A stretch of DNA of 64,000 bases, taken from IMG/VR virus record IMGVR_UViG_2891407665_000020; one strand, 5' to 3'. Shown here piece by piece: positions 1 through 64,000 of the stretch. The first letter of the stretch is position 1. Each line of letters opens with the position of its first letter. The position numbers were made by a program, and so were the translations under genes. The DNA is from an uncultured virus (IMG/VR IMGVR_UViG_2891407665_000020) (Duplodnaviria; Heunggongvirae; Uroviricota; Caudoviricetes). Under the pieces are notes generated by a model. That model ran no database searches, had not been told where the DNA came from, and saw nothing but the letters and a program-made list of their open reading frames with translations.

Positions 1-765
1 AGGTATGTGAAGGAGCAGACACCTGAGTTGTGTATGGCAGCAGTCCAGCAGAATGGATACGCACTTCAACTTGTGAAGAAGCAGACCCATGAATTATGCA
101 TGGCAGCCGTCCAACAGGATGGGTGGGCACTTGAGTATGTCAAAGAGCAGACTCCGGAATTGTGTATGGCAGCCGTCCAGCAGAATGGGTGGGCACTTGA
201 GTATGTCAAAGAGCAGACACCTGAGTTGTGTATGGCGGCAGTTCAGCAGGATGGAAGAGCACTTATGCTTGTGAAGAATCAGACACCTGAGTTGTGTATG
301 GCGGCTGTTCAGGAGAATGGGTTTGCACTTGAGTGGGTCAAGAATCAAACACCTGAATTGTGTATGGCTGCTGTGAAACAGAATGGGTATGCACTTAAGG
401 ATGTCGAAAAACGGACTCCAGAGTTGTGTATGGCGGCAGTTCAGCAGGATGGGACATCGCTTCGATTTATAGAGAATCAGACGCTGAAATTGTGTATGGC
501 GGCTGTAAAGCAGAGTGGGGAAGCGCTTCAATTTGTTGAAGAGCAAACACCTGAGTTATGTAGGGCAGCTGTGGAGCAGGATGCGAGAGCACTTATGTTT
601 GTGAAGAATCAGACACCTGAGCTGTGTATGGCAGCTGTTCAGCAGAATTGGTATACACTTAGGTATGTCGAAGAACAGACTCCTGAATTGTGTAAGGCAG
701 CTGTGGAGCAGAATGAGGATGCACTTTATTCTGTATGGCCACAGTTCAAATACTTGTTTGAGTAG
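1..765 (+). CDS. DUF4116-type repeat protein (5' end lies outside the window)
   Basis: About 10 tandem 25-aa units QTPELCMAAVQQNGxALxxVKE; the frame is open from base 1 (AGG TAT GTG AAG GAG CAG). Confidence 0.8.
   Translation, partial: RYVKEQTPELCMAAVQQNGYALQLVKKQTHELCMAAVQQDGWALEYVKEQTPELCMAAVQQNGWALEYVKEQTPELCMAAVQQDGRALMLVKNQTPELCMAAVQENGFALEWVKNQTPELCMAAVKQNGYALKDVEKRTPELCMAAVQQDGTSLRFIENQTLKLCMAAVKQSGEALQFVEEQTPELCRAAVEQDARALMFVKNQTPELCMAAVQQNWYTLRYVEEQTPELCKAAVEQNEDALYSVWPQFKYLFE
7..726 (+). repeat. 75-bp-period coding tandem repeat
   Basis: CAGACACCTGAGTTGTGTATGGC-like unit recurs every 75 nt. Confidence 0.85.
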
Positions 766-1215
766 GGTTGGCAGTACCGCTCCAAGAGGAATACCCAGTT
801 AGAGAGTAGACCTGGCGGTGTAGCATTTGTGTAAGCAGTCAAGGTACAGCGGTGTGGGCTGCATGCTTTCTGAGCAATATCGGATGCTTTGTATGAGGAA
901 CGAAGCAGTACTTTAGCCCAGGTTCCGCTAGGAACCATTATAGTACCGTGAGACTTTGGAAAAGTAATAAGTAACGTATAGATGGAAAAGGATAACCAGC
1001 ATTGCGGGAAAGGGGGAACCCTCACAGACTCCCATCAGAAACTCCTTACATCTAATAGAAAGAAATGAGACAGGCAACTATTAATCGTATAGAGGGGGAA
1101 AGGATGGAGAGGGAATACCTTTAGAAATCATCCTGCATCTATACCAGAACAGGATAAGACTATAGCCTGTTCTGACTAGCTATAAATTTATTACGCAAGA
1201 TAGGAGGAATAGAAC

Positions 1216-1653
1216 ATGGATGATATGTGGACGCTGCGTCTGTTAGGGATATTATTTGCCATTATGGGCGTGGGATTTATCGTTGCGGGGAGAGCTGTCT
1301 GCGCAGGCGTGAAAAAGAGAAAGACATGCTGTACACAGAAAGTTACTGCTAAAGTCGCAGAAGTAAGGAAGGAGCAGGAATACGTATGCGGCGAAGTCCG
1401 GTATTCCTGGTATGCTGTCTATGAATACACCGTAAATGGGAAAGAGGTACGGAAACGCGACCAGACAGGCAGTTCCAAACCAAGATTCAAACTGGGGCAG
1501 AAGGTATGCTTATATGTAAATCCTGACAACATAGAGCAATATTACTGCTCGGAGGAAAAAGAGGAACAATTGGGCAGGATTTTTTCTGTAGTAGGAGCAG
1601 GGATTTTTTTGTTGGCTATGGTGGCTGCGATTGTAGGAATTATATTGTTTTGA
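1216..1653 (+). CDS. DUF3592-like membrane protein
   Basis: N- and C-terminal TM helices flank YEYTVNGK...GQKVCLYVNPDN; AGGAGG RBS. Confidence 0.7.
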   Translation: MDDMWTLRLLGILFAIMGVGFIVAGRAVCAGVKKRKTCCTQKVTAKVAEVRKEQEYVCGEVRYSWYAVYEYTVNGKEVRKRDQTGSSKPRFKLGQKVCLYVNPDNIEQYYCSEEKEEQLGRIFSVVGAGIFLLAMVAAIVGIILF

Positions 1654-2163
1654 TTTTCCCACAATTTTACATTCTGGAAATCTTGCGGATAGTGTCTGCT
1701 GTGTGGGTGGCAATCTGAGGAGGTTTGAACATGGATATACAGTTAAGGGTAGCAGAAAGTAATTTAGTGCAGGGAAGAAATATGAATTAATAGTGGAAAC
1801 GAAGTCATGATAACAGGAAAAAGAGATATGGTACCACACAGAATTAAATCACTTTCCGTTTCCAGTGGCATGAAAGGGAAGATTTGGGTGGATGGATAGT
1901 TTTCGGTAGGAACCAGTGAAATACACGGGGAGCGTAGGAAACATGATTGTATTACTGGCGCCAGCTAATAAAAAATAATCAGGAATAATGTTGCAACTGG
2001 AAATAATCAGATTACAACAATCGGGACTATTGCATTGAAATATTCTATGTGCTAGAATGAATGGAAAGTTACAGAATAAGATGAGGTGGAAGGCATTATT
2101 GAATTTGATAAGTAATGTACTACACAGCTGTGAGGTGTTATTGTATTTCAGGAGGGTTTTGTT

Positions 2164-2496
2164 TTGGATGATATGGACAGTTGGAAAAAAATAACGGAGG
2201 AATGCTACTATAACCAAGAGTACATTTTTCCAACGCAGCAGCAGGACGTGCTGAAGATTGTAAAGAAAGCTACAGCTTGTGCGAACATAAAAAAGGTTGT
2301 GATTTTCGGTAGTTCGGTTACCGCTCAATGTAATCCATGGAGCGATATAGATGTATACCTGGAGCAAGAAGCAGAGTTTCCAGAAATAACCTTTGAGGAT
2401 CTGGAAAACCCGGTAGATCGCTGGACTAATTTTACAGCGGATGGTGCGTTGATGGAGGAAATTAATAAGAAAGGTGTTTGTGTTTATGAGAAATGA
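2164..2496 (+). CDS. Minimal nucleotidyltransferase (MNT) antitoxin
   Basis: VIFGSSV...SDIDV (GS-x10-DxD) motif; overlaps the downstream HEPN gene. Confidence 0.8.
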   Translation: MDDMDSWKKITEECYYNQEYIFPTQQQDVLKIVKKATACANIKKVVIFGSSVTAQCNPWSDIDVYLEQEAEFPEITFEDLENPVDRWTNFTADGALMEEINKKGVCVYEK

Positions 2497-2875
2497 GACA
2501 CTGCTAGATAGGGCCTTTTCAAATTTTAAGGCTGCAGAAGCGAATTGGAAGCTTATAGGTGAAGATGATTTCTTTATTAACCTATCAGGATATCTGCTGG
2601 AACAGTCCCTGGAGTTATTTATAAAACACCATCTTGAAATCAATGGAGTGAAGTATCCGCATACACATGATTTGCCAACACTCGTAAATTTATTAAATTC
2701 TGCCGATGATTTATTGGGAGAGAAGTTACAATTGTTTGCAGGCACGATAACAACGTGGGAGTCTAAAACCCGATATATAAAAAATTATTTTCTTGAGAAA
2801 AGAAATGTGGAGAAAGGGTTCGAACTCATAAAGCCATTATTTCAAAACCGACTTGATGATATGAGTGTGTTTTAA
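2486..2875 (+). CDS. HEPN domain protein (MNT-HEPN toxin-antitoxin pair)
   Basis: GYLLEQSLELFIK...YPHTHDL...KTRY, typical of HEPN; ATG at 2486 overlaps the MNT gene end. Confidence 0.8.
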   Translation: MRNETLLDRAFSNFKAAEANWKLIGEDDFFINLSGYLLEQSLELFIKHHLEINGVKYPHTHDLPTLVNLLNSADDLLGEKLQLFAGTITTWESKTRYIKNYFLEKRNVEKGFELIKPLFQNRLDDMSVF

Positions 2876-3037
2876 GGCGCGGCTATTGTTCGGTGTTTGT
2901 ATAGGAAGTGCAAAGAATGCAGACAAGTATGGTTTTAATCTGGTTGCGTAATGTAGGGAGTGACAGGTTAGCATTAATCGAGAAAGCAACATAAGTAAAC
3001 AATAGTATTCATGTATTTAGATACAAGGTATTAGAAG

Positions 3038-3080
3038 AAGGAAGGTATTTAGTCATGTCATGACAGATACCTTCCTTTTT
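3038..3080 (+). terminator. Intrinsic terminator-like hairpin
   Basis: AAGGAAGGTAT...ATACCTTCCTT followed by TTT. Confidence 0.6.
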
Positions 3081-3226
3081 CACGCAATAGTGTATGTTTG
3101 CAGTTTGAATTTCTTTAAACTTTTTTAAGCAGTGGCGTCTTCTATATAAAAGTAACTGCGGGGAATAGATGAGCTGATGTGTAAGGCGTAGTCGCAGTTT
3201 AGAGTCACTGTTAAGCTACGTACAAA

Positions 3227-3263
3227 CCACTGCTTCCAGGCAAAGAGAGCTTGGAAGCAGTGG
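3227..3263. repeat. 12-bp perfect inverted repeat
   Basis: CCACTGCTTCCA-N13-TGGAAGCAGTGG; no U-tract. Confidence 0.6.
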
Positions 3264-3411
3264 ACGCTAAGCCCCGCAGAATATGTCTCTCATGCAGACA
3301 GAAAACCTTCTGCCTGTATGGGGAATAAACAGAAAGAAATACAGGGTATTGAAAAAGCTAAACAGTATTTGGAAAGAAGAATCAAGAAGTTGCAAAGGAG
3401 GAGTGGGCATA

Positions 3412-3579
3412 ATGGCAGTAGAAAGCGTTTATGGTCTGATGAGTGCGTACCAGAGTAAGCATCCGGACAGTCACTATTTCGACCATGACACATTAAAGTT
3501 CTGTGGGGAGCACATCTCGGAGATGCATCTTTTTAAGAACAGAGTGACAGTCACGGATACTTCAGGAGAAAAACGGTAG
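3412..3579 (+). CDS. Small hypothetical protein, possibly truncated
   Basis: AGGAGG RBS then ATG; MAVESVYGLMSAYQSKHPDSHYFDHDTLKF. Confidence 0.45.
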   Translation: MAVESVYGLMSAYQSKHPDSHYFDHDTLKFCGEHISEMHLFKNRVTVTDTSGEKR

Positions 3580-3619
3580 CAGTTGCAATAGAAATCAAAG
3601 ATCGGACGGAGATGATAAG

Positions 3620-4042
3620 ATGGAAGATATATTGCTGGTTCTGCTGGAATGTGGCAGCCTGGATCTTCGGATATTGGATGATGTTGGATATGACCTGGGA
3701 GAAATTGTAGAGGAATTGCAGACAGATGGCATAAAGCCGACGCTTAATATCATTACCGGAGAGATTTTCCGGAAAGGCCAGTTAGAGTTGACTGGCGCTG
3801 TAAGGGATGCCATCGATGAGAGGAAGAATCAGAAGGATAATATGGAGGAAGGCGAGGCAGAATACGACCGGCTCCAGGAAGAGATTGATGAACTGGAGAG
3901 CTTGAATCCTTGGGAAGATATGAGTTGGTACTGTAACTGTATCGATACATCGTGCTGGTTCAGCAATAATGAGGAGATTTACCGGAAGTATATTCCTGAT
4001 GCAACTAGCAATATTGAAGATAATATGGGGTTCGAATTTTAG
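3620..4042 (+). CDS. Hypothetical acidic protein
   Basis: 140-aa ORF with GGAG RBS. Confidence 0.65.
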   Translation: MEDILLVLLECGSLDLRILDDVGYDLGEIVEELQTDGIKPTLNIITGEIFRKGQLELTGAVRDAIDERKNQKDNMEEGEAEYDRLQEEIDELESLNPWEDMSWYCNCIDTSCWFSNNEEIYRKYIPDATSNIEDNMGFEF

Positions 4043-4045
4043 TAG

Positions 4046-4369
4046 GTGGGATGGGTGGCATTAGGAAAGGCTGTTGCTGGGGTTGTAGCAGGAGACGCTT
4101 ATGTTACTTCTGCTGAGGAAGTGCTTACAATTGGTGGCTTTGGGGCCTATCTTACATTCTTTACGGATAAGGATGGAAGTTTCCTGTTTTCAGATGAAGC
4201 TTATATGCGGAATATTAACGACTTGATTGAGTGGCCAGAGCGCTTGCCTGGAGGATGTATGTTACAGGAGTTTTATGCACATGTAGCAGGCTTGGCAAGA
4301 TTTTATTACAAGCAACAAGGGTCGATTGGCAGCGCTAAAGCGATTTTGGAGATATCAGTATTTTTTTGA
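4046..4369 (+). CDS. Hypothetical protein
   Basis: 107-aa ORF directly after the previous stop; start uncertain. Confidence 0.4.
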   Translation: MGWVALGKAVAGVVAGDAYVTSAEEVLTIGGFGAYLTFFTDKDGSFLFSDEAYMRNINDLIEWPERLPGGCMLQEFYAHVAGLARFYYKQQGSIGSAKAILEISVFF

Positions 4370-4488
4370 TATTTTCAGTAATTTATACTACTGCTGTGTA
4401 AGTGCAGTGGAATTTTGGAGCAGATGAAATTAGAATTTATTAAGGTGCCATCACGAGAAGAGTGTGGGCCAAGTGGAGGATGATTGCA

Positions 4489-5265
4489 GTGAAGAAGAGA
4501 GTAATTTACGAGTACACAGAGGAAGATATTAAAATACTAAGGAATCCTTGTATTCCCAAGAATCCATGTGAAAAGTGTCATAATGGTTTTGCATGCCTTG
4601 GATGCGAGGATGGTAGAAAATACTTGAAAGTTATAGATGAGTACCGAAGCGCTGGCATACTGGAGGAGGCCAGTATAGTCAGCAAAATACTGGAGAAGCA
4701 ACAGCAAATACAGTTAATGGAGCATGATATTGCTAGTCTAAAGGCCTCTCTTCTGGCAGAGATTAGGGGGTGCATTATACCCGAAGGAGAAGAAAAGGAA
4801 GAAGCAAAGGGAGAGGCAAAGCAGAATAGTAAAGTCGACACTGAATACCATAGTGCAGCGGAACTTTCTGGCGCAAGCTTCTTCGGGATGAGTTCGCAGG
4901 ACACGCAAAAAGAGCCGCAGCAGCGAGATAGGGATTTTACAATCATCGCAGTTGATTTCGACGGCACTCTGTGCAAGGCTATGTGGCCTGATATTGGGGA
5001 ACCAAATATAGAACTTATGGAGTACCTGAAAGAGCAGCGTGAACAGGGCGCCAAGCTTATTCTTTGGACATGCCGCGCCGGTGAACCTTTAGTGGAAGCC
5101 GTCCAATTTTGTAGAGAGCACGGGTTATATTTTGATGCGGTCAACCAAAATCTTCCTGAAATGTGCAAACGGCATAATAATGACAGTAGGAAGATATATG
5201 CGGATATTTATATTGATGATAAGAGCAGCAGATGGACTAATTTACCTTTTATGGGTGTTTTTTGA
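4489..5265 (+). CDS. Cys-rich/coiled-coil N-terminal domain fused to a C-terminal HAD-superfamily phosphatase-like domain
   Basis: IIAVDFDGTL (motif I), ILWTCR (II), RK...YIDDK (III/IV); N-terminal CEKC...CLGC; GTG at 4489 follows GGAGG. Confidence 0.75.
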   Translation: MKKRVIYEYTEEDIKILRNPCIPKNPCEKCHNGFACLGCEDGRKYLKVIDEYRSAGILEEASIVSKILEKQQQIQLMEHDIASLKASLLAEIRGCIIPEGEEKEEAKGEAKQNSKVDTEYHSAAELSGASFFGMSSQDTQKEPQQRDRDFTIIAVDFDGTLCKAMWPDIGEPNIELMEYLKEQREQGAKLILWTCRAGEPLVEAVQFCREHGLYFDAVNQNLPEMCKRHNNDSRKIYADIYIDDKSSRWTNLPFMGVF

Positions 5266-5278
5266 AAGGGGTTCTATT

Positions 5279-5449
5279 ATGAAGGATTTACAGAATGAAA
5301 TTGATATGCTACATGGGAATATTGTTAGAATGCGCCTGTCGGATGACGTGGCAGAGATTGCAAAAATGTATTATCATGCTAACCGCAGGCTGTCTGAGAT
5401 ATTTAAGACGAATCTTGAAAGGGTTTGCACTGAAAAGGATTCACAGTAA
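5279..5449 (+). CDS. Small hypothetical protein
   Basis: MKDLQNEIDMLHG..., AAGGGG RBS. Confidence 0.5.
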   Translation: MKDLQNEIDMLHGNIVRMRLSDDVAEIAKMYYHANRRLSEIFKTNLERVCTEKDSQ

Positions 5450-5598
5450 AGGCATGTGTTATAGTTGGGAATCAGTCACCAGTAGTTATAGACTAGCTAT
5501 TGGTGAATTAAATTGAACCGTTATTACCAACGGTTACGATAGTGGTAGATAGAGTCACCATTGCAATCATGAAATTATTCAACGGAGGAGATAGGATT

Positions 5599-6054
5599 AT
5601 GAAAGTGGGAAAATACAATGTTGATTTTGCAGGAGTTAAGTACGATGGTACAATTCCATACAGTAAGGTGGTAATTGAGGAATTTGACGGAGACTGCCCA
5701 ATAGCTATGTATACAAAAACACTTTATTTTAATATAGGAACGAATTTTATGGTGTCACCATTTAGTACTGAAAAAGAGATTGAAGATTATTTAGGTTATC
5801 CGGATAACACAAAACTTCAGCTGAGCACTAAGTTAACGGTCAGGGAGGTTGGTGGGCCTGCTTGTTTACAAAATGAAACAGTTGATTTTATGGAAATGCC
5901 TATTGCTTTATTAAGAGCTGAATTACTTCAGGGAGGGGATCTGTACAACGGCTTCCTGGCAAGCATTGAAAGTTCCTTAAAGGAACAGTTATCTGATTTA
6001 CAGGTAGATACCGCTGTTATCGCAGGAGAAGTTTTGAGGAGGATTATAGGATGA
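5599..6054 (+). CDS. Hypothetical protein
   Basis: GGAGG RBS, 151 aa. Confidence 0.6.
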   Translation: MKVGKYNVDFAGVKYDGTIPYSKVVIEEFDGDCPIAMYTKTLYFNIGTNFMVSPFSTEKEIEDYLGYPDNTKLQLSTKLTVREVGGPACLQNETVDFMEMPIALLRAELLQGGDLYNGFLASIESSLKEQLSDLQVDTAVIAGEVLRRIIG

Positions 6055-6336
6055 TGGATGATAATAGAGAGCTAGCCCCTTGCCCATTCTGCGTGTGTGT
6101 AAATTGTCTTGAATTACAACGCGTATGTTTACAGTGCAGTATGCAGTAGGTGTGGGGCATCCGGTCCTAGCTATGCATTTCATGGGGATAAAGCCCTTAA
6201 TGCATGGAATCACCGTGTGCAAGATGTACCAGTAGGTGATGCAAGAAAACAATGCAATCGGATGAAGAAAAGTTAGCGCAGTTTAACGAATAAACATTTC
6301 GCAGTGTAGAAAAGGAAAATATTTGATGGAGGGTAA

Positions 6337-7149
6337 ATGATAAAAGAAGAAATAAGTGATTTGCTCCAAGAAATCAAGTCCTTCTTGATAGGGGAGTTAA
6401 AAGAAAATATCAGCAAAGCACAATCACCGATAAAATATTATTGGGAAGCCAGTCGCAGAGCAGATAAAATAATACAGACGGTATTAGGTGAAACGGTCAG
6501 ATTTCCCGTTGATATAAAACTGCTTGCAGAAAAAATGGGAGTTCAAGTGGAGGAAGACGATCTGAATGAGTTTTCGAGTTGGAAATGTATGAATCGAAAA
6601 ATAGGTCAGTTAGAAATTGGTGAGAATTCTTTCAGCAGTAGAAAAGTAAGGGCTATTTTTGTTGACAAGAAAGCTCCTCCTTCTTCACAAAGGTATGCTA
6701 TTGCACATGAACTGGTGCATTATATTATACATTATAGCGACAGAGATTATTATGAGGCTTATTGTACTATGCCTATGTGTCCTGAAGATATAGAGGAAGT
6801 TGTGGCAGATATCTTTGCAATTTTTCTATTGATTCCTGTAAGATATTTTTTTGTGGAGTTTTTGGAATATGTAAAGCGCAAGACGGACGAGGGAAAGATA
6901 CCGGTGACTACGGAGAGTTGGATTCGGTATCTGGCGGAGCGTTCTATGATTTCAGATTATTATGTTGCCTATGGCTACCAGCAGCTTCGTTATGTAGCGT
7001 ATTGGATATATCAGGCTTGGAGCGATGAAAGCACATTAGGGACAATTGGCACGAACCAAAATGTGATGGCTGATGAGGACAGAAAACAGATAAGGGAGGA
7101 AACGAAGAATTACTATACCGAGGAGATGGGCGAGGTATTGTTTGAATAA
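6337..7149 (+). CDS. ImmA/IrrE family metallo-endopeptidase (DUF955)
   Basis: FPVDIKLLAEKMG, QRYAIAHELVH (HExxH), EEVVADIFA...LLIP. Confidence 0.8.
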   Translation: MIKEEISDLLQEIKSFLIGELKENISKAQSPIKYYWEASRRADKIIQTVLGETVRFPVDIKLLAEKMGVQVEEDDLNEFSSWKCMNRKIGQLEIGENSFSSRKVRAIFVDKKAPPSSQRYAIAHELVHYIIHYSDRDYYEAYCTMPMCPEDIEEVVADIFAIFLLIPVRYFFVEFLEYVKRKTDEGKIPVTTESWIRYLAERSMISDYYVAYGYQQLRYVAYWIYQAWSDESTLGTIGTNQNVMADEDRKQIREETKNYYTEEMGEVLFE

Positions 7150-7247
7150 AAGAAGAATGGAATGTTTAGTGATGAATATAAAGTGACAGAGTAGTCGGAA
7201 GAGTTATAAAGGATTGAATGAAATCAGTAAACTAGGGAGGTAGTTTA

Positions 7248-7513
7248 ATGCATGTTGATAAATGTATACTAAAATATGTAAAGCATGATTTAAAGATATT
7301 GCCGGAGTATTTTGAAGGGGTCATATCCGGTAAAAAAGATTTGAACTGCGGAAAAATGATAGGAATTATGAAATTGGGGATACATTCATCTTACGGGAGT
7401 GGAAACAAGATGTGGGTTATACTGGTAGATATTTTTTGCAAAGTATCAGCTATGTAATTAAAAACTGCCCAGAATATGGATTGATGGATGGGTATGCTAT
7501 ATTCGGATGGTGA
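7248..7513 (+). pseudogene. DUF3850/ASCH-like protein, frameshifted in an A6 run at about 7332-7337
   Basis: HDLKILPEYFEGVISGKK continues in another frame as RFELRKNDRNYEIGD...GYTGR...GYAIFGW*; one added A restores the ORF. Confidence 0.75.
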
Positions 7514-7577
7514 TCATATTAAGAACAAGTGTTGTGATTATCCTTATAGGGGTACGCTTGCATGTAGTAAACCTTGA

Positions 7578-7610
7578 GAGAGGGAGTCTATTCTGGCAGG
7601 CTTCTTTTTT
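7578..7610 (+). terminator. Terminator-like hairpin
   Basis: GAGAGGGAGTCT...AGGCTTCTTTTTT. Confidence 0.5.
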
Positions 7611-7642
7611 GGTTAGCAATAAAAACAATATTATAGTATATA

Positions 7643-7671
7643 TTGCAAATAAACATTTTGTAGTATAGAAT
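7643..7671 (+). promoter_or_regulatory. sigmaA-type promoter
   Basis: TTGCAA-17bp-TAGAAT, directly upstream of the GGAGG RBS of the DUF262 gene. Confidence 0.5.
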
Positions 7672-7684
7672 GGAGGAAAGTATT

Positions 7685-9521
7685 ATGAATAGGAGGAAAC
7701 GGACAGTGGCTGATGAATTAAATGTAAGGGGCACCTATATATTGGATACTTTCAAAGACTATTTAGAAGATGTGTACTGGGTAAATAGGCGATATCAGCG
7801 GAAATTAGTATGGACTTTGGAGGAGAAACAAAAATTCATTGATACTATTTTACACAATTATCCAGTACCGATTTTCCTTTTAGCAAAAATACAAATTAGA
7901 CGGCGAAGATAGCTATCGAAAAGAAATTATTGATGGTCTCCAGCGGTTGAATGCTATTTTTTCATTCATAAAAAATGAGTTTTCTGTTAAGTGGCAAGAT
8001 GGTAATTTTTACTATTTCAACGTTTCTGCGCTGGCGGGGGCTGAGCAAATGCTTGCAGACGGAATTCTAACCCAAGAAGAGAATAAGCTGGAACTCGGCG
8101 TTTGCAGAAAATTTCTGAACTACCAGCTACCGATAACAACGACTGAGGTAAGTGATACAGAGATAGAAGATATTTTTATCAGAATCAATTCCACTGGTAG
8201 AAAACTTTCGGCGCAGGATCTTAGGCAGGCAGGGGCAGTAGGATTGTTTTCAGACTTGGTTAGAAAAACTGCCTGCTATATCAGAGGAGATATAACTGAG
8301 AAAGATGTGGTGTCCTTATCGAAGATGCCGTCTTTAAGTCTAAGTCATAGAAAATTGAATTATGCTATAAATTTGTATGATACATTCTGGATGAAGAACA
8401 GAATTCTAACTGAAAAGAATTTAAGGCTTTCCCGGGACGAAGAGATTATTGCTCGTCTGTATAGTTATATGATTCTAGGCAATAAAGTATCTCCATCTTC
8501 TAACTCCTTAAATAAGATGTATGATAGCGACTCACGACAGAATACAGAGCTGAATACATATATTGAAAATTACGGATTACTTGAAATGATGGATAATTTC
8601 TCAAAAGTGTATTCTGACTTTAATAAAATATTCAGGAGTGTTGATTCTAACTTCTCAGCATGGTTATTCCGGGGTGAGGATGCCAAGGGAAGGGCGAAAG
8701 TGTTCCAAGCCTTATTTTTAGCATTGTACAATTTACGAAAGTCGCAATTTGATATTTCAGATTTTCGTAAAATTGCAAACGCTATTAAATATATAGGTGA
8801 TAAAGAATTTAAGGAGATAACAAATGATGAGGAGTGGAATATCGAAGTCCGCAACACAGCAATTCGAAGAATTACTAGTATCATACAGCCGTTAATGACT
8901 AAAAATATCAAGCTAGCAGAGAACAATGAGTGGAGATTAAAGCTGGAAACACTTTTGTCTGCAGCCTCCGGTGTTGAGTCACAGATGTTTGACTTTAAGT
9001 TGGGTCTAACTACTTTGCAAACTGGCCAGAGAAACAGGGAATGTGTTTCTAAAATCGTAAAAACTCTCACAGCAATGGCAAACACAAAGCCAAATGAAGA
9101 AGCTACTGTCTTGATCGGAATCGCAAATGATTTAGAGCACGCAAGGCAGTTTAGAAACTACTATGGAGCAAATTGGGTTCAGGTCGCTGAGTGCTATGTG
9201 ACAGGTATTGATGAAGAAATTCGAACGTATTGGAAAAGCAAAGAGGAATATTGTAACTTCATAAAGCGGGCAATTGAGAATGAGCCTGTACTTTCGGAAG
9301 TTTCCAGTCAGATTTTGAGAAATTTTCAGGTTATCACTTATGAGGATAAAACACTGATAATTTTAACACTAAAGAGTATTGGAAAACCACTTGCTTATGC
9401 AGAGGAGTTTTATGAACGGCATGGCAGTCATAATAGCAAAGTTGGGATAGGTACTCCAGAATTTTACGGATTATTTCAAAGATGCTCCACCGTCAATTTA
9501 GACAGTTGCAATCTGTTTTAA
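7685..9521 (+). pseudogene. DUF262 (ParB-like/GmrS) plus C-terminal Schlafen AlbA_2-like domain protein, frameshifted at about 7885-7889
   Basis: YQRKLVW...FIDTILHNYPVP; removing one A gives KYKLDGEDSYRKEIIDGLQRLNAI in frame with ORF 7947-9521; also IFIRINSTG and C-terminal ESQMFDFK...TLTAMANT...VLIGI. Confidence 0.75.
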
Positions 9522-9537
9522 TTATTAACTAGGCAGT

Positions 9538-9924
9538 GTGTCGAACATAACAAAAAGAAACGGCCTCGTACTTAGTACAATTACAGTAATCATAATGGAG
9601 ATAGGGCAGGCCATGAATGGGTTGTCTGCGAATAAGTTTCCGTTGTTTACACCGTATCAGATCACACTTATGGTGATTCGGGTGCTTGCTTATTACTCAA
9701 TCTATTATGTCGAGCAGATTAGGGGAAAATTTAGGTCAGCACTGGTTTTAGGAAATATGAATTTCGAGAAGAAAAGATTAAGCAATATTAATTTCCTGTA
9801 TCCAACCGTAGCTTCTGTTGCCGCGGTAGCTGACATTGCTGCGCTCATTAGGGATATTCAACTGGATTGGTATGTACGGCTGATTGTTGCACAGCATTGT
9901 TTGCGATTGTATTTATTTGCGTAA
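9538..9924 (+). CDS. Possible hydrophobic hypothetical protein or gene remnant
   Basis: 128-aa ORF with weak RBS. Confidence 0.3.
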   Translation: MSNITKRNGLVLSTITVIIMEIGQAMNGLSANKFPLFTPYQITLMVIRVLAYYSIYYVEQIRGKFRSALVLGNMNFEKKRLSNINFLYPTVASVAAVADIAALIRDIQLDWYVRLIVAQHCLRLYLFA

Positions 9925-10271
9925 TTGGTTATACGCAGTATGTGATACTTATCCGGCAGACAGTATGACTGGTCAGGGCAGGCTTGCAAGACAGTAGAGG
10001 GTGTCCCAAAAGTCATGAAGTGACTTGAGGGATTACCCTCTTTTTGCAAAAAAATAGAGAACGGTTACCACACCGTTCTCCATTTCTACCTCATTATGTG
10101 ATATAATAAGGTATGCTTACATTTAAAGATTATACAATGTAAATGCAGGGAAATGACTGATAATGAAGAGTACAGAAATACTGCTTGTAGAAGTAGATGA
10201 AATATTTATATAATGTTATGTAAATATGCAAAATATGATAAGCAGTAGATAGTATGGCCATTCACGAGTTT

Positions 10272-10307
10272 AAAGAGGAGTCTGTTTTGACAGGCTTCTC
10301 TTTCTTT
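10272..10307 (+). terminator. Terminator-like hairpin, similar to the one at 7578-7610
   Basis: AAAGAGGAGTCTG-TTTTGA-CAGGCTTCTCTTT. Confidence 0.5.
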
Positions 10308-10409
10308 GCGTTTAACAGTTATACACAGGCAGTTTATTGGGCACTAATGTGCGTCTTTTGCAGTATTGCATTATAATAGTAACAATGTAAAGAAGGAGGA
10401 GAAATCACA

Positions 10410-11324
10410 ATGACAGAAAGAATGGAAAAATACTTGGACTACTGTAAATATCGAAAAGAATTGGATGATAAGACTATAAAGGCATACCGAATTGATCTGC
10501 GTCAGTTTTCAGAAGCGGTCGAACGTGACACTTTAGACAGAACAGTGATTGAAGCATATATAACAGAGCTACATAAGAATTATAGGCAGAAAACCGTGAA
10601 ACGCAAAATAGCATCCATAAAGTCCTATTACAATTATTTAGAGGATGAGATGCTGATTGAAGAGAACCCATTCAGGAGGATTAAGGTTAAGTTCAAGGAA
10701 ACGGAGACTCTTCCGCGAATTATACCACGGGAGGAGATAGAGACGCTTTTAAACTGCATTTACCGGGAGCTTAATTCCAGTGTTGGCTGCGCGTACAGGT
10801 GCAGGCTTCGTGATGTGGCTGCCGTAGAATTGATGTTTGCCACAGGGGCAAGAGTATACGAGATATCCAGTATCAGAGAAGAGAGCATTAATCTAGACAG
10901 CGGTCTGATTCGATTTATGGGAAAGGGAAGAAAAGAGCGATATGTGCAGGTCAGCGACCCAGATGTTCTTTCTATACTCAGAAAATACTATGAGGAAAAT
11001 CAAGCAGCCATTAAAGAATGCGGATATTTCTTTGTAAACCGTTATGGCAATAGATTTACAGAGCAGGACATGCGGTACATGCTTAAACGGTATACAGCAT
11101 TAGCTGGAATTGAGAGGAATATTACGCCCCATATGTTCCGGCATTCATTCGCTACGTATTTAATCGAAGATGATGTAGACGTCAGCTGTGTACAGAGGAT
11201 ACTCGGGCACAGCTCTATTAACACTACGCAGATTTATATCCATGTGGCGGCAAAGAAGCAGGCCGAGATACTGAAAGAAAAGCACCCAAGGAACAAGATG
11301 AGAATAATACAGATACAGGGGTAG
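10410..11324 (+). CDS. Tyrosine recombinase (XerC/D-like), candidate invertase
   Basis: N-terminal SAM-like core-binding domain (KTIKAYRIDL); catalytic residues R (TGARVYE), K (GKGRKER), H-x-x-R (HMFRHSFAT), H (LGH), Y (TTQIY). Confidence 0.92.
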   Translation: MTERMEKYLDYCKYRKELDDKTIKAYRIDLRQFSEAVERDTLDRTVIEAYITELHKNYRQKTVKRKIASIKSYYNYLEDEMLIEENPFRRIKVKFKETETLPRIIPREEIETLLNCIYRELNSSVGCAYRCRLRDVAAVELMFATGARVYEISSIREESINLDSGLIRFMGKGRKERYVQVSDPDVLSILRKYYEENQAAIKECGYFFVNRYGNRFTEQDMRYMLKRYTALAGIERNITPHMFRHSFATYLIEDDVDVSCVQRILGHSSINTTQIYIHVAAKKQAEILKEKHPRNKMRIIQIQG

Positions 11325-11435
11325 TACGGTTTGTGGAGAGGGTGTATGCGGGGGTGTAAGCGCTATAGGATAAGACTATAGATAACTGAAAGGAAATATA
11401 AATTATGAGGAATGATTTCGAATTACAAAAATCTC

Positions 11436-11464
11436 TTGTTAAAAAATAGGATATGTGGTACAAT
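11436..11464 (+). promoter_or_regulatory. sigmaA promoter P1, outside invertible cassette 1
   Basis: TTGTTA-17bp-TACAAT with extended -10 TG. Confidence 0.65.
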
Positions 11465-11474
11465 GATGTCGTAG

Positions 11475-11545
11475 TAAAGGATAATAAGAAATTATCTTTC
11501 AGTATTTGTTAGATTGGAGAATACTTAGATGATTAATTTATATGA
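11475..11545 (+). repeat. Left arm of 71-bp perfect inverted repeat (IR1-L)
   Basis: Exact reverse complement of 14988-15058; contains GGATAA-TAAGAAA-TTATCT, the RBS and the ATG (MINLYE). Confidence 0.95.
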
Positions 11546-13970
11546 GTTTCAAAAGCGAACTCAAGAAAAAATTTGTGAGAAATTTAAAAGTGAAAATTTA
11601 ATTGTCCTATTAGGAGAAGAAGGAAGCGGAAAATCTACCATTATTAATGAATTATGTAAAAATCAAGAATTAAGCTCATATAATATTATAAAATTCACTG
11701 CTGATAAAACAAGTACAGCTGCTGAATATAATTGTATACCACAAGATAAACGACATGCTTTACTAGAGGAATCCTACAGTTTACAAATCAGTAAAGGGTT
11801 TTTAAAAGATATTGCAACAACTGTTACAAACGTTGTGGGCATTAGTTTTACAGATATGATGGAATCTTTAATGTCTTTACAAGAAATAAACGAATTAGAG
11901 CGTTTATTAAAAGTGCTAACTCACAACAAGAGTCTAGTTCATACACTCTATGTATTTGATAATATAGAATATTATGATAGTAAATCTGTGTTACTGATGA
12001 ATAATCTCATAAATTATATAATTAATAATGTTACTAATTCTAAAATGTTGCTTGCTGCAAATTCCGGAGAGAGCATCTTAGAAATGGAATTACCAGAAGT
12101 GGAATTTCTAGAAATTCTTGCCCCGACAGCACCTGAAGATTTCGAAGAATTTAAACCTATACCTGAATCAATAATTAAATGTACTCCCATTAAATATCTT
12201 ATAAAGTTTAAAAAATCTTCAAAAGACAAACAAATTAATAATTCAATCCCCGCTTTTTATAAAAATCAAATAGAAAAACTATCACATGAGTTTCCATTCA
12301 TTAAATATATTTTATATATATTAACATTATTTGATGAACCTTTAGATTTTTCTACAATAGCTATGTTATTACCAGAAATACCAGAGTATCAATTATATGA
12401 AGCAATAGTTGTTTTAAAATCAAAAGCAATCATCGAATCAACTTATCAAGGTAAAGAAGAAAACTATTGGCTTCTGCCATTTATAAAAAAATCTCTAACT
12501 GTATGTATTCCTGAATATGTTTTTCAGTATCGGTATTCTATTCTAAGTAAGCAAATGGAATGCGTGGAAACGTTTAATTATGTATTTAAATATACAATGT
12601 ATTTAAAAGTTGAGAATTATGAAAATGCTTATGGAAGCGCTATTTCAGCGTATTGCGCTAATGCAAGAGGTGAGACAAGATTTACAGGTACTGAACTAGG
12701 AAAATTAAATATATTTTTGCGCGATTCTCCTTACTTAGATTGTTTTTCTGTATTAGTAAATTGCTATAAACTATATAACCAAAATCAATATGATAAATGC
12801 TATGAGTGTGTTTCAAAATTTCATAGAGATAATAGTATATGGAGAAATGATGAATTTCAGCTAGCTTCATATACACCGGAATTCCTAATGGAATCTATAT
12901 TACTTCGGGAATGTTGTGTTGGAAGGATTTATGAGCATGATCAAACAGTAATTTGTGAAGAGTTAGGCTTATTAGATGCAATAATCAAGGTTTCGAAGAT
13001 TTTTAAAAATACATATCTATGGTTAAGATTAGAAGAGAAAAAGTTATTGCTAAGCTCCTATATCAGTCAACCCTCTCACAAAAAACAAAAAGAGTTAATA
13101 AATCATTTTTATAAATTATGTAACGCTTATCAAGCGCAAATTCGCGCTAGTTCTTGCAAATCTTTGAAGCAATGGACAACTCATTATGCAGCTCTTTTAA
13201 TGAAAGTCAATTTTATCCCTAATGTTGTAAACAAGGGATTTATATTAAATAAAGGATATTCTATTTTTGAAAAGAGCAAGGAATATAATGGAAAAAATTA
13301 TTTAAGAGCAGCGTGCAATTATGCCTGCGATTTGATGTGGCGAAATGGATTTGATAAAGCTAAAAAAATTTTAGAATCTGCAATTAACTATATAAAAGCT
13401 CATCAAATTGAAGAGTATTGGGGTATTATATTTCAGATGAAAATATTTGCTCAGCTATATGATGTGCATCCTGTTGAACCAATAATCCTGCTGAAAGAAT
13501 ATAGAAATGTTGTATGGAAGAACGTAAGCATACGAGAAAAAATGCATGAACCTTATATATGTAAATCGAATTATGCCATTTTATTGGCGGCAGCGGGACA
13601 GATAAGGAAAGCGCTTTTATTTCTAAAGGATATTGTAGATGAAAAAAAAGAAAATAGTTATAGTATATATGACAAATACTTGTTATATACCAATCTTGCC
13701 GCGCTTGAATTTTTAAACGGAAATTCCGTAAATGCAATAAAAATAGAAAGTGAGTGTAGTGATTGGATTGATCAAATTCCTATCTTTTCCTCCCCATTAT
13801 TGCAAAAGAGGCATGAACTTGTTTTGCATATCTATCACAATGAAAGTAAAGACTATATCAATGATGTAATAAAGGTATTGGTACCAACATCTACATTGTC
13901 CAGCGGATACTGCTCAGATAACTATAATAGATTAATGCTATTTTCGGATATCAACTATTGGGCTGACTAG
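11529..13970 (+). CDS. Large P-loop NTPase (STAND/AAA-like) with helical, TPR-like C-terminus
   Basis: Walker A GEEGSGKS, Walker B-like LYVFDNIE, long helical C-terminal region; AT-rich. Confidence 0.7.
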   Translation: MINLYEFQKRTQEKICEKFKSENLIVLLGEEGSGKSTIINELCKNQELSSYNIIKFTADKTSTAAEYNCIPQDKRHALLEESYSLQISKGFLKDIATTVTNVVGISFTDMMESLMSLQEINELERLLKVLTHNKSLVHTLYVFDNIEYYDSKSVLLMNNLINYIINNVTNSKMLLAANSGESILEMELPEVEFLEILAPTAPEDFEEFKPIPESIIKCTPIKYLIKFKKSSKDKQINNSIPAFYKNQIEKLSHEFPFIKYILYILTLFDEPLDFSTIAMLLPEIPEYQLYEAIVVLKSKAIIESTYQGKEENYWLLPFIKKSLTVCIPEYVFQYRYSILSKQMECVETFNYVFKYTMYLKVENYENAYGSAISAYCANARGETRFTGTELGKLNIFLRDSPYLDCFSVLVNCYKLYNQNQYDKCYECVSKFHRDNSIWRNDEFQLASYTPEFLMESILLRECCVGRIYEHDQTVICEELGLLDAIIKVSKIFKNTYLWLRLEEKKLLLSSYISQPSHKKQKELINHFYKLCNAYQAQIRASSCKSLKQWTTHYAALLMKVNFIPNVVNKGFILNKGYSIFEKSKEYNGKNYLRAACNYACDLMWRNGFDKAKKILESAINYIKAHQIEEYWGIIFQMKIFAQLYDVHPVEPIILLKEYRNVVWKNVSIREKMHEPYICKSNYAILLAAAGQIRKALLFLKDIVDEKKENSYSIYDKYLLYTNLAALEFLNGNSVNAIKIESECSDWIDQIPIFSSPLLQKRHELVLHIYHNESKDYINDVIKVLVPTSTLSSGYCSDNYNRLMLFSDINYWAD

Positions 13971-15004
13971 TAAATATCACAATTTAACAGTGATGAACCT
14001 ATTATTGCTTTGAACATGCTAGTATTGTCATTAAAAAGATATTTGAAAGACTGCCAACAGGTTCCGGTACTTGCCAAAACCGGAAGCGCTGCAATATCAA
14101 AAATAAAGAAATCATTAGAATTTTTTATCCTGTAGTCTATGCGTGTTAAACACTCAGCATTCAAAAAACGCATAACACTTTTTGAATGTTCTAATAGCTC
14201 GGGAATAAGATTATTATACGGAAAATCCTCATTTGGTAGAATTTTAAATCTGTATTTAAAATCATCAACAGCATCATACGTTAATATATCGCCTTCAAAA
14301 TCTACGCATACTGGAGGCATTGCTATGTAATCATCTTGACCCTTTATAACAGGAACAGATACTTCATATCCATCAATATATTCTTGAATAATAATATCTT
14401 CCTTGTATTTTTTTCGCATCATAGAAGCTTTCTCTAGTATTAAAAATTGATCATTTTTTACTTTTGTCACTCCCAATGCTGCACATTCAAGGGAAGGCTT
14501 TAATATTACATATTCTGATAAAATTTCGTTTACCGGAGTCGATTGACCGGCATACACTATTGTGTTTGCAACATGGCTAAATTGACTTAATGTCAAGAAG
14601 TAGTGTGCTTTATTAAGTAGAAGTCCAGATAAGTAAGCGTCACAAGCAAGATTGTACATTTTATATCGATGACATAGAGATGGTATATAAGAACGTCTTT
14701 CTACACCAGTGCCGATTTGCACTGTACTATATAACAAATGCTTAATGCTAGTGTTTTTAAACCTTCCATCTCTAAGGTCTTTTTCAAATTCCGTATAATC
14801 TGTATAAGCAGTATAAATTAAAGATGAAAGTAAAAATCCTTGCTCTATATCTTTAATTTCAGCTGGAAAAATCATTCCCGTAGCTGCTTCGCACTGATAA
14901 GGGTTATCAAACAGAGTGATAACATGTAATGTTTGCTTTGATTTATTCGCTATATCAATTAATTCTTGAACTTGTCTTCTTATGTTTTCATATAAATTAA
15001 TCAT
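13967..15004 (-). CDS. ATP-grasp protein (D-Ala-D-Ala ligase-like fold)
   Basis: ILKPSLECAALGV, IIIQEYIDGYEVSVPV, TRIDYRI, FIFDIAALP. Confidence 0.75.
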   Translation of the reverse strand: MINLYENIRRQVQELIDIANKSKQTLHVITLFDNPYQCEAATGMIFPAEIKDIEQGFLLSSLIYTAYTDYTEFEKDLRDGRFKNTSIKHLLYSTVQIGTGVERRSYIPSLCHRYKMYNLACDAYLSGLLLNKAHYFLTLSQFSHVANTIVYAGQSTPVNEILSEYVILKPSLECAALGVTKVKNDQFLILEKASMMRKKYKEDIIIQEYIDGYEVSVPVIKGQDDYIAMPPVCVDFEGDILTYDAVDDFKYRFKILPNEDFPYNNLIPELLEHSKSVMRFLNAECLTRIDYRIKNSNDFFIFDIAALPVLASTGTCWQSFKYLFNDNTSMFKAIIGSSLLNCDIY

Positions 15005-15058
15005 CTAAGTATTCTCCAATCTAACAAATACTGAAAGATAATTTCTTATTATCCTTTA
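14988..15058 (-). repeat. Right arm of 71-bp inverted repeat (IR1-R)
   Basis: Exact reverse complement of 11475-11545. Confidence 0.95.
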
Positions 15059-15500
15059 TTAAATAGGATTGAATAGTAAACGAAGTGGCAGTTCTATCGC
15101 AAGTACCGAAAATTAGAGCACATTTTCCCATCAAAAGCCCCTTATAATGACTGCCTGGAAACGCAAGCATCTACTTGTGTAAGGAAACCTGAGCAGATTA
15201 GACTGATTATGAAATGCCGCTAGAACAGACTCTCTAATTATCAATAATGCCCGCAATGAGACATTTATCCCGGGACCTTTTACAACTGAGTCAGTAAACT
15301 TCAAAAATTCGGTTATACCATTTCAGATTCGGAAAATAACTGCAAATGTTACTTACTGTTTAAATAGAAGATGCTGTTGCTGTGAAAATGGTTGTATATA
15401 AAAATAGATAATTTCAACAAAATAATAGTTATTGTAGCATTATATTAAATAGAGGTTGCTAATCTGAAAATAAAAGATGATTAAAAAATAAAAATCAATA

Positions 15501-15529
15501 TTGCCAACAAGCAGAATCTGTTGTATAAT
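15501..15529 (+). promoter_or_regulatory. sigmaA promoter P2, outside invertible cassette 2
   Basis: TTGCCA-17bp-TATAAT. Confidence 0.7.
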
Positions 15530-15537
15530 ATTGTCGA

Positions 15538-15566
15538 AGTAAAGGATAATTCGGAGTTATCCGTTG
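15538..15566 (+). repeat. Left arm of 29-bp perfect inverted repeat (IR2-L)
   Basis: AGTAAAGGATAATTCGGAGTTATCCGTTG, the reverse complement of 20293-20321. Confidence 0.92.
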
Positions 15567-15678
15567 GATATCGTGATTGGAATAAAATAAGAGATTATCC
15601 GTTGTAAATGATTGTACACTGCCTATCAACAAAATTCGGATTACACTTTGGGCATTTTATAATCTGCATGGGGGCAAG

Positions 15679-18600
15679 ATGAAAAAATTACGTTTAGAGT
15701 ATTGGGATTATTTTACAAAAAAGGGTAAGGGTGGAAAAACAAGGGGAGATGGAATAAAGTTTGAAGGATTGGTTAAATGTTTGTTGGCAGCTCAATATGG
15801 AATAGAGTGGATCGGTACTCAAAAAAGCTACGATGATAATAGGGATTTTTGGATTTATTTCAAGGAAAAACATCTCTGGGCAGAGTGTAAAAACTATAAA
15901 GATTCAATTGCTATGGATGTTTTGGCACCGACTTTAGTAATGGCTCATATATACGAAGTAAATGAAATTTTATTTTTCAGTCGTTCAAACATTAACCCAA
16001 ATGCTAAAAATAAAATTTTAGCATTTGGTGAAAAAAGCAATAAGACAATTTTATTTTTCGATGGTGTAAATTTAGAAAAACTACTATGGGATTACCAGAA
16101 TTGTATACCTAAAGAATACTCCCCATCGGATTTTTGGGAAGACGCGCAGCCAGATTCATTTGCAGAGCCTTTTGTGCACCTATACTTCTTTAAGAATGCT
16201 GTTTCCAATGTAAATGCTATAGCAGAGTCCTTTATAAGTTACACAAGCGCAGATACAATATACTATAATGAAACATTTGCATTGACCTTTTTCTTAACAA
16301 ATAATCTTTCGGAAGATGATGTTGAAATTGGAATTGAATTTATGGATGACGGGAACGACCGGTTTTCATTTCAATATTTTAACCCGACCATTGTCCCTGA
16401 AAAGTGCCAATGGTATCAAGCATCTTTAAAAAGAGGAGAAGGAAGAGCGATTTCGCTGAATATGCGTCAAGTACGATATAAAGCTCAGATTTGTTTACCA
16501 AAGTTTCACGTTTGGATTTCATCTGCTAAAAGTGATTTTTTTGCTGAGTGGAATTCAGCGGTCAAATCTGTAAAATGTAGTTGGGTAGGAAAAACGCAGC
16601 TTATTGGTTCAAACTATTTAGGCATTCTTGAAATAACAGAGGAGCAGCTTATCGGCAATCCTAACCTATCTAGTTTGATTCTCACCGGAAGTAGTGGAAC
16701 AGGGAAAACCCGTCTTTTAAGTGAATGTCGAAATGTTTTTTTGAAAAAAGGCTATTGTATTCTTGATTTTTCAGGACAGAAAGATTTTTCTTCTCGATAT
16801 TTCTTAAAAGAAATTGTTTCTTTCCTGTATGAAATTCCCAGTGATATGGTGTTGGAACTGCTTGAACAGCGCTTATTTACTGATTATTCCGAGGAAAGTT
16901 TTCCGAAAAATACGGAAGCAGAAAAGGCAGTTCGTCTTCTGGCTTTAATTATGAAAAGCTGTACAGAGGATTCCCTGCAAAACATGTTGAGTTCATACGG
17001 CAGCATATTATATAAAAAGTTGTCGCAGAATAAAAATGTGCTGGTTATAGATAATTTGCAGTATACCGGAAGCGCGTTCCGATACTTTATAGAACAATAT
17101 ATTTACTATGCAATTAATCAGCAATCTGTAAACCATTCTGTTCTGCTACTTGCTTTCAATATTGATTACATGACAACTGCCACTTCAGAAATGCTTTATA
17201 ATCTTCTGCATTCGGATATTCCACGCTTACTTTCGTATCAATTGACGGGTTTTTGCAAAAAAGAGCAGGGTATTGCATTTCTACAGGAATTGACTCGAAC
17301 AAAGAAGGATGAGAATATAGATTTCTTCTCTGAGATTATTATTAAAGTTTCTCTTAATCCATACAACCTGTTTCAGACAGTGAAATATCTGGAAGAGACA
17401 GATATTGTCCAGATTACACCAGAAAAAAACGGATATATTGCTCCTGGCCTAGAAAAATATAGGGTACTCTCTAATATTGATATTACAGATGTATTAGAAA
17501 AAAGATTTCAATTTATCAGTATTCAGATTCCGATGGAAAAGCTCTTATTTATTTGTTCAGTCATATATGTATTTGATTTTGTCGATTCCAAACTGCAGAG
17601 TATATTTCAAATTTCAACTGAAGAGTTGGATTGTCTCTGTAAAAAACACATTTTGCAGTTATCGCAACAAGGCATCTATCTTTTCGATCATGACGTTATT
17701 CGTAAATTTTTTTGTACAAAATATGCAGACAGTGTTCTTAACTGTTTAGAATGGATTCATAGGCAGAAAAGCATAGAAAAAATTCGTCGATATCGGATGG
17801 CTTGTTCTGTCTACGAGGTTGCAATTGAAAAAAACAAAGAAACAATTTTGCGCTTTTGCCGCAATCTTCCCACGCTATGTATACCCGAGAGGCTCGCCTC
17901 GCTGTTTTATAACCATTTGTTAGATGCATTTACGGAACTGATAGAAGATGGCAATTATGAAGGAATGTATTTAAAATATATTCATCAGATATGCATATAT
18001 GTGCGGCAATATGATGGCTCCCAAAAAGCATGGTTAGTAACAAAGCAAATGTTTGACACTATTCAAGCATACTGCCCCGACGCATTGTCAAAGGACACGG
18101 CATACTACCGCCCATTGATACATTTTTCCTGTGATATTGCTATTCAATTATATTTCTATGAGGAAGCAGTTCTTTTTATAAATGACGTTTTAAATGCTTG
18201 TAAAAATGCATGCCCAAACAATGTGGAAAATAGTGATGAATTATATGTTTTACAGGCAATTATGTACAATCGCTGGTATATTACATATAATACGCAAAGT
18301 TACAAAGAAGAAATTCAAGAATTACGCCGCTCTTTAATGGATAAATCACGGGCTTATATTGACAAAATCGTTGATACGGAAAAGAAAGGGCTTATAGAAT
18401 ATCTTAACTTTTCTGATGAAGGTTATAACTATTATGGTTATCTAAAAAACAAGAAAAAACTATTAAATATATGGGACAATTGTATCAAGGATATTCCCAA
18501 TATGGTTCCTGAAAAAACATTGAATTATTACAGAAAAACAGTTCAATATGCATTGATTCATCAAGATAAAAACGCTGTCAAAGACGAAACGCGAAAGGCA

Positions 18601-19089
18601 ATGCAGTATCTAGAAGAAGGCAAATATTCACATGAACCGATTATTTTTAAAACGTTTTTCCTTATGGCGGAAATAATGTCTAATCTTCAGCATTCGCCGG
18701 AAAGGACATACTTCTATAATGCTCGGCTTATTGATAATATTTTACAAACACAATTGCTTCTAAATAATCACAAGATAGGAGATATTCTCCTTTTAAAAGG
18801 CGTAAATGCATATTATGCCGGAAATATGGATGAAGTTTATTATTCGTTTAAAGAAGCTTATGAGCACTATTCAAACGGTGAAACTTCTCGTTACTGGATA
18901 AAAGAATCTTTATTAAAAGAAAACGTAAATTACACATTTACGGTTCTCGGAATTTATAACAAAGGGTATAATGTCTCCTGTTTCCCTGATACATGGCGCA
19001 AGCCACTAATGCTTTCTAATCGAAATAAGTTTGAAGCAAGCGGTATTCAGCGTACGGGGGATTTATGCCTGAATCTGCCATTAATATGA
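15679..19089 (+). CDS. Mrr-like PD-(D/E)xK endonuclease fused to a P-loop NTPase and helical C-terminus (Avs/STAND-like defence candidate)
   Basis: GIKFEGLV...DDNRDF...WAECKNY nuclease motif; Walker A GSSGTGKT; Walker B VLVIDNLQ; LFDHDVIR. Confidence 0.75.
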   Translation: MKKLRLEYWDYFTKKGKGGKTRGDGIKFEGLVKCLLAAQYGIEWIGTQKSYDDNRDFWIYFKEKHLWAECKNYKDSIAMDVLAPTLVMAHIYEVNEILFFSRSNINPNAKNKILAFGEKSNKTILFFDGVNLEKLLWDYQNCIPKEYSPSDFWEDAQPDSFAEPFVHLYFFKNAVSNVNAIAESFISYTSADTIYYNETFALTFFLTNNLSEDDVEIGIEFMDDGNDRFSFQYFNPTIVPEKCQWYQASLKRGEGRAISLNMRQVRYKAQICLPKFHVWISSAKSDFFAEWNSAVKSVKCSWVGKTQLIGSNYLGILEITEEQLIGNPNLSSLILTGSSGTGKTRLLSECRNVFLKKGYCILDFSGQKDFSSRYFLKEIVSFLYEIPSDMVLELLEQRLFTDYSEESFPKNTEAEKAVRLLALIMKSCTEDSLQNMLSSYGSILYKKLSQNKNVLVIDNLQYTGSAFRYFIEQYIYYAINQQSVNHSVLLLAFNIDYMTTATSEMLYNLLHSDIPRLLSYQLTGFCKKEQGIAFLQELTRTKKDENIDFFSEIIIKVSLNPYNLFQTVKYLEETDIVQITPEKNGYIAPGLEKYRVLSNIDITDVLEKRFQFISIQIPMEKLLFICSVIYVFDFVDSKLQSIFQISTEELDCLCKKHILQLSQQGIYLFDHDVIRKFFCTKYADSVLNCLEWIHRQKSIEKIRRYRMACSVYEVAIEKNKETILRFCRNLPTLCIPERLASLFYNHLLDAFTELIEDGNYEGMYLKYIHQICIYVRQYDGSQKAWLVTKQMFDTIQAYCPDALSKDTAYYRPLIHFSCDIAIQLYFYEEAVLFINDVLNACKNACPNNVENSDELYVLQAIMYNRWYITYNTQSYKEEIQELRRSLMDKSRAYIDKIVDTEKKGLIEYLNFSDEGYNYYGYLKNKKKLLNIWDNCIKDIPNMVPEKTLNYYRKTVQYALIHQDKNAVKDETRKAMQYLEEGKYSHEPIIFKTFFLMAEIMSNLQHSPERTYFYNARLIDNILQTQLLLNNHKIGDILLLKGVNAYYAGNMDEVYYSFKEAYEHYSNGETSRYWIKESLLKENVNYTFTVLGIYNKGYNVSCFPDTWRKPLMLSNRNKFEASGIQRTGDLCLNLPLI

Positions 19090-19091
19090 AA

Positions 19092-20210
19092 TCAGCATTT
19101 CCGGTCTGCAATGATAGAAAGCGGTAAAATATTCCCATGGCGGTCTACAACGATATCATCTTGAATATTGCGCATACGAAACCAGAGCTCATTGTCAAAA
19201 AGTCCTACAAAGGTATCGACAAAATAAAGAATCGGCGTTACCAAATCAATGAACTCAAATGATGAATCATTGTATAATACAATATGTTCATTGTCCCGAA
19301 TGGCATTCGGACGTTCTATAATGTCAAGGAATTGAATACCTAAGCATTTTTCTATCATTTGATAAAAGGACTTTCTGTCATAAAGAGTTGTAAGGTCTAA
19401 CATAAGATATTGGTGCACATTTAGTGGATACATTTTAAGGAAATAGTCTGCGCTGATTTTATACCATGCACTATTATCATACACTATTTTTGCATAATCC
19501 TTCATACCATACATTCCTTTTGCATCCAGCCTATAATAGCTGAAACGGGATTTAGAGTTATTTGGATCGGTTCCTCCTTTATGATATGCAGTTGCTCCTG
19601 CAGATACCCATGTTTCGTAACCGATGTCACGTAAACGAAAACAATAGTCACAATCTGTATAAGAATAAGGAATGTCTTCATCCATTCCGCCAATGCGATT
19701 ATATAAAGTCTTGGTAGTCATCATTATAGCGCTACATACCGTCTGCACACAGCGGTCATCTGCTGCTAACGGATGGTTGTATAATAATCCCATCATAGTA
19801 TGCGCTGCATTGAATTTTGAATACATAATTCCAAAATCTAGGATTCGATTATTAAGCGGATTTATCAATTTTGCGCCTGCAACTCCAATTTTATCCGAGC
19901 TCAAAAATGTTTTTAGAAGTGCTTCGTACCAGCCATCCCATACAAAAATGTCTGCGTCTACAAAAGTAATAATTTCTCCGGCACACATTTCTACGCTAAG
20001 ATTTAATGCTTTAGGATATTGAATATTTTGGTACACCTTATAGTAATTACACCGTGGATTTGAGATTTCCATATCTAAATCGCTGCTGTTAACATTATTG
20101 CCAATAATAAAAATCTCCACATCATCAGGAACCGTTTTTAAAATCCTGTTCAAGCAAAATATGAGCATATCCTTATTTTTATGATATGTAATTATAATTG
20201 ATTGTCGCAT
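19092..20210 (-). CDS. Glycosyltransferase family 2 protein
   Basis: SIIITYH..., ITFVDAD (DxD), IGGMDED...YTDCDYCFRL. Confidence 0.85.
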   Translation of the reverse strand: MRQSIIITYHKNKDMLIFCLNRILKTVPDDVEIFIIGNNVNSSDLDMEISNPRCNYYKVYQNIQYPKALNLSVEMCAGEIITFVDADIFVWDGWYEALLKTFLSSDKIGVAGAKLINPLNNRILDFGIMYSKFNAAHTMMGLLYNHPLAADDRCVQTVCSAIMMTTKTLYNRIGGMDEDIPYSYTDCDYCFRLRDIGYETWVSAGATAYHKGGTDPNNSKSRFSYYRLDAKGMYGMKDYAKIVYDNSAWYKISADYFLKMYPLNVHQYLMLDLTTLYDRKSFYQMIEKCLGIQFLDIIERPNAIRDNEHIVLYNDSSFEFIDLVTPILYFVDTFVGLFDNELWFRMRNIQDDIVVDRHGNILPLSIIADRKC

Positions 20211-20292
20211 AAGACCTCGCTTTTCTTAATCATTTAATAAATAATCTAGTATTATCTCTTGTTAGCTGTAGCATCTGTATCTAACACATTTA

Positions 20293-20321
20293 CAACGGAT
20301 AACTCCGAATTATCCTTTACT
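20293..20321 (-). repeat. Right arm of 29-bp inverted repeat (IR2-R)
   Basis: CAACGGATAACTCCGAATTATCCTTTACT. Confidence 0.92.
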
Positions 20322-20330
20322 AATTCCCTC

Positions 20331-20358
20331 TTGCGCTATCTTACCAGTCTGTTATAAT
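20331..20358 (+). promoter_or_regulatory. sigmaA-type promoter for the 20449 gene
   Basis: TTGCGC-16bp-TATAAT with extended -10 TG. Confidence 0.5.
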
Positions 20359-20448
20359 AGTATTGAAAAATTACTTAAAACGTTTTTACGTGCCACAGGG
20401 GTTTATACATAAGTAATAAAACAATAATAAGACGAGGAGTGATACGTT

Positions 20449-21906
20449 ATGAAGAAAATGAAAAGATTTATGACTGTAGTCATGATAGCCATCGCGATTA
20501 TGCTGGTTCTTCCATTTAGGGCAGAGGCAGCTCCTAAATTAAGTAAGAAAAAGATTACTCTGACTGTAAAGAAGAGCGCTACTCTCAGTGTGAAAGGGAG
20601 CAACAAGAAAAAAGTACAGTGGAAGACTTCCCACAAGAAAGTGGTTCAGATTAAAAAGACGAAAAAGCAGACGAGTGTAAAACTCGTAGCAAAGAAAAAA
20701 GGAACAGCTAAGATTACCGCTACTGTAGGAAAGAAGAAACTTACCTGTAAGGTGACTGTGAAAGCGAAGAAGTCTGTGAAACCGTCGGAGACTCCGGCTA
20801 CTCCTAGCAAGCCTTCTGATAATCCTGTAAAACCAAGTCAGCCGAGTAATCCGAATACTCCTAATAAACCATCGACCGGTGGTACAGGGACTGGAATTAA
20901 GGACATTGTTATCGGCAATGGTACTCTTGATTACCCAGGGAAAGATAATAAATACTACCTTGGATACACTGCAACAACAGAGGAAGCAAAAGAGTACTAC
21001 ATGAATGGTGTTGCGTTAACTGGAGACGGAAAACCGACGGGATTGATTACTGGTATGTATGGCAAGGAATTGCACAATGGCGATACTTTTTTTATTTACA
21101 AATCTTCGCGGGATGATTACGATGACCCTGCTTATTATCGCAGAGGAGAAATAATGTTTCCTGAGGGTATATCTGTTGAACAAATTTCTTGGGAAATTAC
21201 GAATAATAAGACTGCTGATGGTGATGGTCATGAATCTGTGCTCTGTATACTAGTCTATGAAGATTATGATGGTTATCCAGCAGTACAATGCTTTGGTTTA
21301 CGTGAAGGGACAGCTGATCTTACTGTGAGTGCAAAGAATGATGCTGGCAATGTTCTCTACTCTGTAACAGTGCATGTAGATAATCGGTATGTCGATCTAG
21401 AGTACCAAAAGTACTATGGCTGGCTTGAAGAGATGGTGAATACCCCTGTTGGCACGACTAAGTATGTTACTATTAATGATGAGAATATTCGTGTAGACGG
21501 CGCTCAGGGAGCTGATGATGTCGAGACACTGATGAATGTTGGCGCATGGATTGCTGACCATAAGATTCATACGGGCACCGGTCCTATGGGGGATGACCCT
21601 GCACATTTCTATAGAGACAGCTGTAAAGGTGGCGACTGTGGTGACCTCAACCAGGTTATTGCGGATGCAGCGACTGTGCTGGGACACACGGGATGGGAGA
21701 CGCTGGTGCTGGGTATGGGCGGAAAGATCGGGCATATAGTTACGAAGGCTGTTGTTGGTGATGTTGTTTGTAGATTTGACGCGGGTGTATCCGGTACCAA
21801 ATTACCGAGGAGCTTTGTAGGATTTGTAATTGATAAGAGCGGTAATCAAATTGCCACTTATTTCAATACTGGGTACGGTGGATGCACCAAGAGGATAGAT
21901 TCATAA
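20449..21906 (+). CDS. Secreted protein: Ig-like (Big_2) domain, Pro-rich linker, transglutaminase-like C-terminus
   Basis: Signal peptide ending AEA; Lys-rich Ig domain (KKKGTAKITATVG); PSKP linker; GDC...GHI...FDAG Cys-His-Asp candidates. Confidence 0.65.
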   Translation: MKKMKRFMTVVMIAIAIMLVLPFRAEAAPKLSKKKITLTVKKSATLSVKGSNKKKVQWKTSHKKVVQIKKTKKQTSVKLVAKKKGTAKITATVGKKKLTCKVTVKAKKSVKPSETPATPSKPSDNPVKPSQPSNPNTPNKPSTGGTGTGIKDIVIGNGTLDYPGKDNKYYLGYTATTEEAKEYYMNGVALTGDGKPTGLITGMYGKELHNGDTFFIYKSSRDDYDDPAYYRRGEIMFPEGISVEQISWEITNNKTADGDGHESVLCILVYEDYDGYPAVQCFGLREGTADLTVSAKNDAGNVLYSVTVHVDNRYVDLEYQKYYGWLEEMVNTPVGTTKYVTINDENIRVDGAQGADDVETLMNVGAWIADHKIHTGTGPMGDDPAHFYRDSCKGGDCGDLNQVIADAATVLGHTGWETLVLGMGGKIGHIVTKAVVGDVVCRFDAGVSGTKLPRSFVGFVIDKSGNQIATYFNTGYGGCTKRIDS

Positions 21907-21912
21907 CCTTAC

Positions 21913-21949
21913 TACCTGTACGTTTCGAAGAGGGGCGTACAGGTATTTT
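21913..21949 (+). terminator. Intrinsic terminator
   Basis: TACCTGTACG...CGTACAGGTA then TTTT. Confidence 0.65.
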
Positions 21950-22243
21950 GCTGTAATAGCTGTTCTGCAGGTGCAGATGGTGGGTTATCGCAGCATGAAA
22001 CTTAGAATAAGTAAACCAAAGGAGTTTGTGTAAAATTTTATACATAATTGATAAGAATGAGTAGTAGCGAGCTTGGGTGTGTCCCAGGCTCGTTTTCTTA
22101 CGCAAACATACTTTTGGTATGGCAAGTTTCAGTGGAGAAGAGAGGGGGAATGCCTATGCGAGAGGATGGGTGTAGCGGTAGACCTAATGCACCGCCTGCT
22201 GTTGATTGGTTGATGATAATGAGACACAATTAACGGGAGGAAA

Positions 22244-25200
22244 GTGTATATGTTTAAGTTATTTAAGAGTATGGCCGCTATGTCCCTTGCGGCGGTGATA
22301 GCCGTCGCTTCCTGTATTGTCCATGTGAGCGCGTCCGCACCTGCTATAGCCATTGATTCTGTTGATGGAGACACGGAGTTTGGGACGGAGACAGAAGAGC
22401 GCGCGGAGCAGGGAACGGTCATTATTACCGCTGGGGATGGCGGGAGTGTAAGTGTGAAAGGTGAAGATGGCTCTACGCTTGTGAAGGCAGGCAGTGGTTC
22501 ATCTGAGAGTGTGAAAGCAGCAGTTGGAAGCAGCATCAAGGTCATAGCTTTAGCGGATAAGGGGTACACAGTTGGGAGTTTCAGGAGAAGTGTATCCGGT
22601 CAAGGGGCTATGGATAGCCAGAATGGTGCGGGGCTTTCCAGGATGCGGAAAGAGTTTAGTGTTGTGAAGGGTACGCAGTTTATTGAAGTTTCTTTCAAGG
22701 AGAAGGCTGAGTCTGAGACTGAGGAGAGTCTCAGTAGCGAGGCCGAGACTGCTACTGAGACTATTGACCGGGAGATTACTCCCGCGGAGGAGGAGACTAT
22801 TCCCGAGGAGACTGTCAGAGAGACTATCCAAGAGACTATCAAGGAGTCTCTCGAGGAAACTGCTTCCGAAGAGACCCTCAAGGAGACGGAACCGGCTGCT
22901 ATCCCGGAGACGAATATTAGTGATATTTCACCGGAGGATGCCCGGGAAGCCGTTACAGATGTAGTGGCTGAGACTTACTTAAAGGAGAATGTAAGCGGGA
23001 AGTTTGTACCGAGTATTGACAAGATGGAACTCGCTTCCGGGATGGTAGTGAAGCAGACACTTGCTGACAGGGCGGTTACTGGAGATAATGCTACTATTGA
23101 AAGTGTAATGCTGAGCACTGATAAGGTCGAGAAATTGATTACACAGTTTGACTTTGCGGTTGCCCTTTATGACCTTTCGGACAGCAGCGATTATTATGTA
23201 GGGTATGCAAATACAATGCTGTACGATGCAGGGGCTAGTGTAAGCGACTGGGCGTTTGCAGAGAATAATAACAGCGGTGTGGGTCTGGATGGGTGTGTTT
23301 ATGACAGGAGCACTGGTATTGCATACGTGCCGAAGAAGCTTACTATGAGGGAGGATGGCGCTGTCCTTGTTGGGTATGTGCAGCTGCAGCTCCTTCAGCT
23401 TATGGATTATGAGAGCGGGGAGAATGTAGAATCGATGGCTGTCTCTAACAGCACGGTGGAGGATGAAAATTCCGTTTGCAGTGAAGCAGATGGGATTTTT
23501 GACTTTACCACAACGGTACAGGTGTGCGAGGGTTTAGACACGGACACGATGGAAATAGCTGTCAATGGAGTGCCTATCAGTGAAGAAGAATACTGCTATG
23601 ACAGTGAGAGCGGGGAGCTGGATATTTTGCGTTCCTCGGCGTCAGTCGGTACTGTTTCCATCCAGGCAGAAGAGGAAACTTTCTTTACAAAGATAAAGAA
23701 GTTCTTTAGCCCCTTTAAGGTAGCGGCAGCAAAACCATCGACCGCAGCATCCAGTACAGGCTCTGCTGTTGTTGAACTGGCTGATGGGGTGGGGGTTGGT
23801 TCCGTTATGCAAGGGACTTCTGATATTTTCTATTCTCCTACTGGCGGTGGTGCAGGTCTGGGAGACTCGTACCTGTTGGAGAGCGCGCCGACAGAAGCAG
23901 GTCTATTAGCGCTGGCAAACCGCATTATTAGCGGTACAGATGGACTGACTAGGGATACTGAACTATACAAAGCGAACGATGGGCTTGAGTTCTTCTGGGT
24001 TTTCCTTAGCTCGATTGAATTGAGCGGGGCTAATGAGGATAAACTGTCTTTTAGTAAATTGCCGGAAGATACGAGGGTAGCCTTGAAGTGTGCGCATGTA
24101 GGAACTACTCTTGTTGCAGGTTCCGGGACGATGATTCATGATTACAGCCGTATGCCTGAGGGAAGTAACCTCCCAGCCGGCGGCGACTATCGCAGGGATG
24201 CAGGAATTGCTGTCCGGGTTTTGTATGTCAATCGTGAGGGTTCTGAGCCTTATGCATTGCTCGGTGTTGTAACGACTAAGATGAACGACCAGACTGGCGT
24301 AGGCCTGGTGAAAGTCCGTATAGCTGAAGGAATGGGCAAGCTGAAGATTAAAAAAGTATCTGATAACTCAGCGAAGGTTGAGAAGTACGGCGCTAATGCA
24401 TACGACCGTTCTGCAGTATACGGTGTTTATGAGACGAAGGAGGCGGCAGAGGCCAGGGATAAGGAAAAGCGTGTTACTATCCTGCGCACAAAGCCCGACG
24501 GTTTTAGTAATAAGGTAGCCCTGGAGCCTGGCAATTACTGGCTGCGTGAGATAAGGACTTCCGGCCAGGGATTTTTTGTGAGTGACGAAATAAAAAAGGT
24601 AGTAATCAGAGAGGGGCAGACAACTACACTGTTTGATTCGGCCGGTCAGTGCAAGGAGCCTACTTGTGTCCCGATTCGGGTTCATAAGTCCATTTCGAAT
24701 CCTGAGCTTATTCCCGGTGGTGTTGATTACAGTCGGGCAGTGTACGGCTTGTATTGGGACGCCGCGTGTACGGATGCTGTAGGTATGGGGGCTGACGGTA
24801 AGAATCCTGTTACGTTTACTCTGAAAGAGGATGGGTACAGCAACTGGGTATGGCTGAGCGAGTCCAAGGATGTACAGAAGCGCAGGCCCGGCGGATACGG
24901 AACTTATTATGTGAAGGAGATTTCCGCCCCGCCTGGGCTTGCTCTGGACGCCACAGTGCATGAGTTTAATATGGGCAAGGACACTCTGGATCTGACTATT
25001 GAGAGCCAAGAACCTATTCAGAGTCTGCCTGGGCTGAACGTCACAATTAAGAAAAAGGTGACGGAGGCTCGCTCAAAGACTGGTAAGAACACCAAGGGGT
25101 GTATTTTCAAAGTCGAGTATTTCGCAAATTATGCGTGTGCAGGGACTCCTGCAAGGGTGTGGTATTTTGCGAGTAAGGCTCCCAGCGTGCCTGATCGTAA

Positions 25201-28200
25201 TGACCCTTCTCTTTCTTTTGTCAGGTTTGACACACCATGGTTCGATCACGGTGATGCATTGTTTGTATACAATGGGAGGACTGTTATCCCGCTTGGGAGT
25301 ATCCGGATTAGTGAGGAGACTGCCGCGCCGGGATTTAAGAAGACCGACCAGGTACTGACAGGAACCATTACAGTTCCGGAGGGCAATACGAGCCAGAGCG
25401 CTGTGATTACCCTGAATGGGACGACTGGTTTTGAGTGCGAACTGGATGTTCCGAATGATGTGAAATTCGCAGGGCTTGCCGTGCATAAAGTGGATAAGTG
25501 TGTATACGCATTCGGCGGGAATAGTATCCCAGAGGGCGGCGCAGAGCCTCAGGGAGACGCATCACTAGAGGGCGCAGTGTTTGCGGTTTATAACGCGAAT
25601 GATTATGATGTGGTGAGGTTGGATGAGATGGATTCTTTTCCTCCTGGTGCAGAGGTAGCGAGGATTACCACTGATGAGTTTGGAGTAGCGAGAAGCCCGG
25701 TAGAGTACGAAGGCCCTGAGACAAAGCAGGTTCTCCAGTCGGACAGCAGTTACCGCGTTGTTGAGATTGACCCATCTACCGGCATGAAGGTGAATGATGG
25801 CTTTGACGAAACGGTTAAGCTGCCGGATATTGAGGACTATGTATACGGCGAGGCAGGGGAGGAGCAGGGTACGCTTTTGTGTGAAGAGGATGTGAAACGC
25901 GGGGATGTGCAGATTCAGAAGTTTGACAAGGAGCTGCATAAGAGTGAAGCCATTGCCGGAAAAGACCACGGCATAGTCCCAGACGTTCCGAACCTGGAGG
26001 GGATTTCTTTTGAGATACGGAATGTGTCTAAAAAGCCAATCTTCTTATACGGCGACCCTGAGCAGCGTGTATCTAACGAGCCGGGCGATAATCTGTGTAT
26101 GACAATCACTACCCACTGGAATCCGGAAGAGAACGCATACACCGCAGAGACAACCGGGAAAGCGCTCCCGTACGGGACGTACAGCATCCAGGAAGTCACC
26201 ACGAACGAGACATACCTGTTGACTGACGGCTTGGCAAAAACCTTTGCGATACGGGAGGACGGCAGCATTGTGAAAGCAGACGGCGATGGCGAGAATCTGG
26301 TATTCGGGAACTATGTAATCCGTGAGGACCTTCTGTTTAATAAGATTGCAAATTTAAGCAGCCGCAGGCTCCAGACTGCATGGGCGCTTGAGAATACGGT
26401 GACTGGTGAGAAGCACGCTATAGTTACGGATAAGAACGGTGTATTCGATTCTTCCTCATCAAGAAACAAGCACTCCTTTAGGACGAATGCAAATGACGCA
26501 TTGCTGGAGTACGAGGACACCGACCATGTAATCACCGCAGATGAGATGGATGCAACTGCCGGCGTATGGTTTGGGCTTGCGGAGGACGAGAGTATCGCCC
26601 CGGCTGACGACAGGCTGAGGGCGCTCCCATACGGCTTCTATGAGTTAAGGGAACTGCGGTGTGAGGACAACGACGGCTTCGACCTGCAGACGATTTCCTT
26701 CTGGGTAGGCGGACGCAGGGCGAATGATTACAGTGACGCGCACGCAGTCATTGATTTAGGTACTATCACAGACCATAATAACCCGGCTATCACTACGACG
26801 GCGTCCGGTAAAGACACAGGCAAAGGCATTGCCAAGGCAGGGAAGGACACCGTGGTTATTGACACCGTCCACTGCACCGGGCTTGATAAAGGGAGCGTAT
26901 ACCGCCTCAGGGCAAGCATCCGGGATTATGAGGACGAGGGTTCTGCCTTTAAGGTGGATGGGCGCTTTGTGAGGGCTGAGAAAGAGTTCACTGCCACAGC
27001 TGCCAGTATGGATGTGGAGGTAGAGCTTGCCTTCGACGCCACGGAATACGCAGGCTCCGTAGGCGTAGTCTACGAGGAGCTTTATAAGGGCGATGTAAAG
27101 GTGTGTGAGCACACGGATATTGATGATGAGGAGCAGAGGGTTATTTTCCCAGGGCTGCAGACAACAGCCGTGTGCGCGGAGACAGGGAATGGCATTGGCG
27201 TTATCCGTGATGGGAAGATTGTGATTAAGGATACTGTAGCATATGAGGGACTGATTCCGGGCAAGGAAGCGGTAATAAGGGGTTCTATCTATGATAAGAG
27301 TACAGGGAGTTTAGTAGGGGAGAGTGTCGAGCAGGTATTCACCCCGGATAAGGCAAGCGGTACTCTGGAGCTGGTATTTGAGATCCAGGCAGAGAGCATT
27401 GCGGGCGCTGAGCTTGTAGCCTTTGAGAAGCTGTACTATGGCGAGGTAGAGATTGCCGACCATTCCGACCCCGAAGATGAGGGACAGACAGTTTCATTCC
27501 CATCCATTAGGACTACGGCGAAGGATGGGACGACAGGGACGAACGAAGGGTTTGCGGGCAAGGAAGCAGTAATTGTGGATACAGTGGAGTACGTAGACCT
27601 GAAGCCTGGGATTGAGGTTACCGTCCGTGGAACACTTATAGACAAGGAGACTGGCAGCCCAGTAGAGGTTGACGGCAAGCCTGTTACCGCTGAGAAAACA
27701 TTCGTAGCTGATGAAAAGAACGGCGCCGTGGATGTAGAGTTTGCATTTGATGCAAGCGGCCTCGCAGGCAGGAGTTTAGTAGTCTTCGAGACACTGTACT
27801 ACGGCGACACAGAGATTGCCTCCCATGCAGATGTAAGCGACGAGGGACAGACTATCCATTACCCAGATGTAAAGACAAACGCAGTTGATAAGGACACAGG
27901 GCTTCATGATGCTTTAGCAAAAGAGAAGGTGACTATCACCGACCGGGTAGCCCTTAAGAACCTTACCGTCGGGAAGACGTACGTGGTGAGCGGGACGCTG
28001 ATGGATAAGGAAACAGGGGAGCCGCTGATTGCAGATGGCGAGAAAGTAACCGCAGAGAAAGAGTTTGTTGCGGAAGCGAAGGATGTGTCCGTCGAGCTGG
28101 AATTTGTCTTTAACGCATCGGCGCTGGCAGGCAAGACAGTTGTTGCTTTCGAAGACCTACACCAGGACGGCAAGTTGGTCGGAACCCACACTGATTTAGA

Positions 28201-29467
28201 ATCGAAAGAACAGACTGTTTATTTCCCCAAGGTTGGGACAACGGCAATTGATAAAGAGAGCGGGCTTAATGAGGGCGCCGCCGGGAAGAAGACTGTAATT
28301 GTCGACACAGTTGCTTATAGCAATCTGGAGCCGGGGGCATCCTACAGCTTGAAGGGCGTCCTGATGGATAAAGCCAGCGGGAGAGAGTTTTTCAATAATG
28401 GTAAGGCAGTAACTTCGGAACTGAATTTCACTGTCCCTGCTTCCAAAGAGGACAGGACTTCCGGGACTATTGACCTGGAGTTCGTATTTGATTCCTCAGA
28501 ACTGAAGGGCAAGGAAGTGGTAGTATTTGAGCGCCTGTACCGAGAGGGTAAAGAGGTTGCTGTGCACACGGATATTGAGGATGAGGGGCAGACAGTTCAT
28601 TATCCAGGCCTGAAGACAACAGCCACGGATAAGATTACCGGGACGCATGAGCAGCTTGCGGATAAGAAAGCCACGATTGTTGATGTAGTGAAGTACAGCG
28701 GCTTAACGCCCGGCAAGGAGTATGTGATGAAAGGTGTCCTTATGGATAAGTCCACGAAGAAGCCACTGGGTGTGGACGGTGCAGCAGCCGAGAAGAAATT
28801 TACGCCAAAGAAAGCGGATGGGGAGATTACGCTTGAGTTCACTTTTGATTCGTCTGTATTGGAAGGAAAGACATTGGTTGTGTTTGAAGATTTGTACCGT
28901 GACGGGAAGCTAGTCGGAGTGCATGAGAACTTAGAGGACAAAGACCAGAGTGTGAATGTCTTAAAGATTAAGACCGAAGCGAAAGACGGCAGCACAAAGA
29001 GTGGTACGCTGACGATTGGTGAGAAAGTAACGGTGGTGGACACTGTATCCTACAATGGATTGTCCAAAGGGAAGAAGTACCGCCTGAAAGGCACTTTGTA
29101 TGATAAGGAGACAGGTAAGCCGCTGGAGATTGGCGGGAAAGGCGTAACGGCTGAAAGCTCATTCAGGGCGAAGTCCGCAAAGGGCACAGCCGAGGTAACC
29201 TTTAGCCTGGATACCAGGGAGCTGGCAGGAAAGACGCTTGTAGTGTTTGAGGAGCTGTATGACAGCAAGGACAAGCTTATTGCAGCGCATAAGGATTTAA
29301 GGGATAAGGCACAGACAGTGACTGTCCCGACAAGTGTAGTACAGACGATATCGCCAAAGACTGGTGATGAAACGGGTATAGTAGAGCATTTGGCGTCTAT
29401 ACTTTTTGCATTAGTGCTTCTTATTGTGTGCTGGCGTGCTACCAGGAGTTTGGGTAAATGGCTGTGA
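22244..29467 (+). CDS. Sortase-anchored adhesin with SpaA/Cna-B-like domains and seven VaFE / T-Q ester-bond repeats
   Basis: Signal peptide; seven repeats ending V(V/A)(F/Y)ExLx...HxDxxDxxQ(T/R/S), two slightly degenerate; C-terminal SPKTG, TM helix and basic tail. Confidence 0.88.
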   Translation: MYMFKLFKSMAAMSLAAVIAVASCIVHVSASAPAIAIDSVDGDTEFGTETEERAEQGTVIITAGDGGSVSVKGEDGSTLVKAGSGSSESVKAAVGSSIKVIALADKGYTVGSFRRSVSGQGAMDSQNGAGLSRMRKEFSVVKGTQFIEVSFKEKAESETEESLSSEAETATETIDREITPAEEETIPEETVRETIQETIKESLEETASEETLKETEPAAIPETNISDISPEDAREAVTDVVAETYLKENVSGKFVPSIDKMELASGMVVKQTLADRAVTGDNATIESVMLSTDKVEKLITQFDFAVALYDLSDSSDYYVGYANTMLYDAGASVSDWAFAENNNSGVGLDGCVYDRSTGIAYVPKKLTMREDGAVLVGYVQLQLLQLMDYESGENVESMAVSNSTVEDENSVCSEADGIFDFTTTVQVCEGLDTDTMEIAVNGVPISEEEYCYDSESGELDILRSSASVGTVSIQAEEETFFTKIKKFFSPFKVAAAKPSTAASSTGSAVVELADGVGVGSVMQGTSDIFYSPTGGGAGLGDSYLLESAPTEAGLLALANRIISGTDGLTRDTELYKANDGLEFFWVFLSSIELSGANEDKLSFSKLPEDTRVALKCAHVGTTLVAGSGTMIHDYSRMPEGSNLPAGGDYRRDAGIAVRVLYVNREGSEPYALLGVVTTKMNDQTGVGLVKVRIAEGMGKLKIKKVSDNSAKVEKYGANAYDRSAVYGVYETKEAAEARDKEKRVTILRTKPDGFSNKVALEPGNYWLREIRTSGQGFFVSDEIKKVVIREGQTTTLFDSAGQCKEPTCVPIRVHKSISNPELIPGGVDYSRAVYGLYWDAACTDAVGMGADGKNPVTFTLKEDGYSNWVWLSESKDVQKRRPGGYGTYYVKEISAPPGLALDATVHEFNMGKDTLDLTIESQEPIQSLPGLNVTIKKKVTEARSKTGKNTKGCIFKVEYFANYACAGTPARVWYFASKAPSVPDRNDPSLSFVRFDTPWFDHGDALFVYNGRTVIPLGSIRISEETAAPGFKKTDQVLTGTITVPEGNTSQSAVITLNGTTGFECELDVPNDVKFAGLAVHKVDKCVYAFGGNSIPEGGAEPQGDASLEGAVFAVYNANDYDVVRLDEMDSFPPGAEVARITTDEFGVARSPVEYEGPETKQVLQSDSSYRVVEIDPSTGMKVNDGFDETVKLPDIEDYVYGEAGEEQGTLLCEEDVKRGDVQIQKFDKELHKSEAIAGKDHGIVPDVPNLEGISFEIRNVSKKPIFLYGDPEQRVSNEPGDNLCMTITTHWNPEENAYTAETTGKALPYGTYSIQEVTTNETYLLTDGLAKTFAIREDGSIVKADGDGENLVFGNYVIREDLLFNKIANLSSRRLQTAWALENTVTGEKHAIVTDKNGVFDSSSSRNKHSFRTNANDALLEYEDTDHVITADEMDATAGVWFGLAEDESIAPADDRLRALPYGFYELRELRCEDNDGFDLQTISFWVGGRRANDYSDAHAVIDLGTITDHNNPAITTTASGKDTGKGIAKAGKDTVVIDTVHCTGLDKGSVYRLRASIRDYEDEGSAFKVDGRFVRAEKEFTATAASMDVEVELAFDATEYAGSVGVVYEELYKGDVKVCEHTDIDDEEQRVIFPGLQTTAVCAETGNGIGVIRDGKIVIKDTVAYEGLIPGKEAVIRGSIYDKSTGSLVGESVEQVFTPDKASGTLELVFEIQAESIAGAELVAFEKLYYGEVEIADHSDPEDEGQTVSFPSIRTTAKDGTTGTNEGFAGKEAVIVDTVEYVDLKPGIEVTVRGTLIDKETGSPVEVDGKPVTAEKTFVADEKNGAVDVEFAFDASGLAGRSLVVFETLYYGDTEIASHADVSDEGQTIHYPDVKTNAVDKDTGLHDALAKEKVTITDRVALKNLTVGKTYVVSGTLMDKETGEPLIADGEKVTAEKEFVAEAKDVSVELEFVFNASALAGKTVVAFEDLHQDGKLVGTHTDLESKEQTVYFPKVGTTAIDKESGLNEGAAGKKTVIVDTVAYSNLEPGASYSLKGVLMDKASGREFFNNGKAVTSELNFTVPASKEDRTSGTIDLEFVFDSSELKGKEVVVFERLYREGKEVAVHTDIEDEGQTVHYPGLKTTATDKITGTHEQLADKKATIVDVVKYSGLTPGKEYVMKGVLMDKSTKKPLGVDGAAAEKKFTPKKADGEITLEFTFDSSVLEGKTLVVFEDLYRDGKLVGVHENLEDKDQSVNVLKIKTEAKDGSTKSGTLTIGEKVTVVDTVSYNGLSKGKKYRLKGTLYDKETGKPLEIGGKGVTAESSFRAKSAKGTAEVTFSLDTRELAGKTLVVFEELYDSKDKLIAAHKDLRDKAQTVTVPTSVVQTISPKTGDETGIVEHLASILFALVLLIVCWRATRSLGKWL

Positions 29468-29483
29468 TGAAGAGTGAGTAATC

Positions 29484-29518
29484 AAGAGTGTGCAGGTGAG
29501 AATCCTGCACACTCTTTT
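29484..29518 (+). terminator. Intrinsic terminator
   Basis: AAGAGTGTGCAGG-N7-CCTGCACACTCTT then TT. Confidence 0.75.
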
Positions 29519-29557
29519 AGATGGATAATAATAGTTCTAGTGGGAGGTGTTTTCTTT

Positions 29558-30358
29558 ATGGGAGATGTTATAGCCATCGCTTCCGGAAAAGGCGGCGTTG
29601 GGAAGACTCTGTTTACCGCGAATGCCGGGGCAGCATTGGCGTCTTTAAAAAAGAGTGTGGCGCTGGTGGATGCGGATATAGGTTTACGTAACCTTGACCT
29701 GGTAATGGGAATGGAGTCCAGGGTTAAGTACACATCAGCGGATGTGGCTGAGGGGAAAGTTAAACTGAAACATGCTTTAATCCGGGACAGCCGCTATTCT
29801 AATTTGTATGTGTTGCCAGCCCCACAGCAGAAAAACTGCACAAACCTGCGTGATGGGGGATTCCAGAGGATAACTGCAAAGCTGGCAAAAGTATTTGACT
29901 ATGTGCTTATAGACTGCCCCGCAGGGATTGAAAATGGTTTTTCAGATGCGGCAGCCTGCGCTGAGAAGATAATTATTGTTACACTTCCTGAGATTACTGC
30001 TGTGCGGGACGCCGACCGCGTGGCGAAACTTTTGCGGAAGTCCGGCAAGCGTGACCTGTCATTGGTGGTAAACCGTATTAATTATCAGTATGTTAAGGAA
30101 GGCATCATGTTTAGCGGAAACGATGTGTCAAAGTCACTGGGCCTCCCCTTGCTGGGAGTGATACCGGACGACTACAGCGCAGCGCTGGCTTTAGGGAAAG
30201 GCGAGCTGCTTGATAAGGGGTGGCTGGGCGGTACGATACTGGACACGGCACGGAGAATTACAGGCAATGATGTCCCGCTAAGGACAGACAATAATGCTGC
30301 TGTCAACGCAAAGGGGAAATTCTCTTTGTTCAATGGAAAAAAGTGGTTTCCCCGGTGA
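29558..30358 (+). CDS. minD: Septum site-determining ATPase MinD
   Basis: SGKGGVGKT deviant Walker A, DADIGLRNLDLVMG, LIDCPAGIE, PEITAVRDADR; GGGAGG RBS before ATG 29558. Confidence 0.85.
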   Translation: MGDVIAIASGKGGVGKTLFTANAGAALASLKKSVALVDADIGLRNLDLVMGMESRVKYTSADVAEGKVKLKHALIRDSRYSNLYVLPAPQQKNCTNLRDGGFQRITAKLAKVFDYVLIDCPAGIENGFSDAAACAEKIIIVTLPEITAVRDADRVAKLLRKSGKRDLSLVVNRINYQYVKEGIMFSGNDVSKSLGLPLLGVIPDDYSAALALGKGELLDKGWLGGTILDTARRITGNDVPLRTDNNAAVNAKGKFSLFNGKKWFPR

Positions 30359-30611
30359 CCTGCGAACCATTGTGCTCCGGGGATGTTTTTATAAATAAGT
30401 ACCTGGTTGGGTGTTAACAGCTCCCCACTGGGTTTAGGTAATCTGCCAGTTTAGCGCAGATGTACCTTGTGAGGACACAGCTAACGTGCAATGAGTTAGC
30501 ATTCTTTCATCGTTTAAATACGAAGACTGTACAGCAGCACGCGGAGGGGACAGTGGAAAGCTGTCTCCTTATCTTGCTAGTGTTCTTTATTTTTAGGAAA
30601 AGGAGATAATT

Positions 30612-31256
30612 ATGTTGATTCAGAATACTTATGGGGCCGGTTACCAGCAGAATGGTACACGCCTTATTATCAGAGAAAACGAAACTAGAATCGAGAGAGG
30701 AATGTTCGCAGATGCAGGCTGGATTGAAAAGGTTGTTATTAAAAGCCCGTGTATCGAGATAGGGATGGGAGCCTTTCATGGATGCAGGAATCTGAAAGAG
30801 GTTGTTATAGAGGGGGAATGCAGCTCCATAGGCGTAGAAGCATTCAAAGGCTGCGTTGGACTAAGAAAGTTTAGTGCAAAGCAAGGGATTCAGAAGATTG
30901 GGTATGCTGCATTTCACGGCTGTATTTTGCTTGAGAGCCTGGAAGGAATAGACCGGGTAGAAAAGCTGGGTGCAATGTCATTCTACGGGTGTGTGAAGCT
31001 GGGGCCTGTGTTAACATTTAACAGTTGCAGGTCAATTGAGGAAGGAAGCTTTCTGGAGTGTGAAGATTTAGTGTGCTTAAGGATACCAGGGAGCTGTGAA
31101 TTTACAATTTCGGATGGCGCTTCATACGCATCTTATGATGTGATGCATGTGGACCCTGGGTGCACAGTAGAGCGCATAGAGGAGACATTTAGTAAGTTTA
31201 TGAATCCTCCCTTTGAAAGGCTCGTGGAATGCAAGGCATTCGGTGAGATGGGATGA
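30612..31256 (+). CDS. BspA-type leucine-rich repeat protein
   Basis: Repeated IGxxAFxGCxxL units. Confidence 0.8.
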   Translation: MLIQNTYGAGYQQNGTRLIIRENETRIERGMFADAGWIEKVVIKSPCIEIGMGAFHGCRNLKEVVIEGECSSIGVEAFKGCVGLRKFSAKQGIQKIGYAAFHGCILLESLEGIDRVEKLGAMSFYGCVKLGPVLTFNSCRSIEEGSFLECEDLVCLRIPGSCEFTISDGASYASYDVMHVDPGCTVERIEETFSKFMNPPFERLVECKAFGEMG

Positions 31257-32290
31257 GACAGTCTGGCTCTTTTTATAGAAAATTCAGTTATAGTAACCCC
31301 ATTGCGCTTTTTATGCTTGGGGCTCTTTTTATGCTAGCTGCAAACCTGCTTGGCTCGAAGGCGGTTGCGTTCCTTGGGATACTTATTATTGTAACAGGGG
31401 TATTCCTCATTGGTAATTTAGCGCTGAAGCGTGGGAGGAGGCGCCCTTTATCTGCATGGCAGCGACGGAAGCAGAGTGCATACTGTGGACGCCAGTACGG
31501 CAGGAATAGGACTGTCGCATACAGACACAAGCCACAGTACACTAATAGGGCGCATAGGAATGATACTGTTGCCGACTATGTAATAGCGCCAAGGAGACAG
31601 ACTGAGGGGTTGAGCCAGCCAGCGATGGTGAGGCAGCCTGAGGCAGAGAGAATGCGGGCAACGGACAGGGTTGTGTGCAGCGAGGGCACTAGCAAAACAA
31701 GGACAGTGGACAGGGAGTACGCATACTTCCAGATGCTGCTGGACAGGACAGTATACAATCTGGCAGATATGCAGAGAGTACGGCAGCTCGTTAATGCAGA
31801 TAAGTTTAAAGACTTTTATCGGTTCAGGTTAGAGCATATTATCGACGACCAGATAGAATACAATACTCTATTCTCAAGGGTGAACGGTTATGTGATTCCA
31901 CGCAATTACGTAACAAAGGCCTTTAGGACGCAGGACGGAATGGGAATGAATCTCGTCCTTTTTAATGGGGAGAAAGCTGTACTCCATTTTAAGAAAAATC
32001 TTTCAGAACGCGAGTTAGAGAACTTGATACTGTATCTAGGTGAGCTTTACCCTGATATGGAGTATCTGGAGAGTGGCGGAAGCGACTGGTATGTGAAGAA
32101 CGCGCGGAAGATGTTTAAGCAGGCCGTGTGGGAGAGCAAAGGCGCAGATTATGACGGAATCGACCGGATTATTGCGGGATGGGATATGGAGCATTTGCTC
32201 GGAAAAGTGGGTTATGATAGACGTCCTCCAAGTGAGGAGAGCTATGATAAATACAATAATGTAATAGAGTGCAGAGCATTCGGAAAGTGA
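31253..32290 (+). CDS. Hypothetical membrane protein
   Basis: Two N-terminal TM segments; ATGA overlap with the upstream gene. Confidence 0.65.
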   Translation: MRQSGSFYRKFSYSNPIALFMLGALFMLAANLLGSKAVAFLGILIIVTGVFLIGNLALKRGRRRPLSAWQRRKQSAYCGRQYGRNRTVAYRHKPQYTNRAHRNDTVADYVIAPRRQTEGLSQPAMVRQPEAERMRATDRVVCSEGTSKTRTVDREYAYFQMLLDRTVYNLADMQRVRQLVNADKFKDFYRFRLEHIIDDQIEYNTLFSRVNGYVIPRNYVTKAFRTQDGMGMNLVLFNGEKAVLHFKKNLSERELENLILYLGELYPDMEYLESGGSDWYVKNARKMFKQAVWESKGADYDGIDRIIAGWDMEHLLGKVGYDRRPPSEESYDKYNNVIECRAFGK

Positions 32291-32297
32291 GGATACC

Positions 32298-32648
32298 ATG
32301 AAAAGAAAAGTAGTAACAGCAGTAACAGTGACAGCGGCATTTTGCCTTATGGCTATGCCGGTATCGGCAAGCGGGGAAACTGTTTTTAGTGAGGATTCTG
32401 TTATAAGCAGCATGGCAGAGTCTATGGACACTGATGTATACCTTGGTGGTGAGACTGAGGTGGCTGACGTCCGGATTATGAATATTACAGTGTCGCCTAA
32501 AGCGACTATTTCTGCAACAGAAGATGGAAGTGAGAAGAACATCAGTGAGGCGGCTGGCGCGGAGACTGCAACGCTCCCAAAGACAGGAGATTTTTCTTTC
32601 TTCGAGAGGGTGAAGACGTTCCTCAGTAATCTCTTTTATGGGAAATGA
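32298..32648 (+). CDS. Small secreted protein with LPKTG motif
   Basis: Signal peptide; TLPKTGD near the C-terminus without a canonical TM anchor. Confidence 0.6.
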   Translation: MKRKVVTAVTVTAAFCLMAMPVSASGETVFSEDSVISSMAESMDTDVYLGGETEVADVRIMNITVSPKATISATEDGSEKNISEAAGAETATLPKTGDFSFFERVKTFLSNLFYGK

Positions 32649-33145
32649 TGCGGAGGCGTGTGATAGTTGTGGCAGTGGCATTAGCTTTAGGGCTAGCCGC
32701 TACCACAATGCTCAAGAAGAAAACCACAATTTATGATAATGGAATTGTGAGCATGGAAGTCAAGGATACTACACAGCTAGAGGATGGTATGCATGACGGC
32801 GGAAAGCTTACCGTGGAAAGCGGATGCTCTTTCTTGGAGATAAAGCAGAGCAGTATTCATGATGCAGAGGCATACTTAAAGAATGCGAGGGATGCTCTTG
32901 ATAAAGTGGGCGAAATTGATGATTTCCGGATACAGTACAGAGCCGGGAACCCAGTATTATACCAATCTGTGTTTTACTACAGACATGGCAGTATGCATGG
33001 AGAGTACCGGATGAAGATTTTAACCAATAGCGATAAGCAGATAATTGCTGTCGCATACTGTGCAGATGGTGATGATAGCGGTGAAGTTATAGGGTTATAC
33101 AATTCCATTAGAATGGCGGAAGGAGGTCTCGACATTGAAGATTAA
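32645..33145 (+). CDS. Hypothetical exported protein
   Basis: N-terminal hydrophobic helix; overlapping start/stop. Confidence 0.6.
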   Translation: MMRRRVIVVAVALALGLAATTMLKKKTTIYDNGIVSMEVKDTTQLEDGMHDGGKLTVESGCSFLEIKQSSIHDAEAYLKNARDALDKVGEIDDFRIQYRAGNPVLYQSVFYYRHGSMHGEYRMKILTNSDKQIIAVAYCADGDDSGEVIGLYNSIRMAEGGLDIED

Positions 33146-33773
33146 AAAAACACTCCTGGATTTCGTGGCAGGTGTATCTGCTAATCTAGCAATCCTGATA
33201 GTATTTATCCCTGTAGTGTTATTTATTGTCTATCAGTTACACCCATTCGCGGTATCCCTTAGCAGGGAACCATGCGGATTTTTGAGTACTACCGGTTATG
33301 ATTGTGTTGGATGCGGAGGTACGCGTGCAGTAAGGTACTTACTTAAAGGTGATGTAATAAACTCTTTTGTGAGTAATTGTTTCCCACTGCTTCTGTATGC
33401 AGCATCCGTAGTATACCTGGTGATAAATAGATACTGTGGCTCTGATGGAAGGGCTGTGTGTTCTGGGTGGAAGCTTTGCCTGTTTGTTATAAATGCTGTC
33501 TTTTTCCAGAAATTCTTAAAGAATTATGGGGTAACTGTGTCATGCCTGTCACTGGGAATGGCAATTTTGCCAGTCCTGGCGATTATTGAAGAATGCAGGG
33601 CTAAGCGCAGGACTATGCTGCTTATAGTGTGTTTGACTGCATTAGGCTTGGTTATGCTTGCAGATTCTTTTCTTTATGGGCAGCCTTATGAGTTTGCCAC
33701 AGTGTTGGCAATGTGCATAGTGAACCTTATTATTCTGGTACTTGTAACTCTGTTAGCACTCCTGTATAGGTGA
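33135..33773 (+). CDS. DUF2752-like membrane protein
   Basis: PCGFLSTTGYDCVGCGGTRA...LLKGD; multiple TM helices. Confidence 0.7.
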   Translation: MKIKKTLLDFVAGVSANLAILIVFIPVVLFIVYQLHPFAVSLSREPCGFLSTTGYDCVGCGGTRAVRYLLKGDVINSFVSNCFPLLLYAASVVYLVINRYCGSDGRAVCSGWKLCLFVINAVFFQKFLKNYGVTVSCLSLGMAILPVLAIIEECRAKRRTMLLIVCLTALGLVMLADSFLYGQPYEFATVLAMCIVNLIILVLVTLLALLYR

Positions 33774-34471
33774 TGTTTATGTTTGCGTATAACAAATATT
33801 GCGATGCAGTAGATTTAACAGGGAATGAGCCGCTTGGGGTATTAAATGTAATAAAGACCCGGAGACTATGCAGGGAAAATAAAAAGCTTTTAAATTTCAT
33901 TCTAGAACACAGAGGTTCTACCGTTTTGCATGTGCTGTGTTCAGGCCTTGGCGGAACTGCGTTTGAGCCGGGCATCCCGCCGATGGGTGAGACAATTGCG
34001 ACGGTAGAGGCATTAGTGGACGCTGGGTTCTCACCGTACCATGTTGTACTGTGTTTAGCCCCGATACTTATGAACAGTAAGGGCTGGGAGTGGGTTAGGC
34101 GGACGCTTGACAGCTTCCAGGATACAGGGATTATGCGTGTCCGGTACAGTATGCTCAGGATGGATGCCGATAAGGAAGAAAGATTCCGCCAGAGGTTCAG
34201 GAGAGTACCGCTAATTGAGATGAACCAGGATAGGGCGTCGGAAGAGTTGCATAGGGTTCTTGAGGACTTTAGCATTTACACCTTCGAACCAACGTATGGG
34301 GAACAAAGAGTACCTGTAGTGAGTATAAAGGACCTGCATGTGATTGGAATCCGCTCCAGCGGGATAATAACAGACGAGAGAGGGAGTCTCCCATACCGTG
34401 TCATAGGCGGGAAAGGGAAGCAGTGTGTAGCAAATTGCGTTTATTGTGAGGAGGGCTGTTTTGATGATTAG
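33770..34471 (+). CDS. Hypothetical protein, DUF1848/radical-SAM-like (degenerate)
   Basis: LHVLCSGLGGTAFEPGIP and C-terminal CxxxCxYC. Confidence 0.45.
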   Translation: MMFMFAYNKYCDAVDLTGNEPLGVLNVIKTRRLCRENKKLLNFILEHRGSTVLHVLCSGLGGTAFEPGIPPMGETIATVEALVDAGFSPYHVVLCLAPILMNSKGWEWVRRTLDSFQDTGIMRVRYSMLRMDADKEERFRQRFRRVPLIEMNQDRASEELHRVLEDFSIYTFEPTYGEQRVPVVSIKDLHVIGIRSSGIITDERGSLPYRVIGGKGKQCVANCVYCEEGCFDD

Positions 34472-35228
34472 AGATAGCGTAAGGCTGAGTGTATCTTTTG
34501 CTGTAATGATTGGCGCAGTTCTCCTTGTATTTTTTTACCATGGGAGAACGAGCAATTCTTATGAGAGGGATGACCGTATTATCACGGCAGAGGCGGAGTT
34601 CCTCGGAGATATGCTTAAGGAGAAGAGGACGATGGCAGTGACACAGCTGAGTATGCTCAATCAGAGCATCGACAGTATGCTAGGGCAGCTGCTTGATGAC
34701 AACGGTGACACAGACTTAATCCAGTGGATTTATTCAGATATTGAGATTGAGAAACTGCGTGGCCAGGATGCATACTGCGTTACTGTTTCTTATAAGGAGA
34801 ATGATGCACAGGAATTATTTGTAGATAATGCAATTCCTGTGATTATTAAGGACGCTGGCATTTTATCTTCGAATGATGATAGTACAAAGGTACAGAAAAT
34901 TTGCGAATACTTAAAAGATAATTACAGCTACGATAGCAGCCTGGAGTGTGACACAGTGTATCGGCTACTAGAAGAGAAAAAGTTTACATGTCAGTCGATT
35001 AGTATTTTGATTTACAAGATACTAAGGAGGATTGGCGTGAAATGCAGGATTGCGGCTGGATACTACCGTAGCAGCCCGCACGGCTGGGTACAGGTATTGA
35101 AAGAAAGGAAATGGAGGAATTTAGACTTTACGGCATGGGCGGACACAGGAGAGTTTTTCCTTGTCACCGATAAGGAGAACTATGGGCACACCCTTGCAGA
35201 ACAGTATCAATTCCGTGTGTGTAGATAG
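34464..35228 (+). CDS. Membrane-anchored transglutaminase-like protein
   Basis: N-terminal TM; FTCQSIS...HGWVQV...NLDFT Cys-His-Asp triad. Confidence 0.75.
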   Translation: MIRDSVRLSVSFAVMIGAVLLVFFYHGRTSNSYERDDRIITAEAEFLGDMLKEKRTMAVTQLSMLNQSIDSMLGQLLDDNGDTDLIQWIYSDIEIEKLRGQDAYCVTVSYKENDAQELFVDNAIPVIIKDAGILSSNDDSTKVQKICEYLKDNYSYDSSLECDTVYRLLEEKKFTCQSISILIYKILRRIGVKCRIAAGYYRSSPHGWVQVLKERKWRNLDFTAWADTGEFFLVTDKENYGHTLAEQYQFRVCR

Positions 35229-35239
35229 AGGAGGTTATT

Positions 35240-36028
35240 ATGGATTTGTTGAAAACTGTATACAAAGTTGCCGTGTTTCATGAGGACTATTTTATTATCT
35301 CGTGCGTGTTTTATTTGTTTCTTGCTATGCTTGTGGTTTCTGCATTTAGCACCTACAGGCAGAGAAATAAAGTGGTTAAGGAGGACGGGAGTCTTTCGGA
35401 AAATGGCTTGAAGAGACTGAAAGTGGCTCTGGCTAAAGATGATATAGAATGGGAACTGGAAGAGAAGAGGGCATACGTAAGGGAGCTATCAGATGGGTCA
35501 TTGAGTGTAGGCAGCAGTGTTGAACAGGATGGTGACGCTGATGGGATTAGTGAAGAGATGAGTATAGGGGCGGGTATAGAGGAGACTGTAGAGGCATCCG
35601 ATGAAGCGCCGGAGGAGCCTGAGTTTGAGGATTCCGATGAAGCGCCGGAGGAACCTGAGTTTGAGGATTCCGATGATTTCCTCCAGATACGTTATGTTTC
35701 CGCCGATGTGCAGTCGATTGATTTTAATGATGCAGGGGAGGCAAAGGTATTCCCTTACCAGGTTGCGGTTAATGGGACTGTTATAGGGAAAGGAAAGGAT
35801 GTACCATTTAGCAAAGGCGATGTAATTGAAGTGAATACTGGCGTAAAGCTAAAGGTTCCGCATGGGGCAAGCGTGGAGGCGTATGGCTGGGAATGGGACA
35901 ACAGGCTCACGCCTACTAAGATGCCATGCATTGGGGATGACGGGATACTCCACGTTATTTTCGAATGGCAGGCAACAACGGATGGGACTGCCAACTGTGA
36001 CAGGTGTATAGGAATGATTAAATTATAA
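35240..36028 (+). CDS. Membrane-anchored acidic protein with a weak dUTPase-like C-terminal segment
   Basis: TM helix; acidic linker; VNTGVKLKVPHG. Confidence 0.55.
   Translation: MDLLKTVYKVAVFHEDYFIISCVFYLFLAMLVVSAFSTYRQRNKVVKEDGSLSENGLKRLKVALAKDDIEWELEEKRAYVRELSDGSLSVGSSVEQDGDADGISEEMSIGAGIEETVEASDEAPEEPEFEDSDEAPEEPEFEDSDDFLQIRYVSADVQSIDFNDAGEAKVFPYQVAVNGTVIGKGKDVPFSKGDVIEVNTGVKLKVPHGASVEAYGWEWDNRLTPTKMPCIGDDGILHVIFEWQATTDGTANCDRCIGMIKL
35597..35676 (+). repeat. 36-bp tandem duplication (SDEAPEEPEFED x2)
   Basis: TCCGATGAAGCGCCGGAGGA(G/A)CCTGAGTTTGAGGAT twice, plus a partial third copy. Confidence 0.9.
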
Positions 36029-36036
36029 TTGTAGTG

Positions 36037-36069
36037 CATTTGTGTGTCAAAGCGCAGATGCATTTTTTT
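36037..36069 (+). terminator. Terminator-like hairpin
   Basis: TGCATTTGTG...CGCAGATGCA then TTTTTTT. Confidence 0.55.
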
Positions 36070-36084
36070 ATGTGAGGTAAAGCT

Positions 36085-36510
36085 ATGTTTTATCAACGGA
36101 ATGGATGTAAATTTATTTATGTTGTCACTGGGAATGCGTATAGTTTAGAAGAGCTGGAACTCGCTGTCAGCCGTATTTGCTCAAGCGCTATGATTGAATG
36201 GACAATAAAGATGGAAAGCCTGGCGTCTAGAGGTAAAGCCTCCGCCATGCGCATTATAACCGATTCTAAGGGTTTGCCTTCTGCATTATTCTTACGGCTT
36301 TGCCCGACTGACTTGTATGCCGCACTGACTTACCGTGTGGGCGGGGACACAATAGCAATGGTAAAATACGCAGGAGTACAGACGTTCAGCAAGGGCGAGG
36401 ATGCATCCGACGCCTATGATAGTTTTGTACGTGAAGAGGCCCGGTATCTGTACGCCCCCGGGGAATATGGCATACCAGATGACATTTGCGATAATTATTA
36501 TCACAGTTAA
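36085..36510 (+). CDS. Hypothetical protein
   Basis: GAGG RBS, 141 aa. Confidence 0.6.
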   Translation: MFYQRNGCKFIYVVTGNAYSLEELELAVSRICSSAMIEWTIKMESLASRGKASAMRIITDSKGLPSALFLRLCPTDLYAALTYRVGGDTIAMVKYAGVQTFSKGEDASDAYDSFVREEARYLYAPGEYGIPDDICDNYYHS

Positions 36511-36524
36511 TAGGAGGGCATGTT

Positions 36525-37385
36525 ATGCGTTATCGAATGCCAAGAGTAGCAGCTACGGGTGTTGTGGTGTGTATTGGCGCCGCTAGTTTCCTTGATTCTG
36601 GGGATACGTGTAGCTTGCTGCAGAATAAATTTAATGTTTATGCTGATAAAGCTTCTGTGGCAGAGCAGACGGTGGACCGTTTTGTAAAGGACGTAGCGAT
36701 ACGCGACATGCGGATTGAAGCAGAACTGCAGGGAATCAGGGAGCAAAAGAAAAAGGAGCAGGATTCAGCGGAGAGCAAGGAAAGGAAGCTTAAGGAGATA
36801 AGGAAGAAGCAGAGGAAAGCTTTAGACTCCAACGGTTACTATAAAAAGTATAAACAGAAGAAAAAGGCAAATGCCGATACTGTGGGATGGCTTAGCATCA
36901 GCAATACGAGTATTGATTACCCTGTTATGTATGCAGAAAACGACTTCTATCTAAACCATAATTCTGATAAAGAAGAGGACAGTAATGGCGCCATCTACCT
37001 TAGCGGCAATCAGGGTAACTGGGGCAAGGTCAATTTAGTGAACGGGCATAATATGAAATCAGGCAAGATGTTTGGACCGCTGGATAAGTTTAAGGATGAG
37101 GATTATTGTACGGCTCACAGGGATGTTGTGCTTGCGCGCAAAGGCGAGGTAGGGCTGTATAGGGTATTCTCAGTTTTCCTGGCAGATGCGCGGAACGAGC
37201 CAGTATCTTTTAGCGAAGAAAAGGAAGGACAGAAGTACCAGGATTTTTTAAGGACTCTTAGCAACCGGTCGCTCTTTAACCTTGATTATGATGCTGAGGC
37301 TGATGATATTATTATTTTGAACACATGCTCTTATGAGTATTCGGAAGCGCACCTGCTAGTCTGCGCTTATAAATTAAGTGAATAG
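36525..37385 (+). CDS. srtB: Class B sortase
   Basis: GWLSISNTSIDYPVM, NDFYLNH, GHNMKSGKMFG, LNTC catalytic motif. Confidence 0.85.
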   Translation: MRYRMPRVAATGVVVCIGAASFLDSGDTCSLLQNKFNVYADKASVAEQTVDRFVKDVAIRDMRIEAELQGIREQKKKEQDSAESKERKLKEIRKKQRKALDSNGYYKKYKQKKKANADTVGWLSISNTSIDYPVMYAENDFYLNHNSDKEEDSNGAIYLSGNQGNWGKVNLVNGHNMKSGKMFGPLDKFKDEDYCTAHRDVVLARKGEVGLYRVFSVFLADARNEPVSFSEEKEGQKYQDFLRTLSNRSLFNLDYDAEADDIIILNTCSYEYSEAHLLVCAYKLSE

Positions 37386-38622
37386 GAGTAAATTTATGAC
37401 ACTAGAAGATATGAGGGCATCTGATAGGTATGCCGACCTTTTTATACTCGCCAGATACTTTTACCGTATTGGCGAGCCAATTATGGATGATTATGAATAC
37501 GAAGAGTTATTGCTTAATGTAAGGAAGTGCTGCAGCCAGCAGATATCTGATTATCTGGACAGGACTTATGATGATGACCCGATACCATTAAAGCTGCTGA
37601 ATGAGATTGGCGTGGAGCCGATAAGCATTAAGCACGATGACAGCCGGGAAAGGCTGTTCCAGTATTTAAACTCAGAGAAGTCACTAAGCATCGATTCAGT
37701 AACTTCTTATGGGGAGGCTTATACTTTCTTTAGCAAGTACCGGGAAGAGAAGAAAGACCTGATGGTTTCTCTGAAGATGGATGGGGATAATGTGAAAACT
37801 TTATACCTGGACGGGAATCTTGAGCTTTCACTTTCACGCGGGCGTAATGCGGGAATTTCCTTTGACTTTACGGATACGGTTAAACGTGTGTTCCCCAATA
37901 GCATCATGAGCGTACCGCATGAATTGCGCATCTATGCAGAAGCATACGTGGAAGAGGATTACTTGGAGACTCTCCGTAGAAAATACAACCCCAATGGGTA
38001 TAAAACTTGCAAATCTGCAGCTATCTCCCTGCTGAGGGTACAGCATTCCAAGGAGGACTATGAGCATCTGCGTATCATAGTACATGGAATAGACGGCCTT
38101 GGAAGCAGTGTTTCTGAGGATTTCCAGGAAGCCGAGCAGAAAGGATTTAGCGTAGTCGAGCATAAACTTGTGCCATGGGAGGATATTCCAGTGGATAAAA
38201 CACAGTTCCGGGAATGGCTGAAGCGGGAGGTCTTTGATTATTTTGAGCAAAAGACAGATGGCGTCCCAAGTGATGGGATTGTTGTCGAAGTAAATGATAA
38301 AACTTATACAGGGATAACCGCAGGGCAGTATTCGAGCAGGCAGTTAGCTTTAAAGTTTGAACAATGGGCCTTTAAGGTGTACAAGGGGATTATAGAGGAT
38401 ATTATCTGGGAGCAGAAACGAGTTTTAGCATCCTGCCGTATACGGATAAAACCGATGCGTACCGATGACGGGTGCTCAGCAAACTGGATTAATGCATTCA
38501 ATTTTTCAATTGTTGTCAATGAAGGACTGGATAAAGGGAGTGAAGTGTACTATGTAAGGAACAGCGGCGCGGTGAATGTTCTAGTGTATGGGGTGGAATT
38601 GGACAGACTGCTTGGGAGGTGA
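37378..38622 (+). CDS. ligA: NAD-dependent DNA ligase, N-terminal half (domain Ia, adenylation domain, OB fold)
   Basis: YFYRIGEPIMDDYEYEEL (Ia), SLKMDG (motif I), SRG, YAEAY (III), DGIVVEV (IV), LALKF (V); no zinc finger, HhH or BRCT. Confidence 0.8.
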   Translation: MNRSKFMTLEDMRASDRYADLFILARYFYRIGEPIMDDYEYEELLLNVRKCCSQQISDYLDRTYDDDPIPLKLLNEIGVEPISIKHDDSRERLFQYLNSEKSLSIDSVTSYGEAYTFFSKYREEKKDLMVSLKMDGDNVKTLYLDGNLELSLSRGRNAGISFDFTDTVKRVFPNSIMSVPHELRIYAEAYVEEDYLETLRRKYNPNGYKTCKSAAISLLRVQHSKEDYEHLRIIVHGIDGLGSSVSEDFQEAEQKGFSVVEHKLVPWEDIPVDKTQFREWLKREVFDYFEQKTDGVPSDGIVVEVNDKTYTGITAGQYSSRQLALKFEQWAFKVYKGIIEDIIWEQKRVLASCRIRIKPMRTDDGCSANWINAFNFSIVVNEGLDKGSEVYYVRNSGAVNVLVYGVELDRLLGR

Positions 38623-39740
38623 GCGCTATGGAGCAGATTGATAATTTGATTGCTGAATTGAATGGGCTTTCTGTACATAATCCATTATACTTGCTTAAGA
38701 TTAATACTTTGATAAGCTTACTGCGGCAGGAGTCTGAGTCCAAGAACGCAAGGGCTAGCTACTACCGTAAAATCCTTATGTATCACAGGAATAAATACAA
38801 AGATCTGAAATTTTCTGTGATAGATATTGTGAACCGTGTAATCCGGCAGTACTCGGAATCTGCTTCCTCATTAGACTTGCCACTGAATGAGTACTTCGAG
38901 TGCCGCAAGCAGCTGTGCATTGCTTACAAGAAATTGTATGTAGAAGAGATGGACACACCTGAAACAGTCCGTAAGTTTCTAGCAGAGAAGCTCCAGGCAA
39001 TAAATGGACTTGCTTGCGACAACCAGAAGTTTTGGGACGATAACTTTTATCTCACTATTTTCGTAAGTGAGGCTAAGCGGTGCGGGTTACTGCAGATGGA
39101 TGTATGCAAGAATGAGCTGTCAAGATTCATACAGCTAAAAAAGCTTGCAATCAAGTTTAAATGCGAAATGTTCAATAGCATAGATCAAGACCTCATGAAG
39201 TGCTTTGGTGATAATGTTGTTATTTATGACCAGCTTGATGTTGAGAAGTTAAAAGCCTTGTACTGCTTTGTTACTGGCAACCCAATGACAGCGGCCGTTA
39301 ATAGCTTTATGGAAAAGATTTACTCGGAAGACAACCCATTGCGAATCAGGGCAGACGGGAGGGACAATGTCATTATTAATTTCATGTCCTATGTACATGG
39401 GATGGAGTTACCAGAGAATAATGTGCATCTTGTAAATTGCATTTATAATGATGAGCGTGTAATAGAGTATCTCCCGGCGCAGACAAAAAACAGGATAAGG
39501 TTTTTCCTTTATAATACGCTAAAGGCTGTGAGTGATGAAGCACTACAGTCTTTCGTAATGAATTATGTGCACGGCCAGGTTATGGAGACAGGTGGCAATA
39601 CTGCTGATATTTTCCGGAAATGCCTGGGCGGCGATGAAGTATTTGCGGAGAGCCTTGAGACTATTATTGCCAGGGTTGACAGTGTTTTAAAAAAGAGGAG
39701 GGGTATGAATGGGCATGTTACGAGTGAGGAGAAAGGATAA
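38619..39740 (+). CDS. Hypothetical protein
   Basis: 373-aa ORF, GTGA overlap, GGGAG RBS. Confidence 0.7.
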   Translation: MSAMEQIDNLIAELNGLSVHNPLYLLKINTLISLLRQESESKNARASYYRKILMYHRNKYKDLKFSVIDIVNRVIRQYSESASSLDLPLNEYFECRKQLCIAYKKLYVEEMDTPETVRKFLAEKLQAINGLACDNQKFWDDNFYLTIFVSEAKRCGLLQMDVCKNELSRFIQLKKLAIKFKCEMFNSIDQDLMKCFGDNVVIYDQLDVEKLKALYCFVTGNPMTAAVNSFMEKIYSEDNPLRIRADGRDNVIINFMSYVHGMELPENNVHLVNCIYNDERVIEYLPAQTKNRIRFFLYNTLKAVSDEALQSFVMNYVHGQVMETGGNTADIFRKCLGGDEVFAESLETIIARVDSVLKKRRGMNGHVTSEEKG

Positions 39741-39909
39741 ACGTGAAATCCCAATCACCCAGATTGACGAGGTTGAGAGCATTCAGATATTTAGCACGTT
39801 GACAAGGGAAGGTGATAGAGAGCACGGTATGGGTGATAGCCATGGAGACTGTGCAGAGATTGGTACTATGAATTTGTTCGGGGGTGGTGATAATGACCGT
39901 GTTACTTAA
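39709..39909 (+). CDS. Small hypothetical protein
   Basis: Fills the gap between genes, start uncertain. Confidence 0.45.
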   Translation: MGMLRVRRKDKREIPITQIDEVESIQIFSTLTREGDREHGMGDSHGDCAEIGTMNLFGGGDNDRVT

Positions 39910-40165
39910 TAGTAATGGCGCTACATACAGGGTAGAGGGAGAGCCTGATATTTATGTTAAGGATACTGATTTCCAGCGCATAGTAAACTCCCCGGCCGTT
40001 GTGCGTTGTATTCTGGAGAGGCTGGGGAAGCCAGCTGTCATCATCGAGAATTTAGGAAACGAAGTAGCAAACGGTGTTTATGATAATTACATTCCTATGG
40101 AAAACGAGGAGTTGGCGATGGAATATGGTGAAAATAGGGGGCTTGGTTTTTATGCAAAAATTTGA
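39884..40165 (+). CDS. Small hypothetical protein
   Basis: 93-aa ORF overlapping its neighbours. Confidence 0.55.
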   Translation: MVIMTVLLNSNGATYRVEGEPDIYVKDTDFQRIVNSPAVVRCILERLGKPAVIIENLGNEVANGVYDNYIPMENEELAMEYGENRGLGFYAKI

Positions 40166-40400
40166 TGATCTGGCTAGTGTATTTCAGAACACCACCCAGC
40201 AGAAGCCTGATGAGCAGTTAATACTGCTATGCCGTGTAGGTAAGATGTATGAACTTCCAATCGAGAAAGTAGCAGCTGCCTATAAGTGGATGCTTCTTCA
40301 TGGGGATTATGGGGAGGATTACAGGTTACTGCGAAGTGGCATGTCAGACCTCTATGGCGCTGATTTTATAGAGAGGATGGAGGAGAAATATGGGAAGTGA
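40152..40400 (+). CDS. Small hypothetical protein upstream of the RNA polymerase gene
   Basis: MQKFDDLASVF..., AGGGG RBS, overlaps the RNAP start. Confidence 0.55.
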   Translation: MQKFDDLASVFQNTTQQKPDEQLILLCRVGKMYELPIEKVAAAYKWMLLHGDYGEDYRLLRSGMSDLYGADFIERMEEKYGK

Positions 40401-43400
40401 TATTATGGCGAACAGGCAGAAGAGCCTATTTAACAATATGATTACCCAGCAGCTTCCACAATTGCTAAGTGACTATTCCGGCACAGATTTAGGGGACTTC
40501 CGCATTGATTTTGAGATGTTCCCTTTTTCGTCACGTGACGCCATTGAGAAAAATGGCACATTATGCGCTACAGTGAGGGCTGCTTGTACCGTTACCAGAA
40601 AAGCAACAGGAGAGAGTCATTGCTTCAATATTGATTTGTTGGATGTTCCTGTCTACACGGAAGCAGGCTTTAAGATTAAGAATAATTATATGCAGATTCT
40701 GGATTTATACAGCCGTACTACTGGTTGGAGTTTTTCCAGTGATTATTCTGATGGCGTGAATGATGATAAAAAGCAAGATTTTGATAAGCGGACAGCATCT
40801 TTAGTTGCTGTGGGAAAATCCTCAATAAAATTTTGTTATCAGAAGACCGGTGGTATTATCGTAAGGGTTAAGAACAAAGCTGTGCCTGTCAAGACATTCT
40901 TTAGGGCGCTATCGAATGTGTCCGGGGATGAACTTATTGAAATGTTTGGAATTGAGAATCCATTTATTGTGGATGCTTTATTATCCAGCAAGTCTAGTAC
41001 TGGGAGGATTGCGGATAACCACAGCCGGACTGAATGTATTGATTTTGTGTATAATATACTGCGCGGTGACTCGAAGCAGTCTGATGTTATAAAGAATACT
41101 TCTGTAAAACAGCAGGCGATTCAGGATGTATACTTTAACCAAAAGTATTTAAACCTCGGTAGAAATTACAGTGACAGGTTACAGCGTTCCATGTCTTTCC
41201 TGCTGAATGCTGAGGGGAAAGAGCTGGCAGAGGACGTCGTTTTAGAAGGGAGTGTCCTGCTTCCGCAAGGAACGATTCTGTCAAGCGATAAGCTGGTTGA
41301 ACTGGATAACCGTCCTATAAATCAGATAGCGGTTAAATCCAAAGGAAAGATCTTTTATTTAAGGAAATTTTCAAGCTTCACATTCCGTGTGCTTGGTTAC
41401 TCACTTTCAGAAGAATACTGCGGAATCCAGCCTGGAAAGAAATTAACACTATCAGATTTGGTAATACTGAACCAGTCCGAGTTAGACACCGTGAAGGTGC
41501 TGGATGGCTCAGGCAATACCAGGATAGTTAGGCGGCGTGTGCGGCCCAGGGTACTGGCAATGGAGGATCTGTATACAGTATTTAACCTTTATGCCAACCT
41601 CCTGAATGGGTATGACGTTTATGATAATCCCTATGAATTGACGAATAGGGTAGTGACCCCATTTAATAAAAAGATAGTCGAGATAATTGAGCGCAATTTG
41701 ATTAAGTATATTGGCCTCCTGGATAGGAACCTGAAGAAACTTAGTGAAGACGAATTTCTTTATGCGAAGATTGCAAAGACAACCTTCCAGCTCGATGAAT
41801 TTATTAAAGAAGCTGCGAACCCTGAAGATTCTGAAGCACAAATGTCGGACCTTAATAATGGGCTGCATTATATTAGCAAATGCTATAAGGTGACTACGGA
41901 TGTGAGGTCATCTGAGGCGACAGAGAAACTGCGCAGGGTGCAGGACTTGCAGCTTGGCAGGACGGATTCCATTGATTCACCGGAATCCAATAAGATTGGT
42001 TTAGTGCACCAGAGAACCCTTTTAGCAAAGGAGACTGATGAGGGCTATTTAACCGTGCCATACCTCCGCGTGAAGGATGGCATCGTTATGGATAAGCAGC
42101 CAGTTTATTTAAGCGCCCAGGAGGAAATTGGGAATTATATTGCTGAATGGGATGAAGAGTTTTTCCAGGAGGATGAATCTGGTTCACGTGTGCTAAAGCC
42201 ACGCATTAAAGCAAGGTATAATGGGAGCGTTGTTACCATAGAGACAAAGCGAGTGACATTAAAGGAGTACACGCAGATACAGAATATGTCGCCTGCACGT
42301 TCAACGATTCCATTTATGGGGAACTCTAATGCAAAAAGGCTTCTAATGGCCTGTAACCACCAAAAGCAGGCGGTTCCTGTAATTAAAGCACAAAGGCCAG
42401 TTGTCGGCACTGGGTGCGAGGCGATGTTGCCACTTGGGAATTACAGAGCAACCAGCGTGCTGCAAGATTATTATGAATCTACTGCCAGCATTTACCCAGG
42501 AATAAAGGAGTATAAGGATGTTATTCTTAATGGCAGTCTGTCCATAGATAAGGATGGGATACAGGAGCAGGAGAAAACCCGGCATGTAAAATTGATTGTG
42601 AACGAAGCAAAACAACTGGCACAGAATGGGAAGATTCAGTGTGATTACACGACTACAATCAGTATCCCATTCATGCAGAAAACCTCTGAAAAATCAGTAT
42701 TCTCCTTTAGGATACATCCTGCAAAAGACGGAGTGTACCGTGGGGATGCTATAATTGCTTCTGATATTTCTTTCTACCCTTTAGCGGACAGGAAAGTGAA
42801 TACAGTTGGGGACTATGGCGGTCTGGAGATGGATAAGGGCAGCGCAGAGCAGTCATACGGCCCAGGCGTCAATCTCGTAGTTGGGTATAAGACATACGAA
42901 ACGTCTACCATAGATGATGCTATCTGCATTTCCTCAAAGCTGGTATACGACGAGACATTGACTTCAATCACCATGGTGTCTAAGACCGTTGAGCTAAGAC
43001 AGCGTTCAGATAAGACTGAATCTTTTGGACTGCCGAGGGAACACGATTTTAAGAAATATAAACTGGATTACAGGGGTCTGGCCGCAGTAGGTGCAATGTT
43101 GAACCCGGGTGACGCCTATGCCTGCGTCATCGTAAGTTCCAGCGACAAGGTAACGGTCCAGTATAAGTTCCTGGATGAATACTCCTGTGGGCAGGTTATA
43201 TCGTCAGATATAAAGACGAAGGACAATAAGGTTTATGCAGAAATCATTATCGCCGCCAGGAGTGATATTGAGTGCGGTGACAAGATGTCCGGAAGGTGTG
43301 GTAATAAGGGTGTGGTAAGTAAAATTATACCTGAAGAAGAAATGCCTTATGACCCGGAAACCGGTCTTACGCTGGATGTAATCCTCAATCCGCTTGGAAT

Positions 43401-46400
43401 ACCTTCACGTATGAATATTACGCAGCTACTGGATTGTGCGTTAGCGCTTGCCATGAACCGGCAGAATGAGTATGTAAATATCGCTCCATACTATAAAGGC
43501 AGTATTGATTATGTGCGGGAGCAGACGGACAGGCAAGGTGTTAAGCCAATGATGCTTTGCGATGGCAGGACGGGAGAATTTTTTAAGCGGCCCGTGAATG
43601 TCGGCGTGCATTATATGTTTAAGCTGGTCCATATGGTGAAGAAGAAGGTTAATGCCATTTCACTTGAAGAGCCAATCGACCCTATTTTCCAGCAGCCTTT
43701 GAAAGGGCAGAAAAATGAGGGCGGGCAGTCGTTCGGTGAGATGGAGTCCTGGTGTCTGCAGGGAATCGGGGCAACAGGCGTATTGCAGACTACGTACAGC
43801 ACAGAGTCGGATGATATAGATAAGAAGCTTGAGCTGGAAGAGAGGCTATGTAACGGTGAGCTGGACGTAGATGTTATAGGGGAGAACAAGAACGATTTAG
43901 TCATGCAGACCTTCACAAGGTGTTTAGGCATTGATGTTGATTTAAGGGACGGCCTTTACACATTGAGGCCGCTCAGCGATACTAAGATACGCTCGCTTAA
44001 TGTGTACTCTGTTAATGACGAGAACGACTTACACAATCCTGCGATATTCGGCAGTGATGCGACCCCCAGGGACAAGATGGATGGGAAAGAAAAATGGAGT
44101 TATATTGATTTGCATACAGAAATCGTGTCTCCATTTTGGTTTAATAAGGGCATCCTGAACCGGTTAATAGCAGTGCGTGTCGTTACCTGCGCCAGTGATG
44201 GAAGCCATAAAATTTCCGCACCTACGATTGCACAAAGCGGCTTATTCTATTCACTCCTTCGGGGAGAAACGTTTGTAGGAAAGACGATAAGCGCCTGTGG
44301 GTATCCGACTATTTATAAGCCTGGCATCCCCGATATGCCATTGGATGTTATAACAGGGAACGAGGCGGTTATTTATGTTTTTAAGAACTATGACTTTAAT
44401 TCAACAGTCTCTGTGTATGAGGCGGAGATAGCGAAGAAGAAGAGCAGTATAACACCGGAAGAACAGGCAAGCAATAAAGAACTGCTTCGTATGCTAAAGT
44501 CTTATAACAGTTTAAAAAATAATATTGATGCCGGCATTGTCCCATCAGATTATGTAATCAGCGCTCTGCCTGTTATGCCACAGACATTTAGGCCTTTGAT
44601 GAAAGGCGGGGCACAGAGCAGGACGTCTGATTTTGACAAGTCGTATAAACAGATTTTAGCGGACGTGCGCAGTATCACGCAGGGTGTTACAGAAGCGAAT
44701 ACACTGGCGCTTTTACAGGATATAGAGCAGTTCCTTGGTTTCGAGAAACTTGCAAAACGCAATATTTCTTCAGACAAGGACAGGACAAACCTGATACGCT
44801 GGTTCACCGGGAGCGGGGACGAGAGTAATTCAAAGCACCATGGGAAAATCAGGGAAAACACATTAAGCAAGAAGATGTTCTGTTCTGGACGGTCTGTTAT
44901 TATTCCAACAGGGCTTCCTGATATGAAGCCTACTGAGGTAGGTATCCCGCTGTCCATGCTGGTCAAGTTATATAAACAGCCTTTAATTGGATATTTGTGT
45001 GAAGCATTCAGTATGCAGAAACATGGGAAGTTTATTTCGAAGAATGTGTGGCGCGCTTTATTCAATGCTGTAGGCGGAAGGCAGCCACAGAAGTTTATGG
45101 AGGTGTGGGATTCAAAGTTTGCAAGTAAAGCAATAGACCCATACAGTGAAACGAAAGAGAATTTGAAAGCAAGGGAAGCATATGACCTGGTAAGGAAATT
45201 GGTCATTCAGTATGTTGAAGAGGAAGGCGTTGTCGAGCTTGGCAGGCAGCCATCCCTGCACCAATTTAGCATAAAGGCATACCGCGTCAAAGCTGTCGAC
45301 ACTAAAGCCATACAGATTCATCCGCTTGTGTGTGGCGGATACAACGCTGATTTCGATGGCGATACTGTTTGGGTAAAAGCAATCCTTTCTGCGACTGCGA
45401 AAAAAGAAGCGCTGGAGAAGATGTCACCGGCGTCCGTGTTCAGGAACCCAAAGGATAGTTCCCTTGTATTAATGCCGGCACAGGATATTGCGCTTGGGTT
45501 GTATTGCGCGACAATGCTAAAGAATAATGTGTCAGATGTTTATGAGACGCCTGAGGTGCTTGGCGATATAAGGTATTACTCGGATACAGAGTCGCTGGCA
45601 AGCGATATAGACCTGGGGATTGCTGAATACTACACGCTCGTTGTTATCAGCCAGAACGGCAATTATTATTATGCAACTGCCGGCAGAATCTTATTTAATA
45701 GCTTAATCCCAGGCGGGTTCACCGACAGGCCATTTAGCAACGTCCTGCATCTCCCTATCCCGTGCAATGCAGCATTCAGGGATACGCATAACTTATGCGA
45801 CTTGGAATATGACGGCATCATTGCCGGCAAGGGAGGAACACGCAAGGATGTTGTATACTGCAAGCTGAGTAAGATATGTGAAAAGTTCGTAACCGAGCGC
45901 CCGGAGGATTGTATAGACATATACCAGGCTATTACAAAGTTTGGCTTCCACGCGAGCGACCTTAATTCTGTGACTCTCTCATTAGACGATATTAACGTCA
46001 GCATTATCCCAGATGAGTTACAACAGAGGGGGCAGCGTAAAAAAGACCTCCTCGCTGAAGAAAGAGATAAGGGCATTCTCAGCGAGAGCGAATACTTTAG
46101 GCTAAGCAAAGAGTTAAATTCCAATCTGGAAGAAGCGCTTGCCGGGGATATTAATGCTGCCAGTTGTAACGATTTGAAACATTCCTTGCTTGCGGATGCG
46201 GACAGGAAAAAAGAGCAGTTGGAAAATGCCTACCAGTTGGGGATAGTGCATGAGGAGGATAGGAAGAAGGGAATACAGAATCTGTATAAGGGAACCCTTG
46301 GAAAGATAAAAAGCGCACTCCCTGCTTCTATGGATAGGAATAATAATTTGTTCATTATCTATGACTCTGGGGCACGCGGGAATATAGGGCAGATTATGCA

Positions 46401-48648
46401 GACTACCGGCGCCATAGGAATCCTTCAGAAGACAAAATCTGAGAACATGGAAATGCCAGTCACCGGAAATTATGCAGAGGGAATAAGTTCCTTTGACACT
46501 TATATTACATCTTTCTCTGCACGTACCGGCGTCGCATCCACGCAGAATGAAACGCAGAATGCCGGGCATGCAACCAGGACGGCTGTTTATATGCTGGATG
46601 GTATTGATGTTGTAGAGGACGACTGCGGGAAGAAGAATTGGTGGTACGACGTACAATGGGGAGATTTTAAGAATGTTGTAAGGCTGAGGCCGTCAGATGC
46701 ATTTATAGAGCGGCATTTGGGCGGGAAGAGACTGGATTTCTCTGACAGGGAAACCTTTAAAGAATTCAGTGAGATTACCCCGGACGGCGAGATTACTGAC
46801 AATGTGCTTCAGTATTTAAGGCAAAAAGGGTTCTCCACATTAGTGCTAGCAGGACCGGATAAAGAACGGCATTATGTTGATATTTCCATTGATAGCATGA
46901 AAGGCGCGAAGGTAAGCGAGGATGACGAGGACAGCTTACGGGCGTTAAAAAACTACCTGAAAGGGAGAAAGATTACGAATGAGTGCCTTGGGATTATTGT
47001 GGCAGAAAAATTAAAACGTGTGCAAACCAATGATGGCGTGTATGAGCTGTATTACAGTCTTAACCCGGTAGTTGAAAGTCTGTTGCTAGGCAGGGAAGCA
47101 TCTGCCACGGAATTGGATGGACTCCCTGGTTTGCCATACCTCGAAGAGGTAGCTGACTGTAATGACCAATCAGGGAAAACGATAACGTGCATTACCCGCA
47201 AGACCCTTGATTATGTGGAGGAGAACAGGCTCGAGAGGATTCCGGCAAGGCTCTTATTAGACTGCCACTCGGTAGGGGGTGTGTGCGCACATTGTTATGG
47301 GCGAAGGTACACAGATGGGACAATCCCCAAAGTAGGTTCAAATGTTGGCATTGAAGCGGCGCAGTCACTTGGGGAGCCAAGTGCACAGCTTACCATGTCA
47401 CTGTTCCATACAGGTGGCGCTGCAGGAACCAGCATTGCCGGTGGCGTAGAAATACTTTCGCATCTGCTGAGTGGCTCAAAGCCTGGTGGTTCTAATTCAG
47501 AGACTGCCACGGTAGCCCCGCATAATGGGTACGTAAAGCTGATCAAGCTTGACTCTAAGGATATTGGCTTTGTTATTCCGGAGAAGCAGGACTGTACGAT
47601 GTGCGCTAAATGCCGCACAGAGAATGCAGGGTGCCCAATTGATAGCGGGCTTTATGGAAATGCCGCATGTAAGCTGCAACAGAAGTTAGACAGCACAACA
47701 ATCATAGTGAAAGACGGCCAATACGTAAAGCATGGGGAGTCTATCACAGATGGCTATGTAATGCCAAATTCAATAGTAAGGTGCCAGGGGTATTCGGATG
47801 AGGAAGTTTTGCGGAAAAAGCAGATTGTGTGGATGATGGCATACTTCGATACATTCCGCAGCAATGGGATTGATATTAATGCCCGGCACTTTGAGATCTT
47901 GGCGAGGTGCCAGAATTTGCTGGTTACTATCGTTGACAAAGGCAACACGAATTTAGAGGTCGGGAAGACTTACGAGTTCTCTGAGCTTATGCGCAATTAC
48001 CTGCCGGAGGATTTAGCAAGTACGCAGTATTATATGGCGACTTCTGATAAGTATGAGGTCGTCACACATTTCAGCGGTCCTATGGCAATGCTTACATTTG
48101 AGAATGTGGCAGAGCAGGCCGCCGTATTTGCGAATAGCGTATACAGCTCATCCACAACGTCGTTAATTGGCAGTTCCTTTGTTGGGAATAATTTGATTCT
48201 GGATGAGAAGAAAACACTAAAACAGCCAGTCATTGTGAACCGGGCGTTTGAGGATAATCCTTTCTTTGATTCCGATGAGGATTTCAACCAGGAGAGTGAG
48301 GCTATCGAAGTGGTGCATGGGCTTGAGGACACAAGTCTGGATTTAGGGGAATTAGACTTTACTGGGCTTGATACAATGCTGGATGACAGTAATGCCTTTG
48401 GTACTAGCGCCACCGATGAGGAGCCGGGCGCGGCTGACAATCTTGACAGCGATACGCAGGAGCCCTGCCTGGACACAGCGGATGCCGTGGATGCAGCTAA
48501 GGATACTATTGATGATATGGGTGTTGTGGAGGATGTGGATACATTCGGGGGTGTGGATCTGATCGACAGTCTCTTTACAGATTCAGACTCCGCGGATGCG
48601 CCGCATGATGAGGATGATGTACAGCTTGAAGATCTTTCATTCTTTTAA
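40390..48648 (+). CDS. rpoBC: Divergent DNA-directed RNA polymerase, fused beta-beta' subunits
   Basis: beta motifs RLLMACNHQKQAVP, GDKMSGRCGNKGVVS, NPLGIPSRMN, GGQSFGEME; beta' motifs RQPSLH, YNADFDGD, SGARG, VCAHCYG, AAQSLGEPSAQLTMSLFHTGG; one frame, no stop; acidic tail. Confidence 0.95.
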   Translation: MGSDIMANRQKSLFNNMITQQLPQLLSDYSGTDLGDFRIDFEMFPFSSRDAIEKNGTLCATVRAACTVTRKATGESHCFNIDLLDVPVYTEAGFKIKNNYMQILDLYSRTTGWSFSSDYSDGVNDDKKQDFDKRTASLVAVGKSSIKFCYQKTGGIIVRVKNKAVPVKTFFRALSNVSGDELIEMFGIENPFIVDALLSSKSSTGRIADNHSRTECIDFVYNILRGDSKQSDVIKNTSVKQQAIQDVYFNQKYLNLGRNYSDRLQRSMSFLLNAEGKELAEDVVLEGSVLLPQGTILSSDKLVELDNRPINQIAVKSKGKIFYLRKFSSFTFRVLGYSLSEEYCGIQPGKKLTLSDLVILNQSELDTVKVLDGSGNTRIVRRRVRPRVLAMEDLYTVFNLYANLLNGYDVYDNPYELTNRVVTPFNKKIVEIIERNLIKYIGLLDRNLKKLSEDEFLYAKIAKTTFQLDEFIKEAANPEDSEAQMSDLNNGLHYISKCYKVTTDVRSSEATEKLRRVQDLQLGRTDSIDSPESNKIGLVHQRTLLAKETDEGYLTVPYLRVKDGIVMDKQPVYLSAQEEIGNYIAEWDEEFFQEDESGSRVLKPRIKARYNGSVVTIETKRVTLKEYTQIQNMSPARSTIPFMGNSNAKRLLMACNHQKQAVPVIKAQRPVVGTGCEAMLPLGNYRATSVLQDYYESTASIYPGIKEYKDVILNGSLSIDKDGIQEQEKTRHVKLIVNEAKQLAQNGKIQCDYTTTISIPFMQKTSEKSVFSFRIHPAKDGVYRGDAIIASDISFYPLADRKVNTVGDYGGLEMDKGSAEQSYGPGVNLVVGYKTYETSTIDDAICISSKLVYDETLTSITMVSKTVELRQRSDKTESFGLPREHDFKKYKLDYRGLAAVGAMLNPGDAYACVIVSSSDKVTVQYKFLDEYSCGQVISSDIKTKDNKVYAEIIIAARSDIECGDKMSGRCGNKGVVSKIIPEEEMPYDPETGLTLDVILNPLGIPSRMNITQLLDCALALAMNRQNEYVNIAPYYKGSIDYVREQTDRQGVKPMMLCDGRTGEFFKRPVNVGVHYMFKLVHMVKKKVNAISLEEPIDPIFQQPLKGQKNEGGQSFGEMESWCLQGIGATGVLQTTYSTESDDIDKKLELEERLCNGELDVDVIGENKNDLVMQTFTRCLGIDVDLRDGLYTLRPLSDTKIRSLNVYSVNDENDLHNPAIFGSDATPRDKMDGKEKWSYIDLHTEIVSPFWFNKGILNRLIAVRVVTCASDGSHKISAPTIAQSGLFYSLLRGETFVGKTISACGYPTIYKPGIPDMPLDVITGNEAVIYVFKNYDFNSTVSVYEAEIAKKKSSITPEEQASNKELLRMLKSYNSLKNNIDAGIVPSDYVISALPVMPQTFRPLMKGGAQSRTSDFDKSYKQILADVRSITQGVTEANTLALLQDIEQFLGFEKLAKRNISSDKDRTNLIRWFTGSGDESNSKHHGKIRENTLSKKMFCSGRSVIIPTGLPDMKPTEVGIPLSMLVKLYKQPLIGYLCEAFSMQKHGKFISKNVWRALFNAVGGRQPQKFMEVWDSKFASKAIDPYSETKENLKAREAYDLVRKLVIQYVEEEGVVELGRQPSLHQFSIKAYRVKAVDTKAIQIHPLVCGGYNADFDGDTVWVKAILSATAKKEALEKMSPASVFRNPKDSSLVLMPAQDIALGLYCATMLKNNVSDVYETPEVLGDIRYYSDTESLASDIDLGIAEYYTLVVISQNGNYYYATAGRILFNSLIPGGFTDRPFSNVLHLPIPCNAAFRDTHNLCDLEYDGIIAGKGGTRKDVVYCKLSKICEKFVTERPEDCIDIYQAITKFGFHASDLNSVTLSLDDINVSIIPDELQQRGQRKKDLLAEERDKGILSESEYFRLSKELNSNLEEALAGDINAASCNDLKHSLLADADRKKEQLENAYQLGIVHEEDRKKGIQNLYKGTLGKIKSALPASMDRNNNLFIIYDSGARGNIGQIMQTTGAIGILQKTKSENMEMPVTGNYAEGISSFDTYITSFSARTGVASTQNETQNAGHATRTAVYMLDGIDVVEDDCGKKNWWYDVQWGDFKNVVRLRPSDAFIERHLGGKRLDFSDRETFKEFSEITPDGEITDNVLQYLRQKGFSTLVLAGPDKERHYVDISIDSMKGAKVSEDDEDSLRALKNYLKGRKITNECLGIIVAEKLKRVQTNDGVYELYYSLNPVVESLLLGREASATELDGLPGLPYLEEVADCNDQSGKTITCITRKTLDYVEENRLERIPARLLLDCHSVGGVCAHCYGRRYTDGTIPKVGSNVGIEAAQSLGEPSAQLTMSLFHTGGAAGTSIAGGVEILSHLLSGSKPGGSNSETATVAPHNGYVKLIKLDSKDIGFVIPEKQDCTMCAKCRTENAGCPIDSGLYGNAACKLQQKLDSTTIIVKDGQYVKHGESITDGYVMPNSIVRCQGYSDEEVLRKKQIVWMMAYFDTFRSNGIDINARHFEILARCQNLLVTIVDKGNTNLEVGKTYEFSELMRNYLPEDLASTQYYMATSDKYEVVTHFSGPMAMLTFENVAEQAAVFANSVYSSSTTSLIGSSFVGNNLILDEKKTLKQPVIVNRAFEDNPFFDSDEDFNQESEAIEVVHGLEDTSLDLGELDFTGLDTMLDDSNAFGTSATDEEPGAADNLDSDTQEPCLDTADAVDAAKDTIDDMGVVEDVDTFGGVDLIDSLFTDSDSADAPHDEDDVQLEDLSFF

Positions 48649-48676
48649 TAATGGCGAAAAGGGGCAATCGTAATGA

Positions 48677-51600
48677 ATGCCCCTTTCGAGCGGAAAGACA
48701 ATTAGCAGACTGGAGGTTGCTATGCTACTAAGTGAGTTAAGAAAAGACACATTGCCTATAGGGAAAGTGCAATTTGTTCTCGCAATCATTATAGGTGATA
48801 AAGCTGGCGCAGCGTTAGAGGGAGAGGCATTAAAGATTAGTACTTCTACGCTGAGATACTATGTTGAAGAGAAACAGAAGCAGACCAAGGGGAATGTTGA
48901 TATTGTGCGGACCGTGATTGAATGCGTGGCTACACAGCCAGTCATCAGCCAGGGCAGGAGGCAGTGTAATATTTACGAGTATGGCAGGTACGGCAATACT
49001 CGCAGCTCTTTGTGTATATCAGAAGAGGAACTGTATAAGGCGGTAATGCGTGTACTCCGTGATTACAGTAATGAGCGCTGCCTGTCTTTGTTTGCGGATT
49101 CACCTTATGCAAAGGAGAAAGTGCTGAAAGCCATAAAAAACAATTACGTGGCATTCACAGGGGACGTCAACCCTACCCCCGCCAAATTGAATGCAATCTT
49201 CAACGATCTGAAGGATAAGCAGATTAACAGGTATAGCAGCGACTACGTGTTTTCCTCTAACCATGATAATCCGGTAGGGTGGCTGATTAAGGCGCTGGAG
49301 TTCTTTAGCAAGAACAGGACATTTTACACAAACAGGGCAAACGAGAGAAATCAGGACCAGATTATTGGGAGCGATAGGGGATCTACCCAGATGGAACTGG
49401 TCGCTATGGAGAATAGGAAAGAAAAGATTAATATTGATTTCCCGTCTGTTGTAAGTGATATTGCCCTTGCCTCTCAGCTACTTTATGTCCATAAAAACAA
49501 TACAGAGGCTTACTCCGATATTTATACGCATTATGTCAATAAAAAAGCCAATGAGGTGCGCGAGGCCATCTTCCGCAGCCTGGGGACCAAGGCATCCCTT
49601 TATAGTATAGTGAACAGATGGGATCCTGTAATAGTCGGCGCAAGCCATGTCAATAACAAAAAGAACAGCAGGGATAATATTGCAAAGGTAATGGAGATGC
49701 TTGTGGACAACCCAATTGCGGTGTCTGAGGTCTCTAAACTTTATAAGAAAGTATTACAGGTTAATGAGAATATACACCTGAACAGAGAGGGTACCATTAA
49801 GGATGGGATGCGCCTGTTCGACTCCAAGGATGTGAGCGTGCGTTCGAAGATGAGGAACGGTGAACGGTTTGAGATTCTTTACAAGGGCTATGTTGCGCTG
49901 GCGAATTTCATCAGATACCTTAATTCAAGGGATATATCGCTGTTTAGCATTCCGACAGAGATCTTTAGGAATATAAAACTTCCCAGACGCTTTTATTCAT
50001 TGGATGAGTATTTAAAGCTTGGAAGTACAGTAGCCCAGCTAGTGCAAGACGTGGACAGGGATGCTGAACGATCCAAACAGGTTGTAAACGGGATGTGGAA
50101 TAATGATGCTTTGTTTGATTCGATATCCTTACAGCTTTCAGGTGAAGCCGCGACTATACAGAACTTCCTAAGAAATTCCTGCACACTTGGGGATATTAAA
50201 ACGGCAATCGATAATGTGGAGCGTCGAAAGAAATGTGCGGCTTTCGACCAGCAGGCTTTTGTGCTGTACGAGAAGTATAAGCCTGAAATGTCCTATTTTA
50301 TGATAGGTGTTATTGGGGATAAGGCTGCTGGTAAGCGGTCAGTGACTCTCCTCGACAGGCAGGAGGAAATGGACGCATTTAAACAGCGGTCAGATTCAAT
50401 ACAGAAGTCCCACGGTGATGCATACAGGATTTATAAATTCCCGTTTTATCCTGGGGCTGAGGATTATGTCAGTTACACTGACCCATTTAGCGTAGGCCTG
50501 GACAGCGCGGAAGCAAGGAAAGATTTTATAGGTAAGTACCGGAACTGCCTTAATTGGGTAGAAGCTTCAATCATAAACACAGGGACGTTTGAGCAGCAGA
50601 GTTTGGGAACCCTGCGTGGGCTTCATTTTTATTTTATGCTAGCAATTTATAACTTTGACTCTTACAAGAATCTCACAGAGAATAAAGAGCGTGTAAGGAT
50701 GAAGTTAAGCAGATGTTACGTGCACTTGCTAGAAGCGTTAATGGAGAAAGAAGGGCATCCGGTTAAGAGGAACCATCTTTATGCCATACGGGGCAGGAGC
50801 ATAGCCGACCAGTTCTCGTATTTATTGGAAGGGTGCGACACTGAGGAGAAAGAAAAGTCTGCACTCCGGGAGATTAAGTACCGGGAGTTTGCAATTTCTT
50901 TCTGTGCAGATGCATTGCTTGCCCACCCGGCAAGGAACGACTGGGAGAAATTAAGGGATTTGTTTATCTCAGTTTCGGTTTATGAGAAGCTGTGGCTGAA
51001 TTTGCTGAATGCACTAGTTACCATTTGTAATGCAAAGAGAGAGTTTCTTACAGATGCAGAATTGGATAAAAAACTCCACAGCATGAATGAATACCGCAAA
51101 TTTATGAATGACGGGGCATTTGGGGCATTAGTGCGTTCTACAGCATTCTCTAACCTGTACAAGTTGAATAAACCTATTATGTCTATTAACGATATTCCAT
51201 TCCTATGGGAGATAGATACATACAGTGTCGTAGAGAATGACGCTTTCTATGCAAATGCAGGGAAGCATGGGAATACCGTGATTGTGGATACTGTCAATAA
51301 GTTCATAAACAGATACCCAGATATTTTTGAGTACTTCCGTATACTCGATGAGCAAATAAGCATACAGATAAGGCCAGGGCTTGAGCACGCAGCCTTTAAT
51401 GCAGGTACTGACGCGGAGTGTGGGGTACTCGAGGAAGCTGCACGCTCTTTACGTGAAACTAAGGATTTCATTAAAAGATTCGGAAACAGCCTCACTGGAA
51501 AGATTAGCGCGATGCTGCACACAGCTGTGTGCGATAAGGATGGATACCTTATGCTATTCAATAAGAGGTATTCCGTGGACACAGCCGATAGCCTGAACTA

Positions 51601-51703
51601 TGTCCATAATTCAGGTTTCTGGGTTCGCGTGAAAGGAAACAAATTTTCTTTGACGCCTATAGGGAAAATTGATTATGACCATTTGAAAGGGATACTAAAA
51701 TAA
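48677..51703 (+). CDS. Large hypothetical protein directly downstream of the RNAP gene
   Basis: 1008-aa ORF, no motif recognised. Confidence 0.75.
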   Translation: MPLSSGKTISRLEVAMLLSELRKDTLPIGKVQFVLAIIIGDKAGAALEGEALKISTSTLRYYVEEKQKQTKGNVDIVRTVIECVATQPVISQGRRQCNIYEYGRYGNTRSSLCISEEELYKAVMRVLRDYSNERCLSLFADSPYAKEKVLKAIKNNYVAFTGDVNPTPAKLNAIFNDLKDKQINRYSSDYVFSSNHDNPVGWLIKALEFFSKNRTFYTNRANERNQDQIIGSDRGSTQMELVAMENRKEKINIDFPSVVSDIALASQLLYVHKNNTEAYSDIYTHYVNKKANEVREAIFRSLGTKASLYSIVNRWDPVIVGASHVNNKKNSRDNIAKVMEMLVDNPIAVSEVSKLYKKVLQVNENIHLNREGTIKDGMRLFDSKDVSVRSKMRNGERFEILYKGYVALANFIRYLNSRDISLFSIPTEIFRNIKLPRRFYSLDEYLKLGSTVAQLVQDVDRDAERSKQVVNGMWNNDALFDSISLQLSGEAATIQNFLRNSCTLGDIKTAIDNVERRKKCAAFDQQAFVLYEKYKPEMSYFMIGVIGDKAAGKRSVTLLDRQEEMDAFKQRSDSIQKSHGDAYRIYKFPFYPGAEDYVSYTDPFSVGLDSAEARKDFIGKYRNCLNWVEASIINTGTFEQQSLGTLRGLHFYFMLAIYNFDSYKNLTENKERVRMKLSRCYVHLLEALMEKEGHPVKRNHLYAIRGRSIADQFSYLLEGCDTEEKEKSALREIKYREFAISFCADALLAHPARNDWEKLRDLFISVSVYEKLWLNLLNALVTICNAKREFLTDAELDKKLHSMNEYRKFMNDGAFGALVRSTAFSNLYKLNKPIMSINDIPFLWEIDTYSVVENDAFYANAGKHGNTVIVDTVNKFINRYPDIFEYFRILDEQISIQIRPGLEHAAFNAGTDAECGVLEEAARSLRETKDFIKRFGNSLTGKISAMLHTAVCDKDGYLMLFNKRYSVDTADSLNYVHNSGFWVRVKGNKFSLTPIGKIDYDHLKGILK

Positions 51704-51969
51704 TGTGTGTGGAAGAAGCAATAACAGCTCTAAAGCAGGAGATCTGCTTTATTGTTTTTACATTCTGTGACAATTCTAAATTTGTGGTATGCACAACTTT
51801 GGACGCCGACATTTTAGAGGCATTCAAGGTTGTGTTCATTAAGGATTGTTTTTATGATTTGCGGCGGCAACGATACGTGAAGTTTAGATACGACGCAGTA
51901 TCAGTTGATGTGTACCGTGAAGAACCTGCTATGAGTGAGGTGGACAAGTTTGCAAATAGATTTATTTAA
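51703..51969 (+). CDS. Hypothetical protein
   Basis: TAATG coupling to the upstream gene. Confidence 0.6.
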   Translation: MCVEEAITALKQEICFIVFTFCDNSKFVVCTTLDADILEAFKVVFIKDCFYDLRRQRYVKFRYDAVSVDVYREEPAMSEVDKFANRFI

Positions 51970-52729
51970 AAATGAGGCTGTAAAACAGGACTGCAACCGT
52001 ATTGGCGGGCAGATTTTTTCAAGGAAATATAAGATAGGGCACTCATTGGAGCCATTGGATGCAATAGAAAGCGATGTTGCGGAGTTCCTGGCCTACAGGG
52101 ATCGGGTCCGCAGCCTGCTGAAGAGGCCAAAATGCATGATACAAGTTGGCAATTTGAAATCTGATAGTTACGCTGAAATAGAACTGCTCGGGATAGGTGA
52201 ATACTCAAAATCGTTCACGGTCACAATTGACTTTAGCAGAGCATTGGACTTCATTTTATCAGAACTCACCATGTGCAGGCAGAGCAGCATACGCAGTATG
52301 CCAGATTATGATACTGTTTCAGAAGCATTGCTTAATTACAATTTCGATAAGGTCGGCAATATAAATTTTAATAAATTCATGGGACTGGACCCATACCTGG
52401 ATTTGTTTATTACAAGCATCATTAAACAACACAGCGAAGAGCTGAAGACATTATCAATCCGTGAGACGACATACTCTGTCCTCACGGATTTTTATGGCCA
52501 GGTGACGCAGTTCCTGCAAGACGTGCAAAATTACGTAGCACGCGCAATCAGCATAGAGATGCCGCGTACGCAATCTGTTTACAGGAGCAAAACTTTAAGC
52601 ACTATCATACTGTCATCGAATATACCTGTAACCGAAGAAATCCTGCTTAAGGGGGAGCATGGCGATACAGTGCTATCCCCGCAGAGTTACAGGATGTATG
52701 AATATGCTAAAAAATTATCCGGGGGGTGA
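51935..52729 (+). CDS. Hypothetical protein
   Basis: 264-aa ORF overlapping both neighbours. Confidence 0.65.
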   Translation: MRWTSLQIDLFKNEAVKQDCNRIGGQIFSRKYKIGHSLEPLDAIESDVAEFLAYRDRVRSLLKRPKCMIQVGNLKSDSYAEIELLGIGEYSKSFTVTIDFSRALDFILSELTMCRQSSIRSMPDYDTVSEALLNYNFDKVGNINFNKFMGLDPYLDLFITSIIKQHSEELKTLSIRETTYSVLTDFYGQVTQFLQDVQNYVARAISIEMPRTQSVYRSKTLSTIILSSNIPVTEEILLKGEHGDTVLSPQSYRMYEYAKKLSGG

Positions 52730-55700
52730 TTTATTCAGTGAAATTATCAGGAACATTCTCGATAGGGTCGCAATTATACTTCGTCCTTATGAATGAGACG
52801 AAGTCGTATGTGACCTATACAATTTTTAACAGGTTTACGAAATCCGACTCTTACAGACATGTTATGGGTGAGACCCCGCAGGATATTGTGCTTAAAAGCA
52901 GGGGGGCTTTTGAGAAGTATGCAGATGCACGTTATTTGCGATGTCATATGAAACGTATGCGTACGACCGGGGTGGTGACTGCCAGCAATGCATTGACTAT
53001 CTCCGAGATAGAAAGGTTTTTAGATGTAGTACGGTTCGCAACGATGTATAGCTTTTCAGCAAATAATATACTGGGACATAGCGAGAGAAATGTGGGCATC
53101 GATAAGCTCAGTACATTTTCAGCCTCGGATAGGAATTTAACTTTTGCCTATGAAAAGAAAAATAATGAATTCCAAAGTTTCTCAATAAATTACAAAGATG
53201 TGAAAATTGATATGCAGGGAAGCGATATGTCTGTCAAGCTTGGCGATATTGAGATGGTGCAGATTGCGCGCGAGTCCGCAGAGCATGTCATTGTCTCAAC
53301 GTTGAAGACAGTCACATACCAGACACTTTGCGATGTGCTTGATATGAGCTGGTTTGAAGAAGACGGCGTCCGCAAGAAGGATTATAAAGCCATTACGACG
53401 GTTGAGGATTTTGAGTCGCTGATTATAGCCCCGCTTGCCAAAGCCGTGCAGTTTATCGATGGTACTGGCGATAAGCTCCTGCTATCTATAGATACCGAGA
53501 CGACAGGCTTGAATGTCTATAATCTGAGTGAGGGCAACCCGGACAAGTCACACTGCGTCGCCATACCTATTGCATGGGAGGACAATAAGGCTTTCGTTAT
53601 TTTCACAGATATGGAGCATTTTGACTCTATACCAAATAGGTATGCCATGGAGAGGCTTGCACCTTTCATTACCAAGGCGAGGTATAACAAGACCAGCACA
53701 GGGACGGAAGAGGAGATACGGAGCATCCAATTATTTCGGAAAGTAACAAAAGAGCCTGAGCTTAAAGAGATGGATGTATTTAGCACAGGGCAGAAAAATA
53801 GCGATGCGGAAGCAACCGAAGCTTTAGAGAAAGATAGAGTCGTCAGCTTCAGGAGGAGCGCAATCAACCTGGTAGGGCATAATGTCACTTTTGATGGCCG
53901 TGTTTTCTTTGATTATGACGTGCGCCCCTGGTTTGACGATGACACACAGCAGATGGCTTTTGTTTTAAGCCCAAAATTAATACGCGGTTCTAAAAAGCTG
54001 AAGATGCTTACGCGGAAACTCTTGAAATGTGAAACGCCGGAACTAGAGGATATTTTAGGAAAAGGGAATGAAGACAAATACCGTTACTTAACTGAAAAGT
54101 TAGTAGCTGAGATTTATGGATGCGCGGATGCAGACTTTACGCGGTTAGTTTTTAAAGCGCTACGTGACATTATGAGCGACGAGCTATACAGCCAGTATAG
54201 GAAACAGGATGTCCCCATGCTTAATATACTATACGAAGCCGAGTACAATGGGATGAACTCTGACCAGAAAGCCCTTTTCGAAATGGCTCAGCATTCCCAG
54301 CAAAATCTGGAAATCCTGAGGAATTTTATGTATGACTATGTTGGGCGTGTCGTAGCCACGAGGAATGAGCAGCGCAAATTAAAGGCTAAGCTTGACTCTG
54401 GGATTTTGACCAAAAGTGAGTACAGTGAGCAAGTACAGAATATCTCACTAGAGGGGATGGATTGCCGGTTTGAATTTGAGATAAAGGCATCCAGCATACG
54501 CGACGTCATCTACGGCATCCTTGGGTACAAGGTTTTTGGCTACACAGAAGGCGATTCAAATGGAAATAATAAAGTACCAAAAACAGACAAGTTTGTTATG
54601 AAAAAACTCGCATCCTGTAAAATTCCACAGGATGCAAGGGATTCCGGACATGAATGGAAATTACAGCATGATGTATTAGCCAGCGGCGTCGACTACGCTG
54701 AATACGAGGATGCGAAAGAAAAACATTCCAAGAGGCTGTCGGATATGGTTTTAGTAAATGCTGACGAGTTCAATAGCTGTCGGTATCCGCTGGCAATCGT
54801 GCTATCCAAGTATGCAGTATTGAATAAAGAGTACACTTCTTATTTCAAGCCTATCCTGGACACGAATATGGAGGGGAAGATTTTTAAGAACTTTTCCCTG
54901 GCACGCATTGAGACGAGGCGCATTATGAACCCTGGGCAGACTATGAAAGGTACGTTAAAGGCATTGATAAAACCTTACTCCGATGACTATTATCTGCTTG
55001 ATTTTGATATGGCGCAGGTAGAGTACAGGATTATGGCATCATTAGCTGAGCACACAGAAATTATCCATAAGATGATGGATCCTGAAAAGGACTATCATAT
55101 TGAAACTGCTGCTATTGTGTGGCGCATACCCCCTTATAAGGTCGATAAAAAACTGCGGAAACAGACAAAGAGCGTTGGGTTCGGCGTACCATACGGGTTG
55201 TCAGTAATGTCCCTTGCTGAGACATTATTTGGCGCAGCCAATGATGATACTATTTTTGAGACTCAGAAATTGCTGCTTAAATGGGAAGCAAGCAATAAGC
55301 CTATCATGGATTTCCTGGAGGGGCAGAGGGATAAGGCTCTTCTTGAGTGGAAGCTGCCGGATAACCTGCGGGAGTTCATGGATGCCTATAAGCGGGAGGT
55401 TGTCAAGGATGTAAAAGGAAAGATAATTTCAAATGAGTATGTCCTGGACGCGCATGGCAATAAGGTGCCGGCTAAGGTTGGGCACATAGCGAACCGTTAT
55501 GGGTTTTACCGGACATTTGACCTGGAGAATATGGACAATCGCAAGGAGAGCAGCATCAGGAGGAAGGCAGGGAATTATCCAATCCAGTCTTACGCAGCAG
55601 AGCTCTTTAGGAAAATACTTATCCGGTTTTATGAGATCTGTGAGGAGTATGGAATACAGGATAAAATTAAATGGCATATGCTTATACACGACGAGCTGCT

Positions 55701-56751
55701 GTGCTCAGTGCACAAAAGCGTACACCCATTTCTTATTTATAAGCTAGTAATGAAAGCATGTATGATTCGCATAAAAGGACATACAAACTATTTTGTAGGA
55801 ATCAATGTTGGCAATACCTGGGGAGAGGTAAAGGATGATGCCCGGGAAGCGCCTGTATACTTCGTAAAGAGGATGATCGACCGTTATGACCGTGGAGAGT
55901 TTAAGGAAACTTGGATTGATGATGCCTGGGAATATGTGAAGCCTTATCGGGCGAAGTATATCGAAGATCGCATAGGTGAGGTACTGCGCCGTATAATCCC
56001 AGATCTGGACACATGCATCATCGATGCCAATACTATACTTGAAAAGATGGACAATTACACGGTGCGGTCTTATGTGGGGGATTGCTATAAAGAAAACCGC
56101 AAGATAGCGCCATTGCCAAGCGGGGCTACGAAGGAAGATGAAGAATACCGTTCAAATGAGGTATTTATAAGCAAACTCGAATCATGGCTTCTTGATGTGT
56201 ATGGGACCGGAAGGAAGATACGCGGGCAGGACGGCAGTGTGTACACCGTGGAGCGTGGGGCGGCTGATGTTGAGGATGCTGCTGAGGAAATTGACTATAC
56301 TGAGTTATTTGATGATGAGCACAATGCAGATAACTCTTATTGGTCCTTTGATGCAACCGGGGATGATGACGATGATGACGGGAGCCTTAATGCCAGCTAC
56401 GATGGCGATGAAGCACTAGATGCATTAAGACTTGACCTGGAATGTAAGGGAGCAAAGACAGTAGCGGATGTCATTGTCAAAGAAGAAGAGTATGACAATT
56501 TAATGCTGACGCCTAACCAGATTATTATAAGGGTGGAAGACTCCCGTTTAGTCGAGCTTTATAAAAAAGCGCTCATAAAATACGTCACTGCTGAGAATGC
56601 CGGGAAAAGCATACTTTTCAAGACCTCCATTAGGAGCCTGCGCTGGATTCACGTTAAGGATGATGTAGACCTTCACGAGATAGATTCTATAATTACTAAA
56701 TGTAAACAGCACAAGAAAGAAGGAGGCAATAATGGGGTTAGGATTAGATAG
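52726..56751 (+). CDS. polA: Family A DNA polymerase with 3'-5' exonuclease
   Basis: ExoI SIDTETTGL, ExoII GHNVTFD, ExoIII YGCADAD; motif A DFDMAQVEYRIMA, motif B RKQTKSVGFGVPYG, NYPIQS, motif C IHDEL. Confidence 0.92.
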   Translation: MIYSVKLSGTFSIGSQLYFVLMNETKSYVTYTIFNRFTKSDSYRHVMGETPQDIVLKSRGAFEKYADARYLRCHMKRMRTTGVVTASNALTISEIERFLDVVRFATMYSFSANNILGHSERNVGIDKLSTFSASDRNLTFAYEKKNNEFQSFSINYKDVKIDMQGSDMSVKLGDIEMVQIARESAEHVIVSTLKTVTYQTLCDVLDMSWFEEDGVRKKDYKAITTVEDFESLIIAPLAKAVQFIDGTGDKLLLSIDTETTGLNVYNLSEGNPDKSHCVAIPIAWEDNKAFVIFTDMEHFDSIPNRYAMERLAPFITKARYNKTSTGTEEEIRSIQLFRKVTKEPELKEMDVFSTGQKNSDAEATEALEKDRVVSFRRSAINLVGHNVTFDGRVFFDYDVRPWFDDDTQQMAFVLSPKLIRGSKKLKMLTRKLLKCETPELEDILGKGNEDKYRYLTEKLVAEIYGCADADFTRLVFKALRDIMSDELYSQYRKQDVPMLNILYEAEYNGMNSDQKALFEMAQHSQQNLEILRNFMYDYVGRVVATRNEQRKLKAKLDSGILTKSEYSEQVQNISLEGMDCRFEFEIKASSIRDVIYGILGYKVFGYTEGDSNGNNKVPKTDKFVMKKLASCKIPQDARDSGHEWKLQHDVLASGVDYAEYEDAKEKHSKRLSDMVLVNADEFNSCRYPLAIVLSKYAVLNKEYTSYFKPILDTNMEGKIFKNFSLARIETRRIMNPGQTMKGTLKALIKPYSDDYYLLDFDMAQVEYRIMASLAEHTEIIHKMMDPEKDYHIETAAIVWRIPPYKVDKKLRKQTKSVGFGVPYGLSVMSLAETLFGAANDDTIFETQKLLLKWEASNKPIMDFLEGQRDKALLEWKLPDNLREFMDAYKREVVKDVKGKIISNEYVLDAHGNKVPAKVGHIANRYGFYRTFDLENMDNRKESSIRRKAGNYPIQSYAAELFRKILIRFYEICEEYGIQDKIKWHMLIHDELLCSVHKSVHPFLIYKLVMKACMIRIKGHTNYFVGINVGNTWGEVKDDAREAPVYFVKRMIDRYDRGEFKETWIDDAWEYVKPYRAKYIEDRIGEVLRRIIPDLDTCIIDANTILEKMDNYTVRSYVGDCYKENRKIAPLPSGATKEDEEYRSNEVFISKLESWLLDVYGTGRKIRGQDGSVYTVERGAADVEDAAEEIDYTELFDDEHNADNSYWSFDATGDDDDDDGSLNASYDGDEALDALRLDLECKGAKTVADVIVKEEEYDNLMLTPNQIIIRVEDSRLVELYKKALIKYVTAENAGKSILFKTSIRSLRWIHVKDDVDLHEIDSIITKCKQHKKEGGNNGVRIR

Positions 56752-57415
56752 CAATAGAAAGAAGAGTGAGCAGGACAGCGATAATATTGCTGAACTTGAG
56801 TTTGATGACATGGATGACGTGAAAGCTAAGGGCAATAAGGTGAATCCACAGTTTATCATAATAGGCGCTATTGTGGTCGTTGTTGTTGCAGCAGCATTTA
56901 TACTGCTTCGGAAAGTGAGCACAAATCCGGAACAGCCAGGACAGAGCACAGGCACAGAATCCGCACAGCGCCAGCATCAGTCAGAAAAAGCGCAGCAGGG
57001 TGTAGGGGATTCCACGGAAGAGTCGGAGACCGAAGCAGAAACACGGTTCTCACCGGGAATAGTTGACTATGAGGACGGGGAAATGAAAACACCCGAAAGA
57101 CTGGACTCTGCGGCAGATTTCTTAAGGGACCTGAACGGTGTAGATATTCCGGTTTCCTATAATGTCAAGTCCATGGATTATGTGTGTGATTACGCAAACT
57201 ATGAAAAGCGAAGGGCCTCCATGGATGATGGAATGGAGCTTTATTGGCTTGAAATTACTTATAATGGGCTGCATTACAGATGTACAGTGCCCTTCTGGCG
57301 ATACAAGGCAATGAATGATGAGGGAATCTGTATCGTGAAGATAGAAGTGCTCTCATTAGAGGGTGGCGAGAAGGTTATTTCTTATATGGCTGTTACTGAC
57401 AGCATCGAGGATTAA
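56732..57415 (+). CDS. Single-pass membrane protein
   Basis: TM FIIIGAIVVVVVAAAFILL; AGGAGG RBS. Confidence 0.7.
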   Translation: MGLGLDSNRKKSEQDSDNIAELEFDDMDDVKAKGNKVNPQFIIIGAIVVVVVAAAFILLRKVSTNPEQPGQSTGTESAQRQHQSEKAQQGVGDSTEESETEAETRFSPGIVDYEDGEMKTPERLDSAADFLRDLNGVDIPVSYNVKSMDYVCDYANYEKRRASMDDGMELYWLEITYNGLHYRCTVPFWRYKAMNDEGICIVKIEVLSLEGGEKVISYMAVTDSIED

Positions 57416-57458
57416 TTGTAATCTGCTCACAATCATGTCATGGAGGAATGAAGATACG

Positions 57459-58472
57459 ATGAAGTTTAGCGAGCTTACAAATACGTATGGTGCATTTGAT
57501 AATTTTGTCACTGTGAGGGAAGCGAAAGAGATTGGTTTGATACCAGCGCGTTATGTAGATGCAGATTTCCCGGAAGACGGCATCTTCCCTGATAAGTGCG
57601 TCTGCGGAAGCGAAAATATTATAACGCGGGATTTAAAGAGGGCTGCCTGCTGTAACCCACGCTGTAAGGTTAAGCTTGGGTTTGCGCTGTCAGAGTTGTT
57701 TTCAAGGTTTGGCACTAAAGGGATTGGTGACCAGACATGCATAAAGATGATTAACGGGGTATACAGCAGGCTGCGTTACAAGTCACATATAGAAGTCCTT
57801 GCGCTTCGCTATGAGGATTATCCGCAGTCATTATACGGGACGGTTGCAGGCCAAACAATGTTCCACACCTGCAGTAGGATAAGAACACAGCAGATGACAT
57901 TTAGCGGAATGATAAGCATGTTGGGATTGCCTGAGTTAAGCACAAGTACAGGGGTTATGTTTATGGGGATTAATAATGCCAGCCAGCTTATTGAGCGTAT
58001 TAAAGAATGCGGCGGTGTTGCAAGCTTTTGTAGCCGGCGAGGGATTTATGATTCAGAGAAACTTTTTTGGCTATACAATTCTCTTACCGATATACTACTG
58101 GCGGAAAAGATATTCAGCAATCTGAGGAAGGAAGGGATACGCAGGATAAAAATCTGCATCACAGGGATGGTGTGTGTTGACGGCGTGCATTTAACAAGAA
58201 CAGCGTTCCTTAATTATTGTAACAGCATTGCAAGGTACGATAATGGAGTGCAGATTCTTGAGATAGAAAATACAAGCGCAAAGGAGTCATGCGCCTATGT
58301 GGTTGCTGATTATCCAAGTAACTCCAGCAAGTACCTTGCCGGGAAAGCCCGCGGCGTTTTGATTACGGCTGATGATTTTGTTAATAAGATAAAGGGGGTA
58401 ATTACGCAATGTATGGAGTCGGAGAAGAAGGGCTACACTGCGGAGACAGTAGCGATGATGAACTCATTCTAG
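57459..58472 (+). CDS. NAD-dependent DNA ligase C-terminal half-like protein (C4 zinc finger, HhH, BRCT)
   Basis: PDKCVCGS...CCNPRC zinc finger, then LFSRFGTKGIG (HhH), MLGLPEL, and C-terminal ICITG...AYVVAD...SSKY...GV BRCT. Confidence 0.7.
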   Translation: MKFSELTNTYGAFDNFVTVREAKEIGLIPARYVDADFPEDGIFPDKCVCGSENIITRDLKRAACCNPRCKVKLGFALSELFSRFGTKGIGDQTCIKMINGVYSRLRYKSHIEVLALRYEDYPQSLYGTVAGQTMFHTCSRIRTQQMTFSGMISMLGLPELSTSTGVMFMGINNASQLIERIKECGGVASFCSRRGIYDSEKLFWLYNSLTDILLAEKIFSNLRKEGIRRIKICITGMVCVDGVHLTRTAFLNYCNSIARYDNGVQILEIENTSAKESCAYVVADYPSNSSKYLAGKARGVLITADDFVNKIKGVITQCMESEKKGYTAETVAMMNSF

Positions 58473-61400
58473 ATGACGAGTTTTTTAACAGTATGGATAG
58501 CTCAATCCTCGTAGAAGAGTCGGACGACGCAGAACCGGAGCTGGATTTAGATTCCCTGCTGCAGGATGACGTAATGAATGTATCTGCTGCCTCTTATGGG
58601 CTTGAGGACGCCCTGATCCCTGTCGGGTTGGGGATTGATGATATAGCGGAAGGGGATATTCTTAAAAGCCTTGACCTTGAGGAGGATTTTGAGGAGGATG
58701 CAGATGGCAAGAGGTTTATGGTGCAGAACGGTATACTGGACAGGCCTTATACAAAAGATGACTTTTCCCTATACTTGGCGCGTATTTATTACTCCAGGAA
58801 TATGCTTCAGGCTTCCAGGGCGTCCGGCATTATGCTAAGTGAACACGCAAGGTATTTACATTTGGCGGGTGGCAGATTCGAGAACCCTGATTTCCAGATG
58901 GATGGCGAGGATTTAAAGGCAAACCAAGAGCAGATACTCAGGCTAGATGTAGAAGTATACAAATGTATGCTTTCTGATGCAGAAATGACAATTATGCAGC
59001 ATATTACGAAAGAAGAGAATGTAAAGCATGTCTCATCTTCCGATACGCTTGTAGCGCAAATAAAGAACATTAAGCTGGCGGATGGACTGCCGAAAGACAC
59101 TTGTGAATACGTCATACGCAGCGTAGGGCAGCGACTTGCAGATACTTCTGGGGATGCAAATATTGATGGAATATACGCTGAGCTTTTAGAAGCCAGGCCT
59201 GAGTACGCAGGTATTTACGGCGCGTATACTTTGGAGACGCTGGGGTATATAAAGGCAATTGTTACGGTATACTCAAATTTTATGCAGAATGCCGCAATGA
59301 CTGAGCAGACGGAGAATCAATACCTGCGAAACAAGGTACAGCTATTCCTAAGGAAAGATTACGCATTACTCGAGGAGATGGGGGGTTCAATCAACGATGG
59401 CAGACTCCACCATGTCTTACAGATCATAAATGATATGGATGATTATTATGCTATTTGCCCGGTATGCGGAAGGAATATCCCTATTGGGGTACTCCTCAAT
59501 GTTCTATTGTTTCAAGGGGATAAGGTGCAGGATGTGAATACAGTGCTCCTGCCATCTTTGTCCCGGTGTACATGCGGAGAGGCTGTTATGCTGTGTGGAT
59601 TGGATGTATTCCGGATAAAACAGTCATTAGGGAACGCGCTTGGCGTAAGCATTGCCAAGTATAACGAAGTTGCTGCAACACTGAGCAGTGAAGCCCCAAT
59701 TAGCCACTTCACCATAACAGCTAAGCAGTTGCACAATACTATCCAGAGTGCGAGCGAAGTGTATGGTGCGGCAGGGCGCGTACTTCCCCTGGGGATTTTT
59801 ATTGAGTGCGAATCAGAGCAATTGGGACACGCAAAGCCAAAAGCCGGGAATGACGAAACAACGTGTGATGTGTGTACAATGGAATTGTGCGACGAATTAG
59901 AGTATCTGGAAGCAGTGCGGATTTTCTATAGCTCACTTAAGAGCACAAACCCAAGATACAAAGCAAAGACTGCTGCGAAGAAAACAGCAGTTGGCGAAGT
60001 TACTGATTATGGTTATGCGCGAGGCACTGCCAGGACAATAAGCTATGGTTATGTGTCACGATTTATCTGTAAATCGTTGGGGCTGTCTTATGTGGAGTTC
60101 AAAAATAGGGCATTATTGTCATTAATCTATCTAATTCAGGAGAATGGGCTTTTAAACTATATTTTCAATGGAGAACATAAATGGGAAATTGAAAAAGAGA
60201 TTGATTTGCTCGCACTATTTACAGAGTATACGGAAACAACACTGCCCAAAGAACTTTTCGCCGATATGTGCATCTCATACAATAAATTTAGTAAGGACAC
60301 AGCGACGAGCAGTGAAGATCTGTACCATGACAAAGAGAAAGTTCGCAGTATGCTGGAATCCTTACGGCAGAGGAAAGGTGTACTGGTGAAAGAACTAGAA
60401 GCTCTGGATGAGAGGTATAAGGCAGCCTTTAGCTCACTGAAAGAGGGCATGCGTGCATTACGTTTCACGAAGATACTGAATATAAGTGCAGCGAAATTCT
60501 CCGAGCTTGCAGTCGTGATAAACAATGAGGAAATGCTTGACTACCTAAATACGATAGCTGACCAAATGATTATTTGTAACTTTGCAAATAAGTTTTATTA
60601 CAAATGGAGCCTTCTGAATGATAAACCGAGTAACGCACTCAAAGACTTTGACGAAGCAATAGACAGTGGAGGTGCAACACATGCCTGCACAAAGTTCCTT
60701 ATGAAGGCTGGTCCTTCTTTTGGCGGGACTTCAAACTCAATAGCATATGACTATTTTGAACTTGCAGGGCGGCCTTCCACTGAACCGTTTAAGCGCGTAA
60801 GGGGCATAGAAATTGGCATGAAGAAGCTGAATCCATTCCTGGTAGGCTCTGCCTTGGATGACTTGACGTCCGTTGACTCCAAGCAATTCGGGTATGTATT
60901 CAATGGGGCATTTAAAGAAGCAGTTGATGAACTGCATACCGCATTCCAGGAATACAAGGGAGACGAGTTTGAAACCACGCTCAAGTTCGCAGGATTTAGC
61001 CAGAAGGAGATTGAAGATTACAGGGGTTCCAGCTATTTAGCATTTGAGAGGTATCTGCCTATCAGGAAACCGGGCGAAACCATAGATGAGTACTTACAAA
61101 GACCGGCGGGTACAGAATGTTCTGAGTGCATAGACTATCTGCCGCTTTTTTTGGAACACGCTGCAGCATTAATAATCGTCAGCTCTGTCGCGAGTATAAC
61201 AACCATAGGATATGACAATTTCATTTTAGCGGCATTCATGATTGCATTGATTGATATTTGTGTGAACTGTATGCGGGAGAATGAAGCAAATCAAATGCTG
61301 GCAATCAATAGTACTATAGGGCGGAAATTGAATATGAATACCTACGATGCCGAGATTGAATGCAGCACAGGTTATACAATGGAAAGAGTCTTTAACAATC

Positions 61401-61672
61401 CATACTGTAACGAGCTAGATTACCTAACAGAAGAATACTATAACAGTTACCGGAACAAAATGCTAAACCTTTCAAAACCTATACGTTCCAGCGCTGGTAT
61501 TATTGCGTCAGAAATAATTTCCAGCTTCCAGGAGGATTTGGAAAAAAGGTTATCGCTGAATGCACCAATCAGGAACGCCATTAACAAAAAGACAGGGACT
61601 TTAGATGTTATTTCTGATGTTCCCTACGATATGCTCATTGATGCGCTGCAGGGGAGGCTTGATGCCTTATGA
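58409..61672 (+). CDS. Large hypothetical protein with acidic N-terminus and a zinc-ribbon motif
   Basis: 1087 aa; CPVCG...CTCG. Confidence 0.75.
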   Translation: MYGVGEEGLHCGDSSDDELILDDEFFNSMDSSILVEESDDAEPELDLDSLLQDDVMNVSAASYGLEDALIPVGLGIDDIAEGDILKSLDLEEDFEEDADGKRFMVQNGILDRPYTKDDFSLYLARIYYSRNMLQASRASGIMLSEHARYLHLAGGRFENPDFQMDGEDLKANQEQILRLDVEVYKCMLSDAEMTIMQHITKEENVKHVSSSDTLVAQIKNIKLADGLPKDTCEYVIRSVGQRLADTSGDANIDGIYAELLEARPEYAGIYGAYTLETLGYIKAIVTVYSNFMQNAAMTEQTENQYLRNKVQLFLRKDYALLEEMGGSINDGRLHHVLQIINDMDDYYAICPVCGRNIPIGVLLNVLLFQGDKVQDVNTVLLPSLSRCTCGEAVMLCGLDVFRIKQSLGNALGVSIAKYNEVAATLSSEAPISHFTITAKQLHNTIQSASEVYGAAGRVLPLGIFIECESEQLGHAKPKAGNDETTCDVCTMELCDELEYLEAVRIFYSSLKSTNPRYKAKTAAKKTAVGEVTDYGYARGTARTISYGYVSRFICKSLGLSYVEFKNRALLSLIYLIQENGLLNYIFNGEHKWEIEKEIDLLALFTEYTETTLPKELFADMCISYNKFSKDTATSSEDLYHDKEKVRSMLESLRQRKGVLVKELEALDERYKAAFSSLKEGMRALRFTKILNISAAKFSELAVVINNEEMLDYLNTIADQMIICNFANKFYYKWSLLNDKPSNALKDFDEAIDSGGATHACTKFLMKAGPSFGGTSNSIAYDYFELAGRPSTEPFKRVRGIEIGMKKLNPFLVGSALDDLTSVDSKQFGYVFNGAFKEAVDELHTAFQEYKGDEFETTLKFAGFSQKEIEDYRGSSYLAFERYLPIRKPGETIDEYLQRPAGTECSECIDYLPLFLEHAAALIIVSSVASITTIGYDNFILAAFMIALIDICVNCMRENEANQMLAINSTIGRKLNMNTYDAEIECSTGYTMERVFNNPYCNELDYLTEEYYNSYRNKMLNLSKPIRSSAGIIASEIISSFQEDLEKRLSLNAPIRNAINKKTGTLDVISDVPYDMLIDALQGRLDAL

Positions 61673-62568
61673 TACTTGTTATCTTGGAAAAGACAATGGA
61701 CGGCATCTGTTCCGCAAAGAATGTCCTGTACGAGAAATACCCAATGAGCGCCAGGATGTATGTGACTTCCCGTACGGACACCGCACAGTTACGGAGATTG
61801 GAAACACAGCCATTATTATGTCCAGGGTGGCTTATAGAGACAGACTATGACGTTGGGAAAGATAAACTGCGGAAGATAGGCACCCTGCCTGATTGCAATA
61901 TGGTGATTATCAATGCCGCAAATATAAAGCAGTTCGATAAGGTGAAAGAGCTCCTGCACCAGTTAAATTTATCATTTAAGGTGGTGGACAACCGTGTCCC
62001 CCCTGAAGGGCAGATCATGGGGTATATTTCCAATGAGCTAACTATCGCGGAGGACGCGGCACGGTATCTTATTAAGAAATACCACAGTTATCTGCCGGAT
62101 ATTGTGGCAGCTGTGAATACGCTGAAACAGTTTAGCTTTGTGGATAAGCAAATTGCCAAACGCTACTCCCCGGAAGCAAACCCTCTAGCACTTTATGAAC
62201 TTGTTGGCTACCTTATAGGGTACAATTCCCGCATTACGTATAATGAGGCAGTCCATATTGTTTACAATTACAGATACGGCAGCGCGCACTTACTTACTTA
62301 TTTGTCTGAGACACTTATGCAGTATGTGTTGGTGTACGAACAGATTGAACTTGGGCTGCTAAGTGCAGAGAATGTCACAGAATTTAAACGGGGCGCTAGC
62401 ATAAATGAGATAAAAGATTTGAATAGCTATCAAATCCTTCGGATGATTGATAGCTATTCGTCTGTTTCAATGGAAAAACTGTGGTATGTCTATCTAAAGG
62501 TTAAAAGCATCAAAAAAGACAGGTATTCCCTGTATAAATTAATTTACTTATTGAAGTTAGGCAAGTAA
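61669..62568 (+). CDS. DNA polymerase III delta (HolA)-like clamp-loader subunit
   Basis: YISNELTIAEDAARYL...LPDIVAAVNTLK...LALYELV pattern and about 300-aa size resemble HolA domains II/III; weak. Confidence 0.45.
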   Translation: MILVILEKTMDGICSAKNVLYEKYPMSARMYVTSRTDTAQLRRLETQPLLCPGWLIETDYDVGKDKLRKIGTLPDCNMVIINAANIKQFDKVKELLHQLNLSFKVVDNRVPPEGQIMGYISNELTIAEDAARYLIKKYHSYLPDIVAAVNTLKQFSFVDKQIAKRYSPEANPLALYELVGYLIGYNSRITYNEAVHIVYNYRYGSAHLLTYLSETLMQYVLVYEQIELGLLSAENVTEFKRGASINEIKDLNSYQILRMIDSYSSVSMEKLWYVYLKVKSIKKDRYSLYKLIYLLKLGK

Positions 62569-62578
62569 GGAGGTTGTC

Positions 62579-63538
62579 ATGGAGTTTATTGAGTTATTAA
62601 CTGTAACAACAGAAAAAGGGGAAGGCGTTTTACTGGAAGAATGCGGCAGGCAGTACGGGCAGCTGCGCGGGATATACGTATACCTGAGCGAAAAAGATTA
62701 TGCTTCTGTGCATGATTATATTGACTCTAATATAAGCAGGGCTGAAAACTGCAAGTCTAATTTTAAGAAGCAGCCCGCTGTGATTATGGGGATGTTACTA
62801 ACCATGCTCGGTTATAAGAGTTATACAGAGTATGTGGTACAACGCCTTGGCGGACTAGATAATACTCTCGAGTATGCGAAAGGCATTCGGGAAATCGATC
62901 GATTTTTAGATGAGGATGATTCTGATGACGCAGTCGCTGACGAGGAATTTATGGAGTATTTAAAAAACAGGGAGGCACATGGTACCGAAGAGGGTGTGGA
63001 CGGAACTGATTGTCATGGAAATGAAGCAAGTATTAGCGTGGAGCATGTCAGTACCGGTAAGAGTGGCAGCATGGATGTGTGCGATAATGGGGAATGCGAT
63101 AGCACTGAGGAAAGCGATAACGGGGAAGCCATCGCTGATGCTGGCACAGGCAGCAATAACCAGCCGGCAGGGCAGGAATACTGCAGTACAACAGATTCTT
63201 ATAAGGATAATGAATTTGCGGCTCAAACTGCTACTGAGCCATGTAAATCTTATAAAGAAAGTAACAGTGGGGATAGAGCCAGTAATTCTAAAATCGAAGA
63301 GTACCTTGAGAAGCTCTTACGCATAACAGAAAGCACACTTGCACTTCTGCAGAACCGTTCTGATACCACAGAAGATGGCGAGAAAACAGAAAGCAGCCAG
63401 TTGGGGGATACGGATGCTGATGTTATAAAAAGCGCACTGCTTAAGGCGCTTGATAGGGCAGACCTGGAAGATGTTTTCTATACAGGTTCCGATTTATTGA
63501 ACGATATCCTAGCATTAATAGAGGAGGTGATTCTGTGA
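62579..63538 (+). CDS. Hypothetical protein with acidic low-complexity centre
   Basis: AGGAGG RBS, 319 aa. Confidence 0.7.
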   Translation: MEFIELLTVTTEKGEGVLLEECGRQYGQLRGIYVYLSEKDYASVHDYIDSNISRAENCKSNFKKQPAVIMGMLLTMLGYKSYTEYVVQRLGGLDNTLEYAKGIREIDRFLDEDDSDDAVADEEFMEYLKNREAHGTEEGVDGTDCHGNEASISVEHVSTGKSGSMDVCDNGECDSTEESDNGEAIADAGTGSNNQPAGQEYCSTTDSYKDNEFAAQTATEPCKSYKESNSGDRASNSKIEEYLEKLLRITESTLALLQNRSDTTEDGEKTESSQLGDTDADVIKSALLKALDRADLEDVFYTGSDLLNDILALIEEVIL

Positions 63539-64000
63539 GCAAGAAAGACCGGGAGAGTTTTTATATTCTAGGTTTCATTCTAGGGATGATTGCAATCTGT
63601 TTAGTGGTGCGTTATAGCGCAAAATTTATTAATCCCTTGTACCTTGGCATTTTTGCTGTAATTGTACAGGTATTTATTATAATGCCGCGCATCGCTAAGA
63701 TGTATTACAAGATTATGGGCGCAGACCTTGGGTTTCAGGCTTATGTTCCGATTTATAATGAGCTGGCTATTTACAGTCCGGTGATGGCGAATGTGTCCCT
63801 TGTGATTTGGCTATTGGACGCCCTTATTCTAGGAATGAGCTGTATAGAAAATAGTGTATACGAATCTATACTCGGGATGCACGCTGCGTTTAATATTACG
63901 CACTCCCTTATCTGGGCTGCCATACTGGTGTACCTTGTGCAATGCCTGGTGCGCGGTATAGCAATGTGCCAGGTTTCATCTGTCGTATACAGAAAACGTG
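63535..64000 (+). CDS. Polytopic membrane protein (3' end lies outside the window)
   Basis: GGAGG RBS, GTG start overlapping the upstream stop, open to the window end, several TM segments. Confidence 0.65.
   Translation, partial: MSKKDRESFYILGFILGMIAICLVVRYSAKFINPLYLGIFAVIVQVFIIMPRIAKMYYKIMGADLGFQAYVPIYNELAIYSPVMANVSLVIWLLDALILGMSCIENSVYESILGMHAAFNITHSLIWAAILVYLVQCLVRGIAMCQVSSVVYRKR

Follow-up and report, generated by a model that had tools for sequence, protein, structure and literature searches.

The locus described here is DNA of a gut bacterium, and the same design also occurs in many related gut bacteria. Within the window, by which we mean the whole 64-kb stretch of DNA analysed, two convergent gene pairs, each framed by inverted repeats, lie downstream of a recombinase gene. 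The locus comprises the following features:

10410-11324, plus strand: Xer-like tyrosine recombinase, candidate invertase, 304 aa (Pfam)
11436-11464, plus strand: P1, predicted fixed promoter flanking cassette 1 on its left (TTGTTA-17-TACAAT with TG)
11472-11545: left inverted repeat of cassette 1, 74 nt, 99% identity with the right arm; contains the left core TAAAGGATAA-TAAGAAA-TTATCTTTCA
11529-13970, plus strand: putative STAND-type P-loop NTPase, 813 aa (weak Pfam matches); faces P1 in the assembly
13967-15004, minus strand: ATP-grasp enzyme, D-Ala-D-Ala-ligase-like, 345 aa (Pfam)
14988-15061: right inverted repeat of cassette 1, partner of 11472-11545
15062-15537: inter-cassette spacer with an IS66-family TnpA remnant and a leftward promoter-like match
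15176-15339: IS66-family TnpA gene remnant, matching the region of a 136-aa ORF in the related locus L010
15501-15529, plus strand: P2, predicted fixed promoter flanking cassette 2 on its left (TTGCCA-17-TATAAT)
15538-15571: left inverted repeat of cassette 2, 34 nt, 94% identity with the right arm; contains the left core TAAAGGATAA-TTCGGAG-TTATCCGTTG
15679-19089, plus strand: protein with Mrr-type nuclease and putative STAND-type ATPase, 1136 aa; faces P2 in the assembly
19092-20210, minus strand: family-2 glycosyltransferase (GT2), 372 aa (Pfam)
20288-20321: right inverted repeat of cassette 2, partner of 15538-15571

The recombinase matched Pfam Phage_integrase (1.4e-38) and a SAM-like N-terminal domain. 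It has the fold and the complete catalytic R-K-H-R-H/W-Y set of tyrosine recombinases, with R148, K172, H241, R244, H267 and Y276 invariant across 12 homologues. This confirms the first-pass annotation, which had placed an intact tyrosine recombinase just upstream of the cassettes. XerC or XerD proper was rejected: the protein reached 235-236 bits on the NCBIfam XerD and XerC models, compared to cut-offs of 329.6 and 335, and homologues at E <= 1e-60 were restricted to 56 of the 401 genomes sampled from the family. An integron-type integrase was also rejected (TIGR02249, 98.9 bits against a cut-off of 265), as was a serine invertase system of the Gin/Hin kind, since the sole recombinase at the locus is of the tyrosine type. 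Judged from sequence, the adjacent enzyme is probably the invertase of these cassettes.

The inverted repeats are perfect over 71 of 74 nt in cassette 1 (11475-11545) and over 29 of 34 nt in cassette 2 (15538-15566), in agreement with the perfect repeats first noted around the two convergent pairs, and the site said to be common to all four cassette ends, TAAAGGATAA-N7-TTATC, is indeed present as an exact copy at each. When up to 2 mismatches were allowed, this motif gave 9 matches in the 64-kb window compared to 0.25 expected, a number reached in none of 100 shuffles; eight represent the four sites on both strands, while the ninth, at 42688, has 2 mismatches and is unrelated. In the core, a 7-nt spacer separates the outer arm A(G/A)TAAAGGATAA from an inner arm that varies more, an arrangement that at the sequence level is the anatomy of a tyrosine recombinase core site. 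The spacers of cassettes 1 and 2, TAAGAAA and TTCGGAG, differ at 5 of 7 positions. The inner part of the cassette 1 repeat carries a ribosome-binding site, the ATG and the first six codons, and both cassette 1 proteins therefore start with MINLYE. The two segments measure 3.6 kb (cassette 1) and 4.8 kb (cassette 2), with a G+C content of 30.3% and 34.5%, respectively, compared to 42.7% across the window. The transposase remnant between them was assigned through L010, where a 136-aa ORF that overlaps the matching stretch gave an IS66 TnpA hit of 1.7e-10.

Within each cassette, the two genes come from unrelated families. In cassette 1, whose convergent genes overlap by 4 nt at their 3' ends, the 813-aa NTPase gave weak, sub-threshold Pfam matches to nSTAND6, nSTAND3 and AAA_16 within residues 9-160; no effector domain was recognisable in it, and its nearest Atlas clusters contain AAA_16/AAA_22, WHD_MalT and TPR families. 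The opposing ATP-grasp enzyme matched Pfam Dala_Dala_lig_C (2.7e-12) and, in structure, ATP-grasp clusters of the Atlas (TM 0.82-0.94), and scored far under the cut-offs of the NCBIfam Ddl models. The convergent genes of cassette 2 are separated by 2 nt. Its 1136-aa protein contains Pfam Mrr_cat at residues 24-136 (22.9 bits, cut-off 21) and AAA_16 at 328-466, without a match among PADLOC or NCBIfam models, and the glycosyltransferase matched Pfam Glycos_transf_2 (1.7e-10) and, weakly, NCBIfam polysaccharide glycosyltransferase models. A terminator-like site between the convergent genes was looked for in both cassettes and not found. Among the four cassette proteins the best PADLOC match had an E value of 0.0011, covered the P-loop only and was not significant, the other three being without match. 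The large cassette proteins may act in phage defence.

Sigma-A-type promoters had been proposed just outside both left ends at equal spacing. P1 and P2 agree with this: downstream of each come 8 nt that include TGTCG, and then AGTAAAGG. P2 matches the consensus at 11 of 12 positions, the top score in 10000-21000, and P1 also precedes the single cassette of the nearest compared genome, G001. The accompanying claim that no comparable promoter lies beside the right ends agrees with a motif search, in which none comparable to P1 or P2 faced them. Matches outside the right ends are weaker (TTGCGA-18-TACTAT, 8/12; TCAATA-17-TAAGAT, 7/12), and two leftward candidates lie farther away, one running from 15468 to 15439 (10/12, about 380 nt from cassette 1) and one from 20453 to 20424 (9/12, about 100 nt from cassette 2). 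Taken together, promoter-like matches in this AT-rich stretch are about as frequent as chance predicts (50 found, 52 expected).

The weak promoter-like matches on the right sides, together with the ribosome-binding site and start codon inside the cassette 1 repeat, would suit a static locus, in which the repeats serve as common operators or leaders, the two convergent genes are each transcribed on their own and the flipped contigs result from misassembly. We consider this highly improbable, as two independent contigs of run X7 contain both reciprocal flipped junctions of cassette 2. This run, taken from another sample and from a study other than that of the possible source runs, represents a near-identical strain in which none of the 40 base differences listed is seen. 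In one contig, 15029-15566 continues into the opposite strand at 20292 (shorter side 51 letters, 29 of them shared), and in the other, 20293-21255 continues into the opposite strand at 15567 (shorter side 240 letters, 29 shared), at similar depths of 8 and 7.4. Because the 29-nt perfect repeat is shorter than the 31-letter contig words, these joints are orientation-specific. Inversion of cassette 2 is real, as seen in contigs rather than raw reads and in one of four runs examined; the opposite orientation, sought elsewhere, was thus found in another sample. In X9 and X15, contigs break off at the ends of the cassette 2 repeat or begin one base outside them, which fits a branch in the assembly graph as a mixed population would give.

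Contigs of this type are blind to the orientation of cassette 1, because its 71-nt repeat exceeds the 31-letter words. X13 contains one joint of opposite strands at this cassette, from 11474 to 15058 across the 71-nt repeat, with almost no depth over 11536-11919; given the 31-letter words and the near-zero depth, a graph artefact could yield the same contig. Both orientations in otherwise identical DNA were accordingly found for cassette 2 only. The initial claim that both cassettes invert holds for cassette 2, and cassette 1 presumably inverts as well.

A survey of related recombinase loci showed that the arrangement is recurrent. The core GGATAA-N7-TTATCC, with at most 1 mismatch, was found within 1.5 kb of 24 of 30 homologues. 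Among the 23 loci with wider flanks, 12 carried inverted site pairs, bounding 13 cassettes in total. The paired spacers were reverse-complementary in all 13, that is, inverted sites with matching spacers as in an inversion system, and every cassette had its own spacer. Such palindromic arms around a 7-nt spacer beside the recombinase, and the invariable complementarity of paired spacers, argue further against a static locus. No site pair was found at 10 of the 23 loci when up to 2 core mismatches were allowed, and L064 has a weaker pair with 3. A contig end lay within about 105 nt of a site in 8/30 loci, and at least 14 of 59 recombinase hits started less than 300 nt from a contig start.

Promoters were scored on the outer flanks of these cassettes as matches of at least 9/12 ending no more than 30 nt from the core. 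A strong match was present on exactly one outer flank of 10/13 cassettes and on both flanks of none; the same search gave no match at the remaining three. Random 90-nt windows from the same loci contained such a match in 5.8% of cases, corresponding to a binomial P of about 1e-6 for the one-sided enrichment, though these loci are related to one another and P1 is common to two of the cassettes. Recombinase, site, cassette and one-sided promoter are linked family-wide.

Typically, a cassette of this family sets a large STAND/TPR/TIR protein convergent with a D-Ala-D-Ala-ligase-like ATP-grasp enzyme, a pairing kept in 7 of 13 cassettes, with only 24% identity between the ATP-grasp copies. The sole match to the window ATP-grasp enzyme among 401 genomes of the order is a gene of L060, inside another such cassette. 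Immune-type cargo in relatives includes TIR-TPR, TIR plus TPR protein, and ThsA and ThsB, with matches to ThsA, ThsB and PDC-S66 models; in L065, Thoeris ThsA (model match 1.1e-60) stands opposite ThsB. The large gene lies behind the promoter in both window cassettes and in L005, L060, L062 and L066, and the enzyme genes do so in L059; both gene placements occur among assemblies. The ATP-grasp gene is the one near the recombinase in L060, L062 and L066, and the far one in L054, L058, L005 and the window. However, in all six cassettes whose promoter was identified and whose partner gene encodes an ATP-grasp or GT2 enzyme, the assembly has the large gene behind the promoter, which counts against free, unbiased switching because more spread would be expected. 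In six loci (L058, L059, L060, L062, L065 and L066) the end of the recombinase gene abuts the core or lies within it, and its transcript therefore probably runs on into the cassette from the other end.

This cargo bears on a reading in which both genes of a cassette are parts of a single system, with an enzyme working alongside a sensor or effector in the way that ThsB accompanies ThsA. Transcription would then be strong from one side and weak from the other, through recombinase read-through or a weak promoter, and inversion would change which partner is in excess, tuning or arming the system rather than choosing between two traits. The conserved pairing, the location of the only ATP-grasp relative in the L060 cassette, the ThsA/ThsB cassette and the recombinase stop codons abutting the core all speak for it, as does the fact that every family-assigned cassette except L008 (GT2 alone) opposes one or more enzymes to a large repeat-rich or ligand-binding protein. 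We nevertheless regard it as rather unlikely, since the right ends in the window have no promoter comparable to P1 or P2, and two-sided transcription would collide where the convergent genes overlap or nearly touch with no terminator-like site between them.

Comparison with G001 bears on a further reading of these sites. Its left flank is 96% and its right flank 89% identical to the window, yet one unrelated cassette replaces the two; homology ends at 11499 and resumes at 20293, the outermost cores. Together with the low cassette G+C, the IS66 remnant and the spacer particular to each cassette, this could mean that the sites bound promoterless units swapped between strains in a loosely integron-like manner, with inversion as a side reaction. 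As an explanation of the locus this seems to us quite improbable: a segment between inverted sites cannot be excised, the integron-integrase model score is far too low, the one-sided promoter is conserved, and the near-identical strain differs only in the orientation of cassette 2.

We favour the interpretation of the locus as a two-unit DNA-inversion switch, with a probability of about 65%. The adjacent Xer-like recombinase would act on the two inverted cores of each cassette and turn the 3.6-kb and 4.8-kb segments around, and the fixed sigma-A promoter 8 nt outside one end would read into whichever gene adjoins. A flip of cassette 1 would join either the STAND NTPase or the ATP-grasp enzyme to the strong promoter, and a flip of cassette 2 would choose in the same way between the Mrr-STAND protein and the glycosyltransferase; the gene left at the far end would face a flank without a comparable promoter and probably be read antisense. 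Expression is thus predicted to follow cassette orientation. The four states initially proposed are plausible, as the spacer differences would allow one enzyme to flip each cassette alone without joining them. The partner enzymes might provide an alternative trait (envelope, small-molecule chemistry) or be working partners whose relative dose is swapped.

Mutually exclusive expression, as first proposed, agrees with the one-sided strong promoter match; its strict either/or form is opposed by the conserved STAND plus ATP-grasp pairing, the ThsA/ThsB cassette and the recombinase genes reading into the other end. ThsA and ThsB work together, and their opposition within one cassette therefore argues against strict either/or logic. 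The conserved pairing and this cassette suggest partners that must act together.

More tentatively, Lachnospiraceae-type gut bacteria may possess a widespread, undescribed class of flip cassettes whose arrays give combinatorial immune states, partial-population arming and strain-to-strain replacement, a generalisation that is possible and still doubtful. If true, an immune sensor or effector (STAND/TPR, TIR, ThsA) would stand tail-to-tail with enzymes (Ddl-like ATP-grasp, KamA-type radical SAM, GT2, ThsB) making a small molecule or envelope change. One Xer-like recombinase would flip each cassette independently via its specific spacers, and cassettes would also be exchanged between strains at the sites. 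As the partners would not both be behind the strong promoter, the full system would exist only in recent switchers or in cells with a low partner dose, which would be a built-in means of arming a costly, suicidal defence in a minor subpopulation whose membership shifts.

A published description of this flip-cassette system was not found in the literature. In the Mu G segment with Gin, P1 with Cin and Salmonella Hin, an invertible segment likewise presents convergent alternative genes to a fixed outside promoter; these systems use serine invertases with an enhancer and related tail-fibre genes as alternatives, whereas a tyrosine recombinase is present here. Integrons combine a tyrosine recombinase, a fixed promoter and arrays of promoterless cassettes with strain-variable content, which are excised and inserted at attC and attI sites; here, in contrast, the sites are inverted pairs and the recombinase falls below the IntI-type model. 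Likeness to Thoeris and Avs-like STAND defence lies in the ThsA and ThsB of L065, the TIR plus TPR cargo of relatives and, in cassette 2, a nuclease domain followed by a STAND ATPase, although the window proteins have no significant PADLOC match. We know of no defence system with a Ddl-like ATP-grasp enzyme, and to our knowledge Thoeris genes have not been described as convergent within an invertible cassette.

The general principle is already known: according to PMC3047005, a Xer-like recombinase joins a silent gene to a unique promoter in Mycoplasma and Ureaplasma. The vsp, vpma, vsa and mba/UU172 loci have a Xer-type recombinase (Xer1, HvsR) beside the locus, as here, and shuffle related surface lipoprotein genes for antigenic variation. 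The alternatives in our cassettes are not related surface antigen genes; each unit instead pairs an immune-type NTPase gene with an enzyme gene, both cytoplasmic and unrelated to each other, with one promoter per cassette and cassette-specific spacers. In gene-altering programmed inversions, according to PMC9881135, the recombinase adjoins defence genes, Type I R-M, BREX and DISARM are phase-variable, and genes lie tail-to-tail when the repeats are near their 5' ends. These inversions, including the hsdS 'epigenetic invertons', are described as exchanging homologous parts of related genes and so altering specificity, whereas here whole unrelated genes would change place relative to a promoter. 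Finally, the Clostridia 'inverton group 139' with its tyrosine 'invertase group 35' is characterised in PMC11892184 by short inverted repeats and a neighbouring tyrosine recombinase, present in gut Clostridia, and may use the same enzyme family as the recombinase described here. Like fimS with FimB/FimE, the Bacteroides invertons and those of C. difficile RecV, it is described as flipping a promoter-bearing segment of about 200 bp; at this locus, the promoter is fixed and the genes flip.

The locus is a real feature of the window, with the gene set described by the first-pass annotation: a recombinase followed by an NTPase/ATP-grasp pair and an NTPase/GT2 pair. Its elements are listed below; cassettes 1 and 2 are the two convergent gene pairs lying between inverted repeats, and P1 and P2 the candidate promoters outside their left ends.

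10410..11324 (+): tyrosine-type recombinase gene, 304 aa
11436-11464: P1, TTGTTA-17-TACAAT with TG, 8 nt ahead of AGTAAAGG
11472-11545 and 14988-15061: cassette 1 arms, 74 nt with a single mismatch at the outer edge, 71 nt perfect
Between these arms: genes for an 813-aa P-loop protein and a convergent 345-aa ATP-grasp enzyme, 3' ends overlapping by 4 nt
15501-15529: P2, TTGCCA-17-TATAAT, 8 nt ahead of AGTAAAGG, the top match in 10000-21000
15538-15571 and 20288-20321: cassette 2 arms, 34 nt, 94%, of which 29 nt perfect
Between these arms: genes for a 1136-aa Mrr-nuclease plus STAND-type ATPase and a convergent 372-aa GT2 glycosyltransferase, 2 nt apart

The inverted repeats claimed to bound both gene pairs are thus borne out, as is the common motif: TAAAGGATAA-N7-TTATC is present exactly at 4/4 cassette ends. 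Allowing up to 2 mismatches, it matched nine times in the whole window compared to 0.25 expected, and eight of the nine matches are the four near-palindromic cassette sites counted on both strands. In each site the outer arm, A(G/A)TAAAGGATAA, is conserved, and a 7-nt spacer separates it from an inner arm that varies more (TGAAAGATAA in cassette 1 versus CAACGGATAA in cassette 2); as judged from this anatomy, all four are predicted to be classic tyrosine-recombinase cores. The spacer is TAAGAAA in cassette 1 and TTCGGAG in cassette 2. In Cre/lox and FLP/FRT, spacer mismatch blocks recombination. Since the spacers differ, recombination from cassette to cassette should likewise be blocked, while flipping of each would still be allowed. 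The cassette 1 repeat spans the ribosome-binding site and codons 1-6, and both cassette 1 proteins therefore start with MINLYE. G+C content is 30.3% and 34.5% in the cassettes versus 42.7% in the window.

Further core-like sequences were noticed nearby. An extra copy of the inner-arm sequence TTATCCGTTGTAAAT lies at 15592-15610, some 40 nt in from the left repeat of cassette 2, and fits the inward extension of the right arm better than the left arm does; it may have been left by an earlier repeat or may act as an accessory half-site. Positions 11366-11386, past the recombinase stop codon and ahead of P1, read GGATAA-N7-GATAAC, two GATAA half-sites in direct order. This element is conserved in the nearest genome (G001) and is a candidate binding site with an accessory or autoregulatory role.

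A promoter had been claimed outside each left end at equal spacing, with nothing comparable outside the right ends. As motifs, P1 and P2 agree with this, both 8 nt from the site. Close to the sites the right flanks yielded promoter matches of just 7-8/12, and better leftward candidates lie farther off (15468->15439, 10/12; 20453->20424, 9/12). In this AT-rich DNA promoter-like matches are in total at chance level (50 found, 52 expected), therefore the promoter argument leans on position and on conservation among relatives. No terminator-like site was found on the + strand in 10310-17060, a region covering the end of the recombinase gene, the whole of cassette 1, the spacer between the cassettes and P2.

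We read the locus as a promoter-addition inversion switch with up to four states, and give this whole reading a probability of roughly 65%. The Xer-like recombinase would flip each cassette at its own core pair, and the gene adjoining the fixed promoter would be the one expressed. The other gene would have no comparable promoter. As the convergent genes are directly adjacent and the search revealed no terminator-like site separating them, this gene would probably be transcribed in the antisense direction. With incompatible spacers in the two cassettes, up to four states would result.

Eighteen public sequencing runs, mostly mouse gut metagenome by label, contain at least half of the window's sampled words. 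Four runs of four studies (X7, X9, X13 and X15), none flagged as a likely origin of the window, were compared with the window as contigs made from 31-letter words. One X7 contig follows 15029-15566 and continues on the opposite strand starting at 20292; a second follows 20293-21255 and continues on the opposite strand starting at 15567, extending 240 letters past the joint. These two joints are the reciprocal junctions of a flipped cassette 2, with the GT2 gene behind P2. The contigs can tell the orientation of cassette 2 because its 29-nt perfect repeat is shorter than the words. None of 40 listed base differences from the window occurs in X7, which therefore represents a near-identical strain differing by the orientation of cassette 2. 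Beside these junctions, a static locus is very improbable.

X9 and X15 contigs end at, or begin one base outside, the cassette 2 repeat ends; this gives only a hint of an assembly-graph branch from a mixed population. The words are too short to span the 71-nt repeat of cassette 1, so that all four boundary words occur in either orientation. An X13 contig joining 11474 to 15058 was rejected as a cassette 1 inversion on account of this repeat length and because depth falls to nearly nil at 11536-11919; an artefact of the assembly graph could explain it. The proposal that both cassettes invert thus stands for cassette 2, by the two X7 junctions; that cassette 1 also inverts, we infer. Three other joints (X13 10234->15465, X7 10616->11121 and X7 11149->11222) were discounted, having fewer than 30 letters on one side. 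Separately, X9, X13 and X15 share a one-base deletion at 15584. X13 and X15 contigs leave the window sequence at 15490 and 15491 as loose ends, and X15 contigs do not cover the right flank past 20368 (region 20368-21500), so these samples differ in arrangement around P2 or in the right flank.

G001 contains 85% of the window's words, matching at 96% over 10000-11499 and at 89% over 20293-21000, with no match between. Since homology ends at 11499 and resumes at 20293, the variable segment is delimited by the outermost cores. Within the same flanks, and with P1 in common, G001 carries a single 3.5-kb cassette with a perfect 68-nt inverted repeat and the spacer TTAGGAG, encoding a 774-aa protein with a P-loop-like N-terminus and a 317-aa ATP-grasp enzyme. 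The ATP-grasp enzymes of the window and G001 are 24% identical (E 3e-12); the large proteins are scarcely alignable (E 0.054, P-loop only). Cassettes thus appear to have been replaced at the sites between these close strains. No other species genome turned up with the window cassettes in a DNA search of the genus. That the sites serve primarily for cassette exchange, in place of the flipping seen in X7, is nonetheless improbable in our assessment.

A genus-wide site search found a core pair in G001 only, and in a further genome (G119) a lone site with the cassette 1 spacer at a contig end. There, at 8400-8499 of the fetched stretch L006 (contig C100), a promoter-like TTGAAT-17-TATAAT precedes two tandem cores with spacers TACTAAA and TAAGAAA, and the contig stops within the second. 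In another relative's stretch, L061, two tandem cores lie 46 nt apart and a partner was not found; the long repeats of L062 and G001 each contain a second core-like element. These arrangements suggest nested or multi-site versions.

The recombinase, claimed to be intact and immediately upstream, has the full set of catalytic residues, all invariant across 12 homologues. It scores as Xer-like, under the XerC and XerD model cut-offs. Among named relatives, the one in Blautia schinkii is 65% identical and the one in an uncultured mouse-gut Lachnospiraceae genome 56%. A sample of 401 genomes of the family (one genome for each genus, with G001 added) includes 56 with homologues at E <= 1e-60. A GGATAA-N7-TTATCC core (up to one mismatch) lies within 1.5 kb of the gene in 24 of the 30 best loci; in 8/30 the core lies no more than about 105 nt from a contig end, and at least 14/59 recombinase hits start less than 300 nt from a contig start. 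Mixed orientations would be expected to break contigs at such short repeats.

A wider survey covered 23 loci, namely 20 larger stretches fetched from relatives, the window, G001 and L008. Inverted core pairs with exactly reverse-complementary spacers are present at 12/23 loci, enclosing 13 cassettes of 1.2-5.3 kb, and the spacer differs for every one of the 13. L064 has a weaker pair, its partner core carrying 3 mismatches. A pair at up to 2 mismatches was not found in ten of the 23 stretches (L052, L055, L056, L057, L061, L063, L067, L068, L069 and L070), several of which are cut by contig ends, that of L052 covering the wrong side. When the 813-aa NTPase was used for a protein-guided scan, a single distant locus turned up, L072, with a recombinase gene end, a site and a truncated 210-aa NTPase-like ORF, which is uninformative on orientation.

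Cargo of the site-bounded cassettes (L numbers are stretches of relatives' genomes; "versus" separates the two sides)
Window cassette 1, G001, L054, L058, L060, L062, L066 (7/13): large P-loop/TPR protein, 768-955 aa, versus Ddl-like ATP-grasp
L066: TIR fused to the large protein, versus ATP-grasp and KamA-family radical SAM enzyme
L062: large protein with a separate TIR gene, versus Ddl-like ATP-grasp
L059: 815-aa protein versus alcohol-dehydrogenase-like gene plus GNAT and SHMT-like gene
L051, L053: 561-aa protein versus 364-aa (L051) or 337-aa (L053) protein, all without Pfam match
L008: GT2 alone, opposite side none
Window cassette 2: Mrr-STAND protein versus GT2
L065:14563-16907 (genome G315): ThsB (TIR, 239 aa) versus ThsA (SIR2-STALD, 493 aa, PADLOC 1.1e-60)

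L065 thus holds a complete Thoeris pair, tail-to-tail, within a site-bounded cassette. A promoter match of at least 9/12 ending within 30 nt of the core was found on exactly one outer flank in 10/13 cassettes and on both flanks in none of the 13; random 90-nt windows taken from these loci have such a match in 5.8% of cases. The nominal P is about 1e-6, but the loci are kin, and window cassette 1 and G001 have P1 in common. Behind the promoter lies the large immune-type gene in both window cassettes, G001, L060, L062 and L066, ThsB in L065, the enzyme pair in L059 and the small unknown gene in L051 and L053. The opposite orientation had been proposed as something to look for in related genomes. 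The ATP-grasp gene is nearer the recombinase in L060, L062 and L066, and farther in the window, G001, L054 and L058; therefore both placements of this STAND/ATP-grasp type of cassette exist. At E <= 1e-12 among 401 genomes of the order, the sole match to the window ATP-grasp was the ATP-grasp gene of the L060 cassette.

In six loci (L058, L059, L060, L062, L065 and L066) the end of the recombinase gene falls at or within the core, in L065 20 nt upstream of the ThsA start codon. The strong promoter of these loci is at the far end where found, with none in L058. There, transcription of the recombinase gene probably runs on into the cassette from its second side. Under the main alternative explanation, the two genes are partners of one system transcribed from both flanks, and flipping exchanges their relative dose. 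The conserved STAND/ATP-grasp-type pairing and the ThsA/ThsB cassette speak for it, and next to the one-sided promoters we consider it possible, if rather unlikely.

Around the promoter-addition switch that we favour, 15176-15339, between the cassettes, is 69-77% identical to DNA in 11/122 genomes of the genus and represents an IS66 TnpA gene remnant, since its counterpart in L010 overlaps a 136-aa ORF matching IS66-family TnpA. Positions 10000-10046, with a hairpin terminator-like site (10027-10040), are a short dispersed repeat, as 84-95% identical copies occur in more than 10 genomes of the genus. Upstream, 6337-9924 encodes an IrrE/ImmA-like M78 peptidase and a 524-aa protein with weak AlbA_2/Schlafen and GmrSD_N matches, neighbours that look defence- or mobile-related. 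A long co-directional gene run at 22244-63538 includes ParA, a sortase, a BspA-type LRR protein, a 2407-aa adhesin with TQ ester-bond domains, a 2752-aa fusion of RNA polymerase beta- and beta'-like domains and a 1341-aa family-A DNA polymerase, and looks like a large mobile or phage-like element. The five proteins of the locus gave no significant match to PADLOC models. Rfam returned just a sub-threshold chance snR83 match in 9000-22000, and no tRNA or tmRNA was found in the whole window. Megablast of 10000-21000 against plasmid and phage collections gave no match, and the exact 28-base stretch of P1 plus outer arm had no hits in JGI metagenome contigs.

The locus bears on the regulation of phage defence. 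A switch of this kind would give a testable bet-hedging model for limiting the cost of abortive-infection-type immunity, would be a lead to the function of the uncharacterised STAND and ATP-grasp pair, and would account for assembly breaks at these loci. The sites would also form a natural, mutually independent set for one recombinase that could become a multi-bit DNA switch.

To our knowledge, phase variation of phage defence is known mainly as specificity change (R-M, BREX, DISARM) or as promoter flips. Here, in contrast, whole immune-type genes (STAND NTPases, TIR proteins, a Thoeris pair) stand opposite enzymes in invertible cassettes with a probably dedicated recombinase and cassette-specific spacers, a design seen in roughly one of every seven genera sampled from a major gut family. 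Flip cassettes of the STAND/ATP-grasp or immune-gene kind were not found in the literature searched. In the gene-altering programmed inversions of defence loci, homologous gene parts are exchanged (PMC9881135). In gut Clostridia, a group of small invertons is linked to a tyrosine recombinase group (PMC11892184), which may be of the same enzyme family as the recombinase here. The nearest described mechanism is that of the Mycoplasma vsp, vpma and vsa and Ureaplasma mba loci, where Xer-like recombinases join silent genes to a unique promoter, the cargo there being related surface antigens (PMC3047005).

Follow-up and report, generated by a model that had tools for sequence, protein, structure and literature searches.

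Cassette 2, one of two tandem gene cassettes in the DNA analysed here, flips at matched recombination sites. We consider it probable that the adjacent XerD-like recombinase flips both cassettes and that a spacer mismatch at four of seven positions blocks recombination between them. Taking the analyses together, recombinational insulation of the two cassettes is likely. The window, i.e., the whole stretch of DNA analysed (64 kb), is part of a 145,781-bp record representing a large mobile element of a mouse-gut bacterium.

Sites, recombinase and genes of the two cassettes

A scan of the window for GGATAA-N7-TTATCY returned exactly four matches, whereas 100 shuffled sequences gave a mean of 0.01 and at most 1 (Table 1). 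They confirm the original prediction, which had read GGATAA-TAAGAAA-TTATCT at both ends of cassette 1 (sites 1L and 1R) and GGATAA-TTCGGAG-TTATCC at both ends of cassette 2 (2L and 2R); the right boundary, placed at 20317, needs correction, as the last site stops at 20315. Each cassette has identical 7-bp spacers at its two ends in inverted orientation, and its cognate sites are identical over 71 bp (cassette 1) or 29 bp (cassette 2). A looser scan of the whole record recovered the same four sites and three poor matches (approx. 80.1, 120.9 and 133.9 kb). Between cassettes, the spacers have four mismatches in seven positions when aligned directly and five when aligned in inverted orientation, and the sites have 11–14 identical bases in common, namely the outer arm and the first spacer base. 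The assumption that all sites have the same arms holds only as far as the outer arm and the 5-bp cores are concerned; between cassettes, the inner hexamer has a one-base difference (TTATCT, TTATCC) and the inner arms diverge further beyond it.

Table 1. Positions of recombination sites, genes and predicted promoters in the two-cassette region of the window.
Feature	Position	Strand	Remarks
XerD-like tyrosine recombinase, 304 aa	10410..11324	+	Pfam PF00589/PF02899; XerD 1a0p E 5e-35
Predicted fixed sigma-70-type promoter P1 (extended −10)	11436..11464	+	9/12 plus TG; consensus match only
Site 1L	11479..11497	+	spacer TAAGAAA at 11485-11491; inside 71-bp exact inverted repeat 11475-11545
Cassette 1 gene A, 813-aa P-loop/STAND-like NTPase	11529..13970	+	weak nSTAND6/nSTAND3 matches below Pfam cut-off
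Cassette 1 gene B, 345-aa ATP-grasp ligase	13967..15004	-	PF07478 E 3e-12; convergent with gene A
Site 1R	15036..15054	-	spacer TAAGAAA read on minus strand; repeat 14988-15058
Predicted fixed sigma-70-type promoter P2	15501..15529	+	11/12, best promoter-like match of the region; consensus match only
Site 2L	15544..15562	+	spacer TTCGGAG at 15550-15556; inside 29-bp exact inverted repeat 15538-15566
Broken inner (nested) site	15581..15600	+	L339 has an intact counterpart with a spacer of its own in its 91%-identical cassette
Cassette 2 gene A, 1136-aa Mrr-like nuclease domain and AAA_16/STAND-like NTPase	15679..19089	+	PF04471 E 1e-4, PF13191 E 1e-5
Cassette 2 gene B, 372-aa family 2 glycosyltransferase	19092..20210	-	PF00535 E 2e-10; convergent with gene A
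Possible degenerate inner site	20240..20256	-	one arm mismatch; inside right end of cassette 2
Site 2R	20297..20315	-	spacer TTCGGAG read on minus strand; repeat 20293-20321

The recombinase gene lies 159 nt from the sites of cassette 1. Its product has an N-terminal SAM-like domain and all catalytic residues (R148, K172, H241, R244, H267, Y276; conservation in alignment A1), and its best solved relative is XerD (1a0p). With 236 bits, it stays below the NCBIfam cut-offs for XerC and XerD (329.6 and 335.15), i.e., there is no equivalog-level match. It is the only tyrosine recombinase on the record (G000, a single PF00589 match), on which no serine resolvase was detected (no PF00239 match). SOS control found no support, as a LexA-like motif occurred upstream of the recombinase in 1 of 163 loci and in 1 of 141 controls. 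No Rfam RNA family was detected in 9500–21000.

Both cassettes (3.6 and 4.8 kb) contain whole convergent genes, and the predicted promoters P1 and P2 sit outside cassettes 1 and 2, respectively, each pointing inward toward gene A in the present assembly. In cassette 1, the 71-bp repeat takes in a shared ribosome-binding site and start codon, and genes A and B open with the same six residues. The C-terminal part of its gene A product is predicted to be repeat-like, with look-alikes in Atlas carrying AAA_22, AAA_16 or TPR domains. An assignment of gene B as D-Ala-D-Ala or Van ligase was rejected, its scores being far below the cut-offs. None of the four cargo proteins of the window, the NTPases of both cassettes included, matches any PADLOC model, and cassette 2 gene A has no NCBIfam match either. 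The broken site inside 2L was considered as a former near-match to the cassette 1 spacer; this is ambiguous, since the intact inner site of L339 has another spacer and the relic can also be parsed as a deletion.

Inversion of cassette 2 and the wider site family

Inversion was directly visible in sequencing data. Run X7 contains both inverted joints of cassette 2 (15566/20292 and 15567/20293), with 29 shared letters. The contig ends of X2 and X10 (15566, 15538, 20321, 20293) are the ones that a simulated mixture of the two orientations produces, and those of X12 (15537, 20292) equal the simulated pattern of one inverted junction. Thus, cassette 2 inverts, with the crossover in the 29-bp repeat around the site. 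The RNA runs X15 and X16 also contain the region.

Cassette 1 was not found in inverted form: viral contigs yielded no match in two motif scans, a query with its ATP-grasp gene returned one irrelevant locus, and a search of 61 related genomes for other copies in this element gave only G003, whose cassette differs. Its homologue in L212 has the same orientation. The contigs are, however, blind to an inversion of cassette 1, as its 71-bp repeat exceeds the assembly word (31).

The original prediction had proposed searching reads for deletions across the cassettes. In none of the four runs did the contig pieces listed (32 of 95) show a joint or contig break across cassettes, and none of the four simulated cross-products fits the contig ends listed; this bears on products above assembly thresholds, as contigs at depth 5–30 drop rare variants. 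One joint in X12 (11041 to 15543) was rejected as a deletion, given its 27-letter side, the unknown letters in between and a start away from the site; its appearance is typical of a contig from another organism.

Relatives of the recombinase carry the same kind of site. GATAA-N7-TTATC occurs 234 times near the recombinase in 181 representative loci, compared with 5–15 occurrences for other spacings (a 6-nt spacing is not enriched) and 4 in 78 control loci. At least one site lies within 400 nt of the recombinase in 129 of the 181 loci, and the sites track the recombinase clade, not distant integrases. This supports the view, drawn from sequence comparison, that the sites of the window are a family-wide target of the neighbouring recombinase clade. 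Of the 116 site pairs, 64 combine inverted orientation with identical spacers, none combines direct orientation with identical spacers, and 52 are non-identical. The 64 cassettes use 44 different spacers and carry convergent genes, often behind a single outside promoter: an inward promoter-like site (score of at least 10) lies outside one end in 26 cassettes and outside both ends in none (controls: 6 of 128 each), and the other 38 have no such site at score 10. A matched spacer within and a different spacer between switches is found in the window and likewise in G005 and G167. Opposite orientations exist in two pairs of relatives, with interiors 99.96% (L005/L197) and 99.8% (L222/L215) identical; the two sites of L197 have in common only the 17-bp core and the spacer.

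Proposed spacer-dependent insulation and its alternatives

The following mechanism would account for these observations. Judging from family co-occurrence, the recombinase would bind arms of about 11 bp ending in GATAA, which flank a 7-bp Y-N5-R overlap. Recombination between the two inverted sites of a cassette would then turn round its two convergent genes, as observed for cassette 2 and two pairs of relatives and as we infer for cassette 1. The fixed promoter outside the left end would read whichever gene faces it, that for the NTPase or that for the enzyme; each cassette would therefore be a two-state switch and the locus could have four states. Tyrosine recombinases generally require homology between spacers. 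A synapse of sites from different cassettes may consequently form without strand exchange being completed, so that deletions (1L x 2L, 1R x 2R) and cross-inversions (1R x 2L, 1L x 2R) would be avoided. That one enzyme flips the cassettes independently and spares them from deletion, as originally predicted, is in line with the family-wide target sites, the inversion of cassette 2, the absence of cross-products from the contigs and the lack of direct identical pairs in the family; inversion of cassette 1, and the spacer rather than the inner arms as the barrier, are predicted parts of this picture.

As for selection of the spacer difference, two spacers drawn at random from the family are different in 98.6% of cases (1.4% identity between loci). 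Because different spacers are thus the default, spacer orthogonality is not demonstrated as a selected trait. All 20 co-located pairs of distinct spacers have at least 2 mismatches (range 2–4), while 0–1 mismatches occur in 6% of between-locus pairs overall and in 16% within the close clade. Selection for divergent spacers found no support against all loci (1.2 pairs with 0–1 mismatch expected, P = 0.28, not significant); against the close clade the result is borderline (3.2 expected, P = 0.03), in a test whose pairs are not independent and do not all come from that clade. The simplest account of the spacer difference would be that the cassettes each brought a separate spacer with them from a highly diverse pool. 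On this view, insulation would be a precondition for the persistence of a two-cassette locus, not a demonstrated product of diversifying selection.

The cassettes are also unlike in their inner arms, so that something besides the spacer may contribute to the barrier. The same enzyme might choose partners mainly by the inner arms, by nested accessory sites or by topology, with the spacer as a passenger. Nested sites are indeed enriched inside cassette ends (17 of 128, compared with 9 of 2160 control windows). Nevertheless, we give this explanation little credence: it is the spacer that both ends of a cassette share throughout the family, in many cases with only 0–2 bp of identity beyond core and spacer; L005 and L197 inverted at minimal sites; and 2L and 2R recombine even though their inner arms diverge 4 bases past the hexamer.

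Alternatively, the barrier could be leaky by design, mismatched recombination at a low rate serving the capture, nesting and exchange of cassettes, with deletion products rare or lost. Loci with the same flanks but different cargo and a breakpoint at the site exist (L028/L238/L284, L247/L249, L269/L270, window/L001), and among close relatives that share flanks there are spacers differing by a single base, at both ends (L001 vs. cassette 2, L269 vs. L270, L206 vs. L207, L219 vs. L222). At 1L, a common outer flank is followed by spacers three bases apart (L001 vs. window). Spacer variants behind the same flanks imply that spacers get replaced over time. Further, nested site pairs with different spacers occur in the family, and L253 has an apparent empty single site. 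However, these changes are on an evolutionary scale and could stem from homologous recombination between flanks that the loci have in common, the spacers of the window differ at four positions including both overlap ends, and cross-products were absent from all four runs. We therefore regard a leaky barrier as improbable.

There is only a slim chance that cassette 2 is the sole active site-specific switch and cassette 1 is frozen, or turned over by host homologous recombination at its 71-bp repeat, which would leave nothing to insulate. The length of this repeat, the unseen inversion and the unchanged orientation in L212 would fit; but the contigs could not have revealed such an inversion, and perfect cores, matched spacers, proximity to the recombinase and two genes with one leader and start speak for a working switch. 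Finally, action of host XerC/XerD instead of the adjacent gene, as at plasmid dif modules, is hardly credible: the arms do terminate in an ATAA/TTAT dyad, as is typical of Xer sites, but the spacer has 7 bp compared with the central hexanucleotide of dif, and the sites closely follow the recombinase clade, not distant integrases.

Defence-like cargo and comparison with known systems

The cargo of the window resembles STAND (Avs-like) defence proteins in its nuclease-NTPase and NTPase-repeat layouts. Among 60 relative cassettes scanned, five have a SIR2 and STALD gene opposite a TIR gene, i.e., Thoeris-like pairs split across strands, and L058 matches PADLOC ThsA1 (E 4e-98). Compared with Thoeris ThsA/ThsB, the two components of these relatives lie on opposite strands within an invertible segment. 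Tentatively, and with the odds rather against it, one may picture widespread plug-in immune switches: one Xer-like recombinase family with dozens of orthogonal 7-bp spacers, and a two-component defence (a signal- or modification-making enzyme and a gated effector, including Thoeris ThsB and ThsA) split on opposite strands behind one promoter. The flip itself would then be the trigger, because a cell would hold both components only just after inverting, and spacer codes would allow stacking and swapping without mutual deletion, with four states here. In the literature searched, mostly outside subscription journals, we found neither this family of sites nor invertible Thoeris pairs in convergent arrangement described. 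The motif is absent from the main text of Jin 2025, whose supplement of Firmicutes inverton motifs may contain it, and TIR, SIR2 and Thoeris are absent from the main text of Milman 2023.

The insulation model is directly testable, since the enzyme, two codes and all four possible mispairings lie within 10 kb and one inversion is seen in public data. With 44 natural spacers in 64 cassettes on one arm type, the family may offer ready-made orthogonal sites for genetic engineering. The two-part defence-like cargo is predicted to be expressed alternately, which, if expression confirms it, would be a new mode of regulating bacterial immunity.

The family layout differs from invertible promoters of the fimS/Bacteroides type in that the best promoter-like sites are outside and whole genes inside, and from integron or shufflon arrays in its lack of direct identical pairs and in the different spacers of co-located cassettes. 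Orthogonal LoxPsym sites, heterospecific lox variants of Cre, have reportedly been obtained (PMC10850332). Matched non-wild-type lox spacers mostly recombine (84% of 6000); lox variants likewise have dyad arms around an asymmetric spacer, but are engineered, with 13-bp arms and an 8-bp spacer (PMC11260471), whereas the sites of the window are natural and their orthogonality is predicted. At the Ureaplasma mba and UU172 loci (XerC UU222), a single Xer-like enzyme acts on two or more invertible loci whose repeats are partly identical, and opposed genes are expressed alternately, as they are in similar Mycoplasma loci (PMC3047005, PMC3599477; mpl promoters of Mycoplasma penetrans with MYPE2900, as cited in PMC3047005); these loci encode surface antigens, however, and a promoter with a 5′ gene part moves or chimeric genes form; the passages cited contain no analysis of spacers. 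Pneumococcal PsrA/cod resembles the window in that a single tyrosine recombinase inverts DNA at three distinct pairs of repeats within a locus, but it performs nested intragenic hsdS shuffling, all pairs use an IR1-like sequence, and the passages cited mention no spacer code (PMC7096588). Acinetobacter pdif sites, numerous and of Xer type, flank mobile gene modules and combine conserved arms with a variable centre; they depend on host XerC/XerD, carry resistance modules and form co-integrates, and are not a dedicated expression switch (PMC5790767).

The closest parallel is RecV of Clostridioides difficile, for which a spacer code was proposed for six switches: one tyrosine recombinase acts on several invertible segments with conserved arms and switch-specific spacers identical at both ends, and spacer differences are proposed to prevent mispairing (PMC12282940). 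There, too, the spacer code of a natural multi-switch system is still only a model. RecV is described with arms of about 13 bp and other sequence, a 6-bp spacer, no N-terminal domain and, in the flagellar case, small regulatory segments (PMC12282940). The window has instead a two-domain XerD-like enzyme adjoining its targets, a 7-bp spacer, outside promoters and interchangeable cargo. Hence, the idea of a spacer code is not new in kind, while membership in the RecV family itself is excluded, on sequence grounds, by arms, spacer length and N-terminal domain; here the spacer-code principle would apply to a large family of defence-like switches.

Sites, cassettes and genes of the locus

A motif scan of the window for GGATAA-N7-TTATCY returned four sites (see table), against a chance expectation of 0.01 matches on average in shuffled sequence. 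The positions originally noted are thus borne out, and the four-site, two-cassette feature is real. Cognate sites have 71 (cassette 1) and 29 (cassette 2) exact bases in common. The further claim that the two cassettes share the same arms stands for only 11-14 common bases, because the inner arms, besides the spacers, are unlike each other.

The locus forms a low-GC island (0.29-0.37 compared to mostly 0.42-0.52) in a 145,781-bp record, of which the window makes up the first 64 kb; this record is classed as a provirus and carries polymerase genes. The recombinase of the locus is the only tyrosine recombinase found in this record; a 99%-identical recombinase is held by a Lachnospiraceae genome. 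Both cassettes contain two convergent genes apiece, and promoter-like sites directed inward lie immediately outside the left end of either cassette. The start of both cassette 1 genes lies within the repeat, and the two have an identical leader and identical first six residues.

Features of the window and of related loci (window positions unless a locus is named)
Feature	Position	Strand	Description
Site 1L (cassette 1, left)	11479-11497	+	spacer TAAGAAA
Site 1R (cassette 1, right)	15036-15054	-	spacer TAAGAAA
Site 2L (cassette 2, left)	15544-15562	+	spacer TTCGGAG
Site 2R (cassette 2, right)	20297-20315	-	spacer TTCGGAG
Recombinase	ends ~155 nt before 1L		XerD-like, 304 aa, full catalytic set
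Cassette 1 genes			813-aa STAND-like NTPase, 345-aa ATP-grasp ligase
Cassette 2 genes			1136-aa Mrr-like nuclease-NTPase, 372-aa GT2 glycosyltransferase
Gene upstream of recombinase	7670-9521		GmrSD-like N-terminal and Schlafen AlbA_2; weak PADLOC NsnA match; 5' end apparently spread over two reading frames
Between cassettes	15059-15500		440 bp, no match among the loci compared or in the rest of the record
Surface protein	22244-29467		2407 aa, TQ repeats
Ligase domain	37378-38622		NAD-dependent
RNA polymerase gene	40390-48648		fused beta-beta-prime
DNA polymerase	52726-56751		family A
L001 (relative), single cassette	L001:11059-14598		NTPase/ATP-grasp, in place of window 11479-20315
L326 (Sellimonas catena)	L326:3376-18934		15.5 kb between matched inverted sites, with cassette 2 homologues
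Nested sites	L034:10896-10946; L222:8379-8431; L251:13764-13844; L339:9864-9924; window 15581-15600		

Inversion of cassette 2 in sequencing runs

Inversion of cassette 2 was observed when contigs of four runs from four studies (one of which, X2, may be the source sample) were compared with the window and with contig breaks simulated using 31-letter word graphs. Run X7 holds both inverted joints, with 29 letters shared. In the simulations, cassette 2 has zero breaks with the reference orientation alone. When both orientations are mixed, contigs end at 15566, 15538, 20321 and 20293, which is the pattern in X2 and X10; a single inverted junction produces ends at 15537 and 20292, as in X12. For cassette 1, simulated breaks are identical flipped or unflipped, so contigs cannot tell its orientation. 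Each of the four simulated cross-cassette products adds breaks, e.g., at 11485, 11501, 15066 or 20338; none of these appeared among the 32 of 95 contig pieces listed, at a depth of 5-30 and with assembly dropping rare variants.

A family of matched inverted sites with modular cargo

The recombinase has thousands of relatives; at E 1e-80, they are present in 64 of the 401 family genomes sampled. Of 227 loci, 223 had a match of at least 40% identity and were retained, the other 4 being left out; clustering at 95% nucleotide identity reduced these to 181. In those clusters, GATAA-N7-TTATC is found 234 times versus 5-15 times for every other spacing from 3 to 12, and 4 times in 78 distant phage integrase loci; in 129 of the 181, a site lies within 400 nt of the recombinase. 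Among 116 site pairs, from 73 loci with at least two sites, 64 are inverted with identical spacers and 52 are non-identical, some of the latter being chance sites; direct pairs with identical spacers were not found (0 of 116). Genes are purely convergent in 58 of the resulting 64 cassettes (the 64 include the window's two). An inward promoter-like site (score at least 10) is present outside just one end in 26, outside both in 0 and outside neither in 38, compared to 6 of 128 controls. Two relatives, L005 and L197, differ by inversion at the sites, with interiors 99.96% identical; the ends of L197 have only core and spacer in common. L222 and L215 are a second such pair. The L326 segment is the largest seen between matched inverted sites. 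Many family contigs end within ~250 nt of the recombinase, often exactly at a site, a pattern suggestive of active inversion or of repeats that interrupt assemblies, and one that may hide the family from surveys.

The cargo is modular. L001 is the same element, its recombinase 99% identical, but between the outermost flanks it holds a single, different cassette that is bounded at each end by a third spacer. Its outer flanks are ~98% (left) and ~87% (right) identical to the window's, which suggests that the window is a mosaic. In L339, cassette 2 recurs at 91% identity behind another spacer. Scanning 60 relative cassettes (L086 and L215 omitted as near-duplicates), we found ATP-grasp proteins in 23, glycosyltransferases in 12 and pentapeptide-repeat proteins in 8. 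Five (L058, L196, L197, L207, L218) carry Thoeris-like SIR2+STALD and TIR genes opposite each other and convergent, so a single outside promoter would read just one; L058 matches ThsA1 at E 4e-98 (PADLOC), and L005 and L197 represent both orientations of this cassette. The window's own cargo has zero PADLOC model matches, so we infer its defence-like character from domains.

Spacer turnover, insulation and known systems

The 64 cassettes have 44 spacers of the form Y-N5-R. Cassettes of different loci share a spacer in only 29 of 2015 comparisons, so spacer difference is the default. The absence of near-matching spacers within loci did not reach significance overall (P 0.28) and, set against the close clade, was of borderline significance (P 0.03, with dependence among pairs); these comparisons do not demonstrate selection for orthogonality. 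All 20 co-located spacer pairs differ at 2-4 positions. In the related genome G005, two spacers flank one recombinase, one on each side, and in G167 two lie ~6 kb apart and differ at two positions; linkage in both is deduced, as partner sites are on separate contigs. Since close relatives show one-base changes at both ends together, and extra sites with other spacers are nested inside 17 of 128 cassette ends, spacers turn over. The nested sites are 34-64 nt apart and have separate spacers; they may be traces of cassettes captured one after another, or accessory sites. Just after its recombinase, L253 has a single site, and the sequence that borders the L261 cassette at its far end follows directly; this is apparently an empty allele, a product not obtainable by simple recombination between inverted sites.

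Tyrosine recombinases require spacer identity for strand exchange, an established part of their mechanism. Aligned directly, TAAGAAA and TTCGGAG mismatch at positions 2, 3, 5 and 7; with one of them inverted, they mismatch at five positions. The three bases nearest either end agree at one position only; a cross-reaction is consequently predicted to stall. We thus consider the predicted spacer-based insulation of the two cassettes likely.

On the features tested, we rejected an integron or shufflon, an invertible promoter, and membership of XerC/D-dif or RecV for the window system. A literature search, with one relevant paper's supplement outside its coverage, did not find the site family in print. 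The locus makes the spacer code (each switch having its own spacer, identical at both ends, which would prevent mispairing between switches) testable in one compact place, and the family offers a natural spacer library and split defence-like cargo. Looser precedents are Ureaplasma XerC, pneumococcal PsrA and Acinetobacter pdif sites. RecV resembles the window in having one spacer per switch, different between switches; the same principle was proposed, there too as a model, for six RecV switches and named "spacer code" (PMC12282940).

What the first reader, a model, noticed from the sequence alone, without database searches (positions are those of the whole stretch)
40390..48648. Element-encoded single-chain beta-beta' RNA polymerase
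Seen: the complete ordered beta motifs run directly into beta' motifs in one 2752-aa ORF (junction near 43945, ...CLGIDVDL-RDGLYTLRPLS...). The catalytic NADFDGD (45343-45363), bridge helix and trigger loop are recognisable but heavily diverged. Neighbours are polA, ligase and unknown genes, not ribosomal protein genes. Known: natural rpoBC fusions occur in Helicobacter and Wolbachia housekeeping enzymes, whereas phiKZ-like phages split these subunits further. Inference: this is a second, non-housekeeping transcription machine carried by a giant Bacillota-associated element.
Basis: partly seen in the sequence, partly recalled or inferred. Interest (0 to 1): 0.88.

Follow-up and report, generated by a model that had tools for sequence, protein, structure and literature searches.

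The report
Giant gut element's own RNA polymerase
A large mobile DNA element integrated in the chromosome of a mouse-gut Clostridia bacterium carries its own RNA polymerase, with the two big catalytic subunits fused into one 2,752-residue protein that belongs to a widespread family I could not find described in print.

Summary
Window 40390..48648 (+) is one open frame of 2752 aa. A complete, collinear beta part runs straight into a beta' part at residue 1186 (nt 43945), and NADFDGD lies at 45343-45363.

It is not a housekeeping enzyme:
- It scores far below every NCBIfam rpoB, rpoC and rpoBC cut-off.
- It forms its own clade outside all sampled bacterial beta and beta' sequences.
- It sits in a conserved module (ligase-like gene, small ORF, RNAP, unknowns, PolA).

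In the nearest held genome the element is integrated in the chromosome, spans at least 145 kb and begins at a large serine recombinase. It also encodes replication proteins, a GreA homologue, a sigma-70-family protein, TubZ, ParA, a sortase and giant adhesins. No virion genes were recognised.

About 75 protein clusters of this fused family exist in gut metagenomes, but I found none in the plasmid or phage collections, and no paper describes it.

The family has lost the beta' zinc ribbon and has a shortened, divergent clamp coiled-coil. It has gained a long acidic C-terminal tail that ends in a conserved ...[MLI][SDN][L/A/F/I]F-COOH tip, which resembles the host's own sliding-clamp-binding motifs.

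Activity, promoter and initiation factor are untested.

The parts
40390..48648 (+). Single-chain beta-beta' RNA polymerase gene (2752 aa, P0001)
   Evidence: ORF. Ordered Rpb2 then Rpb1 Pfam domains. Collinear with Bacillus RpoB and RpoC. Own clade in the trees.
40390..43944 (+). Beta-like part (residues 1-1185). It is complete but lacks about the last 49 residues of a Bacillus-type beta.
   Evidence: Indel map against L077 RpoB: 1060 aligned residues, 25.6% identity. Rpb2_6 E 4.6e-57. GDKMSGRCGNKG motif read, with invariant D964 K965 G971 N972 K973.
43945..48186 (+). Beta'-like part (residues 1186-2599)
   Evidence: 1095 residues aligned to L077 RpoC, 23.4% identity. Rpb1_2, Rpb1_4 and Rpb1_5 above cut-off.
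44056..44058 (+). Site of the lost beta' N-terminal zinc ribbon (deletion after about residue 1223)
   Evidence: 24 residues of Bacillus beta' (L077 ORF positions 72-95) have no counterpart, and the region read holds no cysteines. That these residues are the zinc ribbon is my recollection of Bacillus beta' numbering.
44575..44841 (+). Clamp coiled-coil region (residues 1396-1484), shortened by about 8 residues at the tip, with the canonical RRVINRNNRLKRL stretch replaced
   Evidence: Alignment block of 7 family members against 3 Bacillota beta' sequences.
45343..45363 (+). Catalytic NADFDGD (residues 1652-1658)
   Evidence: Coordinates. N, A, D, D, G and D are invariant in 35 aligned family members.
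46666..47175 (+). Family-specific insertions (about 140 aa in all, residues 2093-2262) between the cysteines of the second zinc site
   Evidence: Four insertions of 39, 48, 23 and 29 aa against L077. C2079, C2292, C2299 and C2302 are invariant.
48187..48633 (+). Acidic low-complexity C-terminal tail (153 residues after G2599, including the 4-residue tip listed next; 46 D+E, 5 K+R)
   Evidence: Tail statistics for 35 family members: 3-270 aa long (87-270 without the truncated P0044), and 13-34% D+E in 34 of them.
48634..48645 (+). C-terminal tip LSFF-COOH, the family-conserved [MLI][SDN][LAFI]F end
   Evidence: 63 of 75 family representatives end in F, against 0 of 80 canonical beta' and 0 of 80 viral homologues. 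The host MutS carries QMSLF and the host DinB-like protein QLSLF.
40074..40400 (+). Small conserved ORF that overlaps the polymerase start (probably about 81 aa, starting at the internal Met)
   Evidence: Homologues lie directly upstream of the polymerase gene in 12 related loci, E 1.2e-9 to 2.2e-4. Alignment. No family hit.
37378..38622 (+). NAD-ligase-like gene (adenylation domain), a conserved upstream neighbour
   Evidence: PF01653 9.1e-7. phrog_3869 2.8e-26. Homologues at 36-52% identity upstream of the polymerase in 23 of 29 related loci.
38619..39740 (+). Unknown 373-aa gene between the ligase-like gene and the small ORF
   Evidence: No family hit. A gene of 246-385 aa sits at the same position in relatives, without detectable similarity.
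48677..51703 (+). Unknown 1008-aa gene, a weakly conserved downstream neighbour
   Evidence: 21-28% identity to the 730-997-aa genes downstream of the polymerase in relatives. No family or Atlas lead.
51935..52729 (+). Unknown 264-aa gene that overlaps the PolA start, conserved
   Evidence: Homologues in relatives, E 1e-10 to 8e-34.
52726..56751 (+). Family A DNA polymerase (1341 aa), a conserved downstream neighbour
   Evidence: PF00476 1.2e-28. 32-44% identity over about 1250-1410 residues in 18 of the 19 related loci with a full-length match; the 19th, L224, aligns 33% over 984.
56732..57415 (+). Unknown 227-aa gene, conserved (33-53% identity over 90-170 aa)
36525..37385 (+). Sortase of the element
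   Evidence: PF04203 3.4e-9. A homologue lies upstream of the ligase-like gene in L214, L215, L217 and L219.
22244..29467 (+). 2407-aa surface adhesin (7 T-Q ester domain stretches plus SpaA). It is the first gene of the block that is 99.5% identical to G001.
   Evidence: PF18202 3.4e-185. Window 21899-64000 matches C1 288461-246354 at 99.53%.
29474..30358 (+). ParA-type partition ATPase of the element
   Evidence: PF10609, PF01656 and PF13614.

Best explanation
The gene encodes the catalytic core of a dedicated, element-owned RNA polymerase. It is a complete bacterial-type beta fused head-to-tail to a beta', so the two double-psi barrels that form the active site are made as one chain and need no assembly from separate subunits.

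It is an ancestral core gene of a family of very large mobile elements of gut Clostridia. Here the element spans at least 145 kb and is integrated next to a large serine recombinase. Related copies lie on contigs of 260-670 kb. These elements also bring their own replication genes: PolA, a DnaB-like helicase, primase parts, a clamp-loader-like protein and a ligase-like protein.

Most likely the enzyme transcribes the element's long one-directional operons independently of the host polymerase. It would be helped by an element-encoded Gre-type cleavage factor and would start with an initiation factor that is not the host's primary sigma.

Shown: the fusion, the intact catalytic motifs, the non-housekeeping placement, the conserved module and the integrated setting. 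Inferred: catalytic activity, which genes it transcribes, and independence from the host sigma.
For: Fusion and motifs:
- One ORF with ordered beta then beta' domains, collinear over 1060 + 1095 residues with Bacillus RpoB and RpoC.
- NADFDGD, the four cysteines of the second zinc site and the beta D964/K965/G971/N972/K973 residues are invariant in 35 members.
- A trigger-loop-like LGEPSAQLTMSLFHTGG, with its His, was read.

Not housekeeping:
- It scores below all curated cut-offs.
- The family is one clade (SH-aLRT 99 for beta', 100 for beta) outside a clade of all sampled bacterial sequences (100 and 92).
- Family plus Bacillota held together is rejected (AU p 0.0131).
- All 12 congeners have a normal rpoB and no fusion.
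- The fusion was found in 1 of 401 genomes of the order and 1 of 399 of the class.

Core gene of the elements:
- The ligase-like gene lies upstream in 23 of 29 related loci, and PolA lies downstream in 19 of 29, at only 24-36% polymerase identity.
- The small ORF that overlaps the polymerase start is conserved in 12 loci.

Element setting:
- G001 contig C1 1-142 kb holds host genes (flagella, MutSL, MreBCD, the his operon, L21, Obg).
- From the serine recombinase at C1:143087-144769 onward there is a one-strand block. It holds TubZ, a sigma-70-family gene, DnaB-like, GreA-like, clamp-loader-like, FEN, RecJ-like, UvrD, FtsK/EssC-like and PolA genes, the polymerase, a sortase and adhesins.
- The GreA homologue keeps the GDLxEN acidic tip.

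- The beta' zinc ribbon is deleted.
- The clamp coiled-coil is shortened and its canonical surface replaced.

Presence in RNA libraries:
- Contigs of three metatranscriptome runs from two studies cover all 30 bins of 36001-56000.
Against: - No activity, transcript start or promoter was shown. The tool itself warns that contigs from RNA libraries do not prove transcription.
- No element-specific promoter motif emerged from the 26 intergenic regions. Sigma-70-like sites are no commoner than in shuffles (28 against 31.7).
- The element's sigma has detectable homologues in only 2 clusters and lies next to a transposase fragment, so it may be an accessory gene or may serve the host polymerase.
- The trees are 'quick' searches with very long family stems (0.7 and 1.94). 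Fast evolution after capture from a Bacillota host could mimic a deep position, and the AU test shares that weakness.
- The canonical rpoBC of this very host was not seen.
- The element's right end and its mode of transfer are unresolved.
Confidence: 0.75

Rival explanations
1. The element is a giant temperate virus (a jumbo prophage) whose virion genes are too divergent to recognise. The fused enzyme is its non-virion polymerase for middle or late genes, as in phiKZ/AR9-type phages or SPbeta's YonO.
For: - The serine-recombinase integration, size, TubZ/PhuZ-like tubulin (phrog_17961 4.4e-36, phrog_4733), own replication set, sigma (phrog_351) and HNH genes are all common in large phages.
- Most of the element's genes, including the largest ones, have no family hit.
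- All well-studied element-encoded multisubunit-type polymerases known to me belong to viruses (PMC7598289 and PMC7481178, passages).
Against: - None of the 97 proteins scanned with PHROGs, and none of the element ORFs scanned with Pfam, hits a capsid, portal or terminase. The only tail hits are weak (E about 1e-6 to 1e-7) and lie on a hydrolase, an NlpC/P60 protein and an unknown 485-aa ORF.
- No close relative was listed among the best 80 IMG/VR loci kept, nor among INPHARED phages.
- A sortase, LPXTG-type giant adhesins and a SipW/TasA-like module are plasmid- or ICE-like cargo. The Hodor megaplasmid preprint says sortases had not been reported in phages (PMC12934698, passage).
Confidence: 0.2
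2. The enzyme's main job is replication rather than gene expression. It would make primer or R-loop RNA for the element's PolA, and it is tied to the replisome through its C-terminal tip.
For: - The tight, conserved synteny of ligase-like gene, polymerase and PolA holds across the family.
- The conserved C-terminal [MLI][SDN][LAFI]F-COOH tip on a long acidic tether occurs in 63 of 75 representatives. It resembles the host's clamp-binding motifs QMSLF (MutS) and QLSLF (DinB-like).
- A clamp-loader-like gene lies in the element.
Against: - The element also has DnaG-type primase parts: a CHC2 zinc ribbon, Toprim_2 and a DnaB-like helicase.
- A 300-kDa full beta-beta' enzyme with a Gre factor is more than priming needs.
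- The Q of the canonical clamp motif is absent from the family tip.
- Binding could not be tested.
Confidence: 0.1
3. It is the host's housekeeping polymerase, the only RNA polymerase of the genome, in a lineage with a natural rpoBC fusion as in Helicobacter or Wolbachia.
For: The nearest held genome G001 shows no other match to PF00562, PF00623, TIGR02013 or TIGR02386.
Against: - G001 is 94% complete in 110 contigs. rplL sits about 320 bp from the end of contig C94, and the essential rpsL is missing too, so the rpoB-rpoC-rpsL stretch is simply not assembled.
- All 12 congeners have a normal rpoB and lack the fusion.
- Scores are 8-12 times below the cut-offs of the fusion models.
- The neighbours are element genes, not rplL or rpsL.
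- The gene lies in a block that is 99.5-100% identical between two genomes whose flank is only 98% identical.
Confidence: 0.02
4. It is a decaying or inactive relic of a captured rpoBC operon.
For: It is very divergent: 23-26% identity to Bacillus subunits.
Against: - The frame is open in 75 clusters down to 24% identity, and the catalytic residues are invariant.
- The exact sequence occurs on 14 contigs, and related clusters have up to 1569 members.
Confidence: 0.02

Closest known systems
Housekeeping RpoB-RpoC fusions (NCBIfam NF007172 / PRK09603 and NF011417 / PRK14844; that these are the Helicobacter and Wolbachia types is my recollection)
   Same: One polypeptide with complete beta followed by complete beta', joined where the beta C-terminus meets the beta' N-terminus.
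   Different: - It scores 425.5 and 400.1 bits against cut-offs of 5372 and 4632.
- It is not in the rplL-rpoBC-rpsL context.
- It is a second polymerase on a mobile element.
- It lacks the beta' zinc ribbon and carries an acidic tail with a conserved C-terminal tip.
Multisubunit-type polymerases of Caudovirales found in metagenomes (mReC, Weinheimer and Aylward 2020, PMC7481178; abstract and two passages read), and the fused or split forms in IMG/VR loci L116-L195
   Same: They are virus- or element-borne beta/beta' homologues that Pfam recognises and that branch outside cellular bacteria. 43 of the IMG/VR loci are also single-ORF fusions.
   Different: - They form separate clades in both trees.
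- They score 60-160 bits to P0001 halves, against 200-280 bits for bacterial subunits.
- 0 of 80 viral ORFs end in F.
- Whether those IMG/VR loci are mReC was not tested.
Non-canonical multisubunit polymerases of jumbo phages (phiKZ, AR9; review PMC7598289, passages read)
   Same: They are a second, host-independent transcription machine brought by a very large element, without alpha or omega homologues.
   Different: Those enzymes are split into 4-5 polypeptides and belong to virions or lytic phages. This one is a single chain in an integrated element with no recognised virion genes.
YonO of prophage SPbeta (PMC5467207, passages read)
   Same: It is a polymerase related to the multisubunit enzymes, encoded by a large element integrated in a Bacillota chromosome. 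That SPbeta is about 134 kb and integrates by a serine recombinase is my recollection.
   Different: YonO is about 100 kDa and shares only the two barrels with cellular enzymes. P0001 is collinear with full-length beta and beta'.
crAss-like phage fused polymerase (as described in PMC7481178, passages)
   Same: Beta- and beta'-like parts lie in one protein of a gut element.
   Different: Per that paper, the crAss enzyme has no sequence homology detectable with the COG0085 and COG0086 models. P0001 hits Rpb2_6 at 4.6e-57.
Phage T4 late transcription, in which the sliding clamp gp45 binds C-terminal tips of gp33 and gp55 on the polymerase (recalled, not read here)
   Same: This is a works-like lead only: a short hydrophobic C-terminal tip on a transcription protein docks on a DNA-tracking clamp, and the element encodes a clamp-loader-like protein.
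   Different: Here the tip is on the catalytic subunit itself. No element clamp was found, and binding is untested.

Membership tests
Two-barrel (multisubunit-type) RNA polymerase superfamily | Beta' barrel with the metal-binding NADFDGD motif, and the beta barrel/hybrid-binding domain (Rpb2_6) | tested here: met
   NADFDGD at residues 1652-1658, invariant in 35 members. Rpb2_6 194.3 bits, Rpb1_2 76.8 bits and Rpb1_5 79.9 bits, all above cut-off.
Bacterial housekeeping RpoB (TIGR02013) and RpoC (TIGR02386) | Whole-protein score at or above the curated equivalog cut-off | tested here: not met
   326.6 against 801.15, and 381.3 against 963.5.
Bacterial housekeeping RpoB and RpoC | Branches within the bacterial clade near its host's phylum | tested here: not met
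   The family lies outside a clade of 40 (beta', SH-aLRT 100) or 24 (beta, 92) bacterial rows. Union with Bacillota is rejected, AU p 0.0131. These are quick trees with long stems, so a fast-evolving captured copy is not fully excluded.
Bacterial housekeeping RpoB and RpoC | Genomic context rplKAJL-rpoB-rpoC-rpsL (recalled as the usual order) | tested here: not met
   The neighbours are a ligase-like gene, unknown genes and PolA. In G001, rplL lies on another contig, C94.
Housekeeping beta/beta' fusion (NF007172, NF011417) | Score at or above the curated cut-off | tested here: not met
   425.5 against 5372, and 400.1 against 4632.
Jumbo-phage split multisubunit polymerases | Beta and beta' split into several polypeptides, encoded by a phage with virion genes | tested here: not met
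   The protein is a single chain. No capsid, portal or terminase hit among the 97 proteins scanned with PHROGs.
IMG/VR viral fused beta-beta' group | Same clade in beta and beta' trees | tested here: not met
   The viral fused rows form their own branch (11 rows, SH-aLRT 94; 4 rows, 100).
YonO-like and crAss-like single-chain polymerases | Similarity to cellular subunits confined to the two barrels | tested here: not met
   Collinear alignment over 1060 + 1095 residues.
Integrative and conjugative element | Site-specific recombinase at one end of an inserted block | tested here: met
   A 560-aa Resolvase + Recombinase + Zn_ribbon_recom protein at C1:143087-144769 borders the host genes.
Integrative and conjugative element | Type IV secretion ATPase (VirB4 type) and relaxase | tested here: inconclusive
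   Neither was hit in Pfam, NCBIfam or PHROGs. The scans did find an FtsK/EssC-like ATPase, a GspE/PilB-like ATPase and an NlpC/P60 protein. Many large ORFs remain unknown.
Beta sliding-clamp-binding motif (QL[SD]LF; consensus recalled) | Pentapeptide Q-L-[SD]-L-F in a disordered or terminal segment | tested here: inconclusive
   The last four positions fit: position -4 is M, L or I in 54 of the 63 representatives that end in F, -3 is S, D or N in 43, -2 is L, A, F or I in 48, and -1 is F in all 63. Q is not among the common residues at -5 to -8. The host's own motifs are QMSLF and QLSLF.
Beta sliding-clamp-binding motif | Physical binding to DnaN | not testable with these tools

The most novel reading that the evidence does not exclude
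The family's conserved C-terminal tip, (L-x-x-)[MLI]-[SDN]-[LAFI]-F-COOH at the end of an 87-270-residue acidic tether, is a docking peptide for the DNA sliding clamp or another replisome hub. If so, this single-chain polymerase is physically leashed to replicating element DNA. Transcription of the element (or RNA priming for its PolA) would then be coupled to replication, the logic of phage T4 late transcription but built into the catalytic subunit of a non-viral giant element. Together with the lost zinc ribbon and the remodelled clamp helices, this would be a new way of directing a bacterial-type polymerase to its template without the host sigma.
Probability: 0.25. Interest if true: 0.85.

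Novelty: new variant of a known kind. Interest (0 to 1): 0.72.

Why it matters
Until now, polymerases of the cellular (two-barrel) type that are encoded by mobile DNA have been studied almost only in phages. Here a full-length, single-chain beta-beta' enzyme is a core gene of very large integrative elements of gut Clostridia, alongside their own replication set, a Gre factor, segregation genes and surface adhesins. Such elements would be unusually autonomous: they carry replication and transcription of their own.

The family is abundant in gut metagenomes, with clusters of up to 1569 member sequences. Yet it is nearly absent from the sampled species genomes (1 of 401 in the order, 1 of 399 in the class), and no close relative turned up in the plasmid and phage collections, so it has escaped notice.

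A one-gene bacterial-type core polymerase with its own factors is also attractive as an orthogonal transcription system and as a natural experiment on which parts of the bacterial enzyme are dispensable: the zinc ribbon, separate subunits, and perhaps alpha and omega. The conserved C-terminal docking tip gives a directly testable hypothesis on how it is recruited.

Tried and rejected
- Own genome: not held. I used the nearest genome, G001, instead.
- Reading beyond +-10 kb in related metagenome records: those records are not held. I therefore could not check whether relatives carry the sigma, the GreA homologue or the serine recombinase, or whether the 261-269 kb contigs are circular.
- Element promoter search: the first script timed out. 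The second found only AT-rich words barely above shuffles; the best, TGCTTTTTT, occurs in 12 regions against a shuffled maximum of 9. The sigma-70 and terminator scan was at chance level.
- AU test on the full 78-row set: it did not finish in three calls. I reran it on 36 rows.
I did not try it any other way.
- ESM Atlas look-up for the 1008-aa neighbour: no usable hit, and the model has low confidence.
- Homologue searches for the sigma and for a 223-aa gene near the clamp-loader-like gene: 2 clusters each. That is too few for an alignment or a fold, so the idea that the 223-aa or 212-aa genes encode a clamp stays untested. The two are not paralogues.
- The roughly 155-aa gene just after the polymerase in relatives looked like a candidate subunit. 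It is an HNH-type nuclease with a hydrophobic tail and is absent from this element.
- Hodor megaplasmids (PMC12934698): these are sortase-bearing gut megaplasmids, but 'RNA polymerase' occurs 0 times in the text. They are a different thing.
- Iyer and Aravind 2012 (PMC3769190), the most likely place for an earlier mention, is not held.
- Earlier findings of this scan: nothing relevant.
- No description of this family appeared in eight answered literature searches.

Full report
**1. The observation**

The ORF listing gives one ORF, 40390..48648 on the + strand, starting with ATG and 2752 aa long (translation). A GGAGGAG ribosome-binding sequence lies just upstream of the ATG.

Pfam places the beta domains first: Rpb2_3 (just under its cut-off), Rpb2_45, Rpb2_6 at E 4.6e-57, and Rpb2_7. 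The beta' domains follow: Rpb1_1 and Rpb1_3 (weak), then Rpb1_2, Rpb1_4 and Rpb1_5.

The fusion is not an assembly error. Contigs of three RNA-library runs and one DNA run bridge nt 43945, with no insertion or deletion listed inside the gene. In addition, 75 protein clusters (P0002-P0076, 100% down to about 24% identity, 1880-3027 aa) carry both sets of domains in one chain.

A seed alignment with Bacillus stercoris RpoB and RpoC (locus L077) shows that the protein is collinear with both full subunits. It aligns over 1060 residues at 25.6% identity and over 1095 residues at 23.4%. The beta lobes that Pfam misses are therefore present.

**2. It is not a housekeeping polymerase**

- Thresholds. 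NCBIfam scores are far below the curated cut-offs: rpoB 326.6 against 801.15, rpoC 381.3 against 963.5, and the two housekeeping beta/beta' fusion models 425.5 against 5372 and 400.1 against 4632.
- Beta' tree. This tree had 78 rows and 909 columns (IQ-TREE with the PMSF C20 model, quick search). I used 20 of the 35 aligned family members, 40 of 64 full-length bacterial pairs, 11 of 43 viral fused ORFs and 7 of 33 viral split ORFs. The family is one side of a branch (SH-aLRT 99). All 40 bacterial rows form a clade that excludes it (100), and Bacillota are a clade inside that (97).
- Beta tree. This tree had 40 rows and 825 columns and included four RpoB sequences from the host's order. It agrees: family 100, bacteria 92, Bacillota 96. 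The host-order sequences nest beside Thermoclostridium.
- Constraint test. On a 36-row, 561-column set, the best tree that holds the family and Bacillota together is 30.5 log-likelihood units worse (AU p 0.0131).
- Caveat. The family stems are very long (0.7 and 1.94 changes per site), the searches were 'quick', and the program warns of long-branch joins. 'Outside bacteria' may partly reflect fast evolution.

**3. Does the host have its own rpoBC?**

The window's own assembly is not held. The nearest genome, G001, shares 85% of the window's sampled words. It is 3.9 Mb in 110 contigs and 94% complete.

G001 shows only the fused gene for PF00562, PF00623, TIGR02013 and TIGR02386. This is an assembly gap. 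rplL lies at C94:5795-5995, and that contig ends near 6319, just where rpoB should follow. The essential rpsL is absent as well, although it was found in all 14 control genomes.

All 12 other genomes of the genus and all 8 further genomes of the order carry a canonical rpoB in an open frame of about 1270-1360 aa where it is uncut. None of them shows the fusion. With P0001 as query at E <= 1e-100, the fusion was found in 1 of 401 genomes of the order and in 1 of 399 scored genomes of the class. In both cases the one genome was G001.

**4. The element**

Mapping to G001:
- Window 21899-64000 equals G001:C1:288461-246354 at 99.53% identity, and 44001-64000 is 100% identical.
- Window 16-11499 matches at only about 98%.
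- Window 11.5-20.3 kb has no counterpart in G001. This stretch is low in G+C and holds STAND NTPase, Mrr-AAA, ATP-grasp and GT2 genes.
- Window 20293-21787 matches at 87.5%.

Contig C1 is 310,254 bp and has no tRNA gene. Its first 142 kb are plainly chromosomal. They hold the flagellar regulon, MutS/MutL, MreBCD, MinCD, RodA, SepF, a his operon, L21, Obg, RNase G and RecU.

At C1:143087-144769 lies a 560-aa large serine recombinase. From there to at least 288.5 kb nearly every ORF is on one strand: 110 of the 112 ORFs called between 140 and 300 kb. Of these element ORFs, few have a family hit. The hits are:
- Surface and secretion: two SpaA-domain giants, a SipW-type signal peptidase with a TasA-like protein, an S26 peptidase, an NlpC/P60 protein and a GspE/PilB-like ATPase.
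- Segregation: TubZ.
- Transcription: a sigma-70-family protein (TIGR02937, 69.5 bits against a cut-off of 42.9) and a full-length GreA homologue (80.4 bits, under the cut-off of 139; acidic tip GDLREN kept).
- Replication and repair: a CHC2 zinc ribbon, Toprim_2, an Hsp70-like protein, a DnaB-like helicase, an SNF2 helicase, a clamp-loader-like protein, a 5'-3' exonuclease, a RecJ-like protein, UvrD, a second PolA-like gene and an RNase T-like exonuclease.
- Possible DNA transfer: an FtsK/EssC-like ATPase.
- The window's own genes: PolA, the polymerase, the ligase-like gene, a sortase, a transglutaminase-like gene, a BspA-type LRR protein, ParA and the 2407-aa T-Q-ester adhesin.

None of the 97 element proteins scanned with PHROGs hits a capsid, portal or terminase. 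No VirB4 or relaxase was found either.

I therefore call it an integrated giant element of at least 145 kb whose vehicle is unresolved. A conjugative or plasmid-like element seems more likely than a virus. The left end is set by the recombinase and the host flank. The right end is only suggested, by the drop in identity near window 21.9 kb.

**5. The polymerase is a core gene of a family of such elements**

A metagenome scan with the distant relative P0178 (34% identical) returned 40 loci. I examined 29 of them (L197-L225) for their neighbours.
- A homologue of the ligase-like gene lies 1.5-3 kb upstream in 23 of 29 loci.
- A PolA homologue (32-44% identity, over about 1250-1410 residues in 18 loci and over 984 in L224) lies downstream in 19 of 29, plus one cut locus. 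Between it and the polymerase lie homologues of the 1008-aa and 264-aa genes, and the 227-aa gene follows.
- Most of the remaining loci appear to be cut by contig ends, though I did not check each one.
- Many of the 29 loci are near-identical copies. By polymerase length there are at least six kinds.
- The small ORF that overlaps the polymerase start (window 40074-40400) has homologues in the same place in 12 loci (E 1.2e-9 to 2.2e-4).

These contigs reach 670 kb. Five that hold the P0178 type are 260.8-268.8 kb long. In four of them a contig end lies 9-12 kb upstream of the gene, and in the fifth 40 kb upstream. This hints at a replicon of about 265 kb, but I could not test it.

Distribution:
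- The exact P0001 sequence occurs on 14 contigs. Sister clusters have 553, 816, 969 and 1569 member sequences.
- The only names found are automatic ones, such as 'Bifunctional DNA-directed RNA polymerase subunit beta-beta' [uncultured Clostridium sp.]'.
- The gene itself is held by 20 listed runs from 12 studies of mouse gut or faeces.
- PLSDB plasmids and INPHARED phages gave only matches of about 22-34% identity, mostly to ordinary or phage rpoB/rpoC genes and none covering 80% of the query.
- In IMG/VR, none of the 80 loci kept is close (best-segment identity 22-37%). However, 43 of those loci carry other single-ORF beta-beta' fusions.

**6. How the enzyme differs from the bacterial core**

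Compared with Bacillus:
- The last roughly 49 residues of beta and the first roughly 21 of beta' are gone at the joint.
- Two short beta' N-terminal segments are deleted. One of them I recognise from memory as the zinc ribbon, and the region holds no cysteines.
- There are inserts of 56 aa (residues 1870-1925) and of about 140 aa in all (2093-2262). The latter lie between the invariant cysteines C2079 and C2292/C2299/C2302.
- The chain continues 117 residues past the Bacillus beta' end.

The clamp coiled-coil is the docking site for sigma region 2 in bacterial enzymes (recalled). Here it is present but about 8 residues shorter at its tip, and its canonical basic face is replaced in all seven family members shown.

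From these points I infer, but have not shown, that the host's primary sigma does not serve this enzyme. The element's own sigma is a candidate. However, the word-seeded search found homologues in only 2 clusters. An unrelated element gene gave the same poor yield, so this says little either way.

**7. The C-terminal tail**

After the last conserved residue (G2599) every member has a tail, all but one of them low-complexity and acidic. The tails are 87-270 aa long in 34 of 35 aligned members and contain 13-34% D+E. P0001's tail is 153 aa with 46 D+E and 5 K+R.

- 63 of 75 cluster representatives end in phenylalanine, and 42 of 75 match [MLIV]x[LIFMV]F at the very end. Several of the 12 exceptions carry the same motif 1-4 residues from the end.
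- Among the 63, position -4 is M, L or I in 54, position -3 is S, D or N in 43, and position -2 is L, A, F or I in 48.
- 80 of 81 further full-length cluster members also end in F. By contrast, 0 of 80 canonical beta' and 0 of 80 viral ORFs do.
- Typical ends are ...TMSLF, ...AMSLF, ...SMDLF and ...TINLF. P0001 ends in ...EDLSFF.

The host's MutS carries QMSLF in its disordered C-terminal region (residue 854). A host DinB-like polymerase carries QLSLF. I recall these as the sliding-clamp-binding motif QL[SD]LF.

The family tip shares the last four positions with that motif but lacks the Q. Only 3 of 111 element ORFs and 4 of 157 other C1 ORFs match the loose pattern [MLIV]x[LAFIMV]F within two residues of the end, so it is not a general feature of the element.

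G001 has a normal dnaN (269 bits) and a second, weak one on another contig. Neither is on the element. I therefore keep 'clamp- or replisome-docking tip' as the boldest reading the data allow, not as the main claim.

**8. Expression**

Contigs assembled from three metatranscriptome libraries (two studies) cover all 30 bins of window 36001-56000 at 99% identity or better for most pieces. The tool warns that DNA can be present in such libraries. I take this as a hint of transcription, not as proof.

**9. Literature**

Eight answered searches found no description of this family.
[quoted passage not shown] From the YonO paper (PMC5467207, passages), I take these to be the YonO-like single-barrel-pair proteins.
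- The source they cite (Iyer and Aravind 2012, PMC3769190) is not held. An earlier mention there cannot be excluded.
- The Hodor gut megaplasmids (PMC12934698, passages) share sortases and giant surface proteins, but the text never mentions an RNA polymerase.

**10. Verdict**

The gene is a new, well-populated and phylogenetically separate family of full-length single-chain beta-beta' polymerases. It forms the core of giant integrative elements of gut Clostridia.

I rate it a new variant of a known kind (mobile-element-encoded multisubunit-type polymerases). Open questions are its initiation factor, its promoters, the element's vehicle and the role of the conserved C-terminal tip.

Noticed in passing
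window 11500-20300: A low-G+C block (30-35%) with STAND-type NTPase, ATP-grasp, Mrr_cat-AAA and GT2 genes follows a XerC/D-like integrase (10410-11324). It has no counterpart in G001, where a shorter, different stretch sits. It looks like a variable defence-type island at the edge of the element.
   Followed up: partly
window 7947-9521: A 524-aa ORF with Schlafen AlbA_2 and GmrSD_N domains (defence-like), next to an M78/IrrE-type peptidase gene (6337-7149).
   Followed up: no
window 1-765 and G001:C1 304-310 kb: DUF4116 repeat proteins occur as several 75-85% identical paralogous stretches near the end of contig C1. The contig ends inside this repeat zone.
   Followed up: no
L116-L195 (IMG/VR): 43 viral loci encode beta and beta' homologues in a single ORF (about 1388-3596 aa). 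In 33 more the two best matches lie in separate ORFs, mostly a beta'-like ORF of about 900 aa followed by a beta-like ORF of about 1000 aa. The sampled rows of the two groups (11 and 7) form separate clades from the family studied here.
   Followed up: partly
L197 18654-19118 and the same position in L206, L209, L211, L215, L220, L222, L224, L225: Directly after the polymerase gene, relatives carry a conserved gene of about 155 aa. It has an HNH-type motif (CxxC...VDHIxP...CxxCNxxKS) followed by a hydrophobic, membrane-like tail. It is absent from the window and from G001:C1 (best hit E 0.034).
   Followed up: partly
contigs behind L197, L199, L200, L201, L202: Five independent assemblies give contigs of 260.8-268.8 kb for the P0178-type element. 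In four of them a contig end lies 9-12 kb upstream of the polymerase gene. This may be a complete replicon of about 265 kb, but end overlaps could not be read.
   Followed up: partly
G001:C1 146213-154133 (L021 6213-14133): The element carries a SipW-type signal peptidase, a SipW-dependent TasA/BsaA-like protein and a 1568-aa SpaA-domain protein. Together they look like a biofilm-matrix or pilus-like module.
   Followed up: no
G001:C22:26565-27614 (L244 1501-2562): A second, divergent DnaN-like gene (118.8 bits, below the cut-off of 137.65) lies on another contig of G001, possibly on another mobile element.
   Followed up: no
G001:C1 about 100-110 kb: The GC skew changes sign near 105 kb and the genes converge there, next to a tyrosine integrase (102118-103194) and lexA. 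This looks like a replication terminus. The element lies about 38 kb away, oriented with the replication arm.
   Followed up: no
window 22244-29467: The 2407-aa adhesin holds 7 T-Q ester-bond domain stretches plus a SpaA domain. The 176 mismatches between the window and G001 over 21899-64000 all fall before 44001, since 44001-64000 is 100% identical. Whether they cluster in the adhesin was not checked.
   Followed up: no

Follow-up and report, generated by a model that had tools for sequence, protein, structure and literature searches.

To our knowledge, all characterised bacterial RNA polymerases need the flap tip and the clamp helices to hold sigma. The flap tip, the zipper and the zinc-binding domain have assigned roles in sigma contact, and elongation factors likewise make use of these surfaces, the flap tip and the zinc domain taking part in elongation control. 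In Helicobacter and Wolbachia, beta and beta' are fused into a single RpoBC chain, which is the housekeeping enzyme and uses sigma-70; these enzymes share the beta-beta' fusion with the polymerase described below. The polymerases of phiKZ and AR9, in the available portions of their descriptions, contain a fifth subunit that is unrecognisable as sigma by sequence, and the AR9 enzyme lacks the zinc domain (PMC7598289, PMC7618050). As described there, the AR9/phiKZ nvRNAP (gp226/gp68) has a four-chain core without alpha and belongs to jumbo phages. Divergent beta/beta' homologues on mobile DNA are likewise represented by those of Caudovirales (PMC7481178, available portion) and by polymerases in virus records (L014, L095-L174).

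The fused polymerase and its genetic context

The window (the whole stretch of DNA analysed, 64,000 nucleotides) belongs to a giant mobile element of Clostridia that encodes beta and beta' in a single ORF, P0001 (Table 1), with an acidic C-terminal tail. The best PDB matches are 7l7b, 8i23 and 6wvj, while the best-matching piece scores 195.6 bits against the curated RpoB profile TIGR02013, below its cut-off of 801. Domain order, the NADFDGD motif, both catalytic lysines, lid, rudder, a second zinc site and the alpha-contact region are shared with bacterial core RpoB/RpoC. In contrast, the element polymerase is about 30% identical to these, fused and carried by a mobile element. The flap-tip helix, the zipper and the N-terminal zinc domain are missing from it, its clamp hairpin is shorter and its dock larger, and fork loop 2 and the rifampicin pocket are altered. 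Further large insertions are present in both beta and beta'. The catalytic and Mg-binding residues (N1652, A1653, D1654, D1656, G1657, D1658, K965 and K973) are invariant in all 56 aligned members of the family; by its NADFDGD motif and the catalytic lysines of beta, P0001 is a two-barrel multisubunit RNA polymerase with predicted activity.

The element also carries an alpha-like gene, with orthologues in the relatives G402, G404 and G405, and a GreA-like gene (Pfam E 1.6e-13). The alpha-like protein has a PDB match at E 0.074 and no match to PF01193. Pfam scans covering 98 ORFs and a PHROG scan covering 50 gave no capsid or portal match, and the one weak terminase match (E 0.0035) lies on a P-loop protein. 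With the AR9/phiKZ enzymes the polymerase has in common that it is an element-encoded two-barrel enzyme, for which we propose private promoters and a non-sigma-like initiation subunit, but it differs in being a single chain accompanied by an alpha-like gene on an element without capsid or portal matches.

Table 1. Features of the element polymerase and associated genes (window positions unless a record is named; lengths of polymerase spans are compared with reference RpoB/RpoC)
Feature	Position	Strand	Basis or remark
93-aa conserved ORF upstream of polymerase gene, candidate accessory subunit	39884..40165	+	14 relatives
Conserved ORF, about 85-108 aa, overlapping polymerase start, candidate accessory subunit	40074..40400	+	20 relatives
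Fused beta-beta' RNA polymerase P0001, 2752 aa	40390..48648	+	Pfam Rpb2 + Rpb1 domains; PDB matches to bacterial beta, beta'
Beta flap, tip helix deleted; G907-G934, 27 aa vs 46	43108..43191	+	alignment
Site of deleted beta' zipper; R1201-L1214, 13 aa vs 25	43990..44031	+	alignment
Short Cys-free loop replacing beta' zinc-binding domain; F1220-L1241, 21 aa vs 45	44047..44112	+	alignment
Lid, kept; 13 aa vs 14	44590..44631	+	alignment
Clamp coiled coil, kept, 8 aa shorter at tip; D1414-I1445, 31 aa vs 39	44629..44724	+	alignment
Rudder, kept; length varies, 23-38 aa in family	44737..44844	+	alignment
Enlarged beta' dock; 86 aa vs 43	44983..45243	+	alignment
Catalytic NADFDGD motif, intact	45343..45363	+	
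1008-aa mostly helical protein, candidate partner	48677..51703	+	directly downstream of polymerase gene, also in relatives
458-aa protein of the alpha operon	G000 101585-102961		
Alpha-like gene, 212 aa	G000 104640-105278		NCBIfam RpoA E 2.5e-4
202-aa ordinary-looking sigma-70 protein	G001:C1 163916-164524		inside element, ~50 bases past end of G000

Sigma-contact surfaces across the family

P0001 was aligned with RpoB/RpoC of E. coli, B. subtilis, Agathobacter and Monoglobus, and family counts refer to 120 sequences, i.e. P0001 and the best 119 of 465 homologues found. The initial annotation had claimed that the flap-tip helix and the four-Cys beta' zinc domain are absent and, in its title, that the clamp helices too appear to have been lost; all peptides cited for this lie within the P0001 ORF. 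The first two claims are borne out by the alignment, which establishes the deletions in P0001. The shortening of the flap recurs family-wide (span 25-40, median 28, in the 115 of 120 members with matched anchors). At the zinc-domain site P0001 has no cysteine, nor do 112 of the 118 members with anchors, the others having at most two, against four cysteines in all four references. The clamp segment is indeed shortened and diverged, as described in the body of that annotation, but both helices remain, and their loss cannot be upheld. Two further changes had escaped it, namely deletion of the zipper (span 12-16 in 118/120 members) and enlargement of the dock, found in 120/120 members with a range of 59-120 residues. 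The enlarged dock is a candidate replacement surface for docking or DNA binding.

The clamp coiled coil spans exactly 31 residues in 93 of the 111 members with anchors. The core of the hairpin is conserved (Y1419 in 119 of 120 members, I1422 in 110, I1445 in 100 and G1450 in 118), whereas its surface residues, nearly invariant across the four references, are not conserved within the family. At the level of sequence, the surfaces on the sigma-4 side are lost and the sigma-2 surface is remodelled across the family.

Essentially all 120 homologues carry the same changes, and similarly short spans were found in 46/46 polymerase ORFs taken from loci in genomes and metagenomes. In a control comparison, in which generic RpoC matches from profile-driven locus scans served as controls, the flap span was 46 in 28/28 cellular sequences and 38-103 in 67 distinct virus-record sequences, as against 27-38 in 30 family members. 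Full loss of the flap tip was found in none of these 28 cellular and 67 virus-record controls; 66 of the 67 virus-record polymerases keep a span of at least 42, many with a visible helix, and none falls inside the clade of the element family, which in the tree stands on its own outside the cellular clade. When plasmid and phage collections were searched for homologues, all hits were canonical polymerases or unrelated ones from phages; the family motif had no match in viral_contigs, and among 401 genomes of the host family G001 alone matched at E 1e-40.

The polymerase thus lacks what is canonical for a sigma-70-dependent enzyme, i.e. the flap-tip helix, the four-Cys zinc domain with the zipper, and the full conserved clamp surface. 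With the flap tip, zipper and zinc domain gone and the clamp hairpin shortened, an ordinary holoenzyme with host SigA is likely impossible. Deletions recur throughout the family at four distinct places of sigma contact, and on this ground among others we consider it reasonably probable that the fused polymerase works without an ordinary SigA holoenzyme, with element-specific promoters and an element-encoded factor that is not recognisable as sigma.

Candidate initiation factors

The inference of a non-canonical specificity factor, made in the initial annotation, gains from the family-wide loss and remodelling of the docking surfaces, but no such factor was found in the element. One ordinary-looking candidate is the 202-aa sigma-70 protein (Table 1), which lies beyond the sequence available to the initial annotation and has the sequence profile of regions 2 and 4. 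Its service as partner, held chiefly by region 2 binding to the shortened clamp helices, would accord with its location inside the element, its similarity to host sigmas (E 3e-15) and its collinear orthologue in G404 (E 1e-9). However, it was detected on neither of two contigs with the remodelled polymerase, the closed G402 circle and the 229-kb contig of G403, and it keeps a normal region 4, while the polymerase has no matching docking helix, so that it more likely serves the host polymerase. We regard the partnership as improbable.

The 458-aa protein of the alpha operon resembles sigma regions 1.2, 2.4 and 4 by eye, but was rejected as a recognisable sigma factor, although it may still act as a partner. 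In two hhalign comparisons with sigma its probability was 0.1% and then, when a 115-sequence profile was set against regions 2 and 4, 0.4%, compared with 96% and 72% for the positive control. Of 72 Pfam families 25 were listed, none of them a sigma family; a PDB profile search gave no sigma either, and short orthologues, such as the 309-aa form of G402, lack most of the sigma-2-like part. Its structural model (pLDDT 93.8) had no Foldseek match at E 0.001 in PDB or BFVD, the best sigma entry having E 0.33 and TM 0.13; in VIA, whose coverage of the N-terminal half was slight, only generic helical bundles were retrieved (best Z 6.9). The 1008-aa neighbour of the polymerase matched nothing in searches with Pfam, PHROG, PDB profiles, Atlas and Foldseek (model from 25 sequences, pLDDT 71.9, pTM 0.47), and structural comparison revealed neither a sigma match nor a gp226/gp68-like fold for these two folded candidates. 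A comparison of 75 element ORFs with host sigma regions 2 and 4 gave a best hhalign probability of 2.2%, most profiles consisting of 1-6 sequences and the screen covering ORFs other than the large annotated genes and the last ORFs.

Promoter-like sequences and mode of initiation

The relative G402:C57, from a cultured isolate of Clostridium paraputrificum, is a plasmid-like circle of 188 kb, closed by a 127-base overlap of its ends. Its polymerase (L193) has the same deletions as P0001, and no sigma gene was recognised on the circle, with no Sigma70_r2 match and a best E of 0.11 with a host-sigma profile. The circle carries a two-part promoter-like motif, ACCCtA-N18-TTATAwAT-AwgTG, which ranks first among the gapped pairs of the contig (8 occurrences against 0.19 expected). 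The pattern has 16 matches in the 3.5-Mb genome; 15 of them are on the circle, without exception on the coding strand, and one lies outside the element, as compared with 1 for the reversed pattern, the pattern and matrix being derived from the same sites they count. The motif stands 20-50 bases before many start codons.

This position speaks against the proposal that the enzyme does not initiate at promoters and instead makes primers, or long RNA with an untemplated start, for replication or transfer of the element. Such a role would fit a gene that adjoins ligase and PolA genes and has lost initiation-specific parts, but DnaB and primase domains of the DnaG type are encoded by the element itself, which has also retained alpha and GreA; we hold it to be extremely unlikely. 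A second proposal dispenses with a separate factor, the promoter being read and opened by the enlarged dock and other family-specific insertions. The universal enlargement of the dock, the large insertions in beta and beta' and the lack of a sigma-like protein among the screened ORFs and folded candidates are in its favour. Nevertheless it appears unlikely, as the G402 motif, with two boxes at a fixed 18-base spacing and a TATA-like downstream box, is like sigma-read promoters, the core of the clamp hairpin is conserved, and the structural models cover two of many conserved uncharacterised genes.

Host SigA might also still be used at promoters of the extended -10 type, with region 2 as its only contact, the deletions mainly removing contacts for NusA/NusG, termination and ribosome coupling. 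The clamp helices and lid are kept, the downstream box of the G402 motif resembles TATAAT, and long single-strand operons (107 of 114 ORFs are on one strand) would profit from weaker termination. On the other hand, the hairpin surface has become variable, the upstream box does not resemble TTGACA, and matches to the pattern are virtually confined to the element, so that we judge this very unlikely. SigA-like sites were present in 2 of 27 regions upstream of genes in the window's element (0.9 in shuffled sequence, not clearly enriched), 10 of 63 in the G402 element (10.3) and 4 of 14 in G405 (1.7), in a weak test that recovered only 6 of 24 in the host control (2.9).

The claim that the enzyme has its own promoters finds sequence support in one relative, but no such motif was detected in the window's element. 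There, de novo EM searches of 24 regions gave nothing convincing (60.6-63.7 vs 56.8 shuffled), nor did k-mers or gapped pairs, the latter yielding only coding repeats, and the -10-like half of the G402 pattern showed no strand bias (7 vs 6). The complete pattern has no match in this element or in G403, G404 and G405. Where EM outscored shuffled sequence, in G403 and G404, low-information T/A-rich patterns were the cause, and CGCCAT in G403 was dismissed as a promoter motif, having no fixed position.

Returning to the favoured reading, a non-sigma-like partner encoded by the element, the polymerase would assemble on the element's own tail-less alpha. The partner would bind the shortened clamp hairpin for melting, and may use the enlarged dock rather than the flap tip to place a domain that reads the upstream box. 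Transcription of the element would thereby be insulated from host sigma competition, as well as from host factors acting on those surfaces. A more far-reaching and tentative possibility, which we put forward with some doubt, is that widespread giant, non-phage elements of gut Clostridia run a complete private transcription system, comprising a single-chain polymerase that bars sigma-70, a tail-less alpha, GreA and a new class of dock-binding initiation factor that reads a two-part promoter.

A family of hundreds of polymerases that keeps the catalytic core and drops these parts offers a test of which surfaces initiation needs and how sigma can be replaced. As one member lies on a closed circle in a cultured C. 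paraputrificum isolate, with a predicted promoter, the question is directly testable. An insulated polymerase-promoter pair of this kind could become an orthogonal expression system for gut anaerobes.

Sigma-docking surfaces of the fused polymerase

The fused beta-beta' polymerase (P0001) has 465 homologues, with 31–75% identity among the best 120, its own record aside. P0001 and 119 of the best-listed homologues were aligned to the RpoB and RpoC proteins of E. coli, B. subtilis, Agathobacter and Monoglobus (annotated records), and residues between conserved anchors were counted in these 120 sequences; rows with unmatched anchors were left out, as the denominators show. The flap comprises 27 residues in P0001 against 46 in the references (25–40 in 115/120 members), the zipper 13 against 25 as counted on the aligned E. 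coli row (12–16 in 118/120), and the beta' zinc domain 21 against 45, being cysteine-free in 112 of 118 members. According to the initial annotation, the flap-tip helix, the beta' zinc ribbon and the clamp helices appeared to be lost, the clamp segment being described as shortened and diverged. Since the counts confirm that all three sites are altered, these points are real: the first two losses are borne out, whereas the clamp helices are shortened and not lost (31 residues against 39, exactly 31 in 93/111), their core being conserved in the family and their surface variable and diverged. Zipper loss is, by the same counts, an addition to these points, as is gain in the dock (86 residues against 43; 59–120 in 120/120). 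Lid and rudder are retained in the family. The same deletion and dock pattern was found in 46 polymerase ORFs from genome and metagenome loci and, as far as can be judged from alignment, the sigma-docking face of this mobile-element RNA polymerase is remodelled throughout the family.

A control comparison, covering the flap only, gave a span of 46 in 28/28 cellular sequences (the four references and every third, i.e. 24, of 72 bacterial loci), 38–103 in 67 distinct virus-record sequences drawn from 76 loci (at least 42 in 66/67; two are of cellular type), and 27–38 in 30 family members. In a midpoint-rooted tree, which carries no information on the donor, these 30 members form one clade (support 0.79) separate from the cellular clade (0.996). 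The flap-tip region is about twice the normal length, 97–103 residues, in 25 of the 67 virus-record beta subunits (loci L098, L100–L102, L108, L114, L115 and others). Elsewhere in P0001, the very acidic C-terminal tail (about 130 residues) shows little sequence conservation among family members. The beta' jaw region carries an inserted cysteine cluster, with at least four cysteines in 34/56 members and none in 21/56; some members may thus have a new zinc site here.

In bacterial holoenzymes, the flap-tip helix supports sigma region 4, which also lies near the zinc domain, and the zipper contacts spacer DNA. Sigma region 2 binds the clamp helices, as described in the excerpted text of PMC7618050, which also provides a precedent for zinc domain loss in the AR9 polymerase, where the domain is absent as it is in the family. 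With the flap tip, zinc domain and zipper lost and the clamp helices reshaped, an ordinary SigA holoenzyme would be unlikely to form with the element polymerase. A proposed use of SigA by region 2 alone, on a clamp with conserved core and diverged surface, is very unlikely, and factor-free initiation through the enlarged dock, also proposed, has a small but real chance of being correct. Full-text searches of largely open-access literature turned up no paper on the element family or its polymerase.

Gene content and candidate initiation factors

The whole IMG/VR record (G000) is a 145.8-kb 'provirus' with 107 of its 114 ORFs on a single strand. Its genes encode two PolA-family proteins, DnaB, primase domains, FtsK, a secretion ATPase, a sortase, adhesins, Hsp70 and GreA, and no capsid or portal match was obtained among the scanned ORFs. 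The same DNA lies within a 310-kb Lachnospiraceae contig, where the element runs on beyond G000 to a recombinase-like gene, followed by ordinary chromosome genes. A tubulin/FtsZ-like gene at this far end has an orthologue in the relative G404. The NAD-dependent ligase is just 414 residues long and is kept in 4/4 relatives. A family-specific motif scan identified five GTDB genomes (this one among them) and 44 metagenome loci, and four relative elements are collinear with this one.

Coordinates of features of the element (G001:C1, host-family contig with this element; L handles, individual loci)
Feature	Position	Strand	Remarks
Low-GC island	window 10410-20210		tyrosine recombinase, two NTPase genes, two reverse-strand enzyme genes
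NAD-dependent ligase	window 37378-38622		
Fused polymerase ORF	window 40390-48648	+	2752 aa; beta domains, then beta' domains
Rifampicin pocket	window 41839-41895		P0001 484-502
Beta' jaw cysteine cluster	window about 47560-47690		P0001 2392-2432
Acidic C-terminal tail	window 48240-48648		
458-aa protein	L003:9585-10961 = G000 101585-102961		alpha operon
212-aa alpha-like gene	G000 104640-105278		
202-aa sigma-70 protein	L186:1156-1764; G001:C1 163916-164524	-	within element, ~50 bases beyond G000 end
Tubulin/FtsZ-like gene	L187:8777-9892	-	named by eye
Recombinase-like gene	L188:14087-15769	-	named by eye

The 202-residue protein clearly belongs to the sigma-70 family, having both region 2 and region 4, and there is an orthologue in G404. 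It has been proposed as partner of the element polymerase, but was not found on the element contigs of the relatives G402 and G403, and we consider this pairing unlikely. No sigma likeness was detected in the others of 75 element ORFs by thin-profile comparisons. The 458-residue protein (133 relatives; confident model, pLDDT 93.8) is encoded directly upstream of a 5'-3' exonuclease gene, both in this element and in G402, G404 and G405; as a recognisable sigma it was rejected, since neither profile nor fold comparison showed any resemblance to sigma. Its model has no clear fold match, and its region 2-like part is dispensable. A further candidate, the 1008-residue protein encoded next to the polymerase, keeps its place in the relatives and has a conserved N-terminal half, and gave no match in the profile and fold searches made. 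We propose that the element polymerase initiates through a diverged factor encoded by the element, which is the probable reader of its promoters.

Promoter-like sequences

In the Clostridium paraputrificum isolate genome G402, the relative element is a closed 188-kb circle (contig C57, L245–L254), and its polymerase has the same deletions as P0001. The top gapped word pair on this circle is AACCC-N20-TTATA (8 seen vs 0.19 expected), and expectation maximization regained the motif (131.7 vs 68.6 shuffled). This two-part promoter-like motif precedes about 15 operons, many sites lying 20–50 bases ahead of a start codon. A pattern derived from the sites matches the 3.5-Mb genome 16 times (reversed control, 1), 15 of these matches being on the circle and all 15 on the coding strand; the on-circle count is circular by construction, as the pattern was made from those sites, but the scarcity elsewhere and the strand bias are not. 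Since no recognisable sigma is encoded on the circle, something else reads the motif: most simply the element polymerase with its own factor, or it may be a diverged element factor steering the host polymerase. A proposed non-promoter role of the polymerase seems highly unlikely.

Within the claim of a non-canonical factor with its own promoters, the private motif of the relative lends sequence support to the promoters. In the element studied here the motif was not found, and among the ORFs compared no sigma-like candidate was seen save the ordinary 202-residue sigma. At orthologous places in this element, 2/24 regions have a -10-like box above threshold (vs 0.2 shuffled), a result that is no more than suggestive. 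A weak test gave no clear enrichment of SigA-like sites.

Catalytic core and rifampicin pocket

All 56 of 56 aligned members share the catalytic motif, the two beta lysines and, at the second zinc site, the four cysteines without change. The 212-residue gene product has a weak match to the RpoA N-terminal domain (E 2.5e-4; E 0.074 in another search), and its gene has collinear orthologues in the relatives. At the positions of E. coli H526, R529 and S531, which we take to be rifampicin-pocket residues, members have Lys (48/56), Lys (53/56) and Thr (40/56), respectively; fork loop 2 is shorter, and D446 is replaced. From these substitutions, the element polymerase is likely to be insensitive to rifampicin, which, if true, would make element transcripts easier to tell from host transcripts.
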